The position numbers and the translations under genes are program-made. Of a DNA stretch of 64,000 nt, positions 1-64,000 are shown piece by piece; within the stretch, counting starts at the first letter, position 1; the number at the start of each line of letters is the position of its first letter. The stretch is from the NCBI GenBank assembly GCA_963831685.1, contig CAWHRJ010000015.1:62305-126304 (forward strand), in the 5' to 3' direction. The DNA is from an uncultured Pseudomonadota bacterium (GTDB taxonomy: Bacteria > Myxococcota_A > Polyangia > Fen-1088). The notes beneath the pieces were generated by a model that had not been told where the DNA came from, did not search any database, and was given only the letters and a program-made list of their open reading frames with translations.

Positions 1-1257
1 CGCGCGCCGGCGATGGCCGCGTCGTAGACCTCGTCCAGCGTCAGCGCGCGGTTCAGCTCGGCGGAGGCGCGGTAGAAGCGCTCGTGCTCGTGCTTGGAGC
101 GCTCGACGGCCTGAAACACGCGCTCCGACTGCACGACGCGCACGACCTGGTGCGGCGGCGCTGGTCATGAGCGCCAGCGCGGCGTCGTCGAACTTCCGCC
201 TCGGCGATCCGGTCGCCGACCAGGACGCCGCGCGGCGTGCGCCCCTCGACGCACGGGGACGCCGACGAAGGCGCCGACGGTCGACCGGGCCGCGCGTAGT
301 ACGGCAGCAGCGACAGCTCGCGGCGCCTCCGAGCACGAACGGGTGCATCTCTTTCAGGATCGCGCCCAGCACGCCGCCGCCCGCGGCGATCGCCCCCTCG
401 GCGATGTGCGGCGAGTCGGTGCACAGCTCCTTGACCTTGAGCCGCTCGCCCGTCTCGTCGAGCCAGAGCAGCGCGCAGGTCTGCAGCTGCAGCGACGAGC
501 GCAGGAGCGCCAGGTTGTAGTAGAGCTGCTGGTGGATCGTCTGGATCGATCCCTGCGACAGCTTCTCCTGCTCCTCGGCGCGGGTGCGCACGCGGCTCTC
601 CGACGACAGCGCGGTGGCGATGAGGCGAAAGTCGCGCGCCTCCTCGCGCATCGCCGCCACTTCGTCCTCGAGGCGGCTGCTCCGCTCGCGCCGCTGGCGC
701 GCCACCTCGGCGTGCAGAAAGACCACGTTCGAGCAGCGCGAAAACGGCGATGAAGACGACGTGCCCGGGGAAGGCGCCCGCCGCCTCGGGCGTCGCGGTC
801 GGGCCGAACGACAGCACCGCTTCGAAGCCGACGGCCGCGGCGGCCAGCGGCAGCCCGACCCACAGCCGGTGGAACGTGACCAGGAAGCTGACCACCGCGT
901 AGACCAGCGGGTAGACGGGCGAGGTCACGCCGCCCCAGACACGCCAGCAGGACGATAGACCGTGGTCAGCAAGAGCAGGCCAAGCTCGGCGTCGGAGACG
1001 GCCTCGCGGCGCGGGGTGCGGCGGCGCTCGGTGGTGCGGACCCGCGCCGAAATCTTGAACACCAGGAGGCCGGTCAGCACCGCCGCCGCGGCGACGCGTC
1101 GCAGGTCGGCGCCCGGCAGGCGCAGGTCGGGGAACCATCCGCGCCAGAACAGCACCAGGAACGCGCCGCAGACGGCGAAGGCCAGCACGGCGCGGACGAA
1201 CCGACCCAGCTGGTAGCCGAGGCGCTCGGAGAGGCGCGACTTGCTCTTGCCTTTCAT
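1..1257 (-). pseudogene. membrane-anchored GAF-domain sensor protein; 3' end runs off the window; at least 6 frame changes as sequenced
   Basis: ORF 925..1257 gives an N-terminus with TM helices (MKGKSKSRLSERLGYQLGRFVRAVLAFAVCGAFLVLFW). A plausible protein continues only by frame hopping: VYPLVYAVVSFLVTFHRLWVGLPLAAAAVGFEAVLSF (frame of 53..1291); EVARQRRERSSRLEDEVAAMREEARDF...TCALLWLDETGERLKVKELCTDSPHIAEGAIAAGGGVLGAILKEMHPFVL (hand translation of about 325..720); VFQAVERSKHEHERFYRASAELNRALTLDEVYDAAIAGA (1..120). The start ATG overlaps the ftsB stop (ATGA at 1254..1257). Confidence 0.5.
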
Positions 1258-1607
1258 GGCCGCGACGTCCCCAGGTCGACGACGATCTCACCGGGGCGCA
1301 CCCACCCGAGGTCGGCGCGCGCGACCCGCTCGATCGCCGCCGGATCGCCGCGCAGCGCCTCCGCCTCGCGCTCCAGCCGATCGTTTTCGGCCGCCAGCTC
1401 CCGGTTGCGCGCGCGCAGCGCCGTCAGGTCGCGCCCGAGCGTGATCGTCTTGGCCAGCCCCGAGCGCGTGTACAAATGATAGGGGACGAGGGCGAGCACG
1501 AACGCGACGACCGCCGCGGCGCCCAGTCGGCCAGCCCACGTCTTGGTCTCCCGGCGCATGCGAGCTTCCGCGGGACCAGTATCAGGTCCCCCGGGAAGCC
1601 CGTCCAT
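1254..1607 (-). CDS. ftsB: FtsB/DivIC-family septum formation initiator
   Basis: 117-aa ORF with one TM (AAAVVAFVLALVPYHLY), then the coiled coil LTALRARNRELAAENDRLEREAEALRGDPAAIERVARADLGWVRPGEIVV typical of FtsB. The internal ATG at 1559 (GGAAG upstream) is an alternative start. Confidence 0.75.
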   Translation of the reverse strand: MDGLPGGPDTGPAEARMRRETKTWAGRLGAAAVVAFVLALVPYHLYTRSGLAKTITLGRDLTALRARNRELAAENDRLEREAEALRGDPAAIERVARADLGWVRPGEIVVDLGTSRP

Positions 1608-1649
1608 TTTCAGGGGTACCGGCCCCCCGAGGCCGCTTTAGCGGCCGCT

Positions 1650-1925
1650 TTAATAGGTCTTGCCGACGCCCATGGACTCGTTTTGGCCCAGGGCGGAGGG
1701 GATCGATTCGTCGGGGGAGCGGCGAAGCTTGTCGCGCAGGTCCTCGCGCAGCTCGGCGCCCGGCTTGGGGGCCAGGAGGAGCGCGATCCCCGCGCCGACC
1801 AGCAGGCCGAGGCCGAAGGTCCCCAGCGTCCCGGCCAGGTAGGCGCCCGTCGAGTGTTTGCTCTCGAGCCCGATGAGCCCGAGCACGTCGTCCTTGTCGA
1901 GATTCCGCAGGTCCTTGAGATTCAT
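1650..1925 (-). CDS. YtxH domain-containing membrane protein
   Basis: Internal ATG at 1925 of ORF 1650..2180, preceded by GGAGGA. GTFGLGLLVGAGIALLLAPKPGAELREDLRDKL matches the YtxH TM + APKxGxExR pattern. The upstream part of the 176-aa ORF is Arg/Ser/Pro junk. Confidence 0.7.
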   Translation of the reverse strand: MNLKDLRNLDKDDVLGLIGLESKHSTGAYLAGTLGTFGLGLLVGAGIALLLAPKPGAELREDLRDKLRRSPDESIPSALGQNESMGVGKTY

Positions 1926-1941
1926 GGTCGCTTCCTCCGAG

Positions 1942-2343
1942 TTAACGCTCGCCGCTGGGCTTGGCGGTCGTGCTGCCCCGCCGGCCTTTGCCTTTGCTGT
2001 CGCTGTCGTTCTCGCCGGTGAGCGCGTCGGCGAGGACCGAAATTTCGTCCTTGAGCATGGGGAGGATCGCCAGCCGCACGCCGATGCGCAGCCCCAGCGC
2101 CACGATGCGCGAGGTGAGCGGCGTGAACAGCCCCCCGCCCAGCACGTATCCGATCCCCAGCGCGGCGGCGACCGACCCATAGGGGTGCCGGCCGACGCGG
2201 TCGTCGATGGCGGCCGCGCGTTTCAGCTCGGAGACAGCGCCGCGCGTGCGATCCCAGGCCTTGTGCGCCGAATCGGTGACCCAGTCGGGGTGCTCGCCCT
2301 TCTGCCCGTGACCGTTGCTGGCGTTCGCTTCGTTGGACTCCAT
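1942..2343 (-). CDS. hypothetical membrane protein
   Basis: 133-aa ORF with GGAAGGA upstream and high GC3. Central Gly-rich hydrophobic stretch VAAALGIGYVLGGGLFTPLTSRIVALGL. No family recognised. Confidence 0.5.
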   Translation of the reverse strand: MESNEANASNGHGQKGEHPDWVTDSAHKAWDRTRGAVSELKRAAAIDDRVGRHPYGSVAAALGIGYVLGGGLFTPLTSRIVALGLRIGVRLAILPMLKDEISVLADALTGENDSDSKGKGRRGSTTAKPSGER

Positions 2344-2369
2344 GACGGTGTCTTCCTTCCGCTTTCCGC

Positions 2370-2567
2370 TCAGGCCCGACGCGCGATCTTGCCGATCAGG
2401 AAACCGAGCGCGATGGCGCCGAGCAGACAGCGCCCGGGGTTCTCCTTGATGTAACCGCCGACGTCGCTGTTCAGCGAGGTGAGGCGCCGGCGCGCCTGGT
2501 CGATCTGCGGGCGCACGCGCGCACCGACCTGCTTTACGGTCGCTTCGATCTGCTCCGTCATTTCCAT
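2370..2567 (-). CDS. DUF883 (ElaB/YqjD-like) membrane-anchored protein
   Basis: 65 aa with GGAGGG upstream. Helical N-part and C-terminal anchor IKENPGRCLLGAIALGFLIGKIARRA, resembling the DUF883 tail. Confidence 0.55.
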   Translation of the reverse strand: MEMTEQIEATVKQVGARVRPQIDQARRRLTSLNSDVGGYIKENPGRCLLGAIALGFLIGKIARRA

Positions 2568-2582
2568 GGTGTCCCTCCGTTG

Positions 2583-2822
2583 CTATCGCCGGTACCCCAG
2601 CCAGAACCCGAGGGCGATCGCGCCGCCCAGGAAGCCTGCGGGCTGCCGGCGGACCCAGCTGCGCCAGTCGGTCCGCCGCGCGACCTCGTGGCGCAGCGCC
2701 AGCAGCGACGACTCGACCCGCTCGCGCGCCCGCTCCACGTCGGAGGCGGCCTGCGCGAGCGCATCGCCGCCGCCGGTCGACGTCCGGGCCGATCCCCCCT
2801 CGAGCAGCTGCCGGTCGGTCAC
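2583..2822 (-). CDS. hypothetical tail-anchored membrane protein
   Basis: 79 aa with a helical N-part and C-terminal TM FLGGAIALGFWLGYRR. The GTG start overlaps the stop of the upstream gene (GTGA at 2819..2822). Confidence 0.45.
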   Translation of the reverse strand: MTDRQLLEGGSARTSTGGGDALAQAASDVERARERVESSLLALRHEVARRTDWRSWVRRQPAGFLGGAIALGFWLGYRR

Positions 2823-3271
2823 GTCGTCCGCCCCTCGAGCGCCCGCCCTTGCACGGGGCGCGCGAGCGCGCTGGCGCTGTTCTTCGCCTCCACCACCGTG
2901 TCGCGCATCAGCCGCGTGCGCCGCATCTTGGCGATCGCCCAGCCGACCGCGAGGGCCCCTAACAAGAGGTGCAGCGCCGCCACGACGGCGAACGCGAGCG
3001 GCGCGCCCCAGAGACGCGCCAGGCCAAAGCCGGCCGCTATCCAGGCGAACACGTAGCCGGTGGCCAGCACCGCGCCGGCGACCGCCAGAACCGCGACGCT
3101 CTGCCCGTAGGACTTGAGGTCGGAGGCCAGCTCGACCCGCGCCAGCTTGATGTGATCGACGATCAGCGTGCGAAGGCCGTCGACCGTCTCGCGGACGAGG
3201 TCGACGATCCCTTCACGCTCGTCGGTTTCAACCTGCCGTGCTGCCACAGGTTCGAAGGTAAGCACGGCCAT
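2819..3271 (-). CDS. phage holin family protein (Holin-X/DUF1469-like) membrane protein
   Basis: 150 aa. LIVDHIKLARVELASDLKSYGQSVAVLAVAGAVLATGYVFAWIAAGFGLA plus a second TM fits the holin superfamily III layout. The surrounding genes are stress-type membrane proteins, not prophage genes. Confidence 0.5.
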   Translation of the reverse strand: MAVLTFEPVAARQVETDEREGIVDLVRETVDGLRTLIVDHIKLARVELASDLKSYGQSVAVLAVAGAVLATGYVFAWIAAGFGLARLWGAPLAFAVVAALHLLLGALAVGWAIAKMRRTRLMRDTVVEAKNSASALARPVQGRALEGRTT

Positions 3272-3299
3272 TGCGGCCGCAAGGCACCCACTTCAACCT

Positions 3300-3908
3300 T
3301 CAACGAGGTTGGCCGTCGAGCGGCGCCGGACAAAGGTCGCGCAGCTTGCACCCTTTGCAAGCGGCGCCGCGCCAGATTCGGTCGAGCATCTCTTGCGCCC
3401 GATCGAGCAGGCCGTCGTCGGCGCCGGCGAAGCCGAGCTCGAAGTTGCGCCGGCCCGCCCCCTTGGCGCCGAGGCCGGCGCCAGTCCAGTTGGCGCTGCC
3501 GACGTAGACGAACGCGCCGTCGACGATGACGGTCTTGAAGTGAACGCGCGGGCAGGCGCGCAGCGCGAGCGCTTTCCCGAGCCGCCCGCTCTTGGCGACT
3601 GCCGCCCGAAACGCGCGCGAGGGCGGGCCGGCGTGCAGGATCCGCAGCTCGACCCCGCGCCCGGCCAGCTCGTCGAACACCTCGAGAATGGAACGGTAGC
3701 GCGAGCGGCCGGCGCGCCCTCCCGTGCCCAGGGTCCGGCGGCGGCCGGGGACCGCGCGGTGATCCTCGACCATCAGCTCCTTGAGATTGGCGGTGGCGAT
3801 CCAGACGCTGTGCTTCGCCTCCATCGCGGCGCGCACGACGCGCTCGTAGTGGCCGCGGCCGCCCACCAGCTCGAGCGTGAACGCGCGCGCCGGCTCGACG
3901 AAGTCCAC
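3300..3908 (-). CDS. phospholipase D-like (single HKD, Nuc-like) domain protein
   Basis: 202 aa with HKD motif HFKTVIVDGAFVYVGSANWT and a C-terminal Cys cluster CKGCKLRDLC. Lies 14 nt downstream of rmuC on the same strand. Confidence 0.7.
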   Translation of the reverse strand: MDFVEPARAFTLELVGGRGHYERVVRAAMEAKHSVWIATANLKELMVEDHRAVPGRRRTLGTGGRAGRSRYRSILEVFDELAGRGVELRILHAGPPSRAFRAAVAKSGRLGKALALRACPRVHFKTVIVDGAFVYVGSANWTGAGLGAKGAGRRNFELGFAGADDGLLDRAQEMLDRIWRGAACKGCKLRDLCPAPLDGQPR

Positions 3909-3921
3909 CGCGTCCCGCGTC

Positions 3922-5409
3922 CTACGTTCCGTCGTTGCTGGCCGGCGACAGCGCCAGCGCCAGCGACGTTTGCGGGAGGGCGCGGGGCCGCTCCGCCGGC
4001 CGTTCGGTCGGCCGTTCGATCTTGGTAATCGCGGCGCGCACCTCGATCTCTTCCACCTCGGGGAGCTCCTTCTTGCCGCGGGCGTCGAGCTCCTCGAGGC
4101 GGCGCGCCGAGACTGTCACGCGGCCGGTGAACGAGCTCAACGTCTGGTTGAAGTGCTTGACCGACTGGTTGAGCGATTGCCCGAGGTCGCCGAGGTACTC
4201 CAGCACGGTGGCGATTCGATGATGGAGATTGCGCCCCTCGTCGCTGATCCGTTGCGCGTTCTCCGCCAGCCGCTCCTCGCGCCACCCGAAGCTGGTGGCG
4301 AGCAGGAGTCCGAGCAGCGTGGTCGGCGTCGCCAGCAACACCTTTTGCGTGACCCCTTCTTCCATCAACCCCGGCATCTGTTCGAGCGCGTGGCTATAGA
4401 ACGAGTCGCCCGGCAGGAACATCACCACCAGCTCCGCCGACCCCGCGAACCCTTCCCAGTAGCTCTTCGAGGAGAGCTTGCGGACGTGGGCCTGGACCTG
4501 CGCCGCGTGCTGCTGCAGCTTGGCCGCTCGTATCGCCTCGTCCTTCGTCTCCAGCGCCTCGAGATACGCTCCCAGCGGCGCCTTGGCGTCGATGATGATG
4601 TTCCGGCCGCCCGGCAGCCGCACCACCATGTCGGGCCGCAGGCGCCCCTCCTCGCCGTCGACCGTGACCTGCTCCTCGAAGTCGCAATACTCGAGCATGC
4701 CGGCCAGCTCGACCACCCGGCGGAGCTGGATCTCCCCCCAGCGCCCGCGCACGGCCGGCGCCTTGAGCGCGCTCACCAGATTGCCGGTCGCGTCGCGCAG
4801 CTTCTCCTGCGTCTCGGCGATCGTCTGCATCTGTTGGCGGATGGCGCCGTAAGCGGTGCCGCGCTCGCGCTCCATCGCGCGGACCTGCTCGTCGACCTTC
4901 TCCAGCGAGGCGCGCACCGGCGCGACCATCCCTTCGATCGCCTTCTGCTGCGCCTCCTGCCGGGACGCGAGCTCAGCCGACGTCTCCTTGCGCACGGCGC
5001 CGAACCGCTCCGTCGCCAGCGCCAGGAAATCCTCCTGGCTGGCGCGCAGCGCCTCGCCCGCCAGCGCCTGGAACGTGTCGCCCAGCTGAACCTTCGCCGC
5101 GTCCAGCAGCGCCCGCTGCTCCTCGAGGCGGAGCCCGAGCGCCTCGGCGCGCGCCGCCTCCTCGGCGTGCTGTCGCTCGACCTGTCGCAAGGCCGCTTCG
5201 AGACCGTTGGCGCGCCCCTCGGCCTGGCGGGCCTGATCGCCGAGCGCCTCGGCGCGCGCCGCCGCCGCGCTCGCCCGCGTCTCGGCGTCGCGCAGCAGCT
5301 TTTCCGCCTTCGTCTGCGTCCGCGCCGCCGCCAGCATCCAGGCCAGCGCTGCCAGCGTGCCGCTGCCGACCAACGTGACGACGACCACCGTCAGAAGCGA
5401 CAGCTCCAT
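3922..5409 (-). CDS. rmuC: DNA recombination protein RmuC
   Basis: 495 aa with an N-terminal TM, a long Ala/Glu/Arg coiled coil and a C-terminal RmuC core (GRNIIIDAKAPLGAYLEA, VVMFLPGDSFYSHALEQ, KVLLATPTTLLGLL). Confidence 0.85.
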   Translation of the reverse strand: MELSLLTVVVVTLVGSGTLAALAWMLAAARTQTKAEKLLRDAETRASAAAARAEALGDQARQAEGRANGLEAALRQVERQHAEEAARAEALGLRLEEQRALLDAAKVQLGDTFQALAGEALRASQEDFLALATERFGAVRKETSAELASRQEAQQKAIEGMVAPVRASLEKVDEQVRAMERERGTAYGAIRQQMQTIAETQEKLRDATGNLVSALKAPAVRGRWGEIQLRRVVELAGMLEYCDFEEQVTVDGEEGRLRPDMVVRLPGGRNIIIDAKAPLGAYLEALETKDEAIRAAKLQQHAAQVQAHVRKLSSKSYWEGFAGSAELVVMFLPGDSFYSHALEQMPGLMEEGVTQKVLLATPTTLLGLLLATSFGWREERLAENAQRISDEGRNLHHRIATVLEYLGDLGQSLNQSVKHFNQTLSSFTGRVTVSARRLEELDARGKKELPEVEEIEVRAAITKIERPTERPAERPRALPQTSLALALSPASNDGT

Positions 5410-5497
5410 GGCTGGATACTATCCACCCGTTCAGGTCAGGGCAAGAAATCGCGCGGGGGTGCCGCGGCTCCGCAAAAACCAGAAGTAAAGTCGCCGG

Positions 5498-5950
5498 TTA
5501 TTGGCGACCACGCCCCGTGAAGTAACCGATTTCCAGTGTCCCGGGCCCGCGCGTTTCGACCGGGCCGTTCCGCAGCAGGAACGACGTCGCGCAGTCGGCC
5601 AGCGAACCATCGGCGCCCGCGTCTGCCCTCACGTTCGTGAGGCGTCCCCTGCCGTCGACGGAGGCCGAGAGCACGAGGTAGCTCGACGATTGGACGGCGC
5701 ACCGCGAGGCTGTCTCGGTCATGCGCCGGCGCAGCGCCTCCTCGTGAAACAGCCCTTTCGTTCGTTGCGTCGGCCCGATGTGGAGCGGCGGACCGTCGAC
5801 GGAGGAACCGCCCGCGAGGCGCGAGAACGGCCGGGCCCGAATGACCGGCACCCAGGTCTTGCTCGGCACCGGGACCACTGGTCGCGAGGTGGCGAAGGCG
5901 GCAATGGACGGTCCGCAGAGGGCGGCCGCGGCCAGCAGGCCGAGCATCAT
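5498..5950 (-). CDS. hypothetical secreted protein
   Basis: Internal start MMLGLLAAAALCGPSIAAFA (signal peptide) within ORF 5498..6115. No family recognised. A 6-bp hairpin (5490..5508) overlaps the stop. Confidence 0.45.
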   Translation of the reverse strand: MMLGLLAAAALCGPSIAAFATSRPVVPVPSKTWVPVIRARPFSRLAGGSSVDGPPLHIGPTQRTKGLFHEEALRRRMTETASRCAVQSSSYLVLSASVDGRGRLTNVRADAGADGSLADCATSFLLRNGPVETRGPGTLEIGYFTGRGRQ

Positions 5951-6113
5951 CTTGCCCCACAGCACGAAGGGTGACGGTGTGAACGACACGGCAGAGGGAC
6001 ATCCCGGGGCGTCGCAGGTTCCCGGCCGTTCGCGCGCTGCGTTCACCAATTTTTGAAAAAGGTTAACCCCCCCTTGCCGCCCCCACCGGGGGCGCTCTAT
6101 ACCGGAAGGCTGC

Positions 6114-7201
6114 ATGGCCGAGGGCGGTATCAGTCAGCGCAAGGCCGAGCATCTGGCCATTGCGGCGTCGGGGGCGGCGGACTTCCACCGGCCGACGCTG
6201 TTCGAGGACGTGCGCCTGCTGCACGCGGCGCTGCCGGAGCGCGCGGCGGCCGACGTCGATCTGTCGACCACGTTGCTCGGCCGCGCGATCCGCGCGCCCC
6301 TGATGGTGACCGGGATGACCGGTGGTACGCCCGAGGCGGGGGAGATCAACCGCGCGCTGGCGGCGGCGGCGGCGGCGCACGGGATCCCGTTCGGCCTCGG
6401 CAGCCAGCGCGCGATGCTGCTGCACCCGGAGCTGGCGCCGACCTACGAGGTGCGGCGCGCGGCGCCCGACGTCTATCTGTTCGCCAACTTCGGCGCCGTG
6501 CAGCTGGCGGCGCTGCCGACGGCGGCGGTGCGCGAGGTGGTGGCGCGCGTGGAGGCCGACGCGCTCTGCATCCACTTGAACCCGGCGCAGGAGATGGCGC
6601 AGCCGGGGGGCGATCGCGATTTTCGCGGCGCGCTCGACGGCATCGCGCGCGTCGTCGCCGAGCTGGGACGCCCGGTGATGGTGAAGGAGACCGGGTGCGG
6701 GATCTCGCCCGCGGTGGCGCGCCGGCTGGTCGCCGTCGGCGTGCGCGCGATCGACGTCTCGGGCGGCGGCGGGACGTCGTGGACCGCGGTCGAATCGCAC
6801 CGCGCCTCGGGCGCGGAGAAGGCGCGCGGGCAGGAGCTGTGGGACTGGGGGATCCCGACGGCGGCGGCGGTCGCCTGGCTTTCGGCGGAAGGGCTGCCGG
6901 CGGCGGGCGTCGACGTCGTCGCCTCGGGCGGAATCCGGAGCGGACTCGATCTGGCGCGCGCGCTGGCGCTCGGGGCGCGGGCGGGTGGCCTCGCGCAGCC
7001 GGCGCTGCGTGCGGTGCAGGAGGGGGACGCGCGGGCGGCGAAGCGTACCTGCAGCAGGTGATCGACGGTCTGCGCGCGGCGGTGCTGCTGACCGGCCTGC
7101 CGAAGGCGAGCGATCTGGCGACGGCGCCGCGCGTGATCACCGGAGAGCTCGCCGCCTGGATTGCGCAGAGGCCGCCCGCCTGGCCGGCGCAGAGGCCATG
7201 A
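6114..7201 (+). pseudogene. fni: type 2 isopentenyl-diphosphate delta-isomerase, one frame change near 7043 as sequenced
   Basis: [17 protein letters not shown]...[10 protein letters not shown]...[11 protein letters not shown]...[10 protein letters not shown] is typical IDI-2. The conserved C-terminus [41 protein letters not shown] is in the frame of ORF 6053..7201. The stop overlaps the mvk ATG. Confidence 0.8.
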
Positions 7202-8142
7202 CGATGGCGGGCGATGCCGCTGCACCGCTCGGCCGCGGCTTCGGCCACGGCAAGGTGATCCTCGTCGGTGAGCACGCCGTCGTTCATGGCCACCCGGCGC
7301 TGGCGGCGGGGATCTCGACCGGGATCGCCGTGGAGGCGCGCGCCGGGAAGGGCCTCCTGCGCGTGCCGGCCTGGAACCTCGAGGCGTCGGCCGGCGACGG
7401 AACGCCCGTCGGCCGCGCCCTGGAGGCGATCATCCGGCGGATCGAGGCGCCCGCGCTCGACTTCGAGGCGGACGCGCGGATCCCGTCGCGCGCGGGGCTC
7501 GGCAGCTCGGCGGCGCTGGCGACGGCCGTCGCGCGTGCGGCTGCGGCTGCGGCCGGGCGGACCGACGCGGAAGAGGCGATCGACGCGGCGGTCGCGGCGG
7601 CGGAGGAGATCTTCCACGGCAAGCCGTCGGGGATCGACGCCGCGGCGGCCAAGAGCGGCGTGACCGGAAGGTTCACCCGCGCGGCGGGTTGGCGGCCGGT
7701 GCCGGTGCTCCAGAAGATCACGATCTGCGTCGGGCTCTCGGGGCGGCCGCGGGACACGGCGGCCCAGGTGGCGGCGGTCGGGCGCCTCGCCGAGCGGTTG
7801 CCGGCGGCACGCGAGATCCTGGCGTTGCTGGGGCGGCTCTCCGACGACGCGGCGGCGGCGCTGGCCAAGGGGGACGTCGACGGGCTGGGGCGGATCATGG
7901 ACGCCGCGCACGGGCTTCTGGCGGCGCTGCGTGTCTCGTCGCCCGAGCTCGAGACGCTCGTCCACACCGCGCGGTCGGCCGGCGCGGTCGGCGCCAAGCT
8001 CACCGGCGCGGGCGGCGGCGGCGCGGTGATCGCGCTCGCGCCCGGCCACAAGCGCGACGTGCTCGCGCGCTGGCGCGCCGCGGGCTTCGACGGGTTTCTC
8101 GCCGATATCGTCGCGGCGCCCGCACCCGGAGCGGCGTCATGA
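7198..8142 (+). CDS. mvk: mevalonate kinase
   Basis: [31 protein letters not shown] plus GHMP motifs ([26 protein letters not shown]). ATGA overlap with fni (7198..7201) and with mvaD (8139..8142). Confidence 0.85.
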
Positions 8143-9128
8143 CCGCCGCCACCGCCGTCGCCGGCACCAACATCGCGCTCGTGAAGTACTGGGGGAAGCG
8201 CGACGAGGCCCTCAACCTGCCGGCCACCGGCAGCCTGTCGCTGACGCTCGACCGTCTCGGCACGCGCACGCGGGTCGCCTTCGATGGCGGCGACGGCGGC
8301 CGCGATCGGGTCACGCTCGACGGCGCGCCCGCCGCCGAAAAGGTCGCCGCGCGTGTGACCGCGTTTCTCGATCGCGTGCGTTCACGGGCCGGGATAGCGT
8401 CGCGCGCGACGGTCGTCACCGACAACAGCGTGCCGACCGCATCGGGGCTGGCGTCATCGGCGTCGGGCTTCGCGGCGCTGGCGGTGGCGGCGGCGCGCGC
8501 GGCCGATCTGGAGCTGACGGCGACCGAGCTGTCGGTGCTGGCGCGGCTCGGCTCGGGATCGGCGGCGCGCTCGATCTTCGGGGGCTTCGTCGAGATGGCG
8601 CGTGGCGCGCGCGCCGACGGCGGCGACGCCGCGGCAGAGCCGATCGCGGCCGGCGAGGGCTGGGACGTTCGCCTCGTCGTCGCGATCACCGCCGCCGGTG
8701 AGAAGGCGCTCGGCTCGACGGCGGCGATGCGGCGGACGGCCGAGACCTCGCCTTACTACGAGGCCTGGGTGCGCGGCGTCGACGGCGATCTCGCCGCCGC
8801 GCGCGCCGCGATCGCCGCCCGCGATCTCGCGGCGCTGGGCGCGATCGCCGAGCGGAGCGCGCTGCGCATGCACGCCAGCGCCATGGCCGCCGAGCCGCCG
8901 ATTCTCTACTGGAACCCGGCGACGCTGGCGGCGATGGCCCGCGTGCGGGCGTTGCGGGAGGCCGGAACGCCCGCCTTCTTCACCATCGATGCCGGCCCGC
9001 ACGTCAAGGTGCTGTGCGCGGCGCGCGACGCAGAGCCGATCGCCGCTGCGCTGGGCGAGGTGCCCGGCGTGCTGCGGACGCTGATCACCGCGCCCGGGCC
9101 AGGCGCCCGCATCGTGGAGGCGGCGTGA
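8139..9128 (+). CDS. mvaD: diphosphomevalonate decarboxylase
   Basis: [54 protein letters not shown] and FFTIDAGPHVKVL are hallmark MVD motifs. Confidence 0.85.
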   Translation: MTAATAVAGTNIALVKYWGKRDEALNLPATGSLSLTLDRLGTRTRVAFDGGDGGRDRVTLDGAPAAEKVAARVTAFLDRVRSRAGIASRATVVTDNSVPTASGLASSASGFAALAVAAARAADLELTATELSVLARLGSGSAARSIFGGFVEMARGARADGGDAAAEPIAAGEGWDVRLVVAITAAGEKALGSTAAMRRTAETSPYYEAWVRGVDGDLAAARAAIAARDLAALGAIAERSALRMHASAMAAEPPILYWNPATLAAMARVRALREAGTPAFFTIDAGPHVKVLCAARDAEPIAAALGEVPGVLRTLITAPGPGARIVEAA

Positions 9129-10075
9129 GCCTCGGGAGAATCGGGGCTGCGGGCAAGCTGTTCTTCGCCGGCGAATACGGCGTGCTCCAGGGTGGCACCG
9201 CGGTGGTGGCCGCCGTCGATCGGCGCGTCTTCGCCCGATTCGTTCCGGGCGGCGACCCCTCCTCGCCGGTGGTCGCCGAGGCGATCGCCGCGGTGCGAGC
9301 CCACTGCGCCGCGACGGGCGCCTCGCTGCCCGACGGCGCGCCCCAGATCGACAGCGATTCGCTTTCGGAGGACGGGCGCAAGCTCGGCCTCGGATCGAGC
9401 GCGGCCGTCGCGGCCGCCGCCGTGGCGTCGCTGCTCGAGGTCGCCGGCGTCGACGTCGAGGCCGAGCAATGGCTGACCTTCGTGCTGGCCGACCGCGCGC
9501 ACCGCGCGGCGCAAGGGGGGCGCGGCTCGGGCGCCGACGTGGCGGCGGCGATCTTCGGCGGTGTCCTCGCCTACACCCGCCCGGAGGTGGGCGCGCCGAC
9601 GGTCCGCCCGCTGAAGCCGCCGGCCGCCGTCACGCCGGTGGTGGTCGGGACCGGCGCGCCCAGCGCCACCGTCGACCACGTACGCGCCGTCGAGCGGCTG
9701 GCGGCGCGCGATCCCGGGGCCCACGCGCGGCGCCTGCGCGAGATCCGCTGCGCGGCCGATGCGTTCCTCGTAGCCTACGAGGCGAACGATGGCCCGGCGC
9801 TGCTCGGCGCCGTCCGGGCCGCCCACGAGGCGCTCGCGGCGCTGGGGCGCGACGCCGACCTGGCGATCGTCACCCCCGTGCTCGAGGCCGCGGCCGCGCT
9901 GGCCGTGGAGCTGGGCGGGGCCGCCAAGCCTTCCGGCGCGGGCGGGGGCGACGTGGGCGTCGCCTTCTTTGCGGATCCCGATGCGGCGCAGCGCTTCCGG
10001 TCGCGCGCCGACCGGCACGATCTCCGGATTCTTAGTATAAATAGCGGCGCGCCCGGCCTCGGGCGCGGGCGGTAG
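9125..10075 (+). CDS. mvaK2: phosphomevalonate kinase (ERG8/MvaK2 type)
   Basis: GTG start overlapping the mvaD stop (GTGA). GKLFFAGEYGVLQGGTAVVAAVDR, KLGLGSSAAVAAAAVASLL and KPSGAGGGDVGVAF. Confidence 0.75.
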   Translation: MSLGRIGAAGKLFFAGEYGVLQGGTAVVAAVDRRVFARFVPGGDPSSPVVAEAIAAVRAHCAATGASLPDGAPQIDSDSLSEDGRKLGLGSSAAVAAAAVASLLEVAGVDVEAEQWLTFVLADRAHRAAQGGRGSGADVAAAIFGGVLAYTRPEVGAPTVRPLKPPAAVTPVVVGTGAPSATVDHVRAVERLAARDPGAHARRLREIRCAADAFLVAYEANDGPALLGAVRAAHEALAALGRDADLAIVTPVLEAAAALAVELGGAAKPSGAGGGDVGVAFFADPDAAQRFRSRADRHDLRILSINSGAPGLGRGR

Positions 10076-10085
10076 AAAGGCAAGA

Positions 10086-11314
<1,229 letters not shown>

Positions 11315-11318
<4 letters not shown>

Positions 11319-12352
11319 TCCGGCGGATCCTGCGCGGCGGCCGCGAGGCCCAAGGGGCGACGGCGACCGGAGAGACCGACGCGCCGGCCGGCAAGGGCGG
11401 GGCGCCGTCGCTTTCACCGGTGACGAAGCCGCCCATCCGCTGGCTCGACCCGCCGCCCGGGCCCTGGACCGTCGAGCGCTCGTACGCCTATTGCGAGGAC
11501 TTCGTTCGCGCGCACACCGAGAGCTATCCGGTCGCGTCGCGCTTCGTGCCGCTCGAGCTGCGCCCGCACCTGACCGCGCTCTACGCCTTCGCGCGCAGCG
11601 CCGACGACTTCGCCGACGAGCCGGAGTACGAGGGGCGGCGCACCGAAGCGCTCGATCGCTGGGAGGAGGCGCTGCAGCGCGCGGCGCACGGCGACGCCGA
11701 CCACCCGGTGTTCGTCGCGCTCGCCGACACCATCGAGAAGCGTGACCTGCCGATCCCGCCGCTCGACGACATGCTGACCGCGTTCCGGATGGACATGGAG
11801 ACCAGGCGCTACGCGACCTTTCAGGCACTGCGCGGCTACACGGTCCGCTCCGCCGATCCCGTGGGACGCCTCTTGCTGGCGCTCTTCGGCTACCGCGATC
11901 CGGCGCTGGTCCGCTTCGCCGACGAGATGTCGACGGCGCTGCAGCTCACCAATTTCTGGCAGGACGTCGCCGCCGACGCCGCGCGCGACCACATCTACCT
12001 GCCGGCCGAGGACCTGCACCACTTCGGGGTCACCGAGGCCGAGCTGAAGGCGCTCAAGATGACGCCGGCGCTGCGCGATCTGCTGCGCTTTCAGGTGACG
12101 CGCACGCGCGGCCTCTACGAGCGCGGCCGCCCGCTGCTCGAGAAGGTGAGCAAGGACTTGCGGATGGAGCTGACGCTCATCTGGCTGGTCGGCACGACGA
12201 TCCTCGACAAGATCGAGGCGGCCGGCTACGACGTCTTCGCCCACCGGCCGTCCATCCGCCGCCGCGACCAGGCCGTCATCATGGCGCGCGCCGCCAAGGA
12301 GTGGGCGAGCACCCACCTCGACCTCGGCGCGCTCAAAGCCCTCTGGCCGTAG
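11315..12352 (+). CDS. squalene/phytoene synthase family protein, HpnC-like
   Basis: ATGA overlap with the HMGR stop. YAYCEDFVRAHTESYPVASRF, Asp-rich SADDFADE and second motif LQLTNFWQDVAADAARDHIYLP, which resembles HpnC more than CrtB. Confidence 0.65.
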
Positions 12353-12393
12353 CGGACGCGGAAAACGCCGGAACGATCTAATCTTTCGGCCCG

Positions 12394-13785
12394 GTGGGGT
12401 TCCTCTCCTCGATGACGAGCACGCGCCGCTTGCTGGTGACGGCCTTGGCGCTGCTCGTGCTCGCCGGGGGCTGGGTCGGTTTTTCGCGCTGGCGCGCCGC
12501 GAACAAGAAGCCGCCGGTCGAGTTCGACACCGCCGCCGTCGATCGCGGTCGGATCGTGGCGCGGGTGACCGCCACCGGGACGCTGTCGGCGCTGGTGACG
12601 GTCCAGGTCGGCACGCAGATCTCGGGGACGGTGCAGAAGCTCTTCGCCGACTTCAACTCGACGGTGAAGAAAGGACAGCTCATCGCCAAGATCGATCCGC
12701 AGCTGTTCGAGGCGGCGTTCGAGCAGGCGCAGGCGAACTACCAGGCCGCCGAGGGGAACGTCGCGAAGGCCGAGGCGCAGGAGCGGGACGCCGGTCGGCA
12801 GTTCGACCGCGAGAAGGCGATGCTCGACCGCAAGCTGGTGGCGCAGGCTGACTACGACACCTCGCAGGCGAACCTGGAGGTGGCGCGCGGCTCGTCGGCC
12901 GCCGCGCGCGGCTCGCTGGCGCAGGCGAAGGCGCAGCTCTCGCAGGCCAGGGTCAACCTGGACATGACCCGCATCGTCTCGCCCACCGACGGGACGGTCA
13001 TCTCACGCAACGTCGACGTGGGCCAGACCGTGGCCGCCTCGCTGTCGGCGCCCGTTCTGTTCGCGATCGCCCAGGATCTGCGGAAGATGCAGGTCGACAC
13101 CTCGGTCGCCGAGGCCGACGTGGGCAAGCTCAGCGCCGGGATGCCGGCGAGCTTCACCGTGGACGCCTTCCCGGGTGAGCGGTTCAAGGGGAAGGTCCGG
13201 CAGATCCGGAACGCGCCGCAGACGGTGCAGAACGTCGTCACCTACGACGCGGTCATCGACGTCGACAACGCCGACCTGAAATTGCGGCCCGGAATGACGG
13301 CCAACATCACCTTCGTGTCGGCTGAGAAGGACAACGTCGTCCGGGTGCCGAACGCGGCGATGCGCTACAAGCCGACGCCGGAGATCTTCACCGCGCTCGG
13401 GATGCCGGTGCCGCGCGGCGTGCGAGATCCGGCCGATCGCGCCCGCGGCGGTGGGGGAACCGGGAACGGTGCGGGGCCCGGCGGCGGGACGCACGGCAGT
13501 GGCGGACCGGCCGGTGGCGGCGCGCATGCCGGGGGTCCTGGCGCGGGTGCCGGGCGCGCGCGCGGAGATCGCGGCGACGGACCGACCGACAGGCGCACGG
13601 TCTGGGTGCTGCGAGGCGGGCAGCCGCAGCAGATCTCCCTGCGCATCGGGCTCTCCGACGGGAGCACCACCGAAGTGGTCGAGGGTGATCTGCACGAGGG
13701 CGATCAGGTCATCGTCGACGCCTCGACCTCGGAAACGGCGCCGGGGACGCCCGCGAGCTCCGGGGGCATGCGGCGGTTGTTCTAG
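12394..13785 (+). CDS. macA: efflux transporter periplasmic adaptor, MacA-like (HlyD/RND MFP family)
   Basis: 463 aa with signal/TM, VTATGTLSALVTVQVGTQISGTVQKLFADFNSTVKKGQLIAKIDP, coiled-coil hairpin, beta-barrel part and a Gly-rich tail. Alternative ATG at 12412. Confidence 0.8.
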   Translation: MGFLSSMTSTRRLLVTALALLVLAGGWVGFSRWRAANKKPPVEFDTAAVDRGRIVARVTATGTLSALVTVQVGTQISGTVQKLFADFNSTVKKGQLIAKIDPQLFEAAFEQAQANYQAAEGNVAKAEAQERDAGRQFDREKAMLDRKLVAQADYDTSQANLEVARGSSAAARGSLAQAKAQLSQARVNLDMTRIVSPTDGTVISRNVDVGQTVAASLSAPVLFAIAQDLRKMQVDTSVAEADVGKLSAGMPASFTVDAFPGERFKGKVRQIRNAPQTVQNVVTYDAVIDVDNADLKLRPGMTANITFVSAEKDNVVRVPNAAMRYKPTPEIFTALGMPVPRGVRDPADRARGGGGTGNGAGPGGGTHGSGGPAGGGAHAGGPGAGAGRARGDRGDGPTDRRTVWVLRGGQPQQISLRIGLSDGSTTEVVEGDLHEGDQVIVDASTSETAPGTPASSGGMRRLF

Positions 13786-15795
<2,010 letters not shown>

Positions 15796-15800
15796 AGACG

Positions 15801-17135
15801 ATGCGTAAGCTCTTACCGCTCGCCCTGGTCCTGATCGCCGCGCCCGCCGCGCACGCGGCCGAAGGTCCGGCCGACGCCGTGACCAACGCGCCGGTCGTCA
15901 CTCTGGCCGAGGCGGTGCGGGCCGCGCGCGCGCATCAGCCGTCGCTCGATCTGGCGCGCGGCAACTCGGTCACCGCCCGCGGTCAGGCCGATCAGGTGCG
16001 TGGGGCGCTCTTGCCGCAGCTGAGCGGGACCTTTTCCTACAAGCAAGGTACCGGCAACTACGTTCCGCAGCCGGGCGGAATGGCGCAAGCGAGCGGTCAG
16101 GCGCTCACCTCGTCACTGTCGACGTTCGGGCAGTGGTACGGGGGCCTCTCGGCCAACCAGCTGGTCTACGATTTCGGCGAGACGATCAACCGCTGGAAGG
16201 CGGCGCGGGCGGCCTCCGACGCCGTCGACGCCACCTTGCAGACCACCGAAGCGCAGATTGACTACAACGCGCGTTCGACCTTCTTCACCGCGCGCGCGGC
16301 CAAGGATCTGGTCGGCGTCGCGCGCGACACGCTGGCCAACCAGGAGAAGCATCTGGCGCAGGTGAAGGGCTTCGTCGAGGTCGGGACCCACCCGGAGATC
16401 GATCTGTCGCAGGCGAAGGCCGACAGAGCCACCGCCGAGCTCCAGGTCATCACGGCCGAGAACAATTATGCCGTCGCCAGAGCGATGCTCAATCAAGCGA
16501 TGGGGGTCGAACGCTCGGTCGACTACGACCTTTCCGACGAGGAGATGCCGCCGGTCCCCGAAGAAGACGCCGAAGTCGAGACGTTGATCGACGACGCCAA
16601 GCAGGCGCGTCCTGAGATTGCCAACCTCCGCCTCAACCTGAGGAGTCAGGAGCTCGGATTGCGTTCGGCCCGCGACATGTACTGGCCCGCGTTGAGCCTC
16701 TCCGGCACGGCCTACGACAGCGGGCCGTATCTCAATCGGACGAACTGGAACTTCTATGGCCTGGTGACGTTGAGCGTCCCCTTGCTCCAGGGAGGGGCCA
16801 TCGACGCGCAGATTCACCAAGCGCAAGGGCAGGTGGTGCAGGCCCAGGCGCAGCTCGAGACGGAGCGGCAGCAGGTGCGGCTGGACGTCGAGCAGGCGCG
16901 GCTCGGCATCCGCGCGGCCAAAGCGGCCATCACCGCCGCCGACGACGCGCTGGCGAACACGCGCGATCGACTGCGCCTGGCCGAGGGGCGCTACACGACC
17001 GGCGTCGGCAGCATCATCGAGCTCGGCGACGCTCAGGTGGCGCTCACCACCGCCGCCGCGCAGAAGGTGTCGGCCCAGTACCAGCTCTACACAGCGCGTG
17101 CCCAGCTGTTGAAGGCGCTCGGCAAGAACGACTAG
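15801..17135 (+). CDS. TolC-family outer membrane efflux protein
   Basis: Internal ATG of ORF 15558..17135. Signal peptide [22 protein letters not shown], two repeated TolC halves and C-terminal [15 protein letters not shown]. Confidence 0.8.
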
Positions 17136-17151
17136 GACCGCGGAACCTTCG

Positions 17152-17868
17152 TCAGTAACTCAAGGCGAAGGAGATCCGGAAGAAGCCGCCGCGCGCCGCC
17201 AGCGTGCCGACGTCCAGCGTCCCCGCCTTGCTCTGATCGGCGCCCAGCGGCGGCGCGAGCACGAGGTGCTGGGCGGGCGCCCACCCGTAGCCGCCGTCGG
17301 CGACCAGCCAGGCCCCCACGTGGACGCTGCCGAGATCGCCGAAGCAGAAGGCGCCCCCCGCGCTGGCGTCGAGCGAGAACAGATCGAAGTCGGCGCTCAA
17401 CCCCGACGCCGCGGGGGACGAGGCGTCGTTGATGGTCGCCGCCCCGTGCAGGAGACCGGGGGCGAGGCGCGCGAAGAGGTAGAACCGCGACGCCGGCTGG
17501 TAGCGCCCCTCGGCCAGCGCGGAGAGGCGCGTGAGCGTCAGGCTCGAGGGCGCGCCGCGCGCGGTCGCGCTGGAGCCGCCGACGTCCAGCCCCACGCCGG
17601 CGACGAAGGCGAGGCGATCGCGCCGCACCACCGCGCGGGTGCCGGTGAGCGAGAACTGCACCAGCCCGTCGTCGGTCGAGAAGGGGTCGTAGCCCGCGCT
17701 CTTGATGAACATCGTGCGGACGCCGGCCGTCACCTCCCAGACCGGCGGCCGCACCGCCGGGCGGGCTGCCGCCTCGATCGCCGGCTGGGCGTGCGCGCCG
17801 GTGGCGCCCAAGCCCAAGATTGCCAGAGCCATCGCTCCGACGAATATCGCGCAGGGTCCCGACCTCAT
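17152..17868 (-). CDS. outer-membrane beta-barrel protein (hypothetical)
   Basis: 238 aa with signal peptide ending AHAQP, alternating beta-strand pattern and C-terminal FFRISFALSY with a terminal aromatic residue. ATGA overlap with the upstream gene. Confidence 0.6.
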   Translation of the reverse strand: MRSGPCAIFVGAMALAILGLGATGAHAQPAIEAAARPAVRPPVWEVTAGVRTMFIKSAGYDPFSTDDGLVQFSLTGTRAVVRRDRLAFVAGVGLDVGGSSATARGAPSSLTLTRLSALAEGRYQPASRFYLFARLAPGLLHGAATINDASSPAASGLSADFDLFSLDASAGGAFCFGDLGSVHVGAWLVADGGYGWAPAQHLVLAPPLGADQSKAGTLDVGTLAARGGFFRISFALSY

Positions 17869-19520
17869 GGCGCACCTCCCAGGAGCAGACCGGCGTAGAG
17901 GCGCCTCTTCGCGTCGTCGGGCGTCGTCGCGTCGTAGACCGTGGCGCCGACGCCCCCTTCGTCGTGAAGCACGATGACGGCCGGGTCGTTCTCCGCGCTG
18001 GAGACTTCGTATACGCCGGCGACCGGCCGCTCGATGAGCAGCGATTTTGGCAGCTCGTCCTCGAAGTGGGTGGCGAAGACGGTCGTCCCTCCGGGGACGA
18101 AGGTCCAGACCTGATCGCCCAGCGGCGAGACCGAGAGCGCGATGTTGGCGCTCGCGGTCTCGAGCGGCGCCGCCGTGCGGTTCGTCAGATTGAGAATATA
18201 GAACGCATTGGCGCTGCGGGTCTGCAGCACCTTGAGCGTCGTGTTGGGCGTCGGGACGTCGAGCACGTCCGCGACCACGTCCGTGATGCCGATGGTGTCG
18301 ATGCTGCGGTAGGGCTGGCAGCCCGCCTGCCCCAGCTCCCAGAAGGCGACCCCCTCCTGTCCCTGGACCGAGGTGCCGTTCCAGAGCAGCGCCACGTCGG
18401 TCGGTGGGGCGGCGCCGCCCGCGGCCCCGCCGCAGCCGCTCGCGGTCCCCAAAGAATCGGTCACCACCGACATGCTTTGATAGGGGGCCGGGAGCGTCAC
18501 GTCCTGGGTCAAGTTGGTGACCGGATCGATCAGCGTCGCCTTGCTCTTGGTGGGGACCAGGGCGCCGAGGCGCAGGCCGCTGTCGGTGCGGACGAAAGCG
18601 ATGTCGCTGGCGATCCCGCCGACATCGGTCAGGTTGACGGTGGGAAGGAACCCGTTGCCGATCGGGTTGCCGCTGGCATCGAGGTTGGCGACGAACTGCA
18701 GCGCCACGACGTCGTTGTCGTTGGCCAGGCGGACGCCGATGGCGGCGCCGGTCGACGCGTCGCCCGGATAGATGGCAATCCCCGCGGGCGTGAGCAGCTG
18801 CGTGTCGGAGCCGTTGGTGAGCGGGACGGTGATCTCGGGGGGCGGGCTGGGAAGGTCGAGGCGGAGCAGGGAGATGTCCTGGTCGGACTCGACCACCAGC
18901 AGCGGAATCGGGATAGAGCCGATCGGCAGCGCCAGCGGCGGCGTGAAGGTGAAACGCTGGGGGTGGCCGCCGAAGCTCATCAAGGTGTGCACGACGGCCG
19001 TCGTCGGGCCGGGCGGCTGCGAAAGGTCGACCATGGCCAGCTCGTTGGGGTTCTGCACGAACGGCTGGTTGTTGCCGTCGCTCGGATAGAGGACCAGCCA
19101 GCGCCCGGCCGGGTCGATGGCAAGCCCGGCGAGCGGGTCGGTCACGTTCGTGAGGTCGTAGCGCGCGGGGGCGGCACCCGCGGCGATGACGGTCACCGAC
19201 GGAGGCTCGTCGGGCTGACGGTCGCCCAGCCCGGCGCGGTGGCCCCCCGAGACGACGTACAGCTTCGTGCCGTCGGGCGAGGCGGCCGCGTTCAGGATGT
19301 TCACCCCGACAGGAACGGACGTGGTGGTCAGGTTCTGATCGAGGCCCACGGAGAGCAGCACGACCCGATCCGCGTTCGCGTCGACCAGCGCGACCTCGCC
19401 TCTCAGGTTGAAGGTGGGGGGCGAGGAAGCGACCGGGCTCGACCAGAACGTGGCCTGACCGCCGCAGCCGGCTACCAGCAGCGCCGCCCAGACCAGCCGG
19501 GGTGGCAAGGTGCGGTTCAT
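17865..19520 (-). CDS. beta-propeller repeat lipoprotein (YVTN/YncE-like), hypothetical
   Basis: Real start MNRTLPPRLVWAALLVAGCGG (lipobox) inside the 1120-aa ORF 17865..21227, whose upstream part is junk. Repeats such as AASPDGTKLYVVS, LAIDPAGRWLVLY and SVSPLGDQVWTF. ATGA overlap at both ends. Confidence 0.6.
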   Translation of the reverse strand: MNRTLPPRLVWAALLVAGCGGQATFWSSPVASSPPTFNLRGEVALVDANADRVVLLSVGLDQNLTTTSVPVGVNILNAAASPDGTKLYVVSGGHRAGLGDRQPDEPPSVTVIAAGAAPARYDLTNVTDPLAGLAIDPAGRWLVLYPSDGNNQPFVQNPNELAMVDLSQPPGPTTAVVHTLMSFGGHPQRFTFTPPLALPIGSIPIPLLVVESDQDISLLRLDLPSPPPEITVPLTNGSDTQLLTPAGIAIYPGDASTGAAIGVRLANDNDVVALQFVANLDASGNPIGNGFLPTVNLTDVGGIASDIAFVRTDSGLRLGALVPTKSKATLIDPVTNLTQDVTLPAPYQSMSVVTDSLGTASGCGGAAGGAAPPTDVALLWNGTSVQGQEGVAFWELGQAGCQPYRSIDTIGITDVVADVLDVPTPNTTLKVLQTRSANAFYILNLTNRTAAPLETASANIALSVSPLGDQVWTFVPGGTTVFATHFEDELPKSLLIERPVAGVYEVSSAENDPAVIVLHDEGGVGATVYDATTPDDAKRRLYAGLLLGGAP

Positions 19521-21214
19521 TGCGTGACTCCTCCGTCGGCGGCGGTTGCGCCTTGGGCCCAGTCGACGACGCCGGCGCCGATCTCGAATCCGGTCAGCGT
19601 GCGGGCCTGTCCGTTGTCGAGGCCGACCACGGTCAATCGCCCCTCGGCGTTCTTCTGCGCGACGTAGCCCTGGTTCGCGGCGGCCAGGATGCCCACCGCG
19701 ATCGGCGGGCTGGCCAGCCCGATCCTCTGGATCTCGAGGGTCGGGAACTGGCCCACGTAGACGCCGTAGATCTTCTTGGCGTCGTCGCGCTCGGTGACCA
19801 GCACGCGATCGCCGGCCGCGGTGATCGCCACCGCCTGCGGCGGGACGTCGGTCTCCTGGATTTCCGCCGGGAGGTTCGTGCCGAGCGGCACCAGGCTGAA
19901 GGCGTTGGTGGGCATCTGCGACGGGACGCCGGCGTCGGCCGTGGGCGGGATGCCGCCGTCGGTCGCGGCGGTGACGCTGCTCGCCGGCGGCGACTGGGAG
20001 TGAAACACGACGGCGCTCGAGGCGTCGGCGCTCGCGAAGACCGCCAGCACCGGCGCGTGAAGCTTGACCACCCGGTAGGCCGGCGCCGCCCCCAGCGTCA
20101 GCACGGTCAAGCGATCGGTCGCGACCGCGTTGGTGTAGAGCAGGACCGTCTTGCCGTCGGCGGCGATCGACGCCGAGCCGACCGTCTCGCCGCTGATCGT
20201 GATGTGCTGGACGAGCGACGGGTCGGGGATGCCGGCGGCGAGCGGAATGACCGCCACCTCGGAGGTGTCGCGCACGACGGCGACGGCGCTCTGCCCGTCC
20301 GCGGTCACATCGACGTCGGTGACGGGGCCCGACAGATCGATCGATCCCAGCGTGCCGGTCGTCAGATCGACGATCCCCAGCGAGGCGCTCCCCTCGCGCC
20401 GCACCACCGCCAGGCGTCCGTTCGGGGTGATCGAGACGTCGCGCGTGTCGGCGTTCTCGGTCGCGTCCTCGGTCAGCGCCACGTTGCCGCTGACGCGCGG
20501 CGCGCCCTGCGACAGGTCGACGACAGACACGCCGTCCTCGGTGACCGCGAAGGCCGCCGAGTCGTCGGCCGCGTAGGCGACGTCGACCGGGCGGAACCCG
20601 ACGGAGAGGATGGTCTTGGCGGGCGGCGCGGCCGCGAGATCGATCAGCGTGACGGCCTGATAGCCGGCCAGCGGATCGGCGGCGGCGATGTTGCGCGCGT
20701 CGGTCCAGGCGGTGACCCAGCGCCCGCCCGGAGAGACGGTCAGCGCGTTCGCGCCGGCGGCGACGCCGCCAACCGTGCTCTTGCTGAGCTGGCCGCCGGG
20801 CGCCACGCGCAGGATCGTCGCGTCCTGCGAAAGGACGTTCAGCACCACCACCGCGTCGTCGGTGGCGCTGGGGATGGCGCTCATGTAGGTCGGCGCGTTG
20901 CCCGCCTCGACGGTGTGGACCTCCAGCGTCGCGGCGGCGACGTAGGCGACGCGGCCGCTGTCTGGGTTGGCCACCCAGATGTAGCTCCCGGTCGCGACCG
21001 GCACCTCGTACGAGCTCTCGACCTCCGTCTCGGGTGGCAGCGAGCTGCCCCCGGTGCCGTTCGATGCGCCCGCGCCGTTCGACCCGCCCGACCCGGTGCC
21101 GATGCCGGTGCCGCCGCCGGTGCTGGTGCCTGGCGAATTGGAACCCCCGGAGCTGGCGGCACCCGCGCAGCCAACCGTGGCCCACGACAGAACGGCGACG
21201 ACGAAAAGCTTCAT
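19517..21214 (-). CDS. beta-propeller repeat lipoprotein (YVTN/YncE-like), hypothetical
   Basis: MKLFVVAVLSWATVGCAG lipobox, Gly/Ser/Thr linker, then repeats LTVSPGGRWVTAW, VAYAADDSAAFAVT, VSITPNGRLAVV, DVTADGQSAVAVV and SIAADGKTVLLY. The ORF-track start at 21247 adds 11 codons that coincide with a sigma-54-like motif, so either start is possible. Confidence 0.6.
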   Translation of the reverse strand: MKLFVVAVLSWATVGCAGAASSGGSNSPGTSTGGGTGIGTGSGGSNGAGASNGTGGSSLPPETEVESSYEVPVATGSYIWVANPDSGRVAYVAAATLEVHTVEAGNAPTYMSAIPSATDDAVVVLNVLSQDATILRVAPGGQLSKSTVGGVAAGANALTVSPGGRWVTAWTDARNIAAADPLAGYQAVTLIDLAAAPPAKTILSVGFRPVDVAYAADDSAAFAVTEDGVSVVDLSQGAPRVSGNVALTEDATENADTRDVSITPNGRLAVVRREGSASLGIVDLTTGTLGSIDLSGPVTDVDVTADGQSAVAVVRDTSEVAVIPLAAGIPDPSLVQHITISGETVGSASIAADGKTVLLYTNAVATDRLTVLTLGAAPAYRVVKLHAPVLAVFASADASSAVVFHSQSPPASSVTAATDGGIPPTADAGVPSQMPTNAFSLVPLGTNLPAEIQETDVPPQAVAITAAGDRVLVTERDDAKKIYGVYVGQFPTLEIQRIGLASPPIAVGILAAANQGYVAQKNAEGRLTVVGLDNGQARTLTGFEIGAGVVDWAQGATAADGGVTQ

Positions 21215-21231
21215 GCGTCCATGGCACCGAG

Positions 21232-21246
21232 GCAACGCTCGTGCCA
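21232..21246 (-). promoter_or_regulatory. candidate sigma-54 promoter (-24/-12): TGGCAC-gagcg-TTGC
   Basis: The minus strand reads gaga TGGCAC gagcg TTGC ctcggtgccatggacgc ATG(21214). This is an exact match to TGGCAC-N5-TTGC, 17 nt upstream of the lipoprotein ATG. Confidence 0.45.
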
Positions 21247-21304
21247 TCTCGCCCGCCGCGAAGTTGTGCGGTCTTTTGCCTGCGCGGGACGCGAACTCGT
21301 CAAA

Positions 21305-21328
21305 GAACGCGACATCCGTGTCGCGTTC
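21305..21328. promoter_or_regulatory. 10-bp-arm perfect palindrome GAACGCGACA-tccg-TGTCGCGTTC (candidate EBP site, or terminator of the upstream gene)
   Basis: Centred about 72 bp upstream of the -24 element. Half-site-like ACGCGAAC recurs near 21287 and GAACGCGAAC near 21399. On the minus strand it is followed only by TTTGAC. Confidence 0.35.
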
Positions 21329-21409
21329 GTCGGCACCGTCTACTTGCGAAAACGCCCGCCGGCCCGGCCGAATGCCGGGCGACGGGCGCTGCCGTGACGA
21401 ACGCGAACG

Positions 21410-22159
21410 TCAGCGGTTGCTGCTGCCGGGCGTGCTGTAGCCCGGCCGGGTCACGCCGTCGGCGTTGCGGAGCGTGCGGCCCCGCGTGTCTTCGATCTCC
21501 GCCTCCTCGTGGCGGAGGCTGGCGGAGGCCTCCTTCTCCACCGCCTGCACGACCGGGTGGACCACGATCTGCTCGCGTACGCGCGAGCGCTTGGTGACCT
21601 GCACGTCCTCCTCGTGCAACGGCATGTCGAGCGTCTGCTCCTGGAACGCCAGCTCGGACGCGACCTCCTCCCCGGACCCGCTAACGCGCTCGATGACGAC
21701 GTCCTCGCGGGTGACCGGTACGCTGAAGTGCTTCTCCTCCGTCTTTACCGTCTTGTGGATGCGGACGTGCCCGGTCTCGCGGGACACTTTCTCGATCCCG
21801 ATCTCCTCTTCCATCAGCGGAATGCGCACGTCCTCCTTCCTGCTCGTGCCGACCGCCGCCGCTCGGGGTGGCGGCGCCGGCGGGACGGCCGCCGCGCGTG
21901 CCACGGCTGGGGCCGTCGCCACCCGCGCGGTTTCGGCGAGGGCGCCGAAGCGCGAGTCGACGTCGGACAGCGAGTACGACAGCTGATCGCCGCTCTGCGC
22001 GGTGATGTGATCGTAGCGAAGCTCGTAGTCCTTCGGGAAGAACACCCCCTTCTCGACCACAAAGGTCTCAGCGCCCGTGCGGATGACGTTTCCGAGGCGC
22101 TCGCCTTTCATGCTTGTGACGGCCATGCCCGCGCGTACCTCGTTTCGAGTCCATCTCAT
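21410..22159 (-). CDS. YsnF/AvaK (DUF2382) domain stress-response protein
   Basis: VRIPLMEEEIGIEKVSRETGHVRIHKTVKTEEKHFSVPVTREDVVIERV, plus a second repeat LDMPLHEEDVQVTKRSRVREQIVV. The N-terminal part is PRC-barrel-like. Confidence 0.7.
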   Translation of the reverse strand: MRWTRNEVRAGMAVTSMKGERLGNVIRTGAETFVVEKGVFFPKDYELRYDHITAQSGDQLSYSLSDVDSRFGALAETARVATAPAVARAAAVPPAPPPRAAAVGTSRKEDVRIPLMEEEIGIEKVSRETGHVRIHKTVKTEEKHFSVPVTREDVVIERVSGSGEEVASELAFQEQTLDMPLHEEDVQVTKRSRVREQIVVHPVVQAVEKEASASLRHEEAEIEDTRGRTLRNADGVTRPGYSTPGSSNR

Positions 22160-22277
22160 CGGCCACCTCCTCCTAGTTCACCCGGAAATTGGTGCAACCG
22201 AAGGGCCGTTCCAAAGGCCGCGCTCGGTTCGGCCCGGCGGATGCAACAGGCAAGCTTCAGGAAAGCGAGGGTGCTCA

Positions 22278-23492
22278 ATGAACGGATCAATGTCGACGCC
22301 CGACATTCTCGGGCTGGTGAATCGTGAAATTACCCCCGACGTCATCCACCGCGCCGCGCTCCAGCTCGGCGAGGACGACGACCAGATGCGCTCGGCGCTG
22401 TCGACCACGGTCCCGTCCGTGTTGACGGCGCTGTCCGACGTGGCCTCGTCGGAGACGGGCGCCACGCACCTGACCCGCGTCATCCGCGGGATCGACGCCA
22501 ACCGGTCGGGCGCCGACAGCGTTGCGACGATCCTCGGCTCGACGGCGGGGCGCGAACAGGGAACGACGCTGTTCGATGGCGAGACAGGCGAGCGCGGCTC
22601 GAAGATCGCCGAGGCGGTGGCGCGCGCCTCGGGCATCAAGGCCGATTCGGCGCACAAGCTCCTGGGTGGAGCCACCGGCGCGACCTTGCTGACGATCGGT
22701 CGCAGCTGGCAACGGCTCGAGCCCGCGGCGCTCCGCTCGTTTCTGGGCGAGCACCGGAGCGAGTTCGTACAGCACCTGCCGGCGCCGGTCGCGTCGGTGT
22801 TCAACGGCCACGCGACCGTGGAGAGTGGGGCAGGGGTGCGCTCGGTCGAGACCGGCGTCGATCGCTCGCGCGTCGTCGGGACGCCCGCCATCCGGCGGGT
22901 GGCCGGACCGGAGCGCCGCGGTTGGCTGGCGCCGCTCATCCTGCTCGGCGCGCTCATGCTGATCGCCATCCCGCTGCTGCGCGCCTTTCGCCGGCCGGTG
23001 ATCCACTCCCAGGCGATGCGCAACTTCCCGGCGGAGACGGCCCGGATCACCACGCCGCTGGCGCTGCCCAACGGACAGACGCTGACGGTCCTGCGCGGCT
23101 CGCCGACCTTCGAGGTGGCCAGCTTCCTGGCCGGCAACGCGCCCGCGCCCGCGCGCTTCACGATGGCGCCGCTGAACTTCGAGTTCGCCACGACCCAGCT
23201 GACCCCCGAGTCGATGCCGACGCTGGACGACGTGGCCGCCATCCTGCGGGCCTACCCGACCGCGACCATCCGGGTCGAGAGCTACACCGACAGCGTCGGG
23301 ACCGCAGCCGCCAACCTCGACCTGTCACGTGACCGATCGGAGACGGTGAAGGGCCTGCTTGGCAGCCGCGGGATCGACCCTTCGCGGGTGACCACGGCCG
23401 GGTTGGGACAGGAAAACCCCATCGCTTCCAACGACACGGAGAGCGGTCGCGCGCAGAACCGGCGCACGGACTTCGTGGTTACCGGAAGGTGA
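22278..23492 (+). CDS. OmpA-family protein with N-terminal DUF937-like region
   Basis: Internal ATG of ORF 22077..23492. C-terminal OmpA_C: FEFATTQLTPESMPTLDDVAAILRAYPTATIRVESYTDSVGTAAANLDLSRDRSETV...GRAQNRRTDFVV. Has a mid-protein TM. Confidence 0.7.
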   Translation: MNGSMSTPDILGLVNREITPDVIHRAALQLGEDDDQMRSALSTTVPSVLTALSDVASSETGATHLTRVIRGIDANRSGADSVATILGSTAGREQGTTLFDGETGERGSKIAEAVARASGIKADSAHKLLGGATGATLLTIGRSWQRLEPAALRSFLGEHRSEFVQHLPAPVASVFNGHATVESGAGVRSVETGVDRSRVVGTPAIRRVAGPERRGWLAPLILLGALMLIAIPLLRAFRRPVIHSQAMRNFPAETARITTPLALPNGQTLTVLRGSPTFEVASFLAGNAPAPARFTMAPLNFEFATTQLTPESMPTLDDVAAILRAYPTATIRVESYTDSVGTAAANLDLSRDRSETVKGLLGSRGIDPSRVTTAGLGQENPIASNDTESGRAQNRRTDFVVTGR

Positions 23493-23533
23493 TCCGGCGA
23501 TCCGGATCCGAGCCCATCCGACCCCCTGTTCAG

Positions 23534-23562
23534 GTCCGCGAAGGATGCTCACCTTCGCGGAC
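23534..23562 (+). promoter_or_regulatory. perfect 11-bp stem / 7-nt loop hairpin GTCCGCGAAGG-atgctca-CCTTCGCGGAC
   Basis: Lies 42 nt after the OmpA-family stop and ends 1 nt before the Rieske ATG (23564). There is no T-tract, so it is not a canonical intrinsic terminator. Confidence 0.5.
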
Positions 23563-23563
23563 C

Positions 23564-24058
23564 ATGAGCTCCAAGGTCACGCGGCGGACGCTTCTGGTGC
23601 TGGCGCAGGGGGGCGTGACCTCGGCCGCCTTCGCCGGCTGTGCAGTGCTCTCCGGGGGCGCGAGTCACCCCCTCGTCGGTCCCGGCGATCAGACGCTGGC
23701 GGGCGATCGCCTCACCATCTCGCCCGCGGGGCTGGCCGCGGCCCAGCCGGGCGGGGTGCTGGAGGTGAAGCCGGGCAGCGGGCACCCCGACCTCCTCTTG
23801 CTGGCACCGGCGGCGGGCGGATCGCTCGGCGGGTCGCTCGGCGGGTCTTGGCGGGCGGTCACCGCGCACTGCACGCACAAGGGGTGCGTCGTCGGCTGGA
23901 ACGCGGCCAGCGGCGAGTGGAAGTGTCCCTGCCACGGGTCGCGCTACACGGCTGACGGGCAAGTGATCGCCGGTCCGGCCGAGCGGCCGCTGCAGGCGGC
24001 GCCGGTGCACTTCGACGGGGATTCGCTGGTCGTGGATCTCGCCGGCCTCACCATGTGA
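23564..24058 (+). CDS. Rieske (2Fe-2S) domain lipoprotein with Tat-like signal
   Basis: MSSKVTRRTLLVLAQGGVTSAAFAGC (twin-Arg plus lipobox). Rieske motifs CTHKGC and CPCHGS. GGSLGGSLGGS tandem repeat. Confidence 0.75.
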   Translation: MSSKVTRRTLLVLAQGGVTSAAFAGCAVLSGGASHPLVGPGDQTLAGDRLTISPAGLAAAQPGGVLEVKPGSGHPDLLLLAPAAGGSLGGSLGGSWRAVTAHCTHKGCVVGWNAASGEWKCPCHGSRYTADGQVIAGPAERPLQAAPVHFDGDSLVVDLAGLTM

Positions 24059-24073
24059 GAGATTGGCGGACGC

Positions 24074-24886
24074 GTGTCCGCCGCGTCGATCGTCGTCGCC
24101 AGCCACAACGTCATGCACGGGCGGCGCCTCGACGCGCTCCTGCCGTGCTACCTCGCGCTGCGCGACGGCGAGGGGCTCGACCTGCTCTGCCTGCAAGAAG
24201 ACCGCTTTCTCGACGGCGACACGGGCGAACGCCCCAGCGCGCGGATCGCCGCCGCGCTGGGCAGCGACTACCAGATCGTCCGCGACGACGGCGCGCCCGG
24301 CCTGGCGCTGGTGATCGACGGCCGCACGCTCGCGCCCGGCGATCGCGGCATCATCCCGCTGCCCCGGCTGGCGTCGCTGTCGTGGTTCGAGCGCCGCTAC
24401 ATCGTCGGCGGCAAGACCAAGCAGAAGCACGGGCTCTGGGCTTCGCTGACCGCGCGGACCGGCGACCTCACGTTCACGGCGGTCTCGTTCCACCTCGACA
24501 CCGCGGGCGGCCAGCGGCAGCGCGCGGCGCAGACGTCGGCGCTGGCGTCGGCGCTCGGCGAACGGAACCTGCACCGCGCGCTCTGTGCCTGCGGCGACAC
24601 CAACGCCTTCTCCTGGCGAGCGAACCGGCGGCAGCTCGATCGGCTGCTGGCGCCGCTGGCGGCGTTCGGCGCCGCCGACCCGGGGACGCGCCCCACGCAC
24701 TACTTCGCGCGACAGAACGAGCCGCCGGTCCCGCACCGGATCGGCGTCGCGCTCGGCAAGATCGGGATCGATCTTCCACGCCGCTACGACGTCGTCTGCA
24801 CGAACCTCGAGGCCCTGGCGCGCGGCCAGATCGAGACCCTCGGATCCGATCACGACTTGGTCTGGGCGCGCCTTCATGCTACGTAA
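24074..24886 (+). CDS. endonuclease/exonuclease/phosphatase (EEP) family protein
   Basis: 270 aa with a GTG start. SHNVMHG, LLCLQE, GDTNAF and C-terminal GSDHDLVWARL match EEP catalytic motifs. Confidence 0.65.
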   Translation: MSAASIVVASHNVMHGRRLDALLPCYLALRDGEGLDLLCLQEDRFLDGDTGERPSARIAAALGSDYQIVRDDGAPGLALVIDGRTLAPGDRGIIPLPRLASLSWFERRYIVGGKTKQKHGLWASLTARTGDLTFTAVSFHLDTAGGQRQRAAQTSALASALGERNLHRALCACGDTNAFSWRANRRQLDRLLAPLAAFGAADPGTRPTHYFARQNEPPVPHRIGVALGKIGIDLPRRYDVVCTNLEALARGQIETLGSDHDLVWARLHAT

Positions 24887-24892
24887 CAAGCG

Positions 24893-25123
24893 ATGAGCAC
24901 CGACGCGAAGGGACCACCGCTCTACGGGCTTCCGTTCGGGGGAGTCGCCTTCGGCCTCCTCTGGGTCGCCGGCGCCTTCGCGACGCTCTTCTACTGCTTC
25001 TGCTCGAACTACGTGAACAAGGCGAGCGTGCCGGTCCTGGAGCTGGCGATCGCCAACGCCGCGCTGGCCCCCGACCACGGCGGCGCCGACCACCGCGCCC
25101 CGGCCGCCGCGCCGCAGCCCTAG
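24893..25123 (+). CDS. hypothetical small membrane protein
   Basis: 76 aa with high GC3 and one TM (GGVAFGLLWVAGAFATLFYCF). Lies 6 nt after the EEP stop. Confidence 0.4.
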   Translation: MSTDAKGPPLYGLPFGGVAFGLLWVAGAFATLFYCFCSNYVNKASVPVLELAIANAALAPDHGGADHRAPAAAPQP

Positions 25124-25193
25124 CGCCAGGCGCTCCCGGGCCGCGCGGCGAACCGCCGATCCGGCACCGCCCGATCGGCGGTACGATGAAGCG

Positions 25194-26006
25194 ATGGGGA
25201 GACCGATCCTGACGTGCGGGCTGCTGGCGGCGTTCGGGGCGGCGGCGTGCAACGGCGGCTCGAACGGATCACCTGCGTCAGGGTCCGGCGGTGGCGGGTC
25301 CAGCGCGACGGGAGGCACCGGCGCGACCGGAGGCGTGACCGTCGGCGACGGCGGCGTCGTGCTCTACGGTGACCCCTACACGGGCGGGGTGTACAACCTG
25401 GGGCCCGTCGACTACGCCGAGACCGAGTGGCACAACGCCTGCGCGCCCGCGACCAAGTACGCGGTCTCGGTCCAAAACGAAGAGGGGGAGCTCCTGGCCG
25501 GGCTATGGAACGGGATTCCGAACGTCGCCGACTCCTGCGACGCCTGCATCACCGTGACGACGGCGATGGGGAAGAGCGCCCTCCTGCGCGTCGTCACCTA
25601 TGGCGATACGAGTGCGAACAGCATCGACGTCAGCCCGCAGGCCTACGATATCCTGAACAACGGCGAGTACCCGCGGGCGATGACCTGGCAGTTCGCGGAA
25701 TGTCCCGCGACCGGGGTCATCAACTACGAGTTCCAGACCGGCTCGAACCCGTACTGGACCAGCCTCTGGGTCCGCAACGCGCGGGTCCCGCTGGCGAACG
25801 TCGAGGTCAAGAGCCTGAACCATTCCAGCTTCATCGCGCTCACCCGGGCCAGCGACGGGACGGTGACCGACGCGAGCGGCTTCGGCGCGGGGACGTTCAC
25901 GCTCCGACTGACAGGGGTCGACGGCCAGCAGGTGAGCGACACGTTCGACTGGCCTGCCGCGGGGATCGCGGGGCAGATGCTGAACGGGCAGGGGAACTTC
26001 CCGTAG
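25194..26006 (+). CDS. expansin-like (EXLX1/YoaJ family) lipoprotein
   Basis: Lipobox AAACNGG and a Gly/Ser linker. The D1 and D2 domains align by eye with B. subtilis EXLX1: IDVSPQAYDIL; MTWQFAECPATGVINYEFQTGSNPYWTSLWVRNARVPLANVEVK; FTLRLTGVDGQQVSDTF. Confidence 0.75.
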   Translation: MGRPILTCGLLAAFGAAACNGGSNGSPASGSGGGGSSATGGTGATGGVTVGDGGVVLYGDPYTGGVYNLGPVDYAETEWHNACAPATKYAVSVQNEEGELLAGLWNGIPNVADSCDACITVTTAMGKSALLRVVTYGDTSANSIDVSPQAYDILNNGEYPRAMTWQFAECPATGVINYEFQTGSNPYWTSLWVRNARVPLANVEVKSLNHSSFIALTRASDGTVTDASGFGAGTFTLRLTGVDGQQVSDTFDWPAAGIAGQMLNGQGNFP

Positions 26007-26045
26007 GGAACGTCCCCCGCGCCCGCAGCGGGCGTGGAGCCGGTG

Positions 26046-26324
26046 CTACTCGGGGAGCTTGACGCCGGCGGCGCTGAAGATCTTGGTCGCCAGCCAGCGG
26101 GGGCTGACCTGGTACTGCCCCGCCGCGACCAGCTTGCGCAGCGCCTCGACGCGCGCGGGCGAGGTGACCGAGGCGGCCTGGACGGGAGCGCCTGACGCAC
26201 GAACAGCGGACCGACGGTGCGTCATGTATCTGTTGGTGTCGCTCATGCCTACACCATCGGCCGATGTAGATGAGGCCTTGAGGAAAAAATTCGATGGTGG
26301 CGCCGGGTCAGGCGCTACGGGCAA
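26046..26324 (-). CDS. flgM: anti-sigma-28 factor FlgM family protein
   Basis: The C-terminus ARVEALRKLVAAGQYQVSPRWLATKIF matches the FlgM sigma-binding helix region. The ORF-track start is TTG; the ATG at 26246 (MSDTNRY) is an alternative. Confidence 0.6.
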   Translation of the reverse strand: MPVAPDPAPPSNFFLKASSTSADGVGMSDTNRYMTHRRSAVRASGAPVQAASVTSPARVEALRKLVAAGQYQVSPRWLATKIFSAAGVKLPE

Positions 26325-26344
26325 ACCCCGCGGATTTCGCGTGG

Positions 26345-27106
26345 TTAGGCGGCAGCCTCGGCGGCCAGCTCACCCAGCGAGTCGCGCAGGCGGCGCGTCG
26401 CCTCCCCGTGGATCTGGCAGACGCGCGACTCGGTCACGCCCAGGACCGAGCCGATCTCCTTGAGGTTCAGGTTGTCGCAGTAGTAGAGCGACAGGACCTG
26501 CTGCATCTTCTCGGGCAGGCCGCCGATGCCGGAGACCAGGCGATCGAGCATCTCGCGGCGCGAGGCGAGCTCGAACGGATCGTCGGCGGAGGCGTCACCG
26601 GTGCGCTCGAGCAGGTCGGGGCCCGCGTCGTCGATGCCGACCACCGACGAGCCGGAGAGCTTCTGCTGGCGGGCGTAGAGCTCCTCGACGCCGACGCCGA
26701 GGCGCTTGGCGATCTCCTCGTGGTCGGGCGTCCGCCCGAGCTGTGCCTCGAGGCGGCGGGTGGCGTCGCGCAGCTCGTTGGAGAGGCGCCGCATGTCGCG
26801 CGAGAGCGTGTCCCGCGAGCGCAGGTCGTCCAGCATCGCGCCGCGGATCCGGAACTCCGCGAACGCCTCGAAGCGATCGACGCGCGAGGGATCGAACCGC
26901 TCGGCCGCCTCCATGAGGCCGATGACCCCCGACGAGATCAGGTCGTCGATCTCGACGTGCGCGGGGAGGCGGCGGGCCAGCCTGCGCGCCACCTTCTCGA
27001 TGTAGGGAAAGAACTTCGCGGCGTACTCGTTCCGGCGCGCGACGAGATCCTTCTTGGCCTTCTTGGCGGGCTTGGTCGAAACTTTGCGCTTCGTCGACGT
27101 GGGCAT
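26345..27106 (-). CDS. fliA: FliA/WhiG-family (sigma-28) RNA polymerase sigma factor
   Basis: The last 253 codons of ORF 26345..28594, from MPTSTKRK. Region 2 DDLISSGVIGLMEAAERFDPSRVDRFEAFAEFRIRGAMLDDLR, region 4 LSLYYCDNLNLKEIGSVLGVTESRVCQIH. Confidence 0.8.
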   Translation of the reverse strand: MPTSTKRKVSTKPAKKAKKDLVARRNEYAAKFFPYIEKVARRLARRLPAHVEIDDLISSGVIGLMEAAERFDPSRVDRFEAFAEFRIRGAMLDDLRSRDTLSRDMRRLSNELRDATRRLEAQLGRTPDHEEIAKRLGVGVEELYARQQKLSGSSVVGIDDAGPDLLERTGDASADDPFELASRREMLDRLVSGIGGLPEKMQQVLSLYYCDNLNLKEIGSVLGVTESRVCQIHGEATRRLRDSLGELAAEAAA

Positions 27107-27118
27107 GCTGACACATTG

Positions 27119-27134
27119 AGCACACGGCGTGCCA
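27119..27134 (-). promoter_or_regulatory. sigma-54-like -24/-12 element TGGCAC-gccgt-GTGCT (GG-N10-GC)
   Basis: The minus strand reads cg TGGCAC gccgt GTGCT caatgtgtcagc ATG(27106). The -12 box is imperfect (GTGC rather than TTGC) and the predicted transcript would be essentially leaderless. Confidence 0.3.
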
Positions 27135-27351
27135 CGTTCATGGCGTCTCAGCCGCCGCATTCCGCGCCGACTTCGCGCCCGGCGCGCGCGCCGACCGTCA
27201 ATGGATTGGCGGTCTGCCGTCGGAGGCGCCGTCAACCCGGTGACGGTCTCCAGGAACCCGACCTGCGCGGTGCTCGGCGCGGGTGAGCGGCGGGGGCGCT
27301 CACCGACGGACATGTGCGTCTCTTGCTTTTTGTTCTCTGTCTTGCTTGGGG

Positions 27352-28689
27352 CTAGGCGACGACCCGGCGGCGAAGCTTCTCCACCAGGGTGGTGCGGTTG
27401 AGGCCGAGGAGGTCGGCGGCGCGGTTCCGGTTGCCGCCGGTCCGCGCCAGCGCCTCGGCGATGAAGCGCTCCTCGAGCTCGGTCAGAAGGACGCGCAGGT
27501 CGACGCCGTTGGCCGGTAGGCGCCGGGTGGCGCGCTCGAAGTCGATCACCTGGATGCGCAGGTGCGCCGGGAGGTCCTTCATCACCACCATCCGCGTCCC
27601 GACGGTGACCACCAGCCGCTCGCAGAGGTGCTCGAGCTCCCGCACGTTGCCTGGCCAGTCGTGCTGCGAAAACCGGTGCATCACGTCGAGCGCGAAGCCG
27701 GGGACATGGCGCCCTTCGCGCGCGTTGACCAGCCGACGGAAGTGCTCGGCCAGCGCCGGAATGTCCTCGCGACGCTCGCGCAGCGGAGGCAGCTCGATCG
27801 GCGCCGCCGTGAGCAGGTCGTAGAGCTCCTCGTCGAAGCGATCGGCCGTGACCAGATCGCGCAGATCGCTCCGCGTCGCGGCCACCAGACGCACGTCCAG
27901 CGGCACCGGGGCGCCGCCGGCGGAGGTCACCGTGCGCTCCCGCAGGACCCGCCGCAGCTTGAGCTGGACCCGCGCCGGGAGCTGGTCGATCTCCTCGACG
28001 AACAGCGTCCCGCCGTGCGCGGCGGTCAACCAGCCGGCGCGCGGGCGATCGCCGTCGCCGGGAGCACCCGCCTGCCCGAAGAGCTCTGTCTCGACGAGCA
28101 GCTCGGGGATGGCCGCCAGGTTCACCGCCACGAACGGTCCATCGCGGCGGGCGCTGGCGCCGTGCACCAGCCGCGCCAGCGTCTCCTTGCCGGTGCCGGT
28201 CTCGCCGCACAGAAGCACCGGAACGTCGGTGGCGGCGATCTGCTCCGCGCGCGCCAGCGCTTCGCGGATGGACGGGTGGTCTCCGACCAGGGCGGCGGTC
28301 CCCGCCGGACGGCGCGCCGAACCGGGATCTCCCAGCCGGCGCAAGAGCGGGGCCAGCCGCGAGCCGCAGAAGGGCTTGGCGACGATCTCGGCGGCGCCAG
28401 CGCAGAGCGCCTCGACGGCACCCGCGCCCCGCGCGGTCAGCGCGACCGCCGGCACCGGCGGCCTGCAGGCGCGCGCCTTGAGCACCACCGCCGTCCCCTC
28501 GGCGGCGGGAAGATCGAGATCGACGAGGCAGAGGTCGATGCCGTTGTCCGCCCCGGTTTCGCCGAGGCGGGCGATTGCCTCGGCGGCGCCGCACGCGATG
28601 ATCGGCTCGGCGTCGATGCTCCCCACCAGCCGGCCGAGCTCCGCGGCGAGCGCGGGGTCGTCGTCGACGATGAGGATTCGCTTCGCCAT
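27352..28689 (-). CDS. response regulator with AAA+ sigma-54-interaction-type domain and Fis HTH (NtrC family), GAFTGA loop degenerate
   Basis: REC (MAKRILIVDDD, CLVDLDLP, AKPF), Walker A GETGTGKE, GGTLFVEEIDQL and C-terminal GGNRNRAADLLGLNRTTLVEKLRR. At the GAFTGA position it reads ELFGQAGAPGDGD (GAPGDG at 28051..28068). Confidence 0.8.
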   Translation of the reverse strand: MAKRILIVDDDPALAAELGRLVGSIDAEPIIACGAAEAIARLGETGADNGIDLCLVDLDLPAAEGTAVVLKARACRPPVPAVALTARGAGAVEALCAGAAEIVAKPFCGSRLAPLLRRLGDPGSARRPAGTAALVGDHPSIREALARAEQIAATDVPVLLCGETGTGKETLARLVHGASARRDGPFVAVNLAAIPELLVETELFGQAGAPGDGDRPRAGWLTAAHGGTLFVEEIDQLPARVQLKLRRVLRERTVTSAGGAPVPLDVRLVAATRSDLRDLVTADRFDEELYDLLTAAPIELPPLRERREDIPALAEHFRRLVNAREGRHVPGFALDVMHRFSQHDWPGNVRELEHLCERLVVTVGTRMVVMKDLPAHLRIQVIDFERATRRLPANGVDLRVLLTELEERFIAEALARTGGNRNRAADLLGLNRTTLVEKLRRRVVA

Positions 28690-28866
28690 TCTGTCCGGTT
28701 CATCGGCCGCCCGGAAATGCCCCTTGAGGCAAACGGCCTGTTGCGAAGAGCACAACAGCGTTCGCGGGTCGCCCGGATTCGGGGCGAAAGGGCGGTCCTG
28801 CGCGGACTTCGCCTGTTGCGACGCGCCCCGTGGTGATCGTGCGCGGAAGGCTCGGGGCGGCGCGGG

Positions 28867-29991
28867 TCAGCCGCGCGCGTCGGCGCTCGGGTACGAGCCC
28901 AGGACCTTCACCGTCTCCGACGCCTTGCGGACGTCGGCGATGGCGGCGGCGACGGGCGCGTCACGCTCGTGGCCGTCGATGTCGACGAAGAAGACGTACT
29001 CCCAGGCACGGCGGCGCGAGGGACGGCTCTCGATCTTGGTCATGTTGAGGCCGCGCTCGGCGAAGGCGCCGAGCACGCGGTAGAGGATGCCCGGCTCGTC
29101 GCGGGTGACGAGCAGGAGCGACGTCTTGTCGCGGCCGGTCGGCTCGGCCTGATCGCGCCCGAGCACGAGGAACCGCGTCATGTTGTGCGCCAGGTCCTCG
29201 ATCTTGCGGCGCGCCACCACCAGCTCGTTGAGCTTGGCGGCCAACTCCGAGCCGACGGCAGCGCCGCGAGCGTCGTCGTGCGCGAGGCGCGCCGCCTCGG
29301 CAGTGGAGCGCGACTCGACCAGCGTCGCCTTGGGCAGGTTGGCCGCCAGCCAGCGGCGCACCTGGGCCAGCGCGATGGGGATCGAGTAGACGCGCTCGAT
29401 CTGCGCCACCGTCACGTCGGCGCGCGCGAGCAGGCACATGTTCACCTCCAGCGCAATCTCGGCGCAGACCTTGAGGTCGCTGTCGAGGAAGGTGTCGAGC
29501 GTGTGGGTGACCATGCCTTCGGTGGTGTTCTCGACGGGGACGACGCCGTAGTCGGCGTTGCCACGCTCGACCTCCTCGAACACCGACGGGATGGTCCCCA
29601 TCGGGATCGAGCGGGCCGAAAGCCCGAACTGCTTCTTCACCGCGATGTCGGAGAAGGTCCCCTCGGGGCCGAGGTAGGCGACCCGGACGCGCTTCTCCAG
29701 CGTCAGGCAGGCGCTGAAGATCTCCTGAAACACCGAACGAATCGACTCGCTGGGGAACGGTCCCGGGTTGGCGGCGGCCAGCCGCTCGGCGATCTGCCGC
29801 TCGCGCGAGGGGACGTAGAACGGGACCGAGATGGCGGTCTTGAGGTCGGCCACGCGCCGGACGTGCTCCGCGCGCTGGTTGAGCAGGCGCAGGATCTCGT
29901 CGTCGGTCGCGTCGATCTTGGCACGCAGCGCCGCCAGCTCCAGCTTGAGCGCCTCGGGATCCAAATTTGGATCATCCCGGTCCTTGGCCAT
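28867..29991 (-). CDS. pheA: bifunctional chorismate mutase / prephenate dehydratase
   Basis: Internal ATG of ORF 28867..30774. CM part LRAKIDATDDEILRLLNQRAEHVRRVADLK, PDT part VAYLGPEGTFSDIA...VVPVENTTEGMV, ACT part TSLLLVTRDEPGILYRVLGAFAERGLNMTKIESRP. Confidence 0.85.
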   Translation of the reverse strand: MAKDRDDPNLDPEALKLELAALRAKIDATDDEILRLLNQRAEHVRRVADLKTAISVPFYVPSRERQIAERLAAANPGPFPSESIRSVFQEIFSACLTLEKRVRVAYLGPEGTFSDIAVKKQFGLSARSIPMGTIPSVFEEVERGNADYGVVPVENTTEGMVTHTLDTFLDSDLKVCAEIALEVNMCLLARADVTVAQIERVYSIPIALAQVRRWLAANLPKATLVESRSTAEAARLAHDDARGAAVGSELAAKLNELVVARRKIEDLAHNMTRFLVLGRDQAEPTGRDKTSLLLVTRDEPGILYRVLGAFAERGLNMTKIESRPSRRRAWEYVFFVDIDGHERDAPVAAAIADVRKASETVKVLGSYPSADARG

Positions 29992-30018
29992 CGGGCGGGA
30001 GCTTACTACACTCGCAAC

Positions 30019-31011
30019 GTGAGGCTGGCGACGCTGCGCGACGGGACGCGGGATGGCGCGTTGCTCGTGGTCGGGCGCGATGGCGGCAGCTCGGTCCGCG
30101 CGTCGGAGATCGCGCCGACGCTGCAGGCGGCGCTCGACGACTGGACGCGCGCCGCGCCCGCGCTGGCCGCGCTGGCCGAGCGACTCGAGCTCCAGACCGT
30201 CGCCGCCGAGCCTCTCGACGACGCGCGCCTCGGGCCGCCCCTGCCGCGCGCGTACGAGTGGATCGACGGGTCGGCGTTTCTCAACCACGTGCGGCTCGTG
30301 CGCAGGGCGCGCAACGCGCCGCCGCCGCCCACGCTGGAGAGCGATCCGCTCGTCTACCAGGGCGGCTCGGGCGTCCTGCTCGGCCCGCGCGACGATCTGC
30401 ACCTCGGCGATCCCTCCTTTGGGCTCGACTTCGAGAGCGAGGTGGCGGTGATCCTCGGCGACGTTCCACGCGGCACGACCGCCGCCGACGCCGCCGCCTG
30501 TGTGCGTCTCCTCGTGCTGGCCAACGACGTCACGCTGCGCAACCTGGTGCCGGGCGAGCTCGCCAAGGGGTTCGGCTTCTTCCAGTCGAAGCCGTCGACC
30601 GCCTTCTCGCCGTTCGCCGTGACGCCCGACGAGCTCGGCGGGGCCTGGCGCGGCGGGCGCGTTCACCTGCCGCTCCGCACGACGCTCAAGCGGGCGGGCG
30701 GTGCGCCGCAGCTGGTCGGGGATCCCGACGCGGGCGCCGAGATGCACTTCTCGTTCTTCGATCTCGTGGCACACGCGGCGCGCACGCGTGCGCTCACCGC
30801 GGGGACGATCCTGGGGAGCGGCACCGTCTCCAACGCCGATCCGGCGCGTGGCATCTCCTGCCTGGCCGAGCTGCGCGCGCGAGAGACCATCGCCGCCGGC
30901 GCGCCGGTGACGCCCTATCTCGCCGCCGGGGACGCGGTGGCGATCGAGATGCGCGACGGCGGCGGGCGCGATCTGTTCGGCCGCATCGCCCAGCGGGTGG
31001 TGAGCGTTTGA
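30019..31011 (+). CDS. fumarylacetoacetate hydrolase (FAH) family protein
   Basis: GTG start inside ORF 28969..31011. VRLATLRDGTRDGALLVVGRDG..., ESEVAVILG, FFQSKPSTAFSPFAVTPDEL and TILGSGTVSN are typical of the roughly 330-aa FAH family. Confidence 0.75.
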   Translation: MRLATLRDGTRDGALLVVGRDGGSSVRASEIAPTLQAALDDWTRAAPALAALAERLELQTVAAEPLDDARLGPPLPRAYEWIDGSAFLNHVRLVRRARNAPPPPTLESDPLVYQGGSGVLLGPRDDLHLGDPSFGLDFESEVAVILGDVPRGTTAADAAACVRLLVLANDVTLRNLVPGELAKGFGFFQSKPSTAFSPFAVTPDELGGAWRGGRVHLPLRTTLKRAGGAPQLVGDPDAGAEMHFSFFDLVAHAARTRALTAGTILGSGTVSNADPARGISCLAELRARETIAAGAPVTPYLAAGDAVAIEMRDGGGRDLFGRIAQRVVSV

Positions 31012-31670
31012 TCTTCTACGACTACTGGCGCTCCAGCTCCGCCTGGCGGGTCCGGATCGCGCTCAACCTGAAGCAGATCTCGGTCGAGCGGCGGGCCGTC
31101 AATCTGTCACGCGCGGGGGGCGGCGCCCAGCACGACGCCCAGTTCCGCGCGCTCAATCCGTTCTCCGAGGTGCCGGTCCTGGTCGTCGAGGACGCGGACG
31201 GCGCGCCGCGCGTGATCGCGCAGTCGATGGCCATCCTCGCCTACCTCGAGGAGAGGTTTCCGTCGCCGCCGCTCCTGCCGGCCGATCCCTGGTTGCGCGC
31301 CCGGGCCCGGCAGCTGGCCGAGATGGTGAACGCCGGGATCCAGCCGTTCCAGAACCTGGCGCTGCAGCAACACCTCGGCAAGGTCGGCGTCGGTGAACCC
31401 GCGGAGGTCGCGCGCCACTTCAACGCACGCGGCCTCGCGGCGCTGGAGGCGCTGGCCGGCGAGACCGCCGGCGACTTCCTGATCGGCGACGCACCGAGCA
31501 TCGCCGACATCTATCTGGTCCCGCAGCTCTACGGCGGCCGCCGGTTCGGCGTCGACCTGGCGGCGTTCCCGACCCTGCTGCGGGTCGAGGCGGCCTGCGC
31601 GGCGCTTCCCGCGTTCGCGGCCGCGCGACCAGAGGCGCAGCCCGACGCGCCCGCCGCCTCGAAAACGTGA
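31008..31670 (+). CDS. maiA: maleylacetoacetate isomerase (zeta-class GST)
   Basis: TTG start overlapping the FAH stop. LIFYDYWRSSSAWRVRIALNLKQI...NPFSEVPVLVVED...QSMAILAYLEERFP...SIADIYLVPQLY. Confidence 0.75.
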   Translation: MIFYDYWRSSSAWRVRIALNLKQISVERRAVNLSRAGGGAQHDAQFRALNPFSEVPVLVVEDADGAPRVIAQSMAILAYLEERFPSPPLLPADPWLRARARQLAEMVNAGIQPFQNLALQQHLGKVGVGEPAEVARHFNARGLAALEALAGETAGDFLIGDAPSIADIYLVPQLYGGRRFGVDLAAFPTLLRVEAACAALPAFAAARPEAQPDAPAASKT

Positions 31671-31717
31671 CCTCCCAGCCGGGCCGATGCTTAGGTTTTC
31701 GGGGCAGGAGGGGACAC

Positions 31718-32287
31718 ATGAGATGGAGGGCGATGGGGGCACTGGGGCTGCTGGTCGGGATCGTGGCTGGCGCGGGTCGGGCGCGCGCGGATGAGGCGAA
31801 GCCCCCGCAGAACGTGAAGGCCGAGCCGTCGACGCCCGCGTCGGCCGAGCTCTCCAGCCGCGCGGCCAGCGCCGACATGGCCGGCAATCCGCAGTACGGG
31901 GTGTCGCTGGCCGATCGCGCGATCCGCGCCGACCCCAAGGATCCCTGGCCCTATTACAACAAGGGGATGGCGCTGGCGCAGGCGGGCGAGATCGACGGCG
32001 CGCTGGCGGCGTTCGTCGCGGCCGAGCAGCACTTTTCGCCGACCGATCGCTGGGGGCGCTCGGTCGCGGCGTTCGGTCGCGCGCACACGCTGGCGATGGC
32101 GGGCCGGTGCGCCGAAGCCCGGCAGGCCTTCGACGCTTACGCTGCCTTGAACAGCGCCGACGAAAACGCGGTCAAGTTGGCGAAGCGCTACAGCTCCGAT
32201 TGCGAGGCCTCCGCGCGGTCGTCCAGCGCCCCGACGCCGGCGCCCGCCGCGCCGCCGTCGGAGACCGGCGCTCCGACGGGGAAATGA
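31718..32287 (+). CDS. TPR-like secreted protein (hypothetical)
   Basis: ATG preceded by GGCAGGAGGGGA. Signal peptide MRWRAMGALGLLVGIVAGAGRARA. TPR-like YYNKGMALAQAGEIDGALAAF. Confidence 0.5.
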   Translation: MRWRAMGALGLLVGIVAGAGRARADEAKPPQNVKAEPSTPASAELSSRAASADMAGNPQYGVSLADRAIRADPKDPWPYYNKGMALAQAGEIDGALAAFVAAEQHFSPTDRWGRSVAAFGRAHTLAMAGRCAEARQAFDAYAALNSADENAVKLAKRYSSDCEASARSSSAPTPAPAAPPSETGAPTGK

Positions 32288-32294
32288 GTCCCCG

Positions 32295-32987
32295 CTAAGG
32301 AAATTGCGGGCGCGGGAAGTCGGGAGGCGACATCCGTGCCGGCACCGGCAGGGGCGCGCTGCGCGCCGGCGCGCCGACGCGCCAGGCGCTCGCGCCCGGC
32401 GGCAGGTGCGCCAGGTGGTAGCGCCAGGCCGCCCAGGTGGCGAGCCCCATCCCGCCCAGCAGCGCCGCCGCGGTGCCGAAGGCCCAGGGGATGAGCGCCG
32501 CCGGGGCGAGGCCCCGCGACGGCAGCCGCACGGTCGCCTCGCAGAGCGCGAGCTCGTTACCAGGCGCGCGGAAGGGGCCAGCCCCGAAGTGAAGATCCTG
32601 GAGAAGACCGTCGGCGGTGACGGCGTCGCCCGCGCGGATGATGACCTCCTCCACGGTGACGGCCCCCCGGAAGCCGAACACGCGCGCCACCGCCACGGCG
32701 CCTGGCGTCCCGGCGCGGTGGAGGGTCGGGGTCGCCTCGATGCGCGCGGTCTCCGGATCGAGCTGGATGCGAACGGCCGGACGCCCGGTTTCGGGCGCGC
32801 CGCCCCAGGCGAGATCGAACGTCTCGGGCGAGGCGAGGTCGTGGACGAGCTCGGTGTGCGCGGTCAGGTGCTCGGTGACGCGCAGCCGCCAGTGAACGCA
32901 CGGCTGACCCGAGGCGGGCGCGCGCAGCAGCTCCTGCCGCGGCTCCGCGAGCGCCTCCAGACTGACCAGCGACGCACCGTCGGTCAT
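32295..32987 (-). CDS. hypothetical protein with C-terminal TM, co-transcribed with NtrC-family regulator
   Basis: 230 aa with an ATGA overlap with the regulator stop (32984..32987). [29 protein letters not shown]. No family confidently recognised. Confidence 0.45.
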
Positions 32988-34441
32988 CGCGACCCTCCGT
33001 TCTCCGTTTCGCCGGGCGGCGTGCCTCCGGCCGCGTACTCCTCGAGCTTGCGGTAGAGCGTCTTGCGGTCGAGCCCCAGTCGCTGCGCCGCGCGGGTCTT
33101 GTTCCCGCCCTCGGCGGCGAGGACGCGCTTGATGTATTCGCGCTCCAGCTCGTCGAGGGTGAGGCCGCGCGCCACCGCCGCGCCGAGGTCGTCCTCGCTG
33201 GTGGCCCGCCGCTCGCGAACGATCGGCGGCAGGTCCTCCGATTGCACCAGGGCGTTTTCGGTCAGCGCCACCGCGCGCTCGACGACGTTCTCCAGCTCGC
33301 GAACATTGCCCGGCCAGCCGTACGCGAGCAGCGCCTTGCGCGCCGTCTCGTGAAATCCACGGACCTCCTTCCCCGCCTTGGCCACGTTGCGGGCGAGGAA
33401 GTGCTCGGCCAGGTCGAGAATGTCCTCCGGGCGATCGCGCAGCGCCGGCAGGTGGAGGTGGACGCCGTTGAGGCGGTAGTAGAGATCCTCGCGGAAGGTC
33501 CCGTTGCCGAGCCGCGTCTCCAGATCCTTGTTGGTCGCCGCCACCACGCGGACGTCGATCTTCTCGCTCCGCGCGGCGCCGAGCGGTCGGATCTCCCCCT
33601 CCTGGAGCACGCGCAGAAGCTTCGCCTGCAGCGCCGGCGACAGCTCGGCGATCTCGTCGAGGAAGAGCGTGCCCCCGTCGGCCTCGACGAAGAGCCCGCC
33701 CTTGTCGCTGCGGGCGTCGGTGAAGGCGCCGCGCTTGTAACCGAACAGCTCGCTCTCGAGCAGCGTGTCGGGGATGGCGGCGCAGTTGAGCGGCACGAAC
33801 GGCCGCTCGCGCCGCGGGCTGTTGAAGTGGATCGCCTTGGCGACCAGCTCCTTGCCGGTCCCCGAGGCGCCGGTGATGAGCACCGCGATCGACGAGCCCG
33901 ACAGGCGCCGGATCACGCCGAACATCTCCTGCATCGGCGCCGAGCGGCCGATGATGTTTCCCCAGCGGTAGCTCTTCTGCACCTCGTCGCGCAGGCGCGC
34001 GACCTCGGAGCGCAGCGCGCGCTCGGCCAGCGCCTTGTCGACGGAGAGGTTCAGCTGGTCGACGTCGAACGGCTTGGTGATGTAGTCGAACGCCCCCAGC
34101 TTGACGGCCCGGATGGCGGTGTCGATCGATCCGAACGCCGTGATGGTGATGACGTGGGGCGACGGCGTGACCGCCTTGATCTCGCGCAACATGTCGAGCC
34201 CGTCGAGGTCGGGCATCTTGACGTCGGAGACGACCAGGTCGATTCCTCCCTGGCGCACCCGCTCGACGCCGGCCCGGCCGCCGGCGGCCACCTCGACCGC
34301 GTAGCCGTCCTCTTCCAGAACCTCGCGCAGGAAGGCGCGCATCGACGCGTCGTCCTCGACGATGAGGATGGTCGCCCGACCCGCCCCGCCCGTCGCGAGC
34401 GGCTCGGCTTTGGGAGAGGCGGTGGTCGCGGGTTCAGCCAT
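32984..34441 (-). CDS. sigma-54-dependent Fis-family response regulator (NtrC-like)
   Basis: REC ([19 protein letters not shown]), AAA+ ([42 protein letters not shown]) and [25 protein letters not shown]. Confidence 0.85.
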
Positions 34442-34462
34442 TCGGTACGCGCGCGTTCAAAC

Positions 34463-36093
<1,631 letters not shown>

Positions 36094-36170
36094 CGCGCGG
36101 CCAGTATAGCTCCCGGGCGGAGCCGGGTTCCGTCCACGCGCTGCGTGCTATAAAGACGGCGCAGCAGCCC

Positions 36171-36422
36171 ATGACGCCCGACGACATCAGCGCGCGCATC
36201 CGCACCGCGCTCCCCGACGCGGAGGTGCGGGTCGTCGACACCACCGGCGGCGGCGACCACTTCTCCGCGACGGTCGTGTCGTCTGTCTTCGCCGACAAGG
36301 GGCTCGTCGACCGGCACCGGCTGGTCTACGCGGCGCTCGGCGAGGTCATGCGCGGCCCCGCCGCGCCGATCCACGCACTGGCGCTGACCACCGAGACGCC
36401 CGAAGAATACCGACGCAAATAG
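36171..36422 (+). CDS. BolA family protein
   Basis: 83 aa. GGGDHFSATVVSSVFADKGLVDRHRLVYAAL...IHALALTT. Confidence 0.75.
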   Translation: MTPDDISARIRTALPDAEVRVVDTTGGGDHFSATVVSSVFADKGLVDRHRLVYAALGEVMRGPAAPIHALALTTETPEEYRRK

Positions 36423-36431
36423 GAGCCAAAC

Positions 36432-36744
36432 GTGACTGAGCCGCTCAAGCAACGCATCGCCGAGACCATCGCCAAAGAGCGTGTCATGCTGTTCATGAAG
36501 GGCAACCCGCCGATGCCCCAGTGCGGCTTCTCGGCCGCGGTGGTCGGCATGCTCAAGGAGGTCGGCGTCCCGTTCGAGTCCGTTCAACATCCTCGCCGAC
36601 CCGGAGCTGCGCGAGGGCCTCAAGGAGTACTCGAGCTGGCCGACCTACCCGCAGCTCTACGTCGACGGCAAGCTCGTCGGCGGCGCCGACATCGTGCGCG
36701 ACCTGCACGCGCGCGGCGAGCTCAAGAAGCTCATCGCCGGCTGA
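36432..36744 (+). pseudogene. grxD: Grx4-family monothiol glutaredoxin, one frame change near 36588
   Basis: [34 protein letters not shown], then the conserved continuation [52 protein letters not shown] is in another frame (stop 36742..36744). Confidence 0.8.
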
Positions 36745-36776
36745 CGCAGCCCTGGTGGGCCGGGCTCCCCGGCTGG

Positions 36777-37187
36777 TCAGGGCTCGATCAGCACGAGGCG
36801 CTTGAAGTAATCGCGGTAGTAGCCGCGATCCCGGGCGAGCAGACGGTCGGCCAGGACGGTCGCGTGCGCGCCAATCAAAAAGTCCGGAACGACACGCCGG
36901 GGACCTGACGGGCGCCGGCGCGCCAGGTAGGCCCCGAACATCGCGCCGGCCAGCGCCGCGCTCTCTTCAGTCGCAGGGACGAATTCGACACCCCAGTCGC
37001 GCAGGAGGTCGCCGACCTCCGATCCGCGTCCGCCGATCGCGGGAGCGATCTCGGCGACGACGCACTCACCGACGATCAGCGCCCCTTCGGAGGCGCACTG
37101 GCGAAGGGCGGCCTCCGACCGCGCCGCGTGCCGGGGATCGGCCATCAGCAGGTCCAGGACCACGCTGCTGTCAATCGCGGTGCGCAT
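36777..37187 (-). CDS. vapC: type II toxin-antitoxin system VapC-family PIN-domain toxin
   Basis: 136 aa with MRTAIDSSVVLDLL (first acidic PIN residue) and DFLIGAHA. Overlaps vapB by 17 nt. Confidence 0.7.
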   Translation of the reverse strand: MRTAIDSSVVLDLLMADPRHAARSEAALRQCASEGALIVGECVVAEIAPAIGGRGSEVGDLLRDWGVEFVPATEESAALAGAMFGAYLARRRPSGPRRVVPDFLIGAHATVLADRLLARDRGYYRDYFKRLVLIEP

Positions 37188-37404
37188 CGCGAGCCAACCG
37201 CAGATAGGCGTCGACCGATGGGGCGCCCGGAAGCCGGCCGCGCCCCCGCCAGCGCGAGAACGGGTCGGCCGTGTCGGTCTTTTGGCCGATGAGTTTTCCG
37301 CCGACCGCCTCGAACGACAACACAGTTCCTGGCCGCAAGCCCAGCCGATCCCGCACCCCCTTGGGGATCGTCACCTGGCCCTTTTCGGAAACGATCGATT
37401 TCAT
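37171..37404 (-). CDS. vapB: AbrB/MazE/SpoVT-family antitoxin (VapB)
   Basis: 77 aa. SEKGQVTIPKGVRDRLGLRPG is the swapped-hairpin AbrB-type motif. Confidence 0.7.
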   Translation of the reverse strand: MKSIVSEKGQVTIPKGVRDRLGLRPGTVLSFEAVGGKLIGQKTDTADPFSRWRGRGRLPGAPSVDAYLRLARDAHRD

Positions 37405-37431
37405 ACTTGTACTGTAGTAATTCCTACCTGA

Positions 37432-38272
37432 TCAGTCAACCGACAGAGGTCCTTGGCTCTTGGGACCGAGCGCCTCGGCGAGGGCGTTCACCAGGCGCCG
37501 CATGACGAACCCCTTGTCGGGGACGACGTCGATCCGGACGCCGCGCCTTTCGAGCGCCTCGACCACAATGGGCCCTATCGCCGCCACCCGAGCACGCGCG
37601 AGCGCTCCCAGGAGCCGCTCTTCGAGCCTCGCGATGTTGGCGACCTGAAACAGCCGGTCGACCTGTGAGGCGCTGGTGAAGGCGATAGCGTCGATCCGGG
37701 CGCCGTCGAGCGCGTCGATGAGCGCCAGCACCGCCGCTGCGTCGCTGGCCGAGGCGTAGACGTAGGGCGCCACTGTCCGCACGGTCGCCCCCGCACGCTC
37801 CAGCGCCTGCACCAAGGGCCGGTTGGGCTCCTCGCCGTAAAGCTGCAAGCCGACGCGCCGGCCGCGCAGATCGAGCGCCGCCAGCGCGTCGATCACCCCG
37901 GCCGAGGTCGGCACCGCCGCCGCCAGGTCGGACGCGAGGCCGATCTCGTGCAGCGCGCGCGCCGGCTTCGGTCCGCGGGTCACCTTCCGCACGCGTCCGA
38001 GCGCGGCCACCACCGCGTCGCGGAGCTCGATGCGCTCCGCGATGGTCAGCAGTCGCCGCAACCCCTCGCCGGTGAGGAAGACGACGTCGTCGAATCTCGC
38101 CCGCCACCAGCGCGCGCAGCCAGGCCTCCGACGGCCCGGGATCGGGCGCATCGTGGATCGCGACCAGCGGGCAGCGCAGCGCCTTGCCCCCCGCGTGCTC
38201 GACCAGCTCGGCCAGGCGATCCAGCTCGCGCGCCTCGGGAAGCGCGATCGTTCGTCCCGCCAGCGGCTGCAT
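37432..38272 (-). pseudogene. hemD: uroporphyrinogen-III synthase, one frame change near 38095
   Basis: The N-part MQPLAGRTIALPEARELDRLAELVEHAGGKALRCPLVAIHDAP is in ORF 37436..38272. The rest, FDDVVFLTGEGLRRLL...IDAIAFTSASQVDRLF..., is in ORF 37432..38151. Confidence 0.7.
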
Positions 38273-38331
38273 GATCCCCGTCGATACTTTTAGGGTATGG
38301 TCCCGTCCCCAGCAACCACGGAAACGACGCG

Positions 38332-39336
38332 ATGGCGACCAAACAGACCAAGACCCCCGATAAAAAGACCGCCGCGAAGGCCGAGACCAAGGCGGCCGAC
38401 CTCAAGGTCGATCCCGCCCTGGCGCGCACCCGCCTCGCGGCCACCGGGCGCAACGACGCCTGCCCCTGCGGCTCGGGAAAGAAGTACAAGAAGTGCCACC
38501 TCCCGGCCGACGAGCAGGCCGCCGCGCCGGCGCCCGAGGCGCCCGACGCGCAGGCGCTGGTCACCGAGGGGTGGCGCCTGTTCGAGCAGCGCCGCCCGGG
38601 CGCCGCCGAGAAGGAGTTCCGCGCGGCGCTGGCGATCGACGCCAAGCTGGAGGACGCGCACGTGGGGATCGGGATGGCGCGTCTTTCGGCCGGGAACGCC
38701 GACGGCGCGAAAGAGGAGCTGGGGATCGTGCTCGCCTCGGGTGAGGCGGCGGCGGAGAAGATGAAGGCCGACGGCGTCAAGGATGCCTTCAGCAAGCCGG
38801 AGGCGCAGCCGTTCATCCGCGCGGCGCACGCGCTCGGCTGCCTGGCCTACGACGAGGAACGCTACGAGGAGGCGGTGAAGGATCTGGCGCGCGTGCACGC
38901 GATCGACGAGGGCAGCGTCGGGGTCGAGGCGCGCCTCATCGCCGCCAAGGCGCTCATGAAGCTGGAGCGTCCGGCCGAAGCGGCGGCGCTGCTCGGGCCC
39001 GCGACGAAGATCGAAGAAGGAAAAGGACGCGCCCAGCTGGGCCTCGCGCTCGCCGAGTTCGCCGCCGGCAACGAGGCCAAGGCGCGCGCCGCTCTGACGA
39101 CCGCGCTCGACGCCAACCCGCACCACGGCAAGACGTTGCTTGGCCGCGTCCGCCGTCGGGTGGAGAACCTGGCCGGCGCTCGCCCCGGGTCGCTCGAGGA
39201 GGCGCTGCTCTACGCGCAGACCTACGGCGACGTCTGGACCGACCCCGCCAAGAAGTTCCTGGAGACCGTGCTCGACGAGCGCGCGCGCAGCCAAAAGTCG
39301 GCCGCCGAGGACGAAGGCGCCGCCGCGCCCGCCTAG
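38332..39336 (+). CDS. SEC-C metal-binding motif protein with TPR-like repeats
   Basis: GRNDACPCGSGKKYKKCH near the N-terminus, followed by TPR-like helical repeats. The TAG stop is part of the CTAG abutting the mobile element. Confidence 0.6.
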   Translation: MATKQTKTPDKKTAAKAETKAADLKVDPALARTRLAATGRNDACPCGSGKKYKKCHLPADEQAAAPAPEAPDAQALVTEGWRLFEQRRPGAAEKEFRAALAIDAKLEDAHVGIGMARLSAGNADGAKEELGIVLASGEAAAEKMKADGVKDAFSKPEAQPFIRAAHALGCLAYDEERYEEAVKDLARVHAIDEGSVGVEARLIAAKALMKLERPAEAAALLGPATKIEEGKGRAQLGLALAEFAAGNEAKARAALTTALDANPHHGKTLLGRVRRRVENLAGARPGSLEEALLYAQTYGDVWTDPAKKFLETVLDERARSQKSAAEDEGAAAPA

Positions 39337-39368
39337 ACGACGCCTCTCACGATTCGTCACATCTTCGG
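39337..39368 (+). repeat. left terminal inverted repeat of the IS-like element
   Basis: See the mobile element entry; read directly from the sequence. Confidence 0.75.
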
Positions 39369-39426
39369 GACGCAAACATCCGCGGATTCAAGTGGCTGCG
39401 ACCCGCGCAGGGCAACATCCGCGGAA

Positions 39427-40125
39427 TCAAGTTGGGTGCGCGCGCGGCGCCGAGGCAGGGTGCTCCTCGACCCGCAAAGGACCGCCCGCGCGCCTCCATC
39501 CGACGCGCGCCATCCAGGTGGCCGGCGGCGCCGTCGCCGGAGGAGCGCCGGTGATCGCGGGCGCGCGCTGCCACCCCGAAAAGTGCGGCCCCGAGCTGCG
39601 CAGGTCGATGCACGCGGGCGCCCGGAGGTGCTTGCGGAAATTGAGCAGCACGTAGACCAGGCTGGTCCGCATCTGGCGCGGCGTGGTCAGCTGGCGCGCG
39701 TGATAGCGGTCGCCAACGACCTGCCCTTTGCGTCCGAGGGCGCGGTTGACCGCCAGTGCCAACCGGATCGCCAGGCCGTGCATACCCCCGCGGGCGCGCC
39801 GGGCCTCGTCCCCCTCGACGATGAAGTGGCCGTGGTCCTGCTGGATAGAGAAGTGGATCACCCGGAACCGATCGACCGACGCCCGCGCGATGGCGCGCCG
39901 GAGCGCCCCGAACACGCGGGGCGAGCGGAGCGACGGCAGCCCAGGCGTCGCGCGAATCGTGACCTGCACCGGGTATCGCGGATTGACCTTCGACCGGGTG
40001 TCGTGGGGCATCGAGGGACGGCCGCGCGGTTTCCGCCCGGCGCCCTTGCGAGCGCCACCCCACGTGCGTGGTACCCCGAGGGGCAAGTCGAGCTGACGCC
40101 GTCGCACCGTCTTGATTCCGCGCAT
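39427..40125 (-). CDS. IS200-like / REP-associated tyrosine (Y1, HUH) transposase family protein (COG1943)
   Basis: 232 aa. YPVQVTIRATPGLPSLR, HUH-type FSIQQDHGHFIVEG and Tyr motif SLVYVLLNFRKH. The start and stop codons each lie inside a copy of the subterminal repeat. Confidence 0.7.
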   Translation of the reverse strand: MRGIKTVRRRQLDLPLGVPRTWGGARKGAGRKPRGRPSMPHDTRSKVNPRYPVQVTIRATPGLPSLRSPRVFGALRRAIARASVDRFRVIHFSIQQDHGHFIVEGDEARRARGGMHGLAIRLALAVNRALGRKGQVVGDRYHARQLTTPRQMRTSLVYVLLNFRKHLRAPACIDLRSSGPHFSGWQRAPAITGAPPATAPPATWMARVGWRRAGGPLRVEEHPASAPRAHPT

Positions 40126-40306
40126 GTCCCGTTGTCGGCGCAGAGCGCGGCGGGTTGCGTGGGGCGAGGCCGGACGACCGCTAGGACCGCGGCGCTCGCG
40201 TGACTTGATTCGGCGGAGGTGCGGTCGGCGGAGTTGGGGACCGCCGATGGGTTGGGCGCGTCGGCGCGCGGACGGCTCGACCTTGATTGCGCGGATCTTG
40301 GTGCCG

Positions 40307-40338
40307 CCGAAGATGTGACGAATCGTGAGAGACGCCGT
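40307..40338 (-). repeat. right terminal inverted repeat of the IS-like element
   Basis: See the mobile element entry. The outermost 6 nt plus CTAG plus flank form a 16-nt perfect palindrome CGCCGTCTAGACGGCG. Confidence 0.75.
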
Positions 40339-40348
40339 CTAGACGGCG

Positions 40349-41311
40349 CTACATCCCGTTGCGGCGGAGAATCTCGCGGGCCTTCGCCTTGTCCGCGGTG
40401 AACGTGAAGGCCTCGTCGAGGCCGAAGGCCTTCTCGGGATCGACCAGACGCGGGGCGCCGAGCTCCAGCACCCGCAGCTTCGTCGCCGAAAAGGAGACCA
40501 GGTCGATCAGGGTCTTGAGCTGCCCGACCCGGAAGTAGTTGCGGGTGGCCGCCTGCCGAACGACGCCGATCTGCCCCTCCGAGAAGCTCTCGTTCTTCAC
40601 TGCGGCGACGAGCGCACGGAACGCGCCCTCGTCCATTGGGCGAGGTGGCTCGGGGCGCGCCTCGCGCGGCGGCGGGGGCGGCGGAGGCGGATAGCTCGGT
40701 GGTGGCAGCTCCCGCGAGGGATTCCGGCGGGTCGTACGGACGCCGCATCGGCGCCGGCCGCGGCGGCGCCTCGAGGGCGTGCGGCTCGAGGCTCCAGAGC
40801 TGATCCGCGCCGCCGTCGCAGGCCCACAGCATCACGTTGTCGCCGCGCGCGCCCGCGCGTCCGTTCACGTCCAGGCAGAGGCCCCGCTTGTTGTTGTGCA
40901 GCTCGAACGTCCCGGGCCCGCGCGGGACCAGCGTCCACCGCTGATTGTCCAGGCTCTCGCAGCGGTAGATGTCGACGTTGGCGCCAGGCGCGCCGTCGTA
41001 GCCGGCCGCGTCCAGACAGGTCCCGTTGAGCATGTTCCGCAGCTCGCCGTCCGGCGTGAACGACCAGACCTGGTCGGGATTGCCGTTGCACTCCCACAGC
41101 AGGACGTTGGAGCTTTTGGCCCCGGCCCAGCCGTCGACGTCGAGGCACATCGCCTGCGCGGCGTTGCGCAGCCGTCCCGGCCCCGACGGCGGCGGAACGG
41201 CCAGCGGTCCGTGATGCCGCCGCGCCTCGGCGCGGCCCCCGGCGAGCGCCGTGGCGAGGAGAGCGAGGGCAAGGTGGGCCGGGCAACGGAGGACATGGAA
41301 GCCCTTGCCAT
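40349..41311 (-). pseudogene. secreted ricin-type beta-trefoil lectin + DUF4476 protein, about 2 frame changes
   Basis: Signal-like AHLALALLATALAGGRAEA. Three QxW repeats (DQVWSF, NQRWTL, DQLWSL) in the frame of ORF 39858..41528, a Pro-rich linker, then ORF 40349..40636 (FRALVAAVKNESFSEGQIGVV...LIDLVSFSATKLRVLE), which is DUF4476-like. The in-frame ATG at 41311 is in a different frame from the signal peptide. Confidence 0.55.
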
Positions 41312-41368
41312 CGACCCATCCGCGGTCTCGCTTGAGCTGCCCGCTCCCGCGGCCGGCGCTGGTGGCGC

Positions 41369-42010
41369 CTACTTCTTCGCCGGCTTCTTCGCCGACTTCA
41401 CTTCGGCCAGCCAGTCCTCGATCTTCTTCTCGTCCGCTTGTCGAGCTCTGCGGTCTGCTCGTCGAGCGCCTTCTTGTCGCCGGCGAACGACATCTCGAGC
41501 GCATCGGGATAGTCGTTGGCCAGCGCATTCAGCATGACGTCGTAGTCGGTCACGACGTTCGAGTTCCCCCCCTTGGAATCGATTGTCGCCATCTTCTTCC
41601 CGGTCGCTTCGATTGCCTTCTGCTGCTTGACCCGGACCGTCTCGACGTCCTCCTTGGTCTTCGCGTGGGCGTAGGCGGCGCGGTATTTCTGGATGTCGGC
41701 GAACACCGCCTTATGAAGCGGCAGCTTGGTCTTGTCGTAGGCGAGCAGGCGGTCGTGCTCCGCGCCCGCCAGCTCTGCGGCCAGCTTCTTCTCCGCCGCC
41801 TGGCGCTTGGCGATCGTTGGCCAGCGACAGCCCGTCGGGGTTGGCGACCATCTTCGGCTTGGCGGCCGCGTCGGGCGTCGGCGCCGCCGCCGCCGGGGGC
41901 GGTGTCGGTGGGGCGGCGGGCGGCGGCGCGGGCGGCGCCTCCTTCGAGCAGGCGACGCCCATTCCCATCACCAGGACCAACGTCGAGACGAAGCTCGCTG
42001 CTCGCATCAT
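41369..42010 (-). pseudogene. hypothetical lipoprotein, 2 frame changes
   Basis: GGGAGGTGG RBS, MMRAASFVSTLVLVMGMGVACSKE lipobox and a Pro/Ala linker (ORF 41711..42166). It continues as ...KAVFADIQKYRAAYAHAKTKEDVETVRV... (ORF 41398..41706) and ends ...DEKKIEDWLAEVKSAKKPAKK-stop in a third frame. Confidence 0.5.
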
Positions 42011-42228
42011 CCACCTCCCGCGCCCAAGCGGCGCCGGCGCAGTATCGGGGAGCGCGCCCGCGGACGCAACCTCCGCGCGTGGACGCAACTTCTGGACGTC
42101 CGGGAAGCACGTCGCTGGACGTCCAACGCCCGAGGAGGACGAGACGGAGGGGCGTCCGACAGCCAAAACCCGCGCGCTCGTTCTGGCCCCGACCTTGCTG
42201 AGTCCAGGGCGTGCTCAAAGGAGAATTC

Positions 42229-42940
42229 ATGAAGCGACGGGGCCGCGTCATCGGGGGCGAGATTGCGATTCTGTGCGCTGCCATTCTTGGAGGCTGCGGC
42301 GGCAACGCGCCGGCGGTCGGTACCGAGCGAGGGGCTTGCCTCGCGGGCGGCGTCTGCGGGAGCGGGCTCGTCTGTCTGTCGGACGTCTGCGTGCGGCCGA
42401 CCGCCGGGAGCGATGGCGGCCTTGCCGCGAGCCCGCTCGTCGTCTCGACGGCGACGCGCACGCCACGGACGACGACCACCGGGGTCAACTACTGGCTGTG
42501 GATGCCAGCCTTCGGAGACGACGTCACCGGAACAGACACGCTGGTGGCGGCGCTCAAGCCGACGCTGATGCGCGTCGGCGGCTACAACAACGACGCCAAC
42601 ACCCAGGATCCGTTCGACGACGCCGCATTCGACACGGCGGTCGCCTACGCCCGTGCCATCGGCGCCGAGCCGATCATCCAGGTTCCGCTTCTGGCGGACA
42701 CCAGCGGGAAGCCACCGACGGCCGCGACCGCCGCCGGGATGGTCACGTACGCCAACGTCACCAAGGCGTACGGCCTCAAAGACTTCTCCGATCGGCAACG
42801 AGCCCGACCTCTACGTGTCGCAGGGGCTGGTGGCCGACCCGACGCAGCCGGCGATCCCGGGCTACACCCCGGCCGCCTACTGCGCGACGGCGAGCGCGTA
42901 CGTCGCGGCGGCGCTCCTGCTGGAGCACCGCCGGATTTGA
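42229..42940 (+). pseudogene. glycoside-hydrolase-like lipoprotein (clan GH-A style NEP motif), one frame change near 42788 and 3' truncated at the junction
   Basis: AAAGGAGAA RBS, MKRRGRVIGGEIAILCAAILGGCGG lipobox, YWLWMPAFGD and LMRVGGYNNDAN. After the shift it reads IGNEPDLYVSQGL...GYTPAAYCATASAYVAA. Credible coding ends near 42910, far short of a full catalytic domain. Confidence 0.5.
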
Positions 42941-43066
42941 ATAAGTAAGTAGTCAGCAAACCGGCAACGCGGCGTCTTCGACGCACGCTCCGACTGCCTA
43001 CAAGAGCGAGAGTTTTGTCCAGCTGTGCGGATAACAAATGTGGACAATTCGCCGCACGGCGCAAAA
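42905..43066. other. junction/linker between two compositionally and taxonomically different segments
   Basis: Neither flanking gene continues into it in any frame. Contains TGAATAAGTAAGTAG (42938..42952; stops in all three forward frames) and a TTGTCCA-N19-TGGACAA hairpin (43014..43046). Confidence 0.7.
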
Positions 43067-43678
43067 CCAGATGATGTCGCCGCCATGCTCGCGGTGATAC
43101 TTCGACATCGAGCCTTCGCCGGTGTCGTGCGCGAAGTTGCCTTTTTTCGCGCCGAGGTTCAGCGCCATGATTGCGTTCGCCGACAGCGAGCCGAAGCTCA
43201 TCGCGGAGACGTTGAAGATCGACATCGAATAAGGCTGCGCGCGATCTGGGCCGACGACGATGCGGAAGTCGTGACTGTCGAGCGTGGTCGGCGCGAGCGA
43301 GTGGCTGATCCACTCGTGCGCGATCGCTTTGACATCCAGTTCGGTCCCATACGGGCGGCTATCGACGTCGTTCTTCGCGCGCTGGTAGACGATGCTGCGC
43401 TGCGCGCGCGAGAACGGCTTTTCGTCGGTATCGTTTTCAACGAAATACTGGCGGATTTCCGGACGGATGAACTCGAACAGGAAGCGGAAGTGACCCCACA
43501 GCGGATAGTTGCGCAGAATCGCGTGGCGCTGCTGCGTCAGATCGAACAGGCCGAGCGCAACGAGCGCGAGCGGCACGATGATCCAGAACCACGCGAGGCG
43601 ATGCGTGATGGCGAGCGCCGCGCAGACGGCGAGCAGCGCGACTGCGCACCACATCGCCAGATAACGTCGAGAAAACAT
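43067..43678 (-). pseudogene. FMN-binding glutamate synthase family protein, N-terminal ~204 codons only (3' truncated)
   Basis: MFSRRYLAMWCAVALLAV...RHAILRNYPLWGHFRFLFEFIRPEIRQYFVENDTDEKPFSRAQRSIVYQRAK...FNVSAMSFGSLSANAIMALNLGAKKGNFAHDTGEGSMSKYHREHGGDIIW. ORF 42998..43678 then runs into unrelated sequence. Full-length family members are more than twice this size. Confidence 0.7.
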
Positions 43679-44009
43679 GGGGACTCCAGTGCAGTGAAGA
43701 TCGTCGCGGAGGGATCGCCGACGCTGTCGGCGCAGACGGAATCCGCCGCGAAGGAAACGGGCCGCCGCGGATCAGCGCGAAGCGGGCGTCGGCCTCGCGT
43801 GGCCTCGCGCGCTGGCCCGTGCGGACGAAGCCATGCACAAGGCAGCGGCCGGGCAAATCTGAAGATGAGGCATGCGAACGAATGACAAGCGTCGCACGCG
43901 AAGGTGAAGGGTGTGTGAATGGCGTGCAAGGGAGGGGCGCAACGGCTGGTGCGAGTGAGGCAAACACGCCAGGCGTGTCGGACCCGCGCCGCTTGCCCCT
44001 TTGCATCGC

Positions 44010-45278
<1,269 letters not shown>

Positions 45279-45290
45279 CTACCGCGATGT

Positions 45291-45769
45291 TTACCGTTTT
45301 GGCCCGACCGAATGCGTATGCACGAAGTCGAGCGGGAAACGCCGGCCGGCGAGGTAGTCGTCGATGCATTGCATCACGAGCGGCGTGCGGTGCCGTTCAG
45401 GACAGGCGCGCAACTCGTCGGCGCTCATCCACAGCGTGCGAACGATGTCGGGATCGAGCGCGCGCGCTGCATCGGGTGCGCCGCCCGTGCCGCAATAGGT
45501 GAAGCGCAGATAGGTGACGCCTCACTGCCGGGCCGCTCGAAGTGGGTCATGTACATGCCGACCAGCGCCTCGGGCGCGAACGGATGGGCGGTTTCCTCGA
45601 GCGTTTCGCGGATCACCGCCTGCAACAGCGTTTCGCCCGCCTCGAGATGGCCGGCGGGCTGATTCAGGCGCAGGCCGTCGGCGGTATGTTCCTCGACCAC
45701 GAGGAAGCGCCCGTCACGCTCGACGATCGCCGCGACGGTGACGTGCGGCAGCCAGGTTTCCGGTTTCAT
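45291..45769 (-). pseudogene. NUDIX hydrolase, one frame change near 45520
   Basis: Nudix box GHLEAGETLLQAVIRETLEETA in ORF 45425..45769. The C-terminal third (VTYLRFTYCGTGG...LWMSADELRAC...DYLAGRRFPLDFV) is in another frame, with the stop at 45291. Confidence 0.75.
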
Positions 45770-45972
45770 GGCTGCGCATTTTACCGGTTATGGGCCTGGG
45801 CTGCCGGGAAGCGGCCACGGCGGCCAGGCGCGGGCACCCCCGGATTGTCCCCGATTCTTGTGCCCCCCCTGGTTTCGGTTAAAGTGAGGCGTTAGCCGTT
45901 GCAATTGCAGGTGCAAGCCGGCGTGCCTCGTCGGCCAATCTGTCGTCAAACAGGAAGTCGAGGAGGAGCACG

Positions 45973-47115
45973 ATGCACATCGGAGTGCCAGCCGAGACGC
46001 GCGCGGACGAAACACGCGTCGCCGTCACGCCCGAAACGGTCAAGAAGTACGTGACCCAGGGCCACCGGGTCACATCCAGAGCGGCGCCGGCGCTGGCGCG
46101 AGCTTCCAGACGAGGCCTTTACGGCCGCCGGCGCCGAGATCGTCGACCGCGGCCACCGCCTTCGGCGCCGATCTCGTCCTCAAGGTGCGTCGCCCACCGA
46201 CGACGAACTGCCCTGATGAAGCGCGGCGCGACGCTGGTCGGGCATGCTCAATCCGTTAATACCGAGAACTCATCAAAGCTGGCCGCTGCCGGCGTCACCG
46301 CGTTCGCGCTCGAGGCCGCGCCGCGCACCACGCGCGCGCAGAGCCTGGACGTGCTGTCGTCGCAGGCCAACATCGCCGGCTACAAGGCCGTGATGATCGC
46401 GGCCGACAACTACCGCGCCTGTTCCCGATGCTGATGACCGCCGCCGGCACGGTCAAGGCGGCGCGCGTCGTCGTGCTGGGCGTGGGCGTGGCCGGCTTGC
46501 AGGCGATCGCCACCGCCAAGCGCCTGGGCGCGGTGATCGAGGCGACCGACGTGCGGCCGGCCGTCAAGGAGCAGGTCGAGTCGCTCGGCGCCAAGTTTCA
46601 TCGACGTGCCCTACGAGACCGAGGAAGAGCGCGAAGCCGCGCGAGGGCGTCGGCGGCTACGCGCGGCCGATGCCGCCGTCGTGGCTCGACGCGCCAGACG
46701 GCGCAGGTCCACGAGCGGGCGACGCAGGCCGACGTGGTCATCACCACCGCGCTGATTCCGGGCCGCGCCGCGCCGATGCTGATCACGGAGGACATGGTGC
46801 AGGCGATGAAGCCCGGCTCGGTGATCGTCGACCTCGCCGCCGGCCGCGGTCCGGAGTACGAAGGCCAGCGCGGCGGCAACTGCCCGCTGACCGAGGCGGA
46901 CAAGGTGGTCGTCAAGCACGGCGTGCACGATCGTCGGCGAGACGAACCTGGCGGCGATGGTGCGCCGCCGACGCGTCGTCGCTCTACGCGCGCAACGTGC
47001 TCGACTTCCTCAAGCTGATCATCACGAAGGAAGGCGCGTTGAACATCGATCTCGCGGACGACATCGTCGCGGCTACCTGATGGCGCGTGACGGCGAAGTC
47101 ACACGCAAGGCCTGA
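45973..47115 (+). pseudogene. pntA: NAD(P) transhydrogenase subunit alpha part 1 (PntAA), at least 8 frame changes
   Basis: MHIGVPAETRADETRVAVTPETVKKYVTQGH; AFALEAAPRTTRAQSLDVLSSQANIAGYKAVMIAADNY; MLMTAAGTVKAARVVVLGVGVAGLQAIATAKRLGAVIEATDVRPAVKEQVESLGAKF; ADVVITTALIPGRAAPMLITEDMVQAMKPGSVIVDLAAGRG; ASSLYARNVLDFLKLIITKEG, scattered over three frames. The last shift (ACC-CTG read as ACCTG near 47078) creates a premature TGA. Confidence 0.85.
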
Positions 47116-47142
47116 AGCAAATAACTATCTGGGAGAACGGCG

Positions 47143-47467
47143 ATGGAAGTCATCAACCACACCGTCATCAACCTGATCATCTTCGTGCTGGCGATCTACG
47201 TCGGCTACCACGTGGTCTGGAACGTCACGCCCGCGCTGCACACGCCGCTGATGGCGGTGACCAACGCGATCTCGGCGATCGTGATCGTCGGCGCGATGCT
47301 CGCCGCCGGGCTCACCGATCGGCGGCCCCGGCAAGTTCTTCGGCACGCTCGCGGTCGCGCTCGCGGCGGTCAACGTGTTCGGCGGCTTTCTCGTGACCCG
47401 ACGAATGCTGGAGATGTTCCGCAAGAAAGAGCCGAAGAAGCTGCCCGCAGCCAAGGAGAACGCGTAA
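47143..47467 (+). pseudogene. pntA: NAD(P) transhydrogenase subunit alpha part 2 (PntAB), one frame change near 47310
   Basis: [53 protein letters not shown], then hand-translated [37 protein letters not shown] in another frame. The TAA overlaps the pntB ATG. Confidence 0.8.
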
Positions 47468-48922
47468 TGAGCCTGAACGTCGTCACGCTGCTTTATCTGG
47501 TCGCGTCGGTCTGCTTCATTCAGGCGCTCAAGGGGCTGTCCAATCCGAAGACGGCGCGCGTCGGCAATACCTTCGGCATGGTCGGGATGGCGATTGCGAT
47601 CGTCACGACCATCGCGCTGATCGTCAAACAGGCGACCGCGCTCGGCTCGAACCTCGGTCTGGGGCTCGGCCTGCTGCTGGTCGCGCTGGTGATCGGTGGC
47701 GCGGTCGGCGCGTTCGTCGCGGCGCGCGTCGAGATGACCAAGATGCCGGAACTGGTCGCGGCGATGCACTCGCTGATCGGTCTTGCCGCCGTCTGCATCG
47801 CCGTATGCGGTGGTGTCGGAGCCGGCTGCGTTCGGCCTCGTCGATCCCGAGTATCCGATTCCGGGCTTCCTGCCGTTCGGCAATCGCATCGAACTGTTCA
47901 TCGGCACGTTCGTCGGCGCGATCACGTTCTCCGGTTCGGTGATCGCGTTCGGCAAGCTGTCGGGCAAGTACAAGTTCCGCCTCTTCCAGGGCGCGCCGGT
48001 GGTCTATGCAGGCCAGCACCTGATCAACCTGTTCCTTGCGATCGCGATGCTCGGCTTCGGCATCATCTTCTTCCTCACGCAGTCATGGTTGCCGTTCATC
48101 ATCATGACGATCATCGCGTTCGTGCTCGGCGTGCTGATCATCATCCCGATCGGCGGCGCGGACATGCCGGTGGTCGTGTCGATGCTGAACTCGTACTCGG
48201 GCTGGGCGGCGGCGGGCATCGGCTTCTCGCTGAACAATCCGATGCTGATCATCGCGGGCTCGCTGGTGGGTTCGTCGGGTGCGATCCTGTCGTACATCAT
48301 GTGCCGCGCGATGAACCGTTCGTTCTTCAACGTGATCCTCGGCGGCTTCGGCAACGAGCCGGGCGCGGCGGCGGCGGGTGGCGCGGCGGAGCAGCGTCCG
48401 GTGAAATCCGGGTCGGCGGATGACGCGTCGTTCATGCTCGGCAATGCGGAGACCGTGGTGATCGTGCCGGGCTATGGTCTGGCGGTGGCGCGTGCGCAGC
48501 ATGCGTTGAAGGAGCTGACCGACAAGCTGGTCGAGAAGGGCATCGAGGTGAAGTACGCGATTCACCCGGTGGCCGGCCGGATGCCGGGGCACATGAACGT
48601 GCTGCTCGCCGAAGCCGAGGTGCCGTACGACATGGTCTACGAAATGGACGACATCAACGGCGAGTTCGGTCAGGTCGACGTGGTGCTGGTGCTCGGCGCG
48701 AACGACGTGGTGAATCCGGCCGCGAAGAACGATCCGAAGTCGCCGATCGCGGGCATGCCGATCATCGAGGCGTATAAGGCGAGGACGGTGATCGTCAACA
48801 AGCGCTCGATGGCGGCGGGTTATGCCGGGCTCGACAACGACCTGTTCTACATGGACAAAACGATGATGGTGTTCGGTGATGCGAAGAAGGTTATCGAAGA
48901 TATGGTGAAAGCGGTGGAATGA
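47467..48922 (+). pseudogene. pntB: NAD(P) transhydrogenase subunit beta (PntB), one frame change near 47803
   Basis: [34 protein letters not shown]... (frame of ORF 47143..48423), then [12 protein letters not shown]...[21 protein letters not shown]...VPGYGLAVARAQH...HPVAGRMPGHMNVLLAEA... to the stop (ORF 47783..48922). Confidence 0.85.
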
Positions 48923-48990
48923 GCGCGGCGAGGAGATCGCGGGTTGCACTACTGGAAGCACGTGCGCCCGCGATTTTCACCCGCTTCGTC

Positions 48991-49677
48991 TCACTTCGGC
49001 TTCGCGTTCACATGCCGCAACAGGTCCGCGAGCCGGCGGCCTTCCTGGTCCGGATACAGTTCGAGCACCTGAAGGTCGTCGATCTTCTCCAGCCCGAAAT
49101 TGCGAAAGTCGCAGCGCAATTCGCACCACGCACCCAGCGTCCAGCGCGCGCCCCAATAGGCGAGCGCGAGCGGCCAGACGCGGCGCTCGGTCGCCGCGCC
49201 GCTCGCATCGGTGTAGGCGAAGCGCACCACGTGGCGCGTGTCGATCGCGCGATGCAGCGCATCCAGTTGCGCCGAAAAATTCCCTTTGATGTGAAACGAC
49301 GGCGCGAAAATCGCCAGCTTTTCTAGTGTCGCGCGTTTGTCGGCGGGCATCGCCGAGGCGATTTTCGCGAGCGCCCCGCGCGCGCCGCTCGCGAAGCCCG
49401 CACCGCCCCACGATTCGAGCATGCGCGCGCCCGCGGCAATCGCGGCCAGTTCGTCGGCGGTGAAGGTGAGCGGCGGCAGGCTCGCCGTGCGGCTCAACCG
49501 ATAGCCGATGCCGGCCTCGCCTTCGATCGGGACCCCTGATAACTGCAGATCGCGCACATCGCGATAGACGGTGCGCAGCGAAATGTTCAACCAGTCGGCG
49601 AGTTGTTGCGCGGTGGTCAGGCGCCGTCCGCGCAGCAGTTCGGCGATCTGGAACAGGCGGTCGGCGCGGCGCGTCAT
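48991..49677 (-). CDS. YafY-family transcriptional regulator (HTH + WYL domain)
   Basis: MTRRADRLFQIAELLRGRRLTTAQQLADWLNISLRTVYRDVRDLQLSGVPIEGEAGIGYRL. WYL part RFAYTDASGAATERRVWPLALAYWGARWTLGAWCELRCDFRNF. Confidence 0.8.
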   Translation of the reverse strand: MTRRADRLFQIAELLRGRRLTTAQQLADWLNISLRTVYRDVRDLQLSGVPIEGEAGIGYRLSRTASLPPLTFTADELAAIAAGARMLESWGGAGFASGARGALAKIASAMPADKRATLEKLAIFAPSFHIKGNFSAQLDALHRAIDTRHVVRFAYTDASGAATERRVWPLALAYWGARWTLGAWCELRCDFRNFGLEKIDDLQVLELYPDQEGRRLADLLRHVNAKPK

Positions 49678-49812
49678 CGTGGGCGTCTTGTAGAAGAGGA
49701 CGGGAACGGTCCCGCGATGATAGCGCCGCATACCGCGCTCCGCTCGAGGTTCACTGTGGCGCCCGCTGCCGCGTCGCGCGCCGCGTGGCGAGCTGTGGCG
49801 CCGTGTCGAGGT

Positions 49813-50196
49813 TCAGCCGTTGGTGCGCGAATGCAGGCCGAGGCGGTTGCCTTCCGTATCGGTGAAGAAAGCGATGTAGCCGATGTCTTGCGGCAGCTTG
49901 ATCACGGGGCCGTCGACCTTGCCGCCGGCTTGCTCGACACGGGCGAGGGCGGCGTCGACGTTCGGCTGCGCGGTCAGATAGACGATCACGCCGTCGCCGG
50001 TCGGGGTCATCGACGGGCTGTGGACGATCGCGCCGCCGGTGGCCGGTTCTTCGTAGCCGAACACGGCGATCGGCTGGCCGCCGATTTCCTGGCGATTGAG
50101 TTTGGTGTCGAGCGCGGCTTCATAAAAGCGGACGGCGCGATCGAAATCAACGGACGGAATCTCGAACCATGCAACAACCTTGGATGACGTGGACAT
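49813..50196 (-). CDS. VOC (glyoxalase/bleomycin-resistance/dioxygenase) family protein
   Basis: Internal ATG with AGGAGAG upstream. VAWFEIPSVDFDRAVRFYEAAL...GYIAFFTDTEGNRLGLHS. Confidence 0.75.
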   Translation of the reverse strand: MSTSSKVVAWFEIPSVDFDRAVRFYEAALDTKLNRQEIGGQPIAVFGYEEPATGGAIVHSPSMTPTGDGVIVYLTAQPNVDAALARVEQAGGKVDGPVIKLPQDIGYIAFFTDTEGNRLGLHSRTNG

Positions 50197-50588
50197 GACA
50201 CTCTCCTGTGGATGGCGGGTAAGCCGTGCAAAGCGCCGGATGGCGTGAGAAGGAGTGTGCGGGGGTGCTGCTGACAGCGTGGTGTCAGTAGGGTGTGGCA
50301 GCAGGTGGGTTTGGGAAAGAGTGGGTAGTGGGGCGCGGTGGCGGTCAGGGTGGGGATTGGGGCCGCGAGTTGCGCGCTTGCGCATGGCAGTAATGAGCCG
50401 TTAAGACGCCGCACAAGCGGTCGGCTGCGCACCGCGGAATGCGCAACGCGTAATGCGCAATGCGGAGCGCGGCGCGAGGAAAATCGGCCAGCATGCGCAT
50501 CGCGCACCCAAGTGCATTGCGCCAAGCGATCGTCATTCAAGCCGCTGGTGTATCGCGCTACGCTCGCCGCATTCCGCATTGCGTCAGC

Positions 50589-50625
50589 AAAAAAAAACCG
50601 CGCAACCCAAAGGTCCGCGGTTTTC
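50589..50625 (-). terminator. rho-independent terminator downstream of the THUMP methyltransferase gene
   Basis: On the minus strand, AACCGCG-gacctttgggtt-GCGCGGTT is followed by T9. It also forms a weaker plus-strand terminator (T4). Confidence 0.75.
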
Positions 50626-50681
50626 ATTGCCGTGCTACGGCGCGCCTCAAAGGCTTTGCGCCAAGCGCCTGAAGCGCCCTC

Positions 50682-51977
50682 TCAACCCGCCGGCGTATCG
50701 TTCTGCTGCGGTCGCTGACGCACGCTGCCCGCGATCAGATCGAAGCGGAACAGCCGGCATTCGAGCGCGCCGTTAAAGAGCGGCGTCTTGGTCGACTCGC
50801 GCAAACGCAATTGCCCCGGCAGCTTGCGATCCGACGTCAGAATGAACGCGTGCCAACCCGTGAAGCGCTGCTTCAACGCATCCCCGAGCGACTGGAAAAA
50901 TTCGCTGTCCGGCGTTTCTTCCTGAGCGCGGCGAAAGCTGTCGTCGTCGCGGCTATCGCGATTGCCGCGGCCTTCGCGCAGCTCGCCGCGCGCGTTGCGG
51001 CCCCGCACTTCGATCCGCTCGCCGTACGGCGGATTGGCGACGAGGATGCCCGCGGCGGACGACGGTGGCGTCATGCCGCGCGCATCGACCTGCTTGAGCG
51101 GAATCGACGGTAAGCCGGCGCGCTGGAAGTTCGCGCGCGCCTTGTCGAGCATATCGCCGGAAATATCGCTGCCGAAAATTTGCAGATCGGCGCGCGAGCT
51201 GCGCGCGGCGTGCTTCGCGTCGAGCGCGGCCGCCTTGAGCGTCTGCCAGGTCTTGGCGTCGAACTGCTTGAGCTTCTCGAAGCCGAAGCGGCGTTCCGCG
51301 CCCGGCGCGATGTTCAGCGCCACTTGCGCGGCTTCCGCGAGGAACGTGCCGCTACCGCACATCGGGTCGTACAGCGGCGTGCCGGCGCTCCAGCCGGTCA
51401 GACGCAGAATGCCCGCCGCGAGATTCTCGCGCAGGGGCGCCGCGCCCTTGTCGAGGCGCCAGCCGCGCTTGAACAGCGGGTCGCCGGATGTGTCGAGGTA
51501 CAGCGTGCAGTCGGTGGCCGTGAGAAACGCGAACACGCGCACGTCGGGCATGCCGGTGTCGATACTCGGCCGCGCGCCGCTGACTTCGCGCAGGCGGTCG
51601 CAGATCGCGTCCTTCACTCGCAGCGTGGTGAATTCGAGGCTGCGCAGCGGCGACTTGATCGCGGTGACGTCCACGCGCAGCGTTTCGTTCGCCGAGAACC
51701 ACTGTTCCCAACGTTGCTCGACCGCGAGCGCGTAAATGTCCTGCTCGCTACGATACGGCCGATGTGCGATCTTCAGCAGCACGCGGCTCGCGAGACGCGA
51801 ATGCAGGTTGGCGGCCATGCCGGCGGCCCAGCCTCCGCGGAAATGCACGCCGCCCGGCACTTGTGCGCCGGCCGTGAACGGCGCGCCGTTCAGGTGTTTG
51901 GCGGCGATTTCGGCGAGTTCGGCCGCGAGCGAGGCTTCAAGGCCGCGTGGGCAAGGGAGGAAGAAATCGAAGGACAT
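50682..51977 (-). CDS. THUMP domain-containing class I SAM-dependent RNA methyltransferase (RlmL/RlmK N-domain-like)
   Basis: 431 aa. MSFDFFLPCPRGLEASLAAEL..., APLRENLAAGIL, LYDPMCGSGTFLAEAA and VANPPYGERI. Confidence 0.8.
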   Translation of the reverse strand: MSFDFFLPCPRGLEASLAAELAEIAAKHLNGAPFTAGAQVPGGVHFRGGWAAGMAANLHSRLASRVLLKIAHRPYRSEQDIYALAVEQRWEQWFSANETLRVDVTAIKSPLRSLEFTTLRVKDAICDRLREVSGARPSIDTGMPDVRVFAFLTATDCTLYLDTSGDPLFKRGWRLDKGAAPLRENLAAGILRLTGWSAGTPLYDPMCGSGTFLAEAAQVALNIAPGAERRFGFEKLKQFDAKTWQTLKAAALDAKHAARSSRADLQIFGSDISGDMLDKARANFQRAGLPSIPLKQVDARGMTPPSSAAGILVANPPYGERIEVRGRNARGELREGRGNRDSRDDDSFRRAQEETPDSEFFQSLGDALKQRFTGWHAFILTSDRKLPGQLRLRESTKTPLFNGALECRLFRFDLIAGSVRQRPQQNDTPAG

Positions 51978-52095
51978 TGAGGTTGCCGGAAGGCGTTAGA
52001 TAAGGCGCTATTGTACGCGGTCGGGGTGAGCCGCCATGCTCGATTGCATGGCGGTGGGGTCGCGCGGGCTTGCGAGCTGGCGCGGCGCGCGCTTG

Positions 52096-54222
52096 CTAGC
52101 CGGCTTTGCGCGAGGTTTTCGCCGGCCACACCAGTTCGAGCGGATGTTTGCGCACGCGCTGCCAGATCGCGCCGCGTAGGGAGCGCACCGCCTGGCGCCG
52201 CAAGTCGCGCGACCTGACGGCCATGTAGAACGCGAGCGCGAAACTCACGGCGACGTTGAGTATCGCCATGCTGCCGACCCCGGCGACCGCCCACCACAGC
52301 TCCGGCCACTTCAATGCGCTCTCGCCGAGCACGCCGAGCGCGATGCCGATCGAGCCGGCGCTGAGCGTCACGTGCCGCACTTCGAACGAGAACGCCAACG
52401 CGGTGAAGATCGCCGGCACGAGTCCGAGCATCAGCCCCAGCGTGACATTGCCGACGACCCCCGCGACGTTCGAACGGCACCACTGCGCGAGCCGGTTGGC
52501 GCCGGCCGCGCCGAGCGTCATGCGCAGGCGGCGGTTATAGGCGAGCGCGTCGGCGACGCGATGCAGCACGAACCAGTTGTCCGCCCAACCCGCCAGCAGG
52601 CTCGACGACCACAGCAGCACGCCGGTCAACGCGGCGTAGAACGGCGTCGGCCCGAGCAGCGAGAACGAGTGCAGCGTGGCGTGCGCCTTCTGCGGCGAAA
52701 TGATGTCGGCGTGAAACAGCGCGTGCCACAGCAGTTGCACGCCGAGGCACACGGGAAACACCAGCAGAACGTTGCCGAACACGGCGGCAGCCTGGGTGCG
52801 CATCAGCGCGGTCACGGAACTCACGAAACTGTCGACGCCCGCCGGCGTGTCGACGCCGTCGAGTTCGCGTGCGAGGGTGGGCGCGGTCATCGCCGGCTGC
52901 TTGGTGGCGAGCGAGAAGTGCAGGAAGTGCATCAGCAGGAAGCTCGCCGCGTAGTTGATGCCGGCCAGCATGCCTTCGAGCATGGCTTGCAGATGCGCGC
53001 CGCTAATCGCGAACTTCACGCAGACCGTGACGACGGTGACGAGTCCGCCGCCGGCCGCCATGCGCAGCATCTTCAGATATTCGGCGCGATCACGGGCGAT
53101 GTAATGCTCGCCAGTATCGGCGCTGTACTCGACGACCTTGCGGGCCAGCAGCGAGAAGTTGCTGCGCAACAGATGCGCGACGCTCTGGCTCGCGTGATTT
53201 GCGTTCACGAGTTCGGCGGTCAGACGCGCGCCGGCGTGCAGATCGTCTTGCGCCATCCAGGCGTTCAGCAGATGTTCGGCGCGCACGATGCGCATGCGCA
53301 TCCGCTCGACCTGGAACACGATGTCGACGCTCACGCCGTTGCGATAGAGATGGGCGAAGACGTTGTGGGTGGCGCTGCGGCAATCGTCGAGCAGCAGCCG
53401 CAGATAGTTGACTTCGCGCAGCAGCTGATCTTGCGGAGCGCCCGCCGCGCACGCGTGATGGGCGGCTTCGACGGCGAGCATCGCGCGCGTGAGCCGGTAG
53501 AACGGCTGCTTTTCCATCGCGATGCGCACGTCGCTGGTGTCGTCATCGGCACTGGCTCCGCCGAGGCGGCTGCGCACGGTTTGCGACAGGCCCGTCGAGC
53601 TGATCTGGCAAGTGAGGTTGTGCAGCGCCGCCAGCAGGTCGAGCGAGAACGGCGTGCTGTCGCGTGGTTCGTCCTCGTCCACGGCGTAGTCGAACAGCGC
53701 GTGGATGCGGGTCAGCAGATCGGCGGGCAGCGTGGCGATCCAGCCGGCGTCGCGCTCCGAACTGAACATCAGCGTGACGATCGCGGTGAGGTCGCGCCGG
53801 TTGGGCGCGGGCGGGATCAACGACGCTTCGAGGCGTTCGAAAAGCGCGCCGAAGAAGCCCGAATGCACCGGCATGCCGGCATCGCAGAGCAACGAGAGGC
53901 CGTCGCTTTCACGCAGCAGCGCGCGCAGGATACCGGCGACGTTGGCCTTCCACGCGGGGTTGCGATCCAGCACATGGAGCAGGTAGCGGATTCGCGTGTG
54001 CGCCGATGCCGAGCGGGATGCGGCGGGTTGGGCGTTGGGCTCGGACGTGCCGGCTTGCACGGCGCGGCCACGGCGAATCCAGTGGGCGAGTTCGATCAGC
54101 CATGCGCTGCGGTCCGCATAGGGGGCGTTCCGGTCGGCGATCGCCAGCAGCGCGTCGAGCTGGTGGCCGCCGTCGCGCGACGCGCGCCATTTCTTGATGA
54201 ATCGTTTGAGCGAGTCGAACAT
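52096..54222 (-). CDS. multi-pass membrane protein of the family historically annotated as site-specific recombinase (PF10136-like)
   Basis: Internal ATG MFDSLKRFIKKWRAS of ORF 52096..54411. Soluble helical N-half plus a C-half with many TM helices. No recombinase catalytic motifs seen. Confidence 0.55.
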   Translation of the reverse strand: MFDSLKRFIKKWRASRDGGHQLDALLAIADRNAPYADRSAWLIELAHWIRRGRAVQAGTSEPNAQPAASRSASAHTRIRYLLHVLDRNPAWKANVAGILRALLRESDGLSLLCDAGMPVHSGFFGALFERLEASLIPPAPNRRDLTAIVTLMFSSERDAGWIATLPADLLTRIHALFDYAVDEDEPRDSTPFSLDLLAALHNLTCQISSTGLSQTVRSRLGGASADDDTSDVRIAMEKQPFYRLTRAMLAVEAAHHACAAGAPQDQLLREVNYLRLLLDDCRSATHNVFAHLYRNGVSVDIVFQVERMRMRIVRAEHLLNAWMAQDDLHAGARLTAELVNANHASQSVAHLLRSNFSLLARKVVEYSADTGEHYIARDRAEYLKMLRMAAGGGLVTVVTVCVKFAISGAHLQAMLEGMLAGINYAASFLLMHFLHFSLATKQPAMTAPTLARELDGVDTPAGVDSFVSSVTALMRTQAAAVFGNVLLVFPVCLGVQLLWHALFHADIISPQKAHATLHSFSLLGPTPFYAALTGVLLWSSSLLAGWADNWFVLHRVADALAYNRRLRMTLGAAGANRLAQWCRSNVAGVVGNVTLGLMLGLVPAIFTALAFSFEVRHVTLSAGSIGIALGVLGESALKWPELWWAVAGVGSMAILNVAVSFALAFYMAVRSRDLRRQAVRSLRGAIWQRVRKHPLELVWPAKTSRKAG

Positions 54223-54389
54223 GTTTTTGCCTGCGGAATGTGTGCGACGTGTCAAAGGATCGGTTAGTTTTCCCTGGCTTTCCTTGATAACGCCAGCCCG
54301 AACTTTGATTATGACTTGGGCCCGGTCGAGGGAGCGGCGTTGTCGTTCGAGAGGAAAGGAAAAGTGATCAATGTGAAGTCGAGAAGTTC

Positions 54390-54605
54390 GTGGATGGCAA
54401 GCGCGAAGCATCGTTCAGCGTGCCGGTCGTCGTTCTGCGGATCGCCAACGCGGTGTTGCCCAGCGCCGCGGTAGGGGCGCTGGCGAGTCGTGACCTGAAT
54501 GTGCGGCAGCTTCTGGAAGCGAGAAGCAGCGGCTCCGGCTATCGGGCGACGTTGAATGTGCGCGAACGCGGTTTGACGAAGAAGATCGTGGTGTCGCTGG
54601 AGTAA
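54390..54605 (+). CDS. hypothetical small protein (weak call)
   Basis: 71 codons from GTG with consistently high GC3, in an otherwise 730-bp gap. No convincing RBS and no family recognised. Confidence 0.3.
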   Translation: MDGKREASFSVPVVVLRIANAVLPSAAVGALASRDLNVRQLLEARSSGSGYRATLNVRERGLTKKIVVSLE

Positions 54606-54904
54606 CTGCATGGGCGGCATGGCGGCCGCACGAGGCTGCGGGTTTGGTGCTTGAGCGTGTTGGTGTCGACGGCAAGGCTCGTGTGTGGTTTGGCACGTCG
54701 TCGACGCGCGAGGCCGGTGCAGATGTCCGATGGACTGATCGACAGCGCACTGTTTTGCGTGGCGCTGCTCGCGCGTTTTCCGGTGTGGAGGCGGGTGTCA
54801 TTTGCCGGACACGAAGACGAGGCGAAGGCCTGTGGTCCAATACGATTCGACGCCGCCAACGCGCTCAACTCGACGAACGCGGCCGGCGCAAAAACGCACA
54901 GCCG

Positions 54905-54928
54905 CTCAAGCTCAAACTCAAACTCAAG
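54905..54928 (+). repeat. tandem hexamer repeat CTCAAG-CTCAAA-CTCAAA-CTCAAG
   Basis: Read directly from the sequence; lies about 25 nt beyond the pqiC stop. Confidence 0.8.
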
Positions 54929-54950
54929 TTCGAGCGCAACCGAACCCGCT

Positions 54951-55677
54951 TCAGCTGCCAGCCGCCGCCGTCGCACCCGTGGAAGGACACGCCGGCACCA
55001 AAACGCTCGTCCCCTTGCCCGCACCCGCCGTACTGCCGGGATTCGCGGCAGCCATCGCCCGCACCGCCGTGGCAATCTGTCCGGAAATTTGCGCGAGCGC
55101 CCGCCGGTGTCCATCGACCAGCGCGTCATACCCGCCGCTGACCGGCTCGCTCACCACGCTGCGGCACGTCATCACCGCGTTGCTGCGCACGGCCCGCACG
55201 CTCCACACCGCGTCCATCAACGCATGCGAGCCGGGCCACGACTCGAAGCGCTGCACGTTCATGCTGACGCGATAGACCGGCGTCGCATCCGGATGCGCGG
55301 TGCCATAGACGTCAATGGTGCCGAGCTGCTGCGTCAGACTGGTCGACAGCGCGCGCCGGATCTCGTCGCCGGGCAGCGACGCCCAGCGCTCCTCTTCGAG
55401 CACCTTGACCTGGGTCGGGCCCGTCTGCACGACCAGCTGATTCTTCGCCACTTGCGGCGGCATGTCGATCGGGCGCGACCTCGATCAGCCAGGCCTGCGC
55501 CGCCGCCGTGCTTGCGCTGACCGGCGCGGTGGACCCGGCCGCATCGGCGCCGAGCGTATAAAAGCGGCTCGACGGCGACGAGCACGCCGCCATGGCCACC
55601 GCCGCGGCCAGCGCGCCGGCGTACACAGCGCCGCGCACGAGCGCGCGCGGCGGACGGGGGAGCCGGGCAAACATCAT
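54951..55677 (-). pseudogene. pqiC: PqiC-like ABC-transport auxiliary lipoprotein (DUF330), one frame change near 55465
   Basis: Lipobox AVAMAACSSPSSRFYTL in ORF 55312..55677. The body, PPQVAKNQLVVQTGPTQVKVLEEERWASLPGDEIRRAL...YRVSMNVQRFE, is in ORF 54951..55463. ATGA overlap with the pqiB stop. Confidence 0.7.
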
Positions 55678-57343
55678 GGTTTATCTCCTGATTTACCGCG
55701 CAACAGCGATTCCGGATGACGCTCCAGATAATCGGACAGCGCGTTCAGCGACTGCAACGTGCGCGTCAGTTCCTGCAACGCCTGATGAACATCCGACTGC
55801 AGCGGCGAGTCCTGCTGCAACGTCGCCTCGGCCGAGCCGAAGGTCTGCTTCGCCGCCGCGAGCGTGTCGCGCGCCTCCGGCACGACTTCCGTGTCGAGCT
55901 GCTTGAACAGCTGATCGGCGTTCTTCAGCGCGCTGTTCAGGTTGTTGCCGATCTGGTCGAACGGCATCTTGTCGAGCTTCCTCGCGATGTCCGCGACCTG
56001 AAGCTGCAACTCGTCGAGCGTGTTCGGGATCGTCGGCAGTTCGAGCGGATCGCTCGCAACGTTCGACCGTGGCCGGCGGCGCTTTCGGGAAGATATCGAG
56101 CGCGATGTACAACTGGCTCGTGAGCAGATTGCCGGTGCGCAACTGGCCGCGCAGCCCATGCTCGACCAGTTGCTGCAACAGCGCCTGACCCGCGAGGCTG
56201 CCCGGCTGCGGCAGCGGTTTCGCGGAAGCGCTTGCCGAGGCGGTCGGGATACATGTTCATCGTGACCGGCATCGTGAAGCTGCGCGTCTTCGGGTCGTAG
56301 TCGATGCCGATGTTGGTCACCTCGCCCAGCACGATGCCGCGGAAATCGACCGGCGCGCCGACCGACAGCCCGCGCAGCGACTGGTTGAAGTTCATCACCA
56401 CGCGCAGCGGCACGCCGTCCGGATCGCGCATCGCGTCGGCTTCGTCCGAGGCGAGGCGGAACGTCATGTTGTTCGGCGCCTGCGCGCCCACGCCGCTGGC
56501 CGGGCGGCGACTGGAACGACGATGCCGCCGACGATCACCGTCGCGAGCGACTGCGTGTTCAGCTTGAAGCCGCTCGAATCGAGCCGCAGGTCGACGCCGC
56601 TCGCGTGCCACCAGCGCGAATTCGTGCCGACGTACTGGTCGTACGGCGCGTTCACGAACACCTGCATGGTCACGCCGGTGCCGTCCTTGTCGAGCGAGAA
56701 GCCGACCACCTGGCCGACCTGCACGCGCCGGTAGAAGATCGGCGAGCCGATGTCGATCGAGCCGAGCGAGTCGCCGTGCAGCGTGAACTGGTGGCCCTTC
56801 TGGTCGCCGGTGATCGGCGGCGGCGTTTCCAGGCCGACGAAGTTCTTCTCGGAGTCCGTCGAGCTTGCCGGCGTCCACGCCGATGTACGCGCCCGACAGC
56901 AGCGTGGTCAGAGCCCGACACGCCGCTCGCGCCGACGCGCGGCCGCACCACCCAGAAGCGCGTGTCCTTGACCGCGAATCTTCGCCTTCCTTGGTCAGTT
57001 GCACCTCGCACCAGCACGTGCGACAGATCTTGCGACAGCGTGATGGTCTTCACCGTGCCGACGTCGACGTCCTTGTACTTGAGCTTGGTCTTGCCCGGTT
57101 CGAGGCCTTCGGCGCTGACGAAGCTGATCGTGATGGTCGGGCCGCTCTCGGTCACCGACTTGACCACGAGCGCGACGCCGATCAGCGCGGCGATGAGCGG
57201 AATCACCCAGACGAGCGACGGCAGCCAGCGGCTGCGCGGTTCGATCTCGGGGTCCGGAAGTTTGGGCGGCAGTCTGCGGTCCGTTCGAATCGTTGCGCGG
57301 CGCATCGTTCGGAAGCGGGCGTCGGTCCTTGCGGGCTAGTCAT
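55674..57343 (-). pseudogene. pqiB: PqiB-like MCE-domain protein (paraquat-inducible protein B), at least 6 frame changes
   Basis: PEIEPRSRWLPSLVWVIPLIAALIGVALVVKSVTESGPTITISFVSAEGLEPGKTKLKYKDVDVGTVKTITL (56670..57305); LTTLLSGAYIGVDAG, MNFNQSLRGLSVGAPVDFRGIVLGEVTNIGIDYDP (55937..57004); VGQVVGFSLDKDGTGVTMQVFVNAPYDQYV (56464..56724); C-terminal coiled part in 55674..56159. The start is uncertain (57305 or 57343). Confidence 0.75.
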
Positions 57344-57986
57344 GTTCAGATCCTGAGGGTTTGAGATTGCTTTCACGGGGTCCCAGATGAGTCGCGGATC
57401 GAATTGCATCGACGCCAGCATCGTCAGCACCACGACCGACGCCGAACGCGATCGCGCCCGGTCCGGCCGTGATCACGGCGAGCGATCTGAAGCGCACCAG
57501 CGCGACGGTCAGCGTGACGACGAAGACGTCGAGCATCGACCAGCGGCCGATCCGCTCGACCATCCGGTACAGCGTGGTGCGCTGGTCGCGGCCGCCAGCG
57601 CGAGCGGCGCTGCGCGGTGCACGTGAGCAGCACGAGCGCGCCGAGCTTGAGCATCGGCACCAGGATGCTGGCGATGAACATGATCACCGCGAGCGGCCAG
57701 TCGCCCGTCGGTCCAGAAGTAGCACGACGCCGCTCATGATGGTGTCGTCTTCGGAGCCGAGCAGCGACGTGGTGTGCATCACCGGCAGCAGGTTCGCGGG
57801 AATATACAGGATCGCGGCGGCGATCAGCAGCGCCCAGGTGCGCACCAGGCTGTCGGGATTGCGCGAGTGAAGCTGCGCGCCGCAGCGTCCGCAGTGTTGT
57901 GGCGTGATCGAGCGGATGCGCGGCTCGACGCGGCCGCACGCATGGCACGAGACAAGGCCCGCGCGTTTCGCGGTGACGTATTTCAT
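57340..57986 (-). pseudogene. pqiA: PqiA-family membrane protein (second copy), about 3 frame changes; 3' boundary uncertain
   Basis: MKYVTAKRAGLVSCHACGRVEP...CGRCGAQLHSRNPDSLVRTWALLIAAAILYIPANLLPVM (57684..58022); DWPLAVIMFIASILVPMLKLGALVLL (57424..57948); MVERIGRWSMLDVFVVTLTVALV (57336..57563); MLASMQFDPRLIWD (57203..57433). Confidence 0.7.
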
Positions 57987-57993
57987 CGTGGAC

Positions 57994-58796
57994 TCATCCC
58001 TGACGCGGCGCGGGCGGCACACCGGGCCGCAATGCGGGGTGCGCGGCGGTTTGCGCGTCAGTCGGCACAGCGGGCGGCACCGTCGCCGGCACTGCAGCGT
58101 GCACGTCAGCAGGCGCGGGCGGGCCGGCCTGCGAGCCGACGGCGGCCGCCGCGCTATCGGCGGAGGTGCGCGGCAGCGGGCGCTGATCGCGCCCGCCGAG
58201 TTCGTCGGCGAGATCCCACAACACGCGCGGATCGAACGTGACGACGACCGCGAACATCAGCGTCAGCGCGCCGAACGCGAACAGCGCGGCTTCGGGAATC
58301 ACGCGCGCGAGACTGACCATCTTCACGATCGTGATCAGCACGCCGAGCATGAACACTTCGATCATTCCCCACGGGCGCACGAACTGGATCGCGCGCAACA
58401 CGCGGTTGAATCCGGTCGGCACGTAGCCGGCGCGCAGCGGCACCAGCACGTAGAGCAGCGCGACCAGCTCGGTCAGCGGGAACAGGATGGTCGAGCAGAA
58501 CACCATCACCGCGACGATCTGCATGTCCTCGTCCCACAGTGCGACGATCGCGCCGATCAGCGTGGTCTGCGAGGTGATGCCGTTGGTTTCCAGTTCGACG
58601 ATCGGAAAGCCTGCGCAATCACAAAGGTGATCAGCGCGGCCAGCGTCATCGCGCAGATGTTGTCGAGCTTGCGCGAGATGCCGCGATAGAGCGTCGCGCC
58701 GCAGCGCGGACAGCGCGCGGCAGTGCGCCCGACAAGCCGTGGCTTGCGGAACAGCGTATCGCATTCATGGCACGCGATCAGGTTGTCATGTTCCAT
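57994..58796 (-). pseudogene. pqiA: PqiA-family membrane protein (first copy), one frame change near 58615
   Basis: MEHDNLIACHECDTLFRKP...CPRCGATLYRG...LAALITFVIAQAF (58557..58796), then PIVELETNGITSQTTLIGAIVALWDEDMQIVAVMVFCSTILFPL...RPWGMIEVFMLGVLITIVKM (57994..58764). Confidence 0.75.
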
Positions 58797-59183
58797 ACGG
58801 CAGAAGGGCTAGTGGCGTGAGGGCAGGGCGGGTGAGAGAGTGGGGCAATAGTACCAAACGCGGCTTCGCGGCCACATCGGCCCGCGCATGGGCACGGACC
58901 GCACGCCGGACCCGCTTGGCATTCGGAAGTCTTACACGACTTGGCATAGCTCTGACATCCTCCGTCCCTAATTGTTCAACGACGGTTCGCACTCCCGCAA
59001 AATTCGGACCCGGCAGGTTCAACACCAACGCAGCCAGCTTCTTGCGCATGGGGTAGCATGGCGGCCTTGGCGTGTATCGCAGCGGACATGTCCTGGTCAG
59101 ATGCACCGACGTCGGTCGCATTCATGCCGGGAATACCAGGGCAAGCTGCGCCGTTAACCTCTCTTAGCTTGCGTTGATCTGTC

Positions 59184-59744
59184 ATGGCACTCAATCCTTC
59201 ATTCAGCAGTCGGGAGTCGTACACGCGCACGGCGATCGCCTTTCACTGGCTGATCGCGCTCCTGATCGTGTGCGGCTTCGCGCTCGGCTGGGTGATGACC
59301 GATATCCCGGGCTTTACGCCCACCAAGCTGCGCTACTTCTCATGGCACAAATGGATCGGCGTGACGGTGTTCGCGCTCGCGATCCTGCGCATTCTGTGGC
59401 GCGCGACTCACGCTGCCCCGGCGTTGCCGCGCCGCATGCCGGCCTGGCAGCGCGGCGTCGCGAATCTCGTGCACCTGCTGCTGTACGTACTGATGATCGC
59501 GATTCCCGTGTCCGGCTATCTGTACAGCTCGGCGGCGAATGTGCCGGTGGTGTACCTCGGGCTGATCCCGCTGCCGCGTCTGATCGCGCCGGACCCGCAC
59601 CTCAAGGAACTGCTGAAGAACGTGCATATCGCGCTGAATTACACGTTGCTCGTCCTGGTCGCGCTGCACGTCGCCGGTGCGCTCAAGCACCAATGGCTGG
59701 ATCGCGACGGCCTGCTGTCGCGCATGCTCCCTTTCCTCAAATAA
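59184..59744 (+). CDS. cytochrome b561 family protein (CybB-like)
   Basis: 186 aa with four TM helices and conserved His residues (AIAFHWLIALL, SWHKWIG, LVHLLLYVLM, LLVLVALHVAGALKH). Confidence 0.8.
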   Translation: MALNPSFSSRESYTRTAIAFHWLIALLIVCGFALGWVMTDIPGFTPTKLRYFSWHKWIGVTVFALAILRILWRATHAAPALPRRMPAWQRGVANLVHLLLYVLMIAIPVSGYLYSSAANVPVVYLGLIPLPRLIAPDPHLKELLKNVHIALNYTLLVLVALHVAGALKHQWLDRDGLLSRMLPFLK

Positions 59745-59752
59745 GGACAAAC

Positions 59753-60316
59753 ATGAAGGTCTCGTTTTATCGCTACATGCTCGCCGCGTTCGCCGCGGCC
59801 TCGCTGACCGCGGCCGGCAGCGCGCTCGCGCAAGTCGACGTCGCGAAGAGTTCGGTGACGGCCACCTCGAAGCAGATGAACGTGCCGGTGGAAGGCAAGT
59901 TCGGCAAATTCACCGCGCAGGTCAAGTTCGATCCGGCCAAACCCGCCGACGGCACCGCGCAGTTCAGCATCGACGTGGGCAGCTACGATCTCGGCGACGA
60001 GAGCTACAACGACCAGGTGCGCGGCAAGGAGTGGTTCGACGCGAAGACCTATCCGACCGCCACGTTCGTGTCGAGCGCGATCGCGCCGGCCGGCGGCAAT
60101 CAGTTCAAGGTGACCGGCAAGCTGACCATCAAGGGTAAATCGCAGACGTTGGTGGTGCCGGTCACGGTGAGCCAGCAGGGCGCGATGCAGACCTTCGACG
60201 GCTCGTTGCCGATCAAGCGCTCGCAATTCGACATCGGCACCGGCGAATGGAAAGACACGTCGGTCGTGGCCGACGATGTGGTGATCAAGTTTCATATCGT
60301 CGCCGCGCAGAAGTGA
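59753..60316 (+). CDS. YceI family periplasmic protein
   Basis: Internal ATG of ORF 59174..60316. Signal peptide, then GKFGKFTAQVKFDPAKPADGTAQFSIDVGSYDLGD...KVTGKLTIKGKSQTLVVPV. Confidence 0.8.
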   Translation: MKVSFYRYMLAAFAAASLTAAGSALAQVDVAKSSVTATSKQMNVPVEGKFGKFTAQVKFDPAKPADGTAQFSIDVGSYDLGDESYNDQVRGKEWFDAKTYPTATFVSSAIAPAGGNQFKVTGKLTIKGKSQTLVVPVTVSQQGAMQTFDGSLPIKRSQFDIGTGEWKDTSVVADDVVIKFHIVAAQK

Positions 60317-60390
60317 CGCGTGTGACGTTCACGAAGTCCGCCGCGCTGATCGGGCGCGGCCATATTTTCACCGGAACCTAGGAGCATGAA

Positions 60391-60969
60391 TTGAAAACAT
60401 CCATGTTGATCGCTGTGGGCGCGCTGGCTTCTTCTTTCTCGCTCGGCGCGTTTGCCGCCGACACCTATCAGCTCGACCCGACCCACACGTATCCGAGCTT
60501 CGAGGCGGATCACTTCGGCGGTCTGTCGGTCTGGCGCGGCAAGTTCACGAAAAGCTCCGGCACGGTGACGCTCGACCGCGCGGCGAAGACCGGCACGGTG
60601 GACGTGACGGTCGATCCGGCTTCGGTGCAAACCGGCAACAGCAAACTCGACGAACATCTGAAATCGGATGCGTTCTTCGACGTCGCCAAGTACCCGGCGG
60701 TGACCTACAAGGGCACTGAGATCAAGTTCGACGGCGACAAGCCGGTGGAAGTGGTCGGCAACCTGACGATCCGCGGCGTCACCAAGCCGCTGAATCTGAA
60801 GATCGAGTCGTTCAAGTGCATGCAGCACCCGGTGCTCAAGCGCGAAGTGTGCGGCGTCGAAGCGAGCGCTCAATTCAGCCGCGCCGACTACGGCATGGAC
60901 TTCGGCGCCAAATACGGCTTCAACATGGAGACGCGGCTGCATATCCAGTCTGAAGGCATCAAGCAATAA
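60391..60969 (+). CDS. YceI family periplasmic protein (second copy)
   Basis: TTG start (alternative ATG at 60403). Signal peptide, then [27 protein letters not shown]...[20 protein letters not shown]. Confidence 0.8.
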
Positions 60970-61035
60970 GCGCTTGTATGCATTTCGCGTCTTCGAGTAT
61001 CGGTATCGAATAGCGTCGCGCTCGCGTCGCAATGC

Positions 61036-61077
61036 AAAAACCGCTTCGTTCGCTGTGCGACGAAGCGGTTTTTTATT
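61036..61077 (+). terminator. rho-independent terminator after the second yceI
   Basis: AAAAACCGCTTCG-loop-CGAAGCGGTTTTTT followed by ATTT. Confidence 0.8.
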
Positions 61078-61256
61078 TGCATGCGAGGTGCGCCAGGCAC
61101 CGTATGCGGCACCGCATCCAAATTGCCGCTCGCGTTGAATTATTTTTCCAGTTAAATAGAGCGCTGGCAGCGTACCGGTTATGCGCGTATCCGGTGCGGC
61201 AATACCGGGCGTGTCGAGCCCGCATCAATAATATGTCGCGCGAACTGGAGATCTGG

Positions 61257-62534
61257 ATGAGTGCAACGACAGCAGCAAGCATCGTGGGAAGCCGACGCAA
61301 TTCGTGGCGGGCGGTGATCGCCGCGTCGATCGGCAATGCGCTGGAATGGTTCGACCTGGTGGTGTATGGCTTTTTCGCGGTCACTATCGCGAAGCTGTTT
61401 TTTCCGGCCGGCAACGACACGGTCTCGCTGTTGCTGACGCTCGGCACCTTCGGCGTGTCGTTCTTCATGCGGCCGCTCGGGGCCATCGTGATCGGCGCCT
61501 ACGCGGATCGCGCGGGACGCAAGGCCGCGCTCACGCTGTCGATCCTGTTGATGATGAGCGGCACGCTGATCATCGCGATCTTGCCGACTTATCAGAGCAT
61601 CGGCCTCGCCGCGCCGATCATCCTGGTGATTGCCCGTCTGATGCAGGGCTTCTCGGCGGGCGGGGAGTTCGGCAGCGCGACCGCTTTTCTCGCGGAGCAC
61701 GTGCCGGGGCGGCGCGGCTTCTTCGCGAGCTGGCAGGTGGCGAGCCAGGGTCTCACGACGCTGCTGGCCGCCGGCTTCGGCGTGCTTCTCACGGGCGGGC
61801 TGGCGCCGGAGCAGATGGCGTCGTGGGGCTGGCGCGTGCCGTTCGTCTTCGGTCTGCTGATCGGGCCGGTCGCCTGGTACATTCGCACGAAGCTCGATGA
61901 GACGCCCGAATTCCTCGCGGCGGAAACGACCACGACGCCGCTGCGCGACACCTTCGCGAGCCAGAAACTGCGCCTTCTGATTGCGATTGGCGTGGTGGTG
62001 CTGGGCACCGTGTCGACGTATCTGGTGCTGTTCATGCCGACGTATGGCGTGAAGCAATTGGGGCTGGCGCCGTCGGTCGCGTTCTCGGCGATTGCGCTGA
62101 CCGGGGTCATCCAGATGGTGTTCTCGCCGCTGATCGGTCATCTGTCGGACCGGCACGGGCGTACCACGATCATGCTGGTCCCGGCGCTGTTGCTGCTCGT
62201 GCTGATCTATCCGGCCTTTCTGTATCTGGTCGCGCATCCGACCTTCGGCACGCTGATCGCGCTGCAGATCGTGTTCGGCTTTTTGATGACCGGATACTTC
62301 GCGGCGCTGCCGGGTTTGTTGTCGGAGATGTTTCCGGTGCAGACCCGCACGACCGGCATGTCGCTCGCGTATAACGTCGCCGTGACGATCTTCGGCGGAT
62401 TCGGACCGTTCATCATCGCGTGGCTGATCAGCGTCACGGGTTCGAAGGCCGCGCCCAGCTACTATCTGATTTTTGCGGCGCTGGTGAGCCTCGTTGCGCT
62501 GATGGCGGCGCGCCGCAAGCTTGGGTTTCGCTGA
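61257..62534 (+). CDS. MFS transporter, metabolite:H+ symporter (MHS) family
   Basis: ATG with GGAG upstream (alternative at 61233). GNALEWFDLVVYGFFA, MRPLGAIVIGAYADRAGRK, twelve TM helices. Confidence 0.8.
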   Translation: MSATTAASIVGSRRNSWRAVIAASIGNALEWFDLVVYGFFAVTIAKLFFPAGNDTVSLLLTLGTFGVSFFMRPLGAIVIGAYADRAGRKAALTLSILLMMSGTLIIAILPTYQSIGLAAPIILVIARLMQGFSAGGEFGSATAFLAEHVPGRRGFFASWQVASQGLTTLLAAGFGVLLTGGLAPEQMASWGWRVPFVFGLLIGPVAWYIRTKLDETPEFLAAETTTTPLRDTFASQKLRLLIAIGVVVLGTVSTYLVLFMPTYGVKQLGLAPSVAFSAIALTGVIQMVFSPLIGHLSDRHGRTTIMLVPALLLLVLIYPAFLYLVAHPTFGTLIALQIVFGFLMTGYFAALPGLLSEMFPVQTRTTGMSLAYNVAVTIFGGFGPFIIAWLISVTGSKAAPSYYLIFAALVSLVALMAARRKLGFR

Positions 62535-62634
62535 GGCTGTGCTGCGGCTTGCCGCTGCGAGATAGCGCGGCGATCAATCGCGAAAGGCCGGTTCATCGAG
62601 CCATTGGCTATTGAACAATCCTGGCGAAGCAGGC

Positions 62635-62668
62635 AAAAAAAAGCCGGTTCCAAAGAACCGGCTTTTTT
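62635..62668. terminator. bidirectional rho-independent terminator between the MFS gene and secF
   Basis: A8-GCCGGTTC-caaa-GAACCGGC-T6. Confidence 0.8.
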
Positions 62669-62697
62669 CATTTGCGAAGCCCGCCTCGACAACAGGA

Positions 62698-63648
62698 TCA
62701 GACTTGCGCGCCCGCATTCGGATCGTTCGGATCGGTGCGATCCTTCTTGTCCTTCAGCAGATCTTCGCGCTTCACGCCGAGCCACATCGCGAGGGCGGCG
62801 GCGACGAACACCGACGAATAGATACCGAACAGGATACCGACCGTCAGCGCAAGAGCGAAGTAGTGCAGTGTCGGGCCGCCGAACAGGAACATCGACAGCA
62901 CCATCATCTGCGTACAGCCGTGCGTGATGATGGTCCGCGACATCGTGCTGGTGATCGCGTGGTTGATGACCTCGATCACGGTCAGCTTGCGTTCGCGGCG
63001 GAAGGTCTCGCGAATCCGGTCGAAGATCACGACCGACTCGTTCACCGAATAGCCGAGCACCGCGAGCACCGCGGCCAGCACCGACAGCGAGAACTCCCAC
63101 TGGAAGAACGCGAAGAAGCCGAGAATGATCACCACGTCGTGCAAGTTCGCGATCACGCCGGCCACCGCATACTTCCATTCGAAGCGGAACGACAGGTAAA
63201 TCACGATGCCGATCACCACGCACGCGAGCGCGAGCAGGCCGTCGGTGGCGAGCTCTTTACCGACCTGCGGGCCGACGAACTCGACACGCTGCAACTGCAC
63301 CTGCGGGGTGTCGGCCTTCAGCGCGCCCATCACCTGGTCGCTCTGCTGCGCCGACGTGAAGCCCTGCTTGAGCGGCAGTCGGATCAGCACGTCGCGCGAG
63401 GTGCCGAAGTTCTGCACCTGAGCGTCCGCGTAACCGAGCTTGGCCAGCGTACCGCGCACCGGATCGAGCGGCGCGGCGCCCGGATACTGCACTTCGATCA
63501 CGGTTCCGCCGGTGAACTCCACCGACAGATGCAGCCCGCGATGCACGAGGAAGAACACAGCGGCAAGGAACGTCAGCAGCGAGATTGCGTTGAAGAGCAA
63601 CGCACGCTGCATGAACGGAATGTCTTTGCGAAAACGGAAAAATTCCAT
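62698..63648 (-). CDS. secF: protein translocase subunit SecF
   Basis: 316 aa. MEFFRFRKDIPFMQRALLFNAISLLTF..., GTVIEVQY, and the conserved C-terminal TM bundle. Confidence 0.9.
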   Translation of the reverse strand: MEFFRFRKDIPFMQRALLFNAISLLTFLAAVFFLVHRGLHLSVEFTGGTVIEVQYPGAAPLDPVRGTLAKLGYADAQVQNFGTSRDVLIRLPLKQGFTSAQQSDQVMGALKADTPQVQLQRVEFVGPQVGKELATDGLLALACVVIGIVIYLSFRFEWKYAVAGVIANLHDVVIILGFFAFFQWEFSLSVLAAVLAVLGYSVNESVVIFDRIRETFRRERKLTVIEVINHAITSTMSRTIITHGCTQMMVLSMFLFGGPTLHYFALALTVGILFGIYSSVFVAAALAMWLGVKREDLLKDKKDRTDPNDPNAGAQV

Positions 63649-63666
63649 GGTCTTGTTCTCCGGGAC

Positions 63667-64000
63667 TCAGCGGGATGAACCCGGTTTCTGCGGCGTATTC
63701 GACGAACCCGACGACGCGTTGCGGCGGCGCACGGTCGGCTTGCCGGCACGCGCTTGCGCGCCGGCCTGGGCCTTCGGCTTGGCCGTGGCCGCTGCGACAG
63801 CTTGCGCAGTGTCGGTGGCGGCGTCGTTGTTGCCGAGGTAGGCGGAGGAGCCCGCGGGCGCCGTATCCGGACGCCACACCTGGCCGATCGCCAGCGTCTT
63901 CAGCTTCTTCTTGCCGCCGTACCAGAGGTTGACGAGCCCACGCGAGAAGAACACCGCCGAGAACATCGACGTCAGGATGCCGATACAGTGGACCATCGCG
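63667..64000 (-). CDS. secD: protein translocase subunit SecD, C-terminal part only (5' end outside the window)
   Basis: VHCIGILTSMFSAVFFSRGLVNLWYGGKKKLKTLAIG, followed by a low-complexity Ala/Lys/Gln tail. Directly upstream of secF. Confidence 0.8.
   Translation of the reverse strand, partial: AMVHCIGILTSMFSAVFFSRGLVNLWYGGKKKLKTLAIGQVWRPDTAPAGSSAYLGNNDAATDTAQAVAAATAKPKAQAGAQARAGKPTVRRRNASSGSSNTPQKPGSSR

Follow-up and report, generated by a model that had tools for sequence, protein, structure and literature searches.

The window analysed here, a stretch of 64 kb (64,000 nt), carries between a SEC-C/TPR gene (38332-39336) and a DUF4476 ORF a single gene on the minus strand (39427-40125), which codes for a 232-residue RAYT-like HUH/Y1 protein with the motifs DHGHFIV and YVLLN. 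The gene is enclosed by two inverted-repeat arms at 39337-39368 and 40307-40338, which match at 30 of 32 positions, and a CTAG lies directly outside each arm (39333-39336 and 40339-40342), as the original prediction had described. The SEC-C/TPR gene ends on the TAG of the left CTAG (39334-39336), which serves as its stop codon. On the right, the stop codon of the DUF4476 ORF (CTA, 40349-40351) lies 7 nt past the CTAG, and the element is therefore not wedged exactly between two stop codons, as had been supposed. The perfect 16-nt palindrome noted at the right end, CGCCGTCTAGACGGCG, is present at 40333-40348. A palindromic flank as a general feature of the element was considered and rejected (mean 3.22, versus 3.14 by permutation). 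An Rfam search gave no match on the element.

Comparison of copies places the ends of the element inside these arms. The inner 25 nt (39344-39368, plus strand, CTCTCACGATTCGTCACATCTTCGG; 40307-40331, minus strand) are identical in the two arms, where none would be expected by chance, and on the stop-codon side imperfect similarity runs on to about 39392. The termini read 5'-CTCTCACGATTCGTCACATC... as inverted repeats, perfect over 25 nt in the window and imperfect over approximately 50 nt, and the conserved end, CTCTCACG, starts at 39344 and at 40331. The contigs of other insertions diverge from the window exactly at 39344-39346 on the left, and part from it at 40330-40332 on the right. From the outside inwards, each end is thus ordered flank-CTAG-N7-CTCTCACGATTCGTCAC..., and the 7 nt between CTAG and the conserved end (ACGACGC, 39337-39343; ACGCCGT, 40332-40338) are specific to each copy and directly repeated in other copies. 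Because they differ in every copy and form direct repeats, we regard them as a target-site duplication rather than as part of the inverted repeat: the 30/32 match of the proposed 32-bp repeats is real, but their outer 7 nt belong to a duplication of 6-7 bp. In the window itself, only 5 of the 7 positions agree between the left and right copies of the duplication. We consider it likely, with a probability of about 0.68, that 39344-40331 is an autonomous insertion sequence of 988 bp.

Inside the termini, an 18-mer (ACATCCGCGGAWTCAAGT) occurs five times in the window, compared with a chance expectation of 0.03. Two occurrences are on the plus strand with no mismatches (39376-39393, ACATCCGCGGATTCAAGT, and 39415-39432) and three on the minus strand with 2, 2 and 3 mismatches (40110-40127, 40203-40220 and 40281-40298). 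As originally described, the second holds the stop codon of the gene (TCA at 39427-39429 on the plus strand) and the third its ATG start codon. The set of two direct and three inverted 18-mers is present in the window but missing from sub-families with a protein of about 83% identity to that of the window, and within the window's own sub-family the 18-mers probably serve as additional sites for protein binding or autoregulation. Folding of the inverted-repeat core gave -0.4 kcal/mol (z = +0.24) and of the start-side end z = -0.4; among the 18-mers, weak pairing is confined to the two on the stop side (z about -2.2) and is absent on the start side. The core thus forms no hairpin, and REP-like hairpin ends were rejected, in line with the earlier view that the ends differ from them.

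A wider comparison indicates that the element is one copy of a widespread, multi-copy and mobile unit of about 1 kb found in soil Polyangia (Myxococcota). A single MAG contributes at least 19 loci, several copies are present in other Polyangia MAGs, and copies extend to hundreds of metagenome contigs. The end sequence is carried by more than 120 contigs from metagenomes, in many cases with the contig stopping about 100 nt away; assemblies break at the element, and its coverage is higher than that of its flanks. Among about 180 ends examined, the Y1 gene is the only gene of every element above 900 bp that has these ends, even where the subterminal DNA is different. There are also gene-less derivatives of 177-250 bp, with the same ends and the same type of duplication. 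These dispersed copies and miniature derivatives bear out the idea of a mobile unit bounded by inverted repeats. More distant relatives in the MAG SMAG_U2265 (41-49% amino acid identity) form multi-copy units of about 900 bp, in which inverted ends were not detectable, and a tblastn search against a plasmid collection gave no match. Copies within one genome are only about 90% identical, and a flank-to-flank BLAST among 203 loci showed some insertions to be common to related MAGs and found no empty sites. Current activity is therefore only putative, and the element persists as many diverged but intact copies per genome.

Six or more matching direct bases flank 12 of the 37 complete elements, against 0.8 expected, and the maximum reached in 2000 permutations was 5. 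Duplications are perfect at L011, L015, L108, L182, L013 and L131. At L001 and L006 the duplication halves are swapped, and they are restored by undoing an inversion between these two copies, which lie 20 kb apart. An exact CTAG is found 6-7 nt outside the core at 54 of 108 unique ends; CTAG is locally rare, with 13 occurrences in the window versus about 180 expected. At 34 of 102 ends its TAG is the stop codon of an inward-pointing gene. CTAG is a target motif lying outside the 6-7 bp duplication, with CTAG-N6/7-CTAG as the preferred form of the site. An 11-bp duplication of the form AG-S-CT, where S is the duplication 7-mer, was also considered and rejected (the inner CT and AG do not copy the outer variants in L015, L012 and L001/L006). 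Beside several copies we find the pattern S-CTAG-S; in the window it adjoins the right end, where a third S-like 7-mer (ACGGCGC), overlapping a CTAC, occupies 40343-40352 and shares 6 of 7 positions with the left copy of the duplication. The pattern adjoins elements only, and no orphan S-CTAG-S footprints were seen.

At the orthologous site in three related genomes (L201-L203) the element is absent, and their element-free SEC-C/TPR orthologues likewise end in (G)TAG. The window locus also holds an extra ricin/DUF4476 gene of about 1 kb compared with these genomes, which therefore do not provide a base-precise empty site. No joint skipping the element at the window locus was seen in reads or contigs of four soil runs, and an exact look-up of the TPR protein gave no match.

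The 232-residue protein is basic at its N-terminus (WGGARKGAGRKPRGRP) and is extended at the C-terminal side by a Trp-rich segment. On its own it gave no Pfam or PDB match and only a weak NCBIfam match, so that a family profile and a structure model were needed. Pfam Y1_Tnp (PF01797) is matched by 38 of 41 family members and is the only Pfam domain in the family; a C-terminal HTH/DnaA_C domain was not detected. The family profile matches TnpA_REP (4er8) and ISDra2 TnpA. The AlphaFold2 model has a pLDDT of 86, and its best Foldseek matches are 4er8, ISDra2, IS608 and IS200, with 4er8 at the top. The residues H97, H99, Y157 and N161 are invariant in the family. The profile, the invariant residues and the fold match make clear that this is a true HUH/Y1 enzyme, to which TnpA_REP comes closest; this confirms the assignment made from its two motifs. 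Y---N is present, followed by K-H as in E. coli TnpA_REP, and the P of the class 2 signature Y---NP is replaced by F, W or A. All 17 ORFs compared are intact, with a median dN/dS of 0.24 and a median dS of 0.12.

The name TIRYT/TIRtron was given by Di Nocera et al. (2013; PMC3733652) to RAYT-like genes with long inverted repeats on both sides, and Quentin et al. (2018; PMC6006769) placed most TIRYTs in subclass 2.1. The architecture is thus not wholly undescribed, although the original prediction did not recognise it as a described family. The present element resembles a TIRtron in having a RAYT-like HUH/Y1 gene with long terminal inverted repeats in place of REP hairpins, and repeats that also occur elsewhere in the genome. 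It lacks the GGGGWSAS motif and the C-terminal HTH of subclass 2.1; by direct reading there is no GGGG in the window ends (39344-39392 and 40283-40331). It further differs in that the whole unit is multi-copy, with duplications of 6-7 bp, a CTAG-N7-CTAG target and miniature derivatives. The sections of Di Nocera et al. (2013) used here describe neither proliferation of whole elements nor a CTAG target for TIRYT, and the words 'duplication' and 'direct repeat' are absent from the full text of PMC3733652; we came across no earlier account of duplications, of spread of the whole element or of this target.

The closest solved structure and profile match is that of the REPtron enzyme (E. coli YafM, PDB 4er8), with which the protein shares the Y---N...KH motif and an 'SS' tail motif, and the short derivatives consist of two inverted ends, as REPINs do. 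Unlike in REPtrons, the ends here have no hairpins or GTAG tag, the tetranucleotide at their flank is CTAG, situated beyond a duplication, target duplications are present, and the P of Y---NP is missing. The REPtron gene occurs in about one copy per genome and is vertically inherited, whereas the gene here is multi-copy. We note that individual insertions of the element can nevertheless be old, being common to related MAGs. With IS200/IS605 elements (IS608, ISDra2) the unit shares an HUH/Y1 transposase as the sole transposition gene, a small multi-copy format and a tetranucleotide whose distance to the ends is constant. Those elements have no inverted ends, no duplication, asymmetric subterminal hairpins and a Y---Q motif, and the present element differs in all four; in the classification of Quentin et al. 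(2018; PMC6006769), Y---Q marks IS200/IS605 subclass 1.1, where the window protein has YVLLN. The inverted ends, fixed-length duplication, palindromic target preference and MITE-like derivatives are those of classical DDE insertion sequences, although no DDE/RNase-H-fold protein is encoded here and the sole gene has the HUH/Y1 fold. Classical DDE insertion sequences with a symmetric target consensus include Tn10 and IS231. The element is unlike all characterised HUH/Y1 elements in combining inverted ends, 6-7 bp duplications, a CTAG-N7-CTAG site and gene-less derivatives.

We infer the following mechanism. The RAYT-like HUH/Y1 enzyme encoded by the sole gene, the presumed transposase, would act as a dimer that recognises the identical end sequence on opposite strands. 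Each target strand would be opened immediately 3' of CTAG, with a 7-nt 5' stagger; the 3' ends of the element would then be joined to the target, and gap repair would produce the duplicated 7 nt. More speculatively, the termini are 5'-CT...AG-3', and excision that left CT and AG resealed between the duplication copies would give S-CTAG-S, a product that may offer the element fresh CTAG half-sites at which to re-insert. The HUH/Y1 transposases characterised so far work on single strands and leave no target duplications (Craig 2022; Quentin 2018, PMC6006769), and the proposed chemistry is therefore without precedent. We put forward this site-specific, paired-end and duplication-generating transposition, complete with its excision step, tentatively, at slightly less than even odds.

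The element might instead be non-autonomous, its ends, duplication and CTAG target being due to an unlinked classical (e.g., DDE) transposase acting in trans, with the Y1 gene as a passenger or regulator. DDE transposition has as its hallmark inverted ends with a duplication of fixed length, duplications are generally absent from HUH transposons (Craig 2022), and, as the gene-less derivatives show, the ends can be acted on in trans. We nevertheless consider this unlikely: no other transposase gene was found between the same ends, the roughly 180 ends examined enclose the Y1 gene and nothing else in every element above 900 bp, and the nearby IS110-type (L136) and IS3-type (L199) transposase genes belong to separate elements. 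Purifying selection on the Y1 ORF in 17 of 17 copies, with invariant catalytic residues, also argues against a passenger. Such selection, together with the divergence of the copies, their intactness and the orthology of some insertions between MAGs, would suit a domesticated system like that of TIRtrons or REPtrons, in which Y1 is a resident host gene family that spreads only short repeats and the gene copies are old duplications kept for host function. TnpA_REP is the closest protein, and RAYT-like genes flanked by inverted repeats are already known (PMC3733652). Yet whole units, including the gene, are found at unrelated loci with the same ends and with duplications specific to each copy; a genome has at least 19 copies, whereas RAYT groups have 1.3-1.8 copies per replicon; assemblies break at the element; and related genomes differ in whether they have it at the window locus. 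We rate domestication a little less probable again.

A reading closer to known Y1 chemistry is single-strand peel-and-paste in the style of IS200/IS605 into CT^AG, in which the terminal CT and AG would be the two halves of a split target, insertion would duplicate nothing and the S-CTAG-S arrays would pre-exist. The element does start with CT and finish with AG, and S-CTAG-S adjoins several copies. This would, however, require three CTAGs with identical 7-mer spacers at every site, which is impossible given the rarity of CTAG; orphan arrays were not seen and subterminal hairpins are absent, making it very improbable. Least credible of all is the reading of the original prediction, in which the inverted repeat spans 32 bp and CTAG is a target duplication of 4 bp. 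It describes the window alone well, with arms matching at 30 of 32 positions and CTAG abutting both, but it is refuted by the compared copies, in which the 6-7 nt beside CTAG are unrelated between copies and, within a copy, are direct rather than inverted repeats lying inside CTAG. CTAG is thus the target motif and not the duplication, and we return to the autonomous insertion sequence as the preferred reading.

IS200/IS605, IS91/ISCR, Helitrons and Replitrons use single-strand mechanisms, for which inverted ends are not needed and which generally produce no target duplication. A large Y1 family with inverted ends, duplications and miniatures would imply either that a Y1 enzyme carries out a staggered insertion resembling double-strand transposition, or that it has an unknown partner. 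If the former is true, this would be a paired-end, duplication-generating mode not so far described for any HUH transposon (HUH transposons in general make no duplications; Craig 2022), and it could be a model for how TIRYT and RAYT enzymes move DNA. The dissemination of DNA by RAYT and TIRYT is a long-standing question, for which the element is a tractable system, its end being short and, like its target, sharply defined. A compact (232 residues), highly specific integrase-like enzyme that targets CTAG-N7-CTAG could also be a candidate for a practical tool. The family comprises about 4,800 clusters at 50% identity, and in public records the protein appears as 'hypothetical', 'putative transposase' or 'REP-associated tyrosine transposase'. 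Related coding sequence is also contained in metatranscriptome-labelled runs, a weak indication of expression.

The unit of about 1 kb at positions 39344–40331, whose sole gene (39427–40125, − strand) encodes a 232-residue RAYT-like protein of the HUH/Y1 type, is a multi-copy mobile element. A search for dispersed copies, as the original prediction had proposed, found at least 19 loci from one metagenome-assembled genome (MAG; CAVSAG01, MFD05841.bin.2.137) and several copies in each of a number of other Polyangia MAGs, while a metagenome scan with 18 nucleotides of end sequence matched at least 120 contigs. Many of the metagenome matches listed sit about 100 nucleotides from a contig end, as expected because repeats break assemblies. 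Element coverage in soil runs is far deeper than that of its flanks, and the orthologous HEM4–TPR neighbourhood in three related genomes (TPR protein 89–92% identical in amino acid sequence) has no element. The family is long-lived and slowly moving rather than a recent burst: copies within CAVSAG01 are approximately 90% identical at the nucleotide level (highest 95.6%), ORFs are intact in 17/17 compared copies (median dN/dS 0.24, dS 0.12), and some insertions are common to MAGs with flanks 86–92% identical.

All the sequence features originally listed for the element are present. The inverted arms, 39337–39368 and 40307–40338, agree at 30 of 32 positions, with the inner 25 nucleotides identical, and CTAG directly adjoins both. 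The 18-mer occurs five times (0.03 expected), twice in direct orientation on the stop-codon (left) side and three times inverted on the start-codon (right) side; one copy contains the stop codon of the gene and another its ATG. The 16-nucleotide palindrome is present at 40333–40348. Placement exactly between convergent stop codons holds on the left, where TAG is the stop of a SEC-C/TPR gene, but not on the right, where the DUF4476 ORF stops 7 nucleotides past the CTAG. The start-side 18-mers (40110–40298), with spacings of 93 and 78 nucleotides, are in frame with the Y1 gene, where they would encode M-R-G-I-K, L-R-R-I-K and I-R-A-I-K; the reading frame upstream of the ATG is open nearly up to the element end.

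The 32-bp inverted repeat did not stand as first drawn. In an alignment of copies the conserved sequence begins at CTCTCACG; the 6–7 nucleotides separating this from CTAG are different in every copy and, within one copy, are direct rather than inverted repeats. The two halves match at 7/7 positions in four loci (L011, L015, L108 and L182) and at 6/6 in four more (L013, L009, L012 and L131), and at least six bases match in 12 of 37 complete elements, where 0.8 such elements would be expected and none of 2000 permutations gave more than 5. Because these 7-mers are copy-specific and directly repeated, they are a target-site duplication. At L001 and L006 (CAVSAG010000004.1, about 562–592 kb), which are inverted copies 20 kb apart, the duplication halves are swapped, implying that recombination between the two elements inverted the DNA separating them; undoing this restores one 7/7 pair and one 6/7 pair. 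The window's own halves, ACGACGC and ACGCCGT, agree at only 5/7 positions, which fits an old insertion. At one element end in L023 (2711–2770), two end-core copies lie in tandem, in direct orientation, 36 nucleotides apart.

Whether CTAG is duplicated had been posed as a question; the duplication is the 7-mer inside it, and CTAG itself is a target motif. Of 108 unique ends, 34 have an exact CTAG 7 nucleotides outside the core and 20 have one at 6 nucleotides; one-mismatch variants are common among the remainder. The tetranucleotide is about 14-fold under-represented in these genomes, with 13 occurrences in the 64-kb window, where base composition (69.5% GC) predicts about 180, and 454 in 1.06 Mb across the loci. 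At 34/102 ends an inward-pointing, high-GC3 ORF terminates on the TAG of this CTAG, and an inward ORF of any kind stops within 25 nucleotides at 41/102 ends, versus 2.4% of random control positions. Genomes lacking the element conserve the window's TPR stop codon, and the left half-site therefore pre-existed the insertion. Judging from the CTAG frequency, we estimate that perfect double sites number no more than a handful per genome; the pattern fits a very site-specific element occupying the best sites and then those with one mismatch.

Such a geometry could arise if each target strand were opened directly 3′ of a CTAG, leaving a 7-nucleotide 5′ stagger, the 3′ ends of the element were joined to the opened target, and gap filling then gave CTAG-S-[element]-S-CTAG, where S is the duplicated sequence. 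HUH enzymes cut 3′ of short specific motifs; to our knowledge, there is no precedent among them for a paired reaction on two strands. Target duplications are generally absent from HUH transposons (Craig 2022). Recognition of the ends through REP-like or IS608-like hairpins is unlikely, since the end core, when folded to assess the suggested hairpin potential, gave no fold.

Excision may also leave a footprint. The element begins with CT and ends with AG. If CT and AG were rejoined between the duplication halves, exactly S-CTAG-S would result, and a later re-insertion would produce the array seen beside some elements. Bases outside CTAG resemble the duplication beyond chance (3.87 vs 3.14 ± 0.11), and perfect S-CTAG-S arrays adjoin L007, L009, L081, L117, L124 and another copy in sequencing run X39; there is probably one beside L034, a locus with no detectable end sequence. 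In the related locus L201 the empty orthologous site reads TAG-CGGGCGC-TCAG-CGCGCGC-TAC, and L202 and L203 are 11 nucleotides (7 + 4) shorter at this position, consistent with such a footprint. Against it, no orphan S-CTAG-S arrays were seen away from elements in the loci examined.

The Y1 gene and the ends travel together. All elements above 900 bp between these ends hold the gene (82–93% amino acid identity), which is present also in sub-families with unrelated subterminal DNA and no 18-mers, and a search of the loci turned up no further transposase gene between ends of this kind. Short elements of 177–250 bp have the same ends and duplications, as in L182 (CTAG-GCTGCCC-[177 bp]-GCTGCCC-CTAG). 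In several soil-metagenome contigs from run X6, 39432–39436 is joined to 40111 via about 30 unrelated bases, uniting the stop-side end, as far as its second 18-mer, with the start-side end beginning at the 18-mer that holds the ATG; these are internally deleted, MITE-like derivatives with breakpoints at 18-mers. An IS110-family (DEDD, PF01548) element adjoins the end core in L136 (~896–1836), L149 (~658) and L165 (− strand, ~139). The junction falls at the same base in these three unrelated contigs, ...CTCACGATTCGTCACATC|CCGCKTAACTTCTTCGAGCCC..., which suggests an IS110-type element specifically targeting the inverted repeat.

The 232-residue protein is a member of a very large family: an initial search gave 1,703 close homologues, and a second one gave 4,828 clusters at 50% identity (E < 1e-3). 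Alone it gave a weak NCBIfam REP_Tyr_transpos match (E = 6e-4) and no match in Pfam; PF01797 (Y1_Tnp) is matched by 38/41 aligned family members, in all 41 of which H97, H99, E103, Y157 and N161 are invariant (DHxHLIVE ... YVLxNxRKH). In a family profile search the top hit was E. coli TnpA_REP (4er8), ahead of ISDra2 TnpA, and the best Foldseek match of the AlphaFold model (pLDDT 86) was again 4er8, with ISDra2, IS608 and IS200 next in order. The N-terminus, WGGARKGAGRKPRGRP, is basic and predicted to be disordered, and may be AT-hook-like. A distant branch (41–49% amino acid identity) occurs in MAG SMAG_U2265 (L069–L080) as a unit of ~900 bp that is present at least 12 times and has conserved boundaries, left ...TTCATGAA... 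and right ...GGCCGAGCCCT. No inverted ends were detectable in these units, and the family therefore includes elements of differing end architecture.

The architecture had not been recognised as that of a described family, which is true only in part: RAYT-like genes with long inverted repeats on either side (TIRYT/TIRtron) were described by Di Nocera et al. (2013; PMC3733652). Quentin et al. (2018; PMC6006769) place most TIRYT in subclass 2.1, which has an HTH at the C-terminus and the motif GGGGWSAS in the repeats, both absent from the window element. As described there, class 2 (TnpA_REP-like) enzymes resemble our protein in its Y---N...KH motif and DPxSS tail, although it lacks the P of their Y---NP signature. 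RAYT groups have a mean of 1.3–1.8 copies per replicon. In the literature searched (ISfinder excluded), to the extent that its text was available, we found no Y1/HUH element reported to make duplications, to proliferate as a whole unit or to target CTAG-N7-CTAG.

Relative to L201–L203, the window has an extra segment of about 1 kb (40349–41375), with GCGC(C)TAC on either side. It holds, on the − strand, the DUF4476 ORF (40349–40636) and, in a different frame, a ricin-type lectin (about 40640–41330); the two may belong to a single frameshifted gene, or the arrangement may be an assembly error. The orthologue of the ~220-residue gene of L201–L203 (41364–41706, − strand) has an apparent frameshift near its 3′ end (...DKRTRRRSRTGWPK* vs ...DKRTKKIEDW...), reflecting either a genuine mutation or an indel error in the assembly.

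Follow-up and report, generated by a model that had tools for sequence, protein, structure and literature searches.

The DNA analysed here, a window of 64,000 nt (64 kb) to which all positions below refer, belongs to a 129,121-bp public contig that is very probably a chimera of two unrelated soil genomes, arising either in a read or during assembly. A Polyangia (Myxococcota) chromosomal segment occupies positions 1-42,904 and a Paraburkholderia chromosomal segment positions 43,067-64,000, and taxonomy, composition and synteny switch between them. The break on the right, at 43,066/43,067, is, judging from the related contigs in which it recurs, a natural insertion junction of a mobile element, and therefore only the left junction, at ~42,905-42,913, would be an artificial join. 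A first-pass annotation of this DNA had favored a chimeric assembly as the leading explanation; the changes in taxonomy, composition and synteny, together with the lack of any independent sequence containing the junction, support that choice.

Composition and gene content on either side of the break

An abrupt taxonomic and compositional break near 42.9 kb, accompanied by a difference in codon usage across ~43 kb, had been described from the sequence before this analysis, and composition, homologues and synteny all agree with that description. An unsupervised trinucleotide Jensen-Shannon change-point scan with no prior partition gave a single smooth maximum across the 64 kb, at position 42,930. 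Mean GC content steps at the breakpoint from ~0.715 on the left to ~0.65 on the right (0.67-0.78 and 0.60-0.71, respectively, in 1-kb bins), and confident ORFs have a GC3 of 0.90-0.945 before it and 0.82-0.88 beyond it. Composition, gene-level taxonomy and the nearest-relative synteny of each half all change inside ~160 nt, and both of the genes beside this linker are truncated.

Assignment of the left segment (1-42,904) to a Polyangia chromosome is based on Pfam domains, homologues, GC content and collinearity with L002, a 1.14-Mb contig of a Polyangia metagenome-assembled genome (MAG), to which positions 32,158-42,910 align in the same order with 81-86% nucleotide identity. The segment encodes RmuC, a mevalonate cluster, HpnC squalene synthase, sigma-54 enhancer-binding proteins and a SEC-C/TPR protein. 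Myxococcota-style content, including a mevalonate pathway with IDI-2 and sigma-54 enhancer-binding proteins, had been claimed for this side, and both the Pfam results (RmuC, type-2 IDI-like protein, mevalonate kinase, diphosphomevalonate decarboxylase, a second GHMP kinase, HMG-CoA reductase and sigma-54 activators) and the Polyangia homologues bear this out. HpnC (11.3 kb) is 84% identical to proteins named 'Polyangia bacterium', and the names of the homologues place genes at both 11 kb and 42 kb in the Polyangia. The mevalonate cluster on this side, at 6,114-12,352, looks complete (type-2 IDI-like protein, mevalonate kinase, diphosphomevalonate decarboxylase, second GHMP kinase and HMG-CoA reductase), with HpnC directly after. 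Separately, a stretch of ~2.1 kb (39,280-41,383), 2.8 kb from the join, is missing from L002, an indel difference between related genomes; an ORF at 39,427-40,125 (-, 232 aa) gave a weak, sub-threshold match to a REP-associated tyrosine transposase (E = 6e-4), and a DUF4476 ORF lies within the stretch at 40,349-40,636 (-).

The last gene of the left segment is the 5' half of a GH-like lipoprotein gene (42,211-42,910, +), recognized from its ORFs, homologues and alignment. Its named homologues are 'glycosyl hydrolase' proteins of 'Polyangia bacterium' and 'Polyangiaceae bacterium', and the full-length ones among those listed are 413-421 aa long. Alignment to a 419-aa homologue (P0139) stops at residue 212/419, leaving ~207 C-terminal codons missing, as expected from the earlier claim that the gene loses its C-terminal half near 42,910. 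The fragment also contains an internal +1 frame error at ~42,788-42,789, where it has an extra C relative to L002, and the ORF after this error reads into a TGA at 42,938-42,940. Nucleotide homology to L002 ceases between 42,904 and 42,913, and this alignment, taken with the change-point at 42,930, defines a break zone at 42,905-42,913 as the probable chimeric join.

The right segment (43,067-64,000) is assigned to a Paraburkholderia chromosome on the basis of collinearity with L003, Pfam domains, alignment to L004 and a GC content of ~0.65. Its genes include mnmA, a NUDIX gene, pntA/pntB, a THUMP methyltransferase gene, a gene for a PF10136 protein, an MFS transporter gene and secF. Positions 43,067-53,537 are collinear with L003, a 64-kb Paraburkholderia contig with the gene order mnmA, pntA, pntB, THUMP methyltransferase, PF10136, at 81-91% nucleotide identity. 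A 771-aa ORF at 52,096-54,411 (-), previously called as pqi, is instead a full-length member of the PF10136 'Site-specific recombinase' family (E = 6e-216); because a PF10136 gene, in fragments, occupies the same place in L003, this ORF is chromosomal and has no relation to the junction.

Directly beside the linker on this side are codons 1-204 of an FMN-binding glutamate-synthase-family gene (PF01645, gltS-like; 43,067-43,678, -), identified by comparison with homologues, L003 and the proteins P0005 and P0124. The closest proteins to this fragment come from Paraburkholderia sp. and P. nemoris MAGs, with 94% identity or membership in the same 90% cluster. Identity to L003 begins at 43,067, and in L003 the PF01645 gene is intact (~1.57 kb), with a Methyltransf_21 gene, glyQ and glyS after it. 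The fragment is cut after ...GGDIIW, and intact, longer relatives read on as ...GGDIIW-EIASGYFG, in keeping with the earlier description of a remnant of ~204 N-terminal codons ending at 43,067. Alignments to the 419-aa homologue, L002 and L003 thus confirm that halves of both genes have been lost, and neither the missing half of the GH-like gene nor that of the gltS-like gene was found anywhere in the 64-kb window; the downstream neighbors seen in L002 and L003 likewise had no match there. On the other side of the gltS-like fragment, the sequences of the window, L003 and L004 cannot be aligned in the interval from the start of this gene to mnmA (43,758-44,088), though both flanking genes can; the intergenic stretch measures 329 nt in the window and is shorter in L003 (191 nt) and L004 (244 nt).

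A recurrent insertion point within the PF01645 gene

The two truncations had been attributed to one event, and the right-hand cut contradicts this: independent contigs (L001, L004 and an 8.9-kb JGI contig) show the same cut as at 43,067 along with the neighboring 40 nt of linker, so the two truncations do not share a single origin. The gene is interrupted after GGDIIW in the window and in all three of these contigs. Two proteins from independent JGI metagenomes, P0005 and P0124, end in ...GGDIIW-FCAVH*; P0005, found in two samples on contigs of 7.3 and 8.9 kb, is 80% identical to the window protein, and P0124 is a member of the window protein's own 90% cluster. L004 (1.5 kb) has 94% nucleotide identity to the window over the PF01645 gene and the same mnmA neighbor, and L001 (7.3 kb) has 81% nucleotide identity to the window and a different upstream neighbor.

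Alignment of the window with L001 and L004 revealed a conserved arrangement beyond the Trp codon, in which TTTTGCGCCGTGC is followed by 9 variable bases and then by TCCAnATTnGTTATCCGC (15/18). The terminal 13-nt block, TTTTGCGCCGTGC, which lies at 43,054-43,066 (-) and adjoins the Trp codon of the interrupted PF01645 gene, is identical in all three sequences. The 18-nt end motif, which in the window reads TCCAcATTtGTTATCCGC (43,027-43,044, -), agrees with L001 and L004 in 15 of its 18 positions and probably represents a recombinase-binding site. The conserved end as a whole, TTTTGCGCCGTGC-N9-TCCAnATTnGTTATCCGC, occupies positions 43,027-43,066 of the window, 1,407-1,446 of L001 and 1,377-1,416 of L004.

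Past the cut, L001 has a GC content of 0.57 and encodes a divergent XRE-type repressor (PF01381), small unknown ORFs, a 321-aa protein with an excisionase-type HTH (HTH_17, PF12728, TIGR01764) and a DUF4326 protein. The corresponding empty site is found in L003 and in many homologues, which read on as ...GGDIIWEIASGYFG. The window and L004 have the truncated gene, L003 (91%) has it whole, and in L001 (81%) it is again truncated; this pattern implies either repeated integration at one nucleotide or precise excision, and hence the behavior of a site-specific integrative element. In the terminal 40 nt, the window and L004 agree only in the motif blocks (28/40) despite 94% identity in the adjoining gene, suggesting that the window carries a distinct member of the element family, and therefore that the remainder of its linker may be that element's own sequence. 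L001 and L004 are 83% identical to each other for at least 100 nt into the element.

No integrase or recombinase gene and no second element end were found in the window, L001 or L004. A search with a degenerate version of the end motif returned no hits from GTDB genomes, IMG/VR or metagenome contigs; the metagenome scan missed even L001 and L004, indicating that the collection scanned did not contain the samples from which they came. The L001 element had no match to phage DNA, its 321-aa protein had no relative in IMG/VR, and its only plasmid or chromid matches, all of them in non-mobile contexts, were to DUF4326 and to a 422-aa hypothetical gene. We also considered that the GGDIIW codon might be a hot spot for contig ends, and rejected this idea upon finding that the ends of partial homologues are spread, with no clear enrichment. 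Another fusion close to this position is encoded on L007 (ENA ERZ1023158 NODE_14896, 2,130 bp), where the gene for P0129 (1,046-1,960) joins gltS-like sequence to the C-terminal part of a class-II fructose-bisphosphate aldolase; its fusion point is after ...GGDI, two codons upstream of the insertion point. L007 is a short-read contig with a coverage of 1.8, and the aldolase fusion is probably another assembly artefact.

Together, these comparisons point to an apparently undescribed family of integrative elements that inserts at one exact codon boundary of a PF01645-type gene in Paraburkholderia and related Burkholderiaceae. The conserved end motif could serve to locate complete copies of the element.

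The linker and the origin of the join

The two segments are connected by a 156-nt linker (42,911-43,066), which we read, from its GC content and end motifs, as the outermost part of the site-specific integrative element. Its GC content of 0.56 is like that of the L001 element (0.54-0.57) and unlike that of both flanks. Positions 43,027-43,066 are, by alignment with L001 and L004, an element end. Positions 42,911-43,026 (GC 0.58) probably also belong to the element, because the window appears to carry a distinct family member, because a GC content of 0.56-0.58 fits, and because the codons at 42,911-42,940, which terminate in TGA, are GC-rich at the third position; this reading frame is consistent with the tail of an element gene. 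The linker has no other match within the 64-kb window. Exact linker strings were absent from GTDB species genomes (40-mer), IMG/VR (24-mer and 30-mer) and JGI metagenome contigs (29-mer), all of them incomplete collections.

Two features of the linker had attracted attention in the first-pass annotation. The reported cluster of stops in all three forward frames is there, as TGAATAAGTAAGTAG at 42,938-42,952 (+), and it is the sole three-frame stop cluster inside a 15-nt span on either strand of the 64 kb. A hairpin had also been proposed, and the inverted repeat on which it was based is present (TTGTCCA at 43,015-43,021 and TGGACAA at 43,041-43,047), but the linker folds only marginally better than shuffled sequences (z = -1.98). 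No promoter or terminator consensus was found in the linker, Rfam returned nothing at gathering score in the whole window and nothing at E <= 1 between 42.8 and 43.2 kb, and no tRNAs were found. Given the empty Rfam result, the lack of a consensus and the weak hairpin, we rejected an sRNA, riboswitch or terminator as an interpretation of the linker.

The densest frame errors had been reported to straddle the junction. Our heuristic identified candidate frameshift blocks at 0-1, 14.3-15.7, 34.7-38.1, 44.4-47.8 and 55.4-58.6 kb; errors are patchy throughout the window and densest in the last of these blocks. In mnmA, which is split over at least 4 frames, the 3' part (44,086-44,533) contains ~12 indel events in 448 nt and is 84% identical to L004, in which the mnmA reading frame is intact in the corresponding region. 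Positions 43,027-43,757, which include the gltS-like fragment, show only 1 indel and 94% identity relative to L004, and the ~700 nt on either side of the linker are nearly indel-free relative to relatives. Frame-error density was therefore discarded as an indicator that coverage is low there, since errors do not peak at the linker and the flanks are clean, and the clean flanks likewise fail to bear out the idea that the join depends on a single read.

Both ORFs that span the junctions are recorded on the same 129,121-bp contig. The product of the left one forms a singleton cluster, and the read-through tail of the right one is present in none (0/10) of the other members of its cluster. The closest large relatives, contig_8333 and contig_162690_np1212, have names in the style of long-read assemblers, and the pipelines behind soil assemblies of this kind run Flye in its metagenome mode and polish with Medaka (PMC12313526). 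We infer that the window contig is itself a product of long-read (nanopore) assembly. Its many frame errors also speak for a mis-join in an error-prone assembly. Long-read metagenome assemblers are documented to produce inter-phylum chimeric contigs, the signs of which are sudden shifts in GC content, coverage and gene taxonomy (doi 10.1101/2025.04.22.649783).

The sequence of events that best fits these data starts with a Paraburkholderia chromosome, represented by positions 43,067-64,000, into which a site-specific element, prophage-like or island-like, would have inserted naturally in the PF01645 gene after codon 204. The 156-nt linker would be the outermost stretch of this Paraburkholderia element, and ~156 nt into the element the assembly would jump to a Polyangia genome (1-42,904), landing in the middle of its GH-like gene. 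The cause may have been a chimeric read, or a mis-join by the assembler at a mobile-element boundary that varies among strains. Two observations count against a chimera: no shared repeat that could explain a mis-join by the assembler was found at the join, and the sequence directly beside it lacks the poor consensus quality that support from one read would predict. A ligation-type chimeric read or an assembler mis-step would each still give a clean join.

A variant of this explanation, in which only 43,027-43,066 is an element end and 42,911-43,026 comes from a third genome or was fabricated by the assembler, has in its favor that 42,911-43,026 matched nothing in any collection searched and that long-read assemblers are reported to emit stretches that no read supports, non-existent sequence and chimeras of more than two sources (doi 10.1101/2025.04.22.649783). 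We consider this three-piece origin unlikely, since the GC content of 42,911-43,026 (0.58) agrees with that of the mobile-element DNA of this group and the end motifs in the window are those of a diverged family member rather than of a copy of the L004 element. A diverged member is expected to have a unique interior, and the missing matches are therefore uninformative. More improbable still is a genuine acquisition of DNA between phyla, in either direction. Illegitimate end-joining in the GH-like gene could have brought at least 21 kb of Paraburkholderia chromosome into a Polyangia genome of the predatory myxobacterium type, or the cargo of a Paraburkholderia integrative element could include at least 43 kb of Polyangia chromosome. 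In favor of such a transfer, the contig was deposited as one molecule and its sequence is clean at the join, which is situated 156 nt within the end of a mobile element, so that mobile DNA is present at the junction. Against it, both halves look like unaltered core chromosome, each collinear with a relative over at least 10 kb at 81-91% nucleotide identity, and neither GC nor GC3 shows amelioration. The left half contains housekeeping and regulatory genes, with no mobile-element functions near the join, the Polyangia GH-like gene is cut in the middle of its ORF, only one boundary lies within the 64-kb window, and the join occurs in no other sequence, as indicated by the linker searches of GTDB, JGI and IMG/VR and by the singleton cluster. 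If the join were genuine, with a large block of core chromosome broken inside a mobile element and taken up by the other genome, tens of kb of housekeeping DNA would have crossed between phyla very recently and would still be unameliorated.

That the join was engineered, in which case the linker would be either a transposon mosaic end or the end of a synthetic cassette carrying stops in three frames, is scarcely credible. In its favor, the window has no second three-frame stop string, and the string CGGATAACAA presumably resembles the core of the lac operator. Against it, a blastn search of the linker in PLSDB (72,556 plasmid records) gave no significant match: hits were at chance level only, and the best of them (E = 0.05) fell outside the linker core. 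The distal 40 nt with the GGATAAC motif are seen again at the matching position of the gene in natural JGI contigs of soil type, the source proteins are recorded from NCBI/ENA, and the relatives are metagenome assemblies. The earlier suggestion of an artificial linker is therefore not upheld, and a chimera of a Polyangia genome with an element-bearing Paraburkholderia genome is the explanation we prefer.

A public contig (NCBI, ENA) that very probably fuses two phyla would contaminate any bin that holds it, and could give rise to false claims of transfer, of mevalonate and hopanoid genes to Paraburkholderia or of secDF and pntAB to Polyangia. The chief value of the present analysis is as a quality-control flag on this contig and as a pointer to a small element family.

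Comparison with known chimeras and gene-splitting elements

The window resembles the inter-phylum chimeras described for metaFlye, metaMDBG and hifiasm-meta in having a sudden shift in GC content and gene taxonomy within one contig, and in joining two unrelated genomes head to tail with genes damaged by indels (doi 10.1101/2025.04.22.649783). Those chimeras were defined by read clipping and a step in coverage, whereas the present one is described here from its sequence, and its assembler and read type are inferred.

The ends of the Omega interposon are synthetic cassettes with stops in three frames, and the stops in the linker are likewise closely packed and cover all three frames. The linker differs from the interposon ends in that it has no sequence match, lies in a natural mobile-element context and has its stops on the forward strand only.

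Site-specific elements that split genes include the skin element in sigK, SPbeta in spsM and phi13 in hlb, and islands of the AbaR or Tn6022 type split comM. Unlike these, the element described here has a PF01645 gene as its target and an end, TTTTGCGCCGTGC-N9-TCCAnATTnGTTATCCGC, that was unmatched in our phage, plasmid, IMG/VR and GTDB searches. It shares with the known gene-splitting elements an identical insertion nucleotide across hosts, conserved terminal motifs and an empty site in close relatives; the DNA of lower GC content in L001, with candidate repressor and excisionase-type genes beside the element end, may be accessory DNA of the kind that such elements carry.
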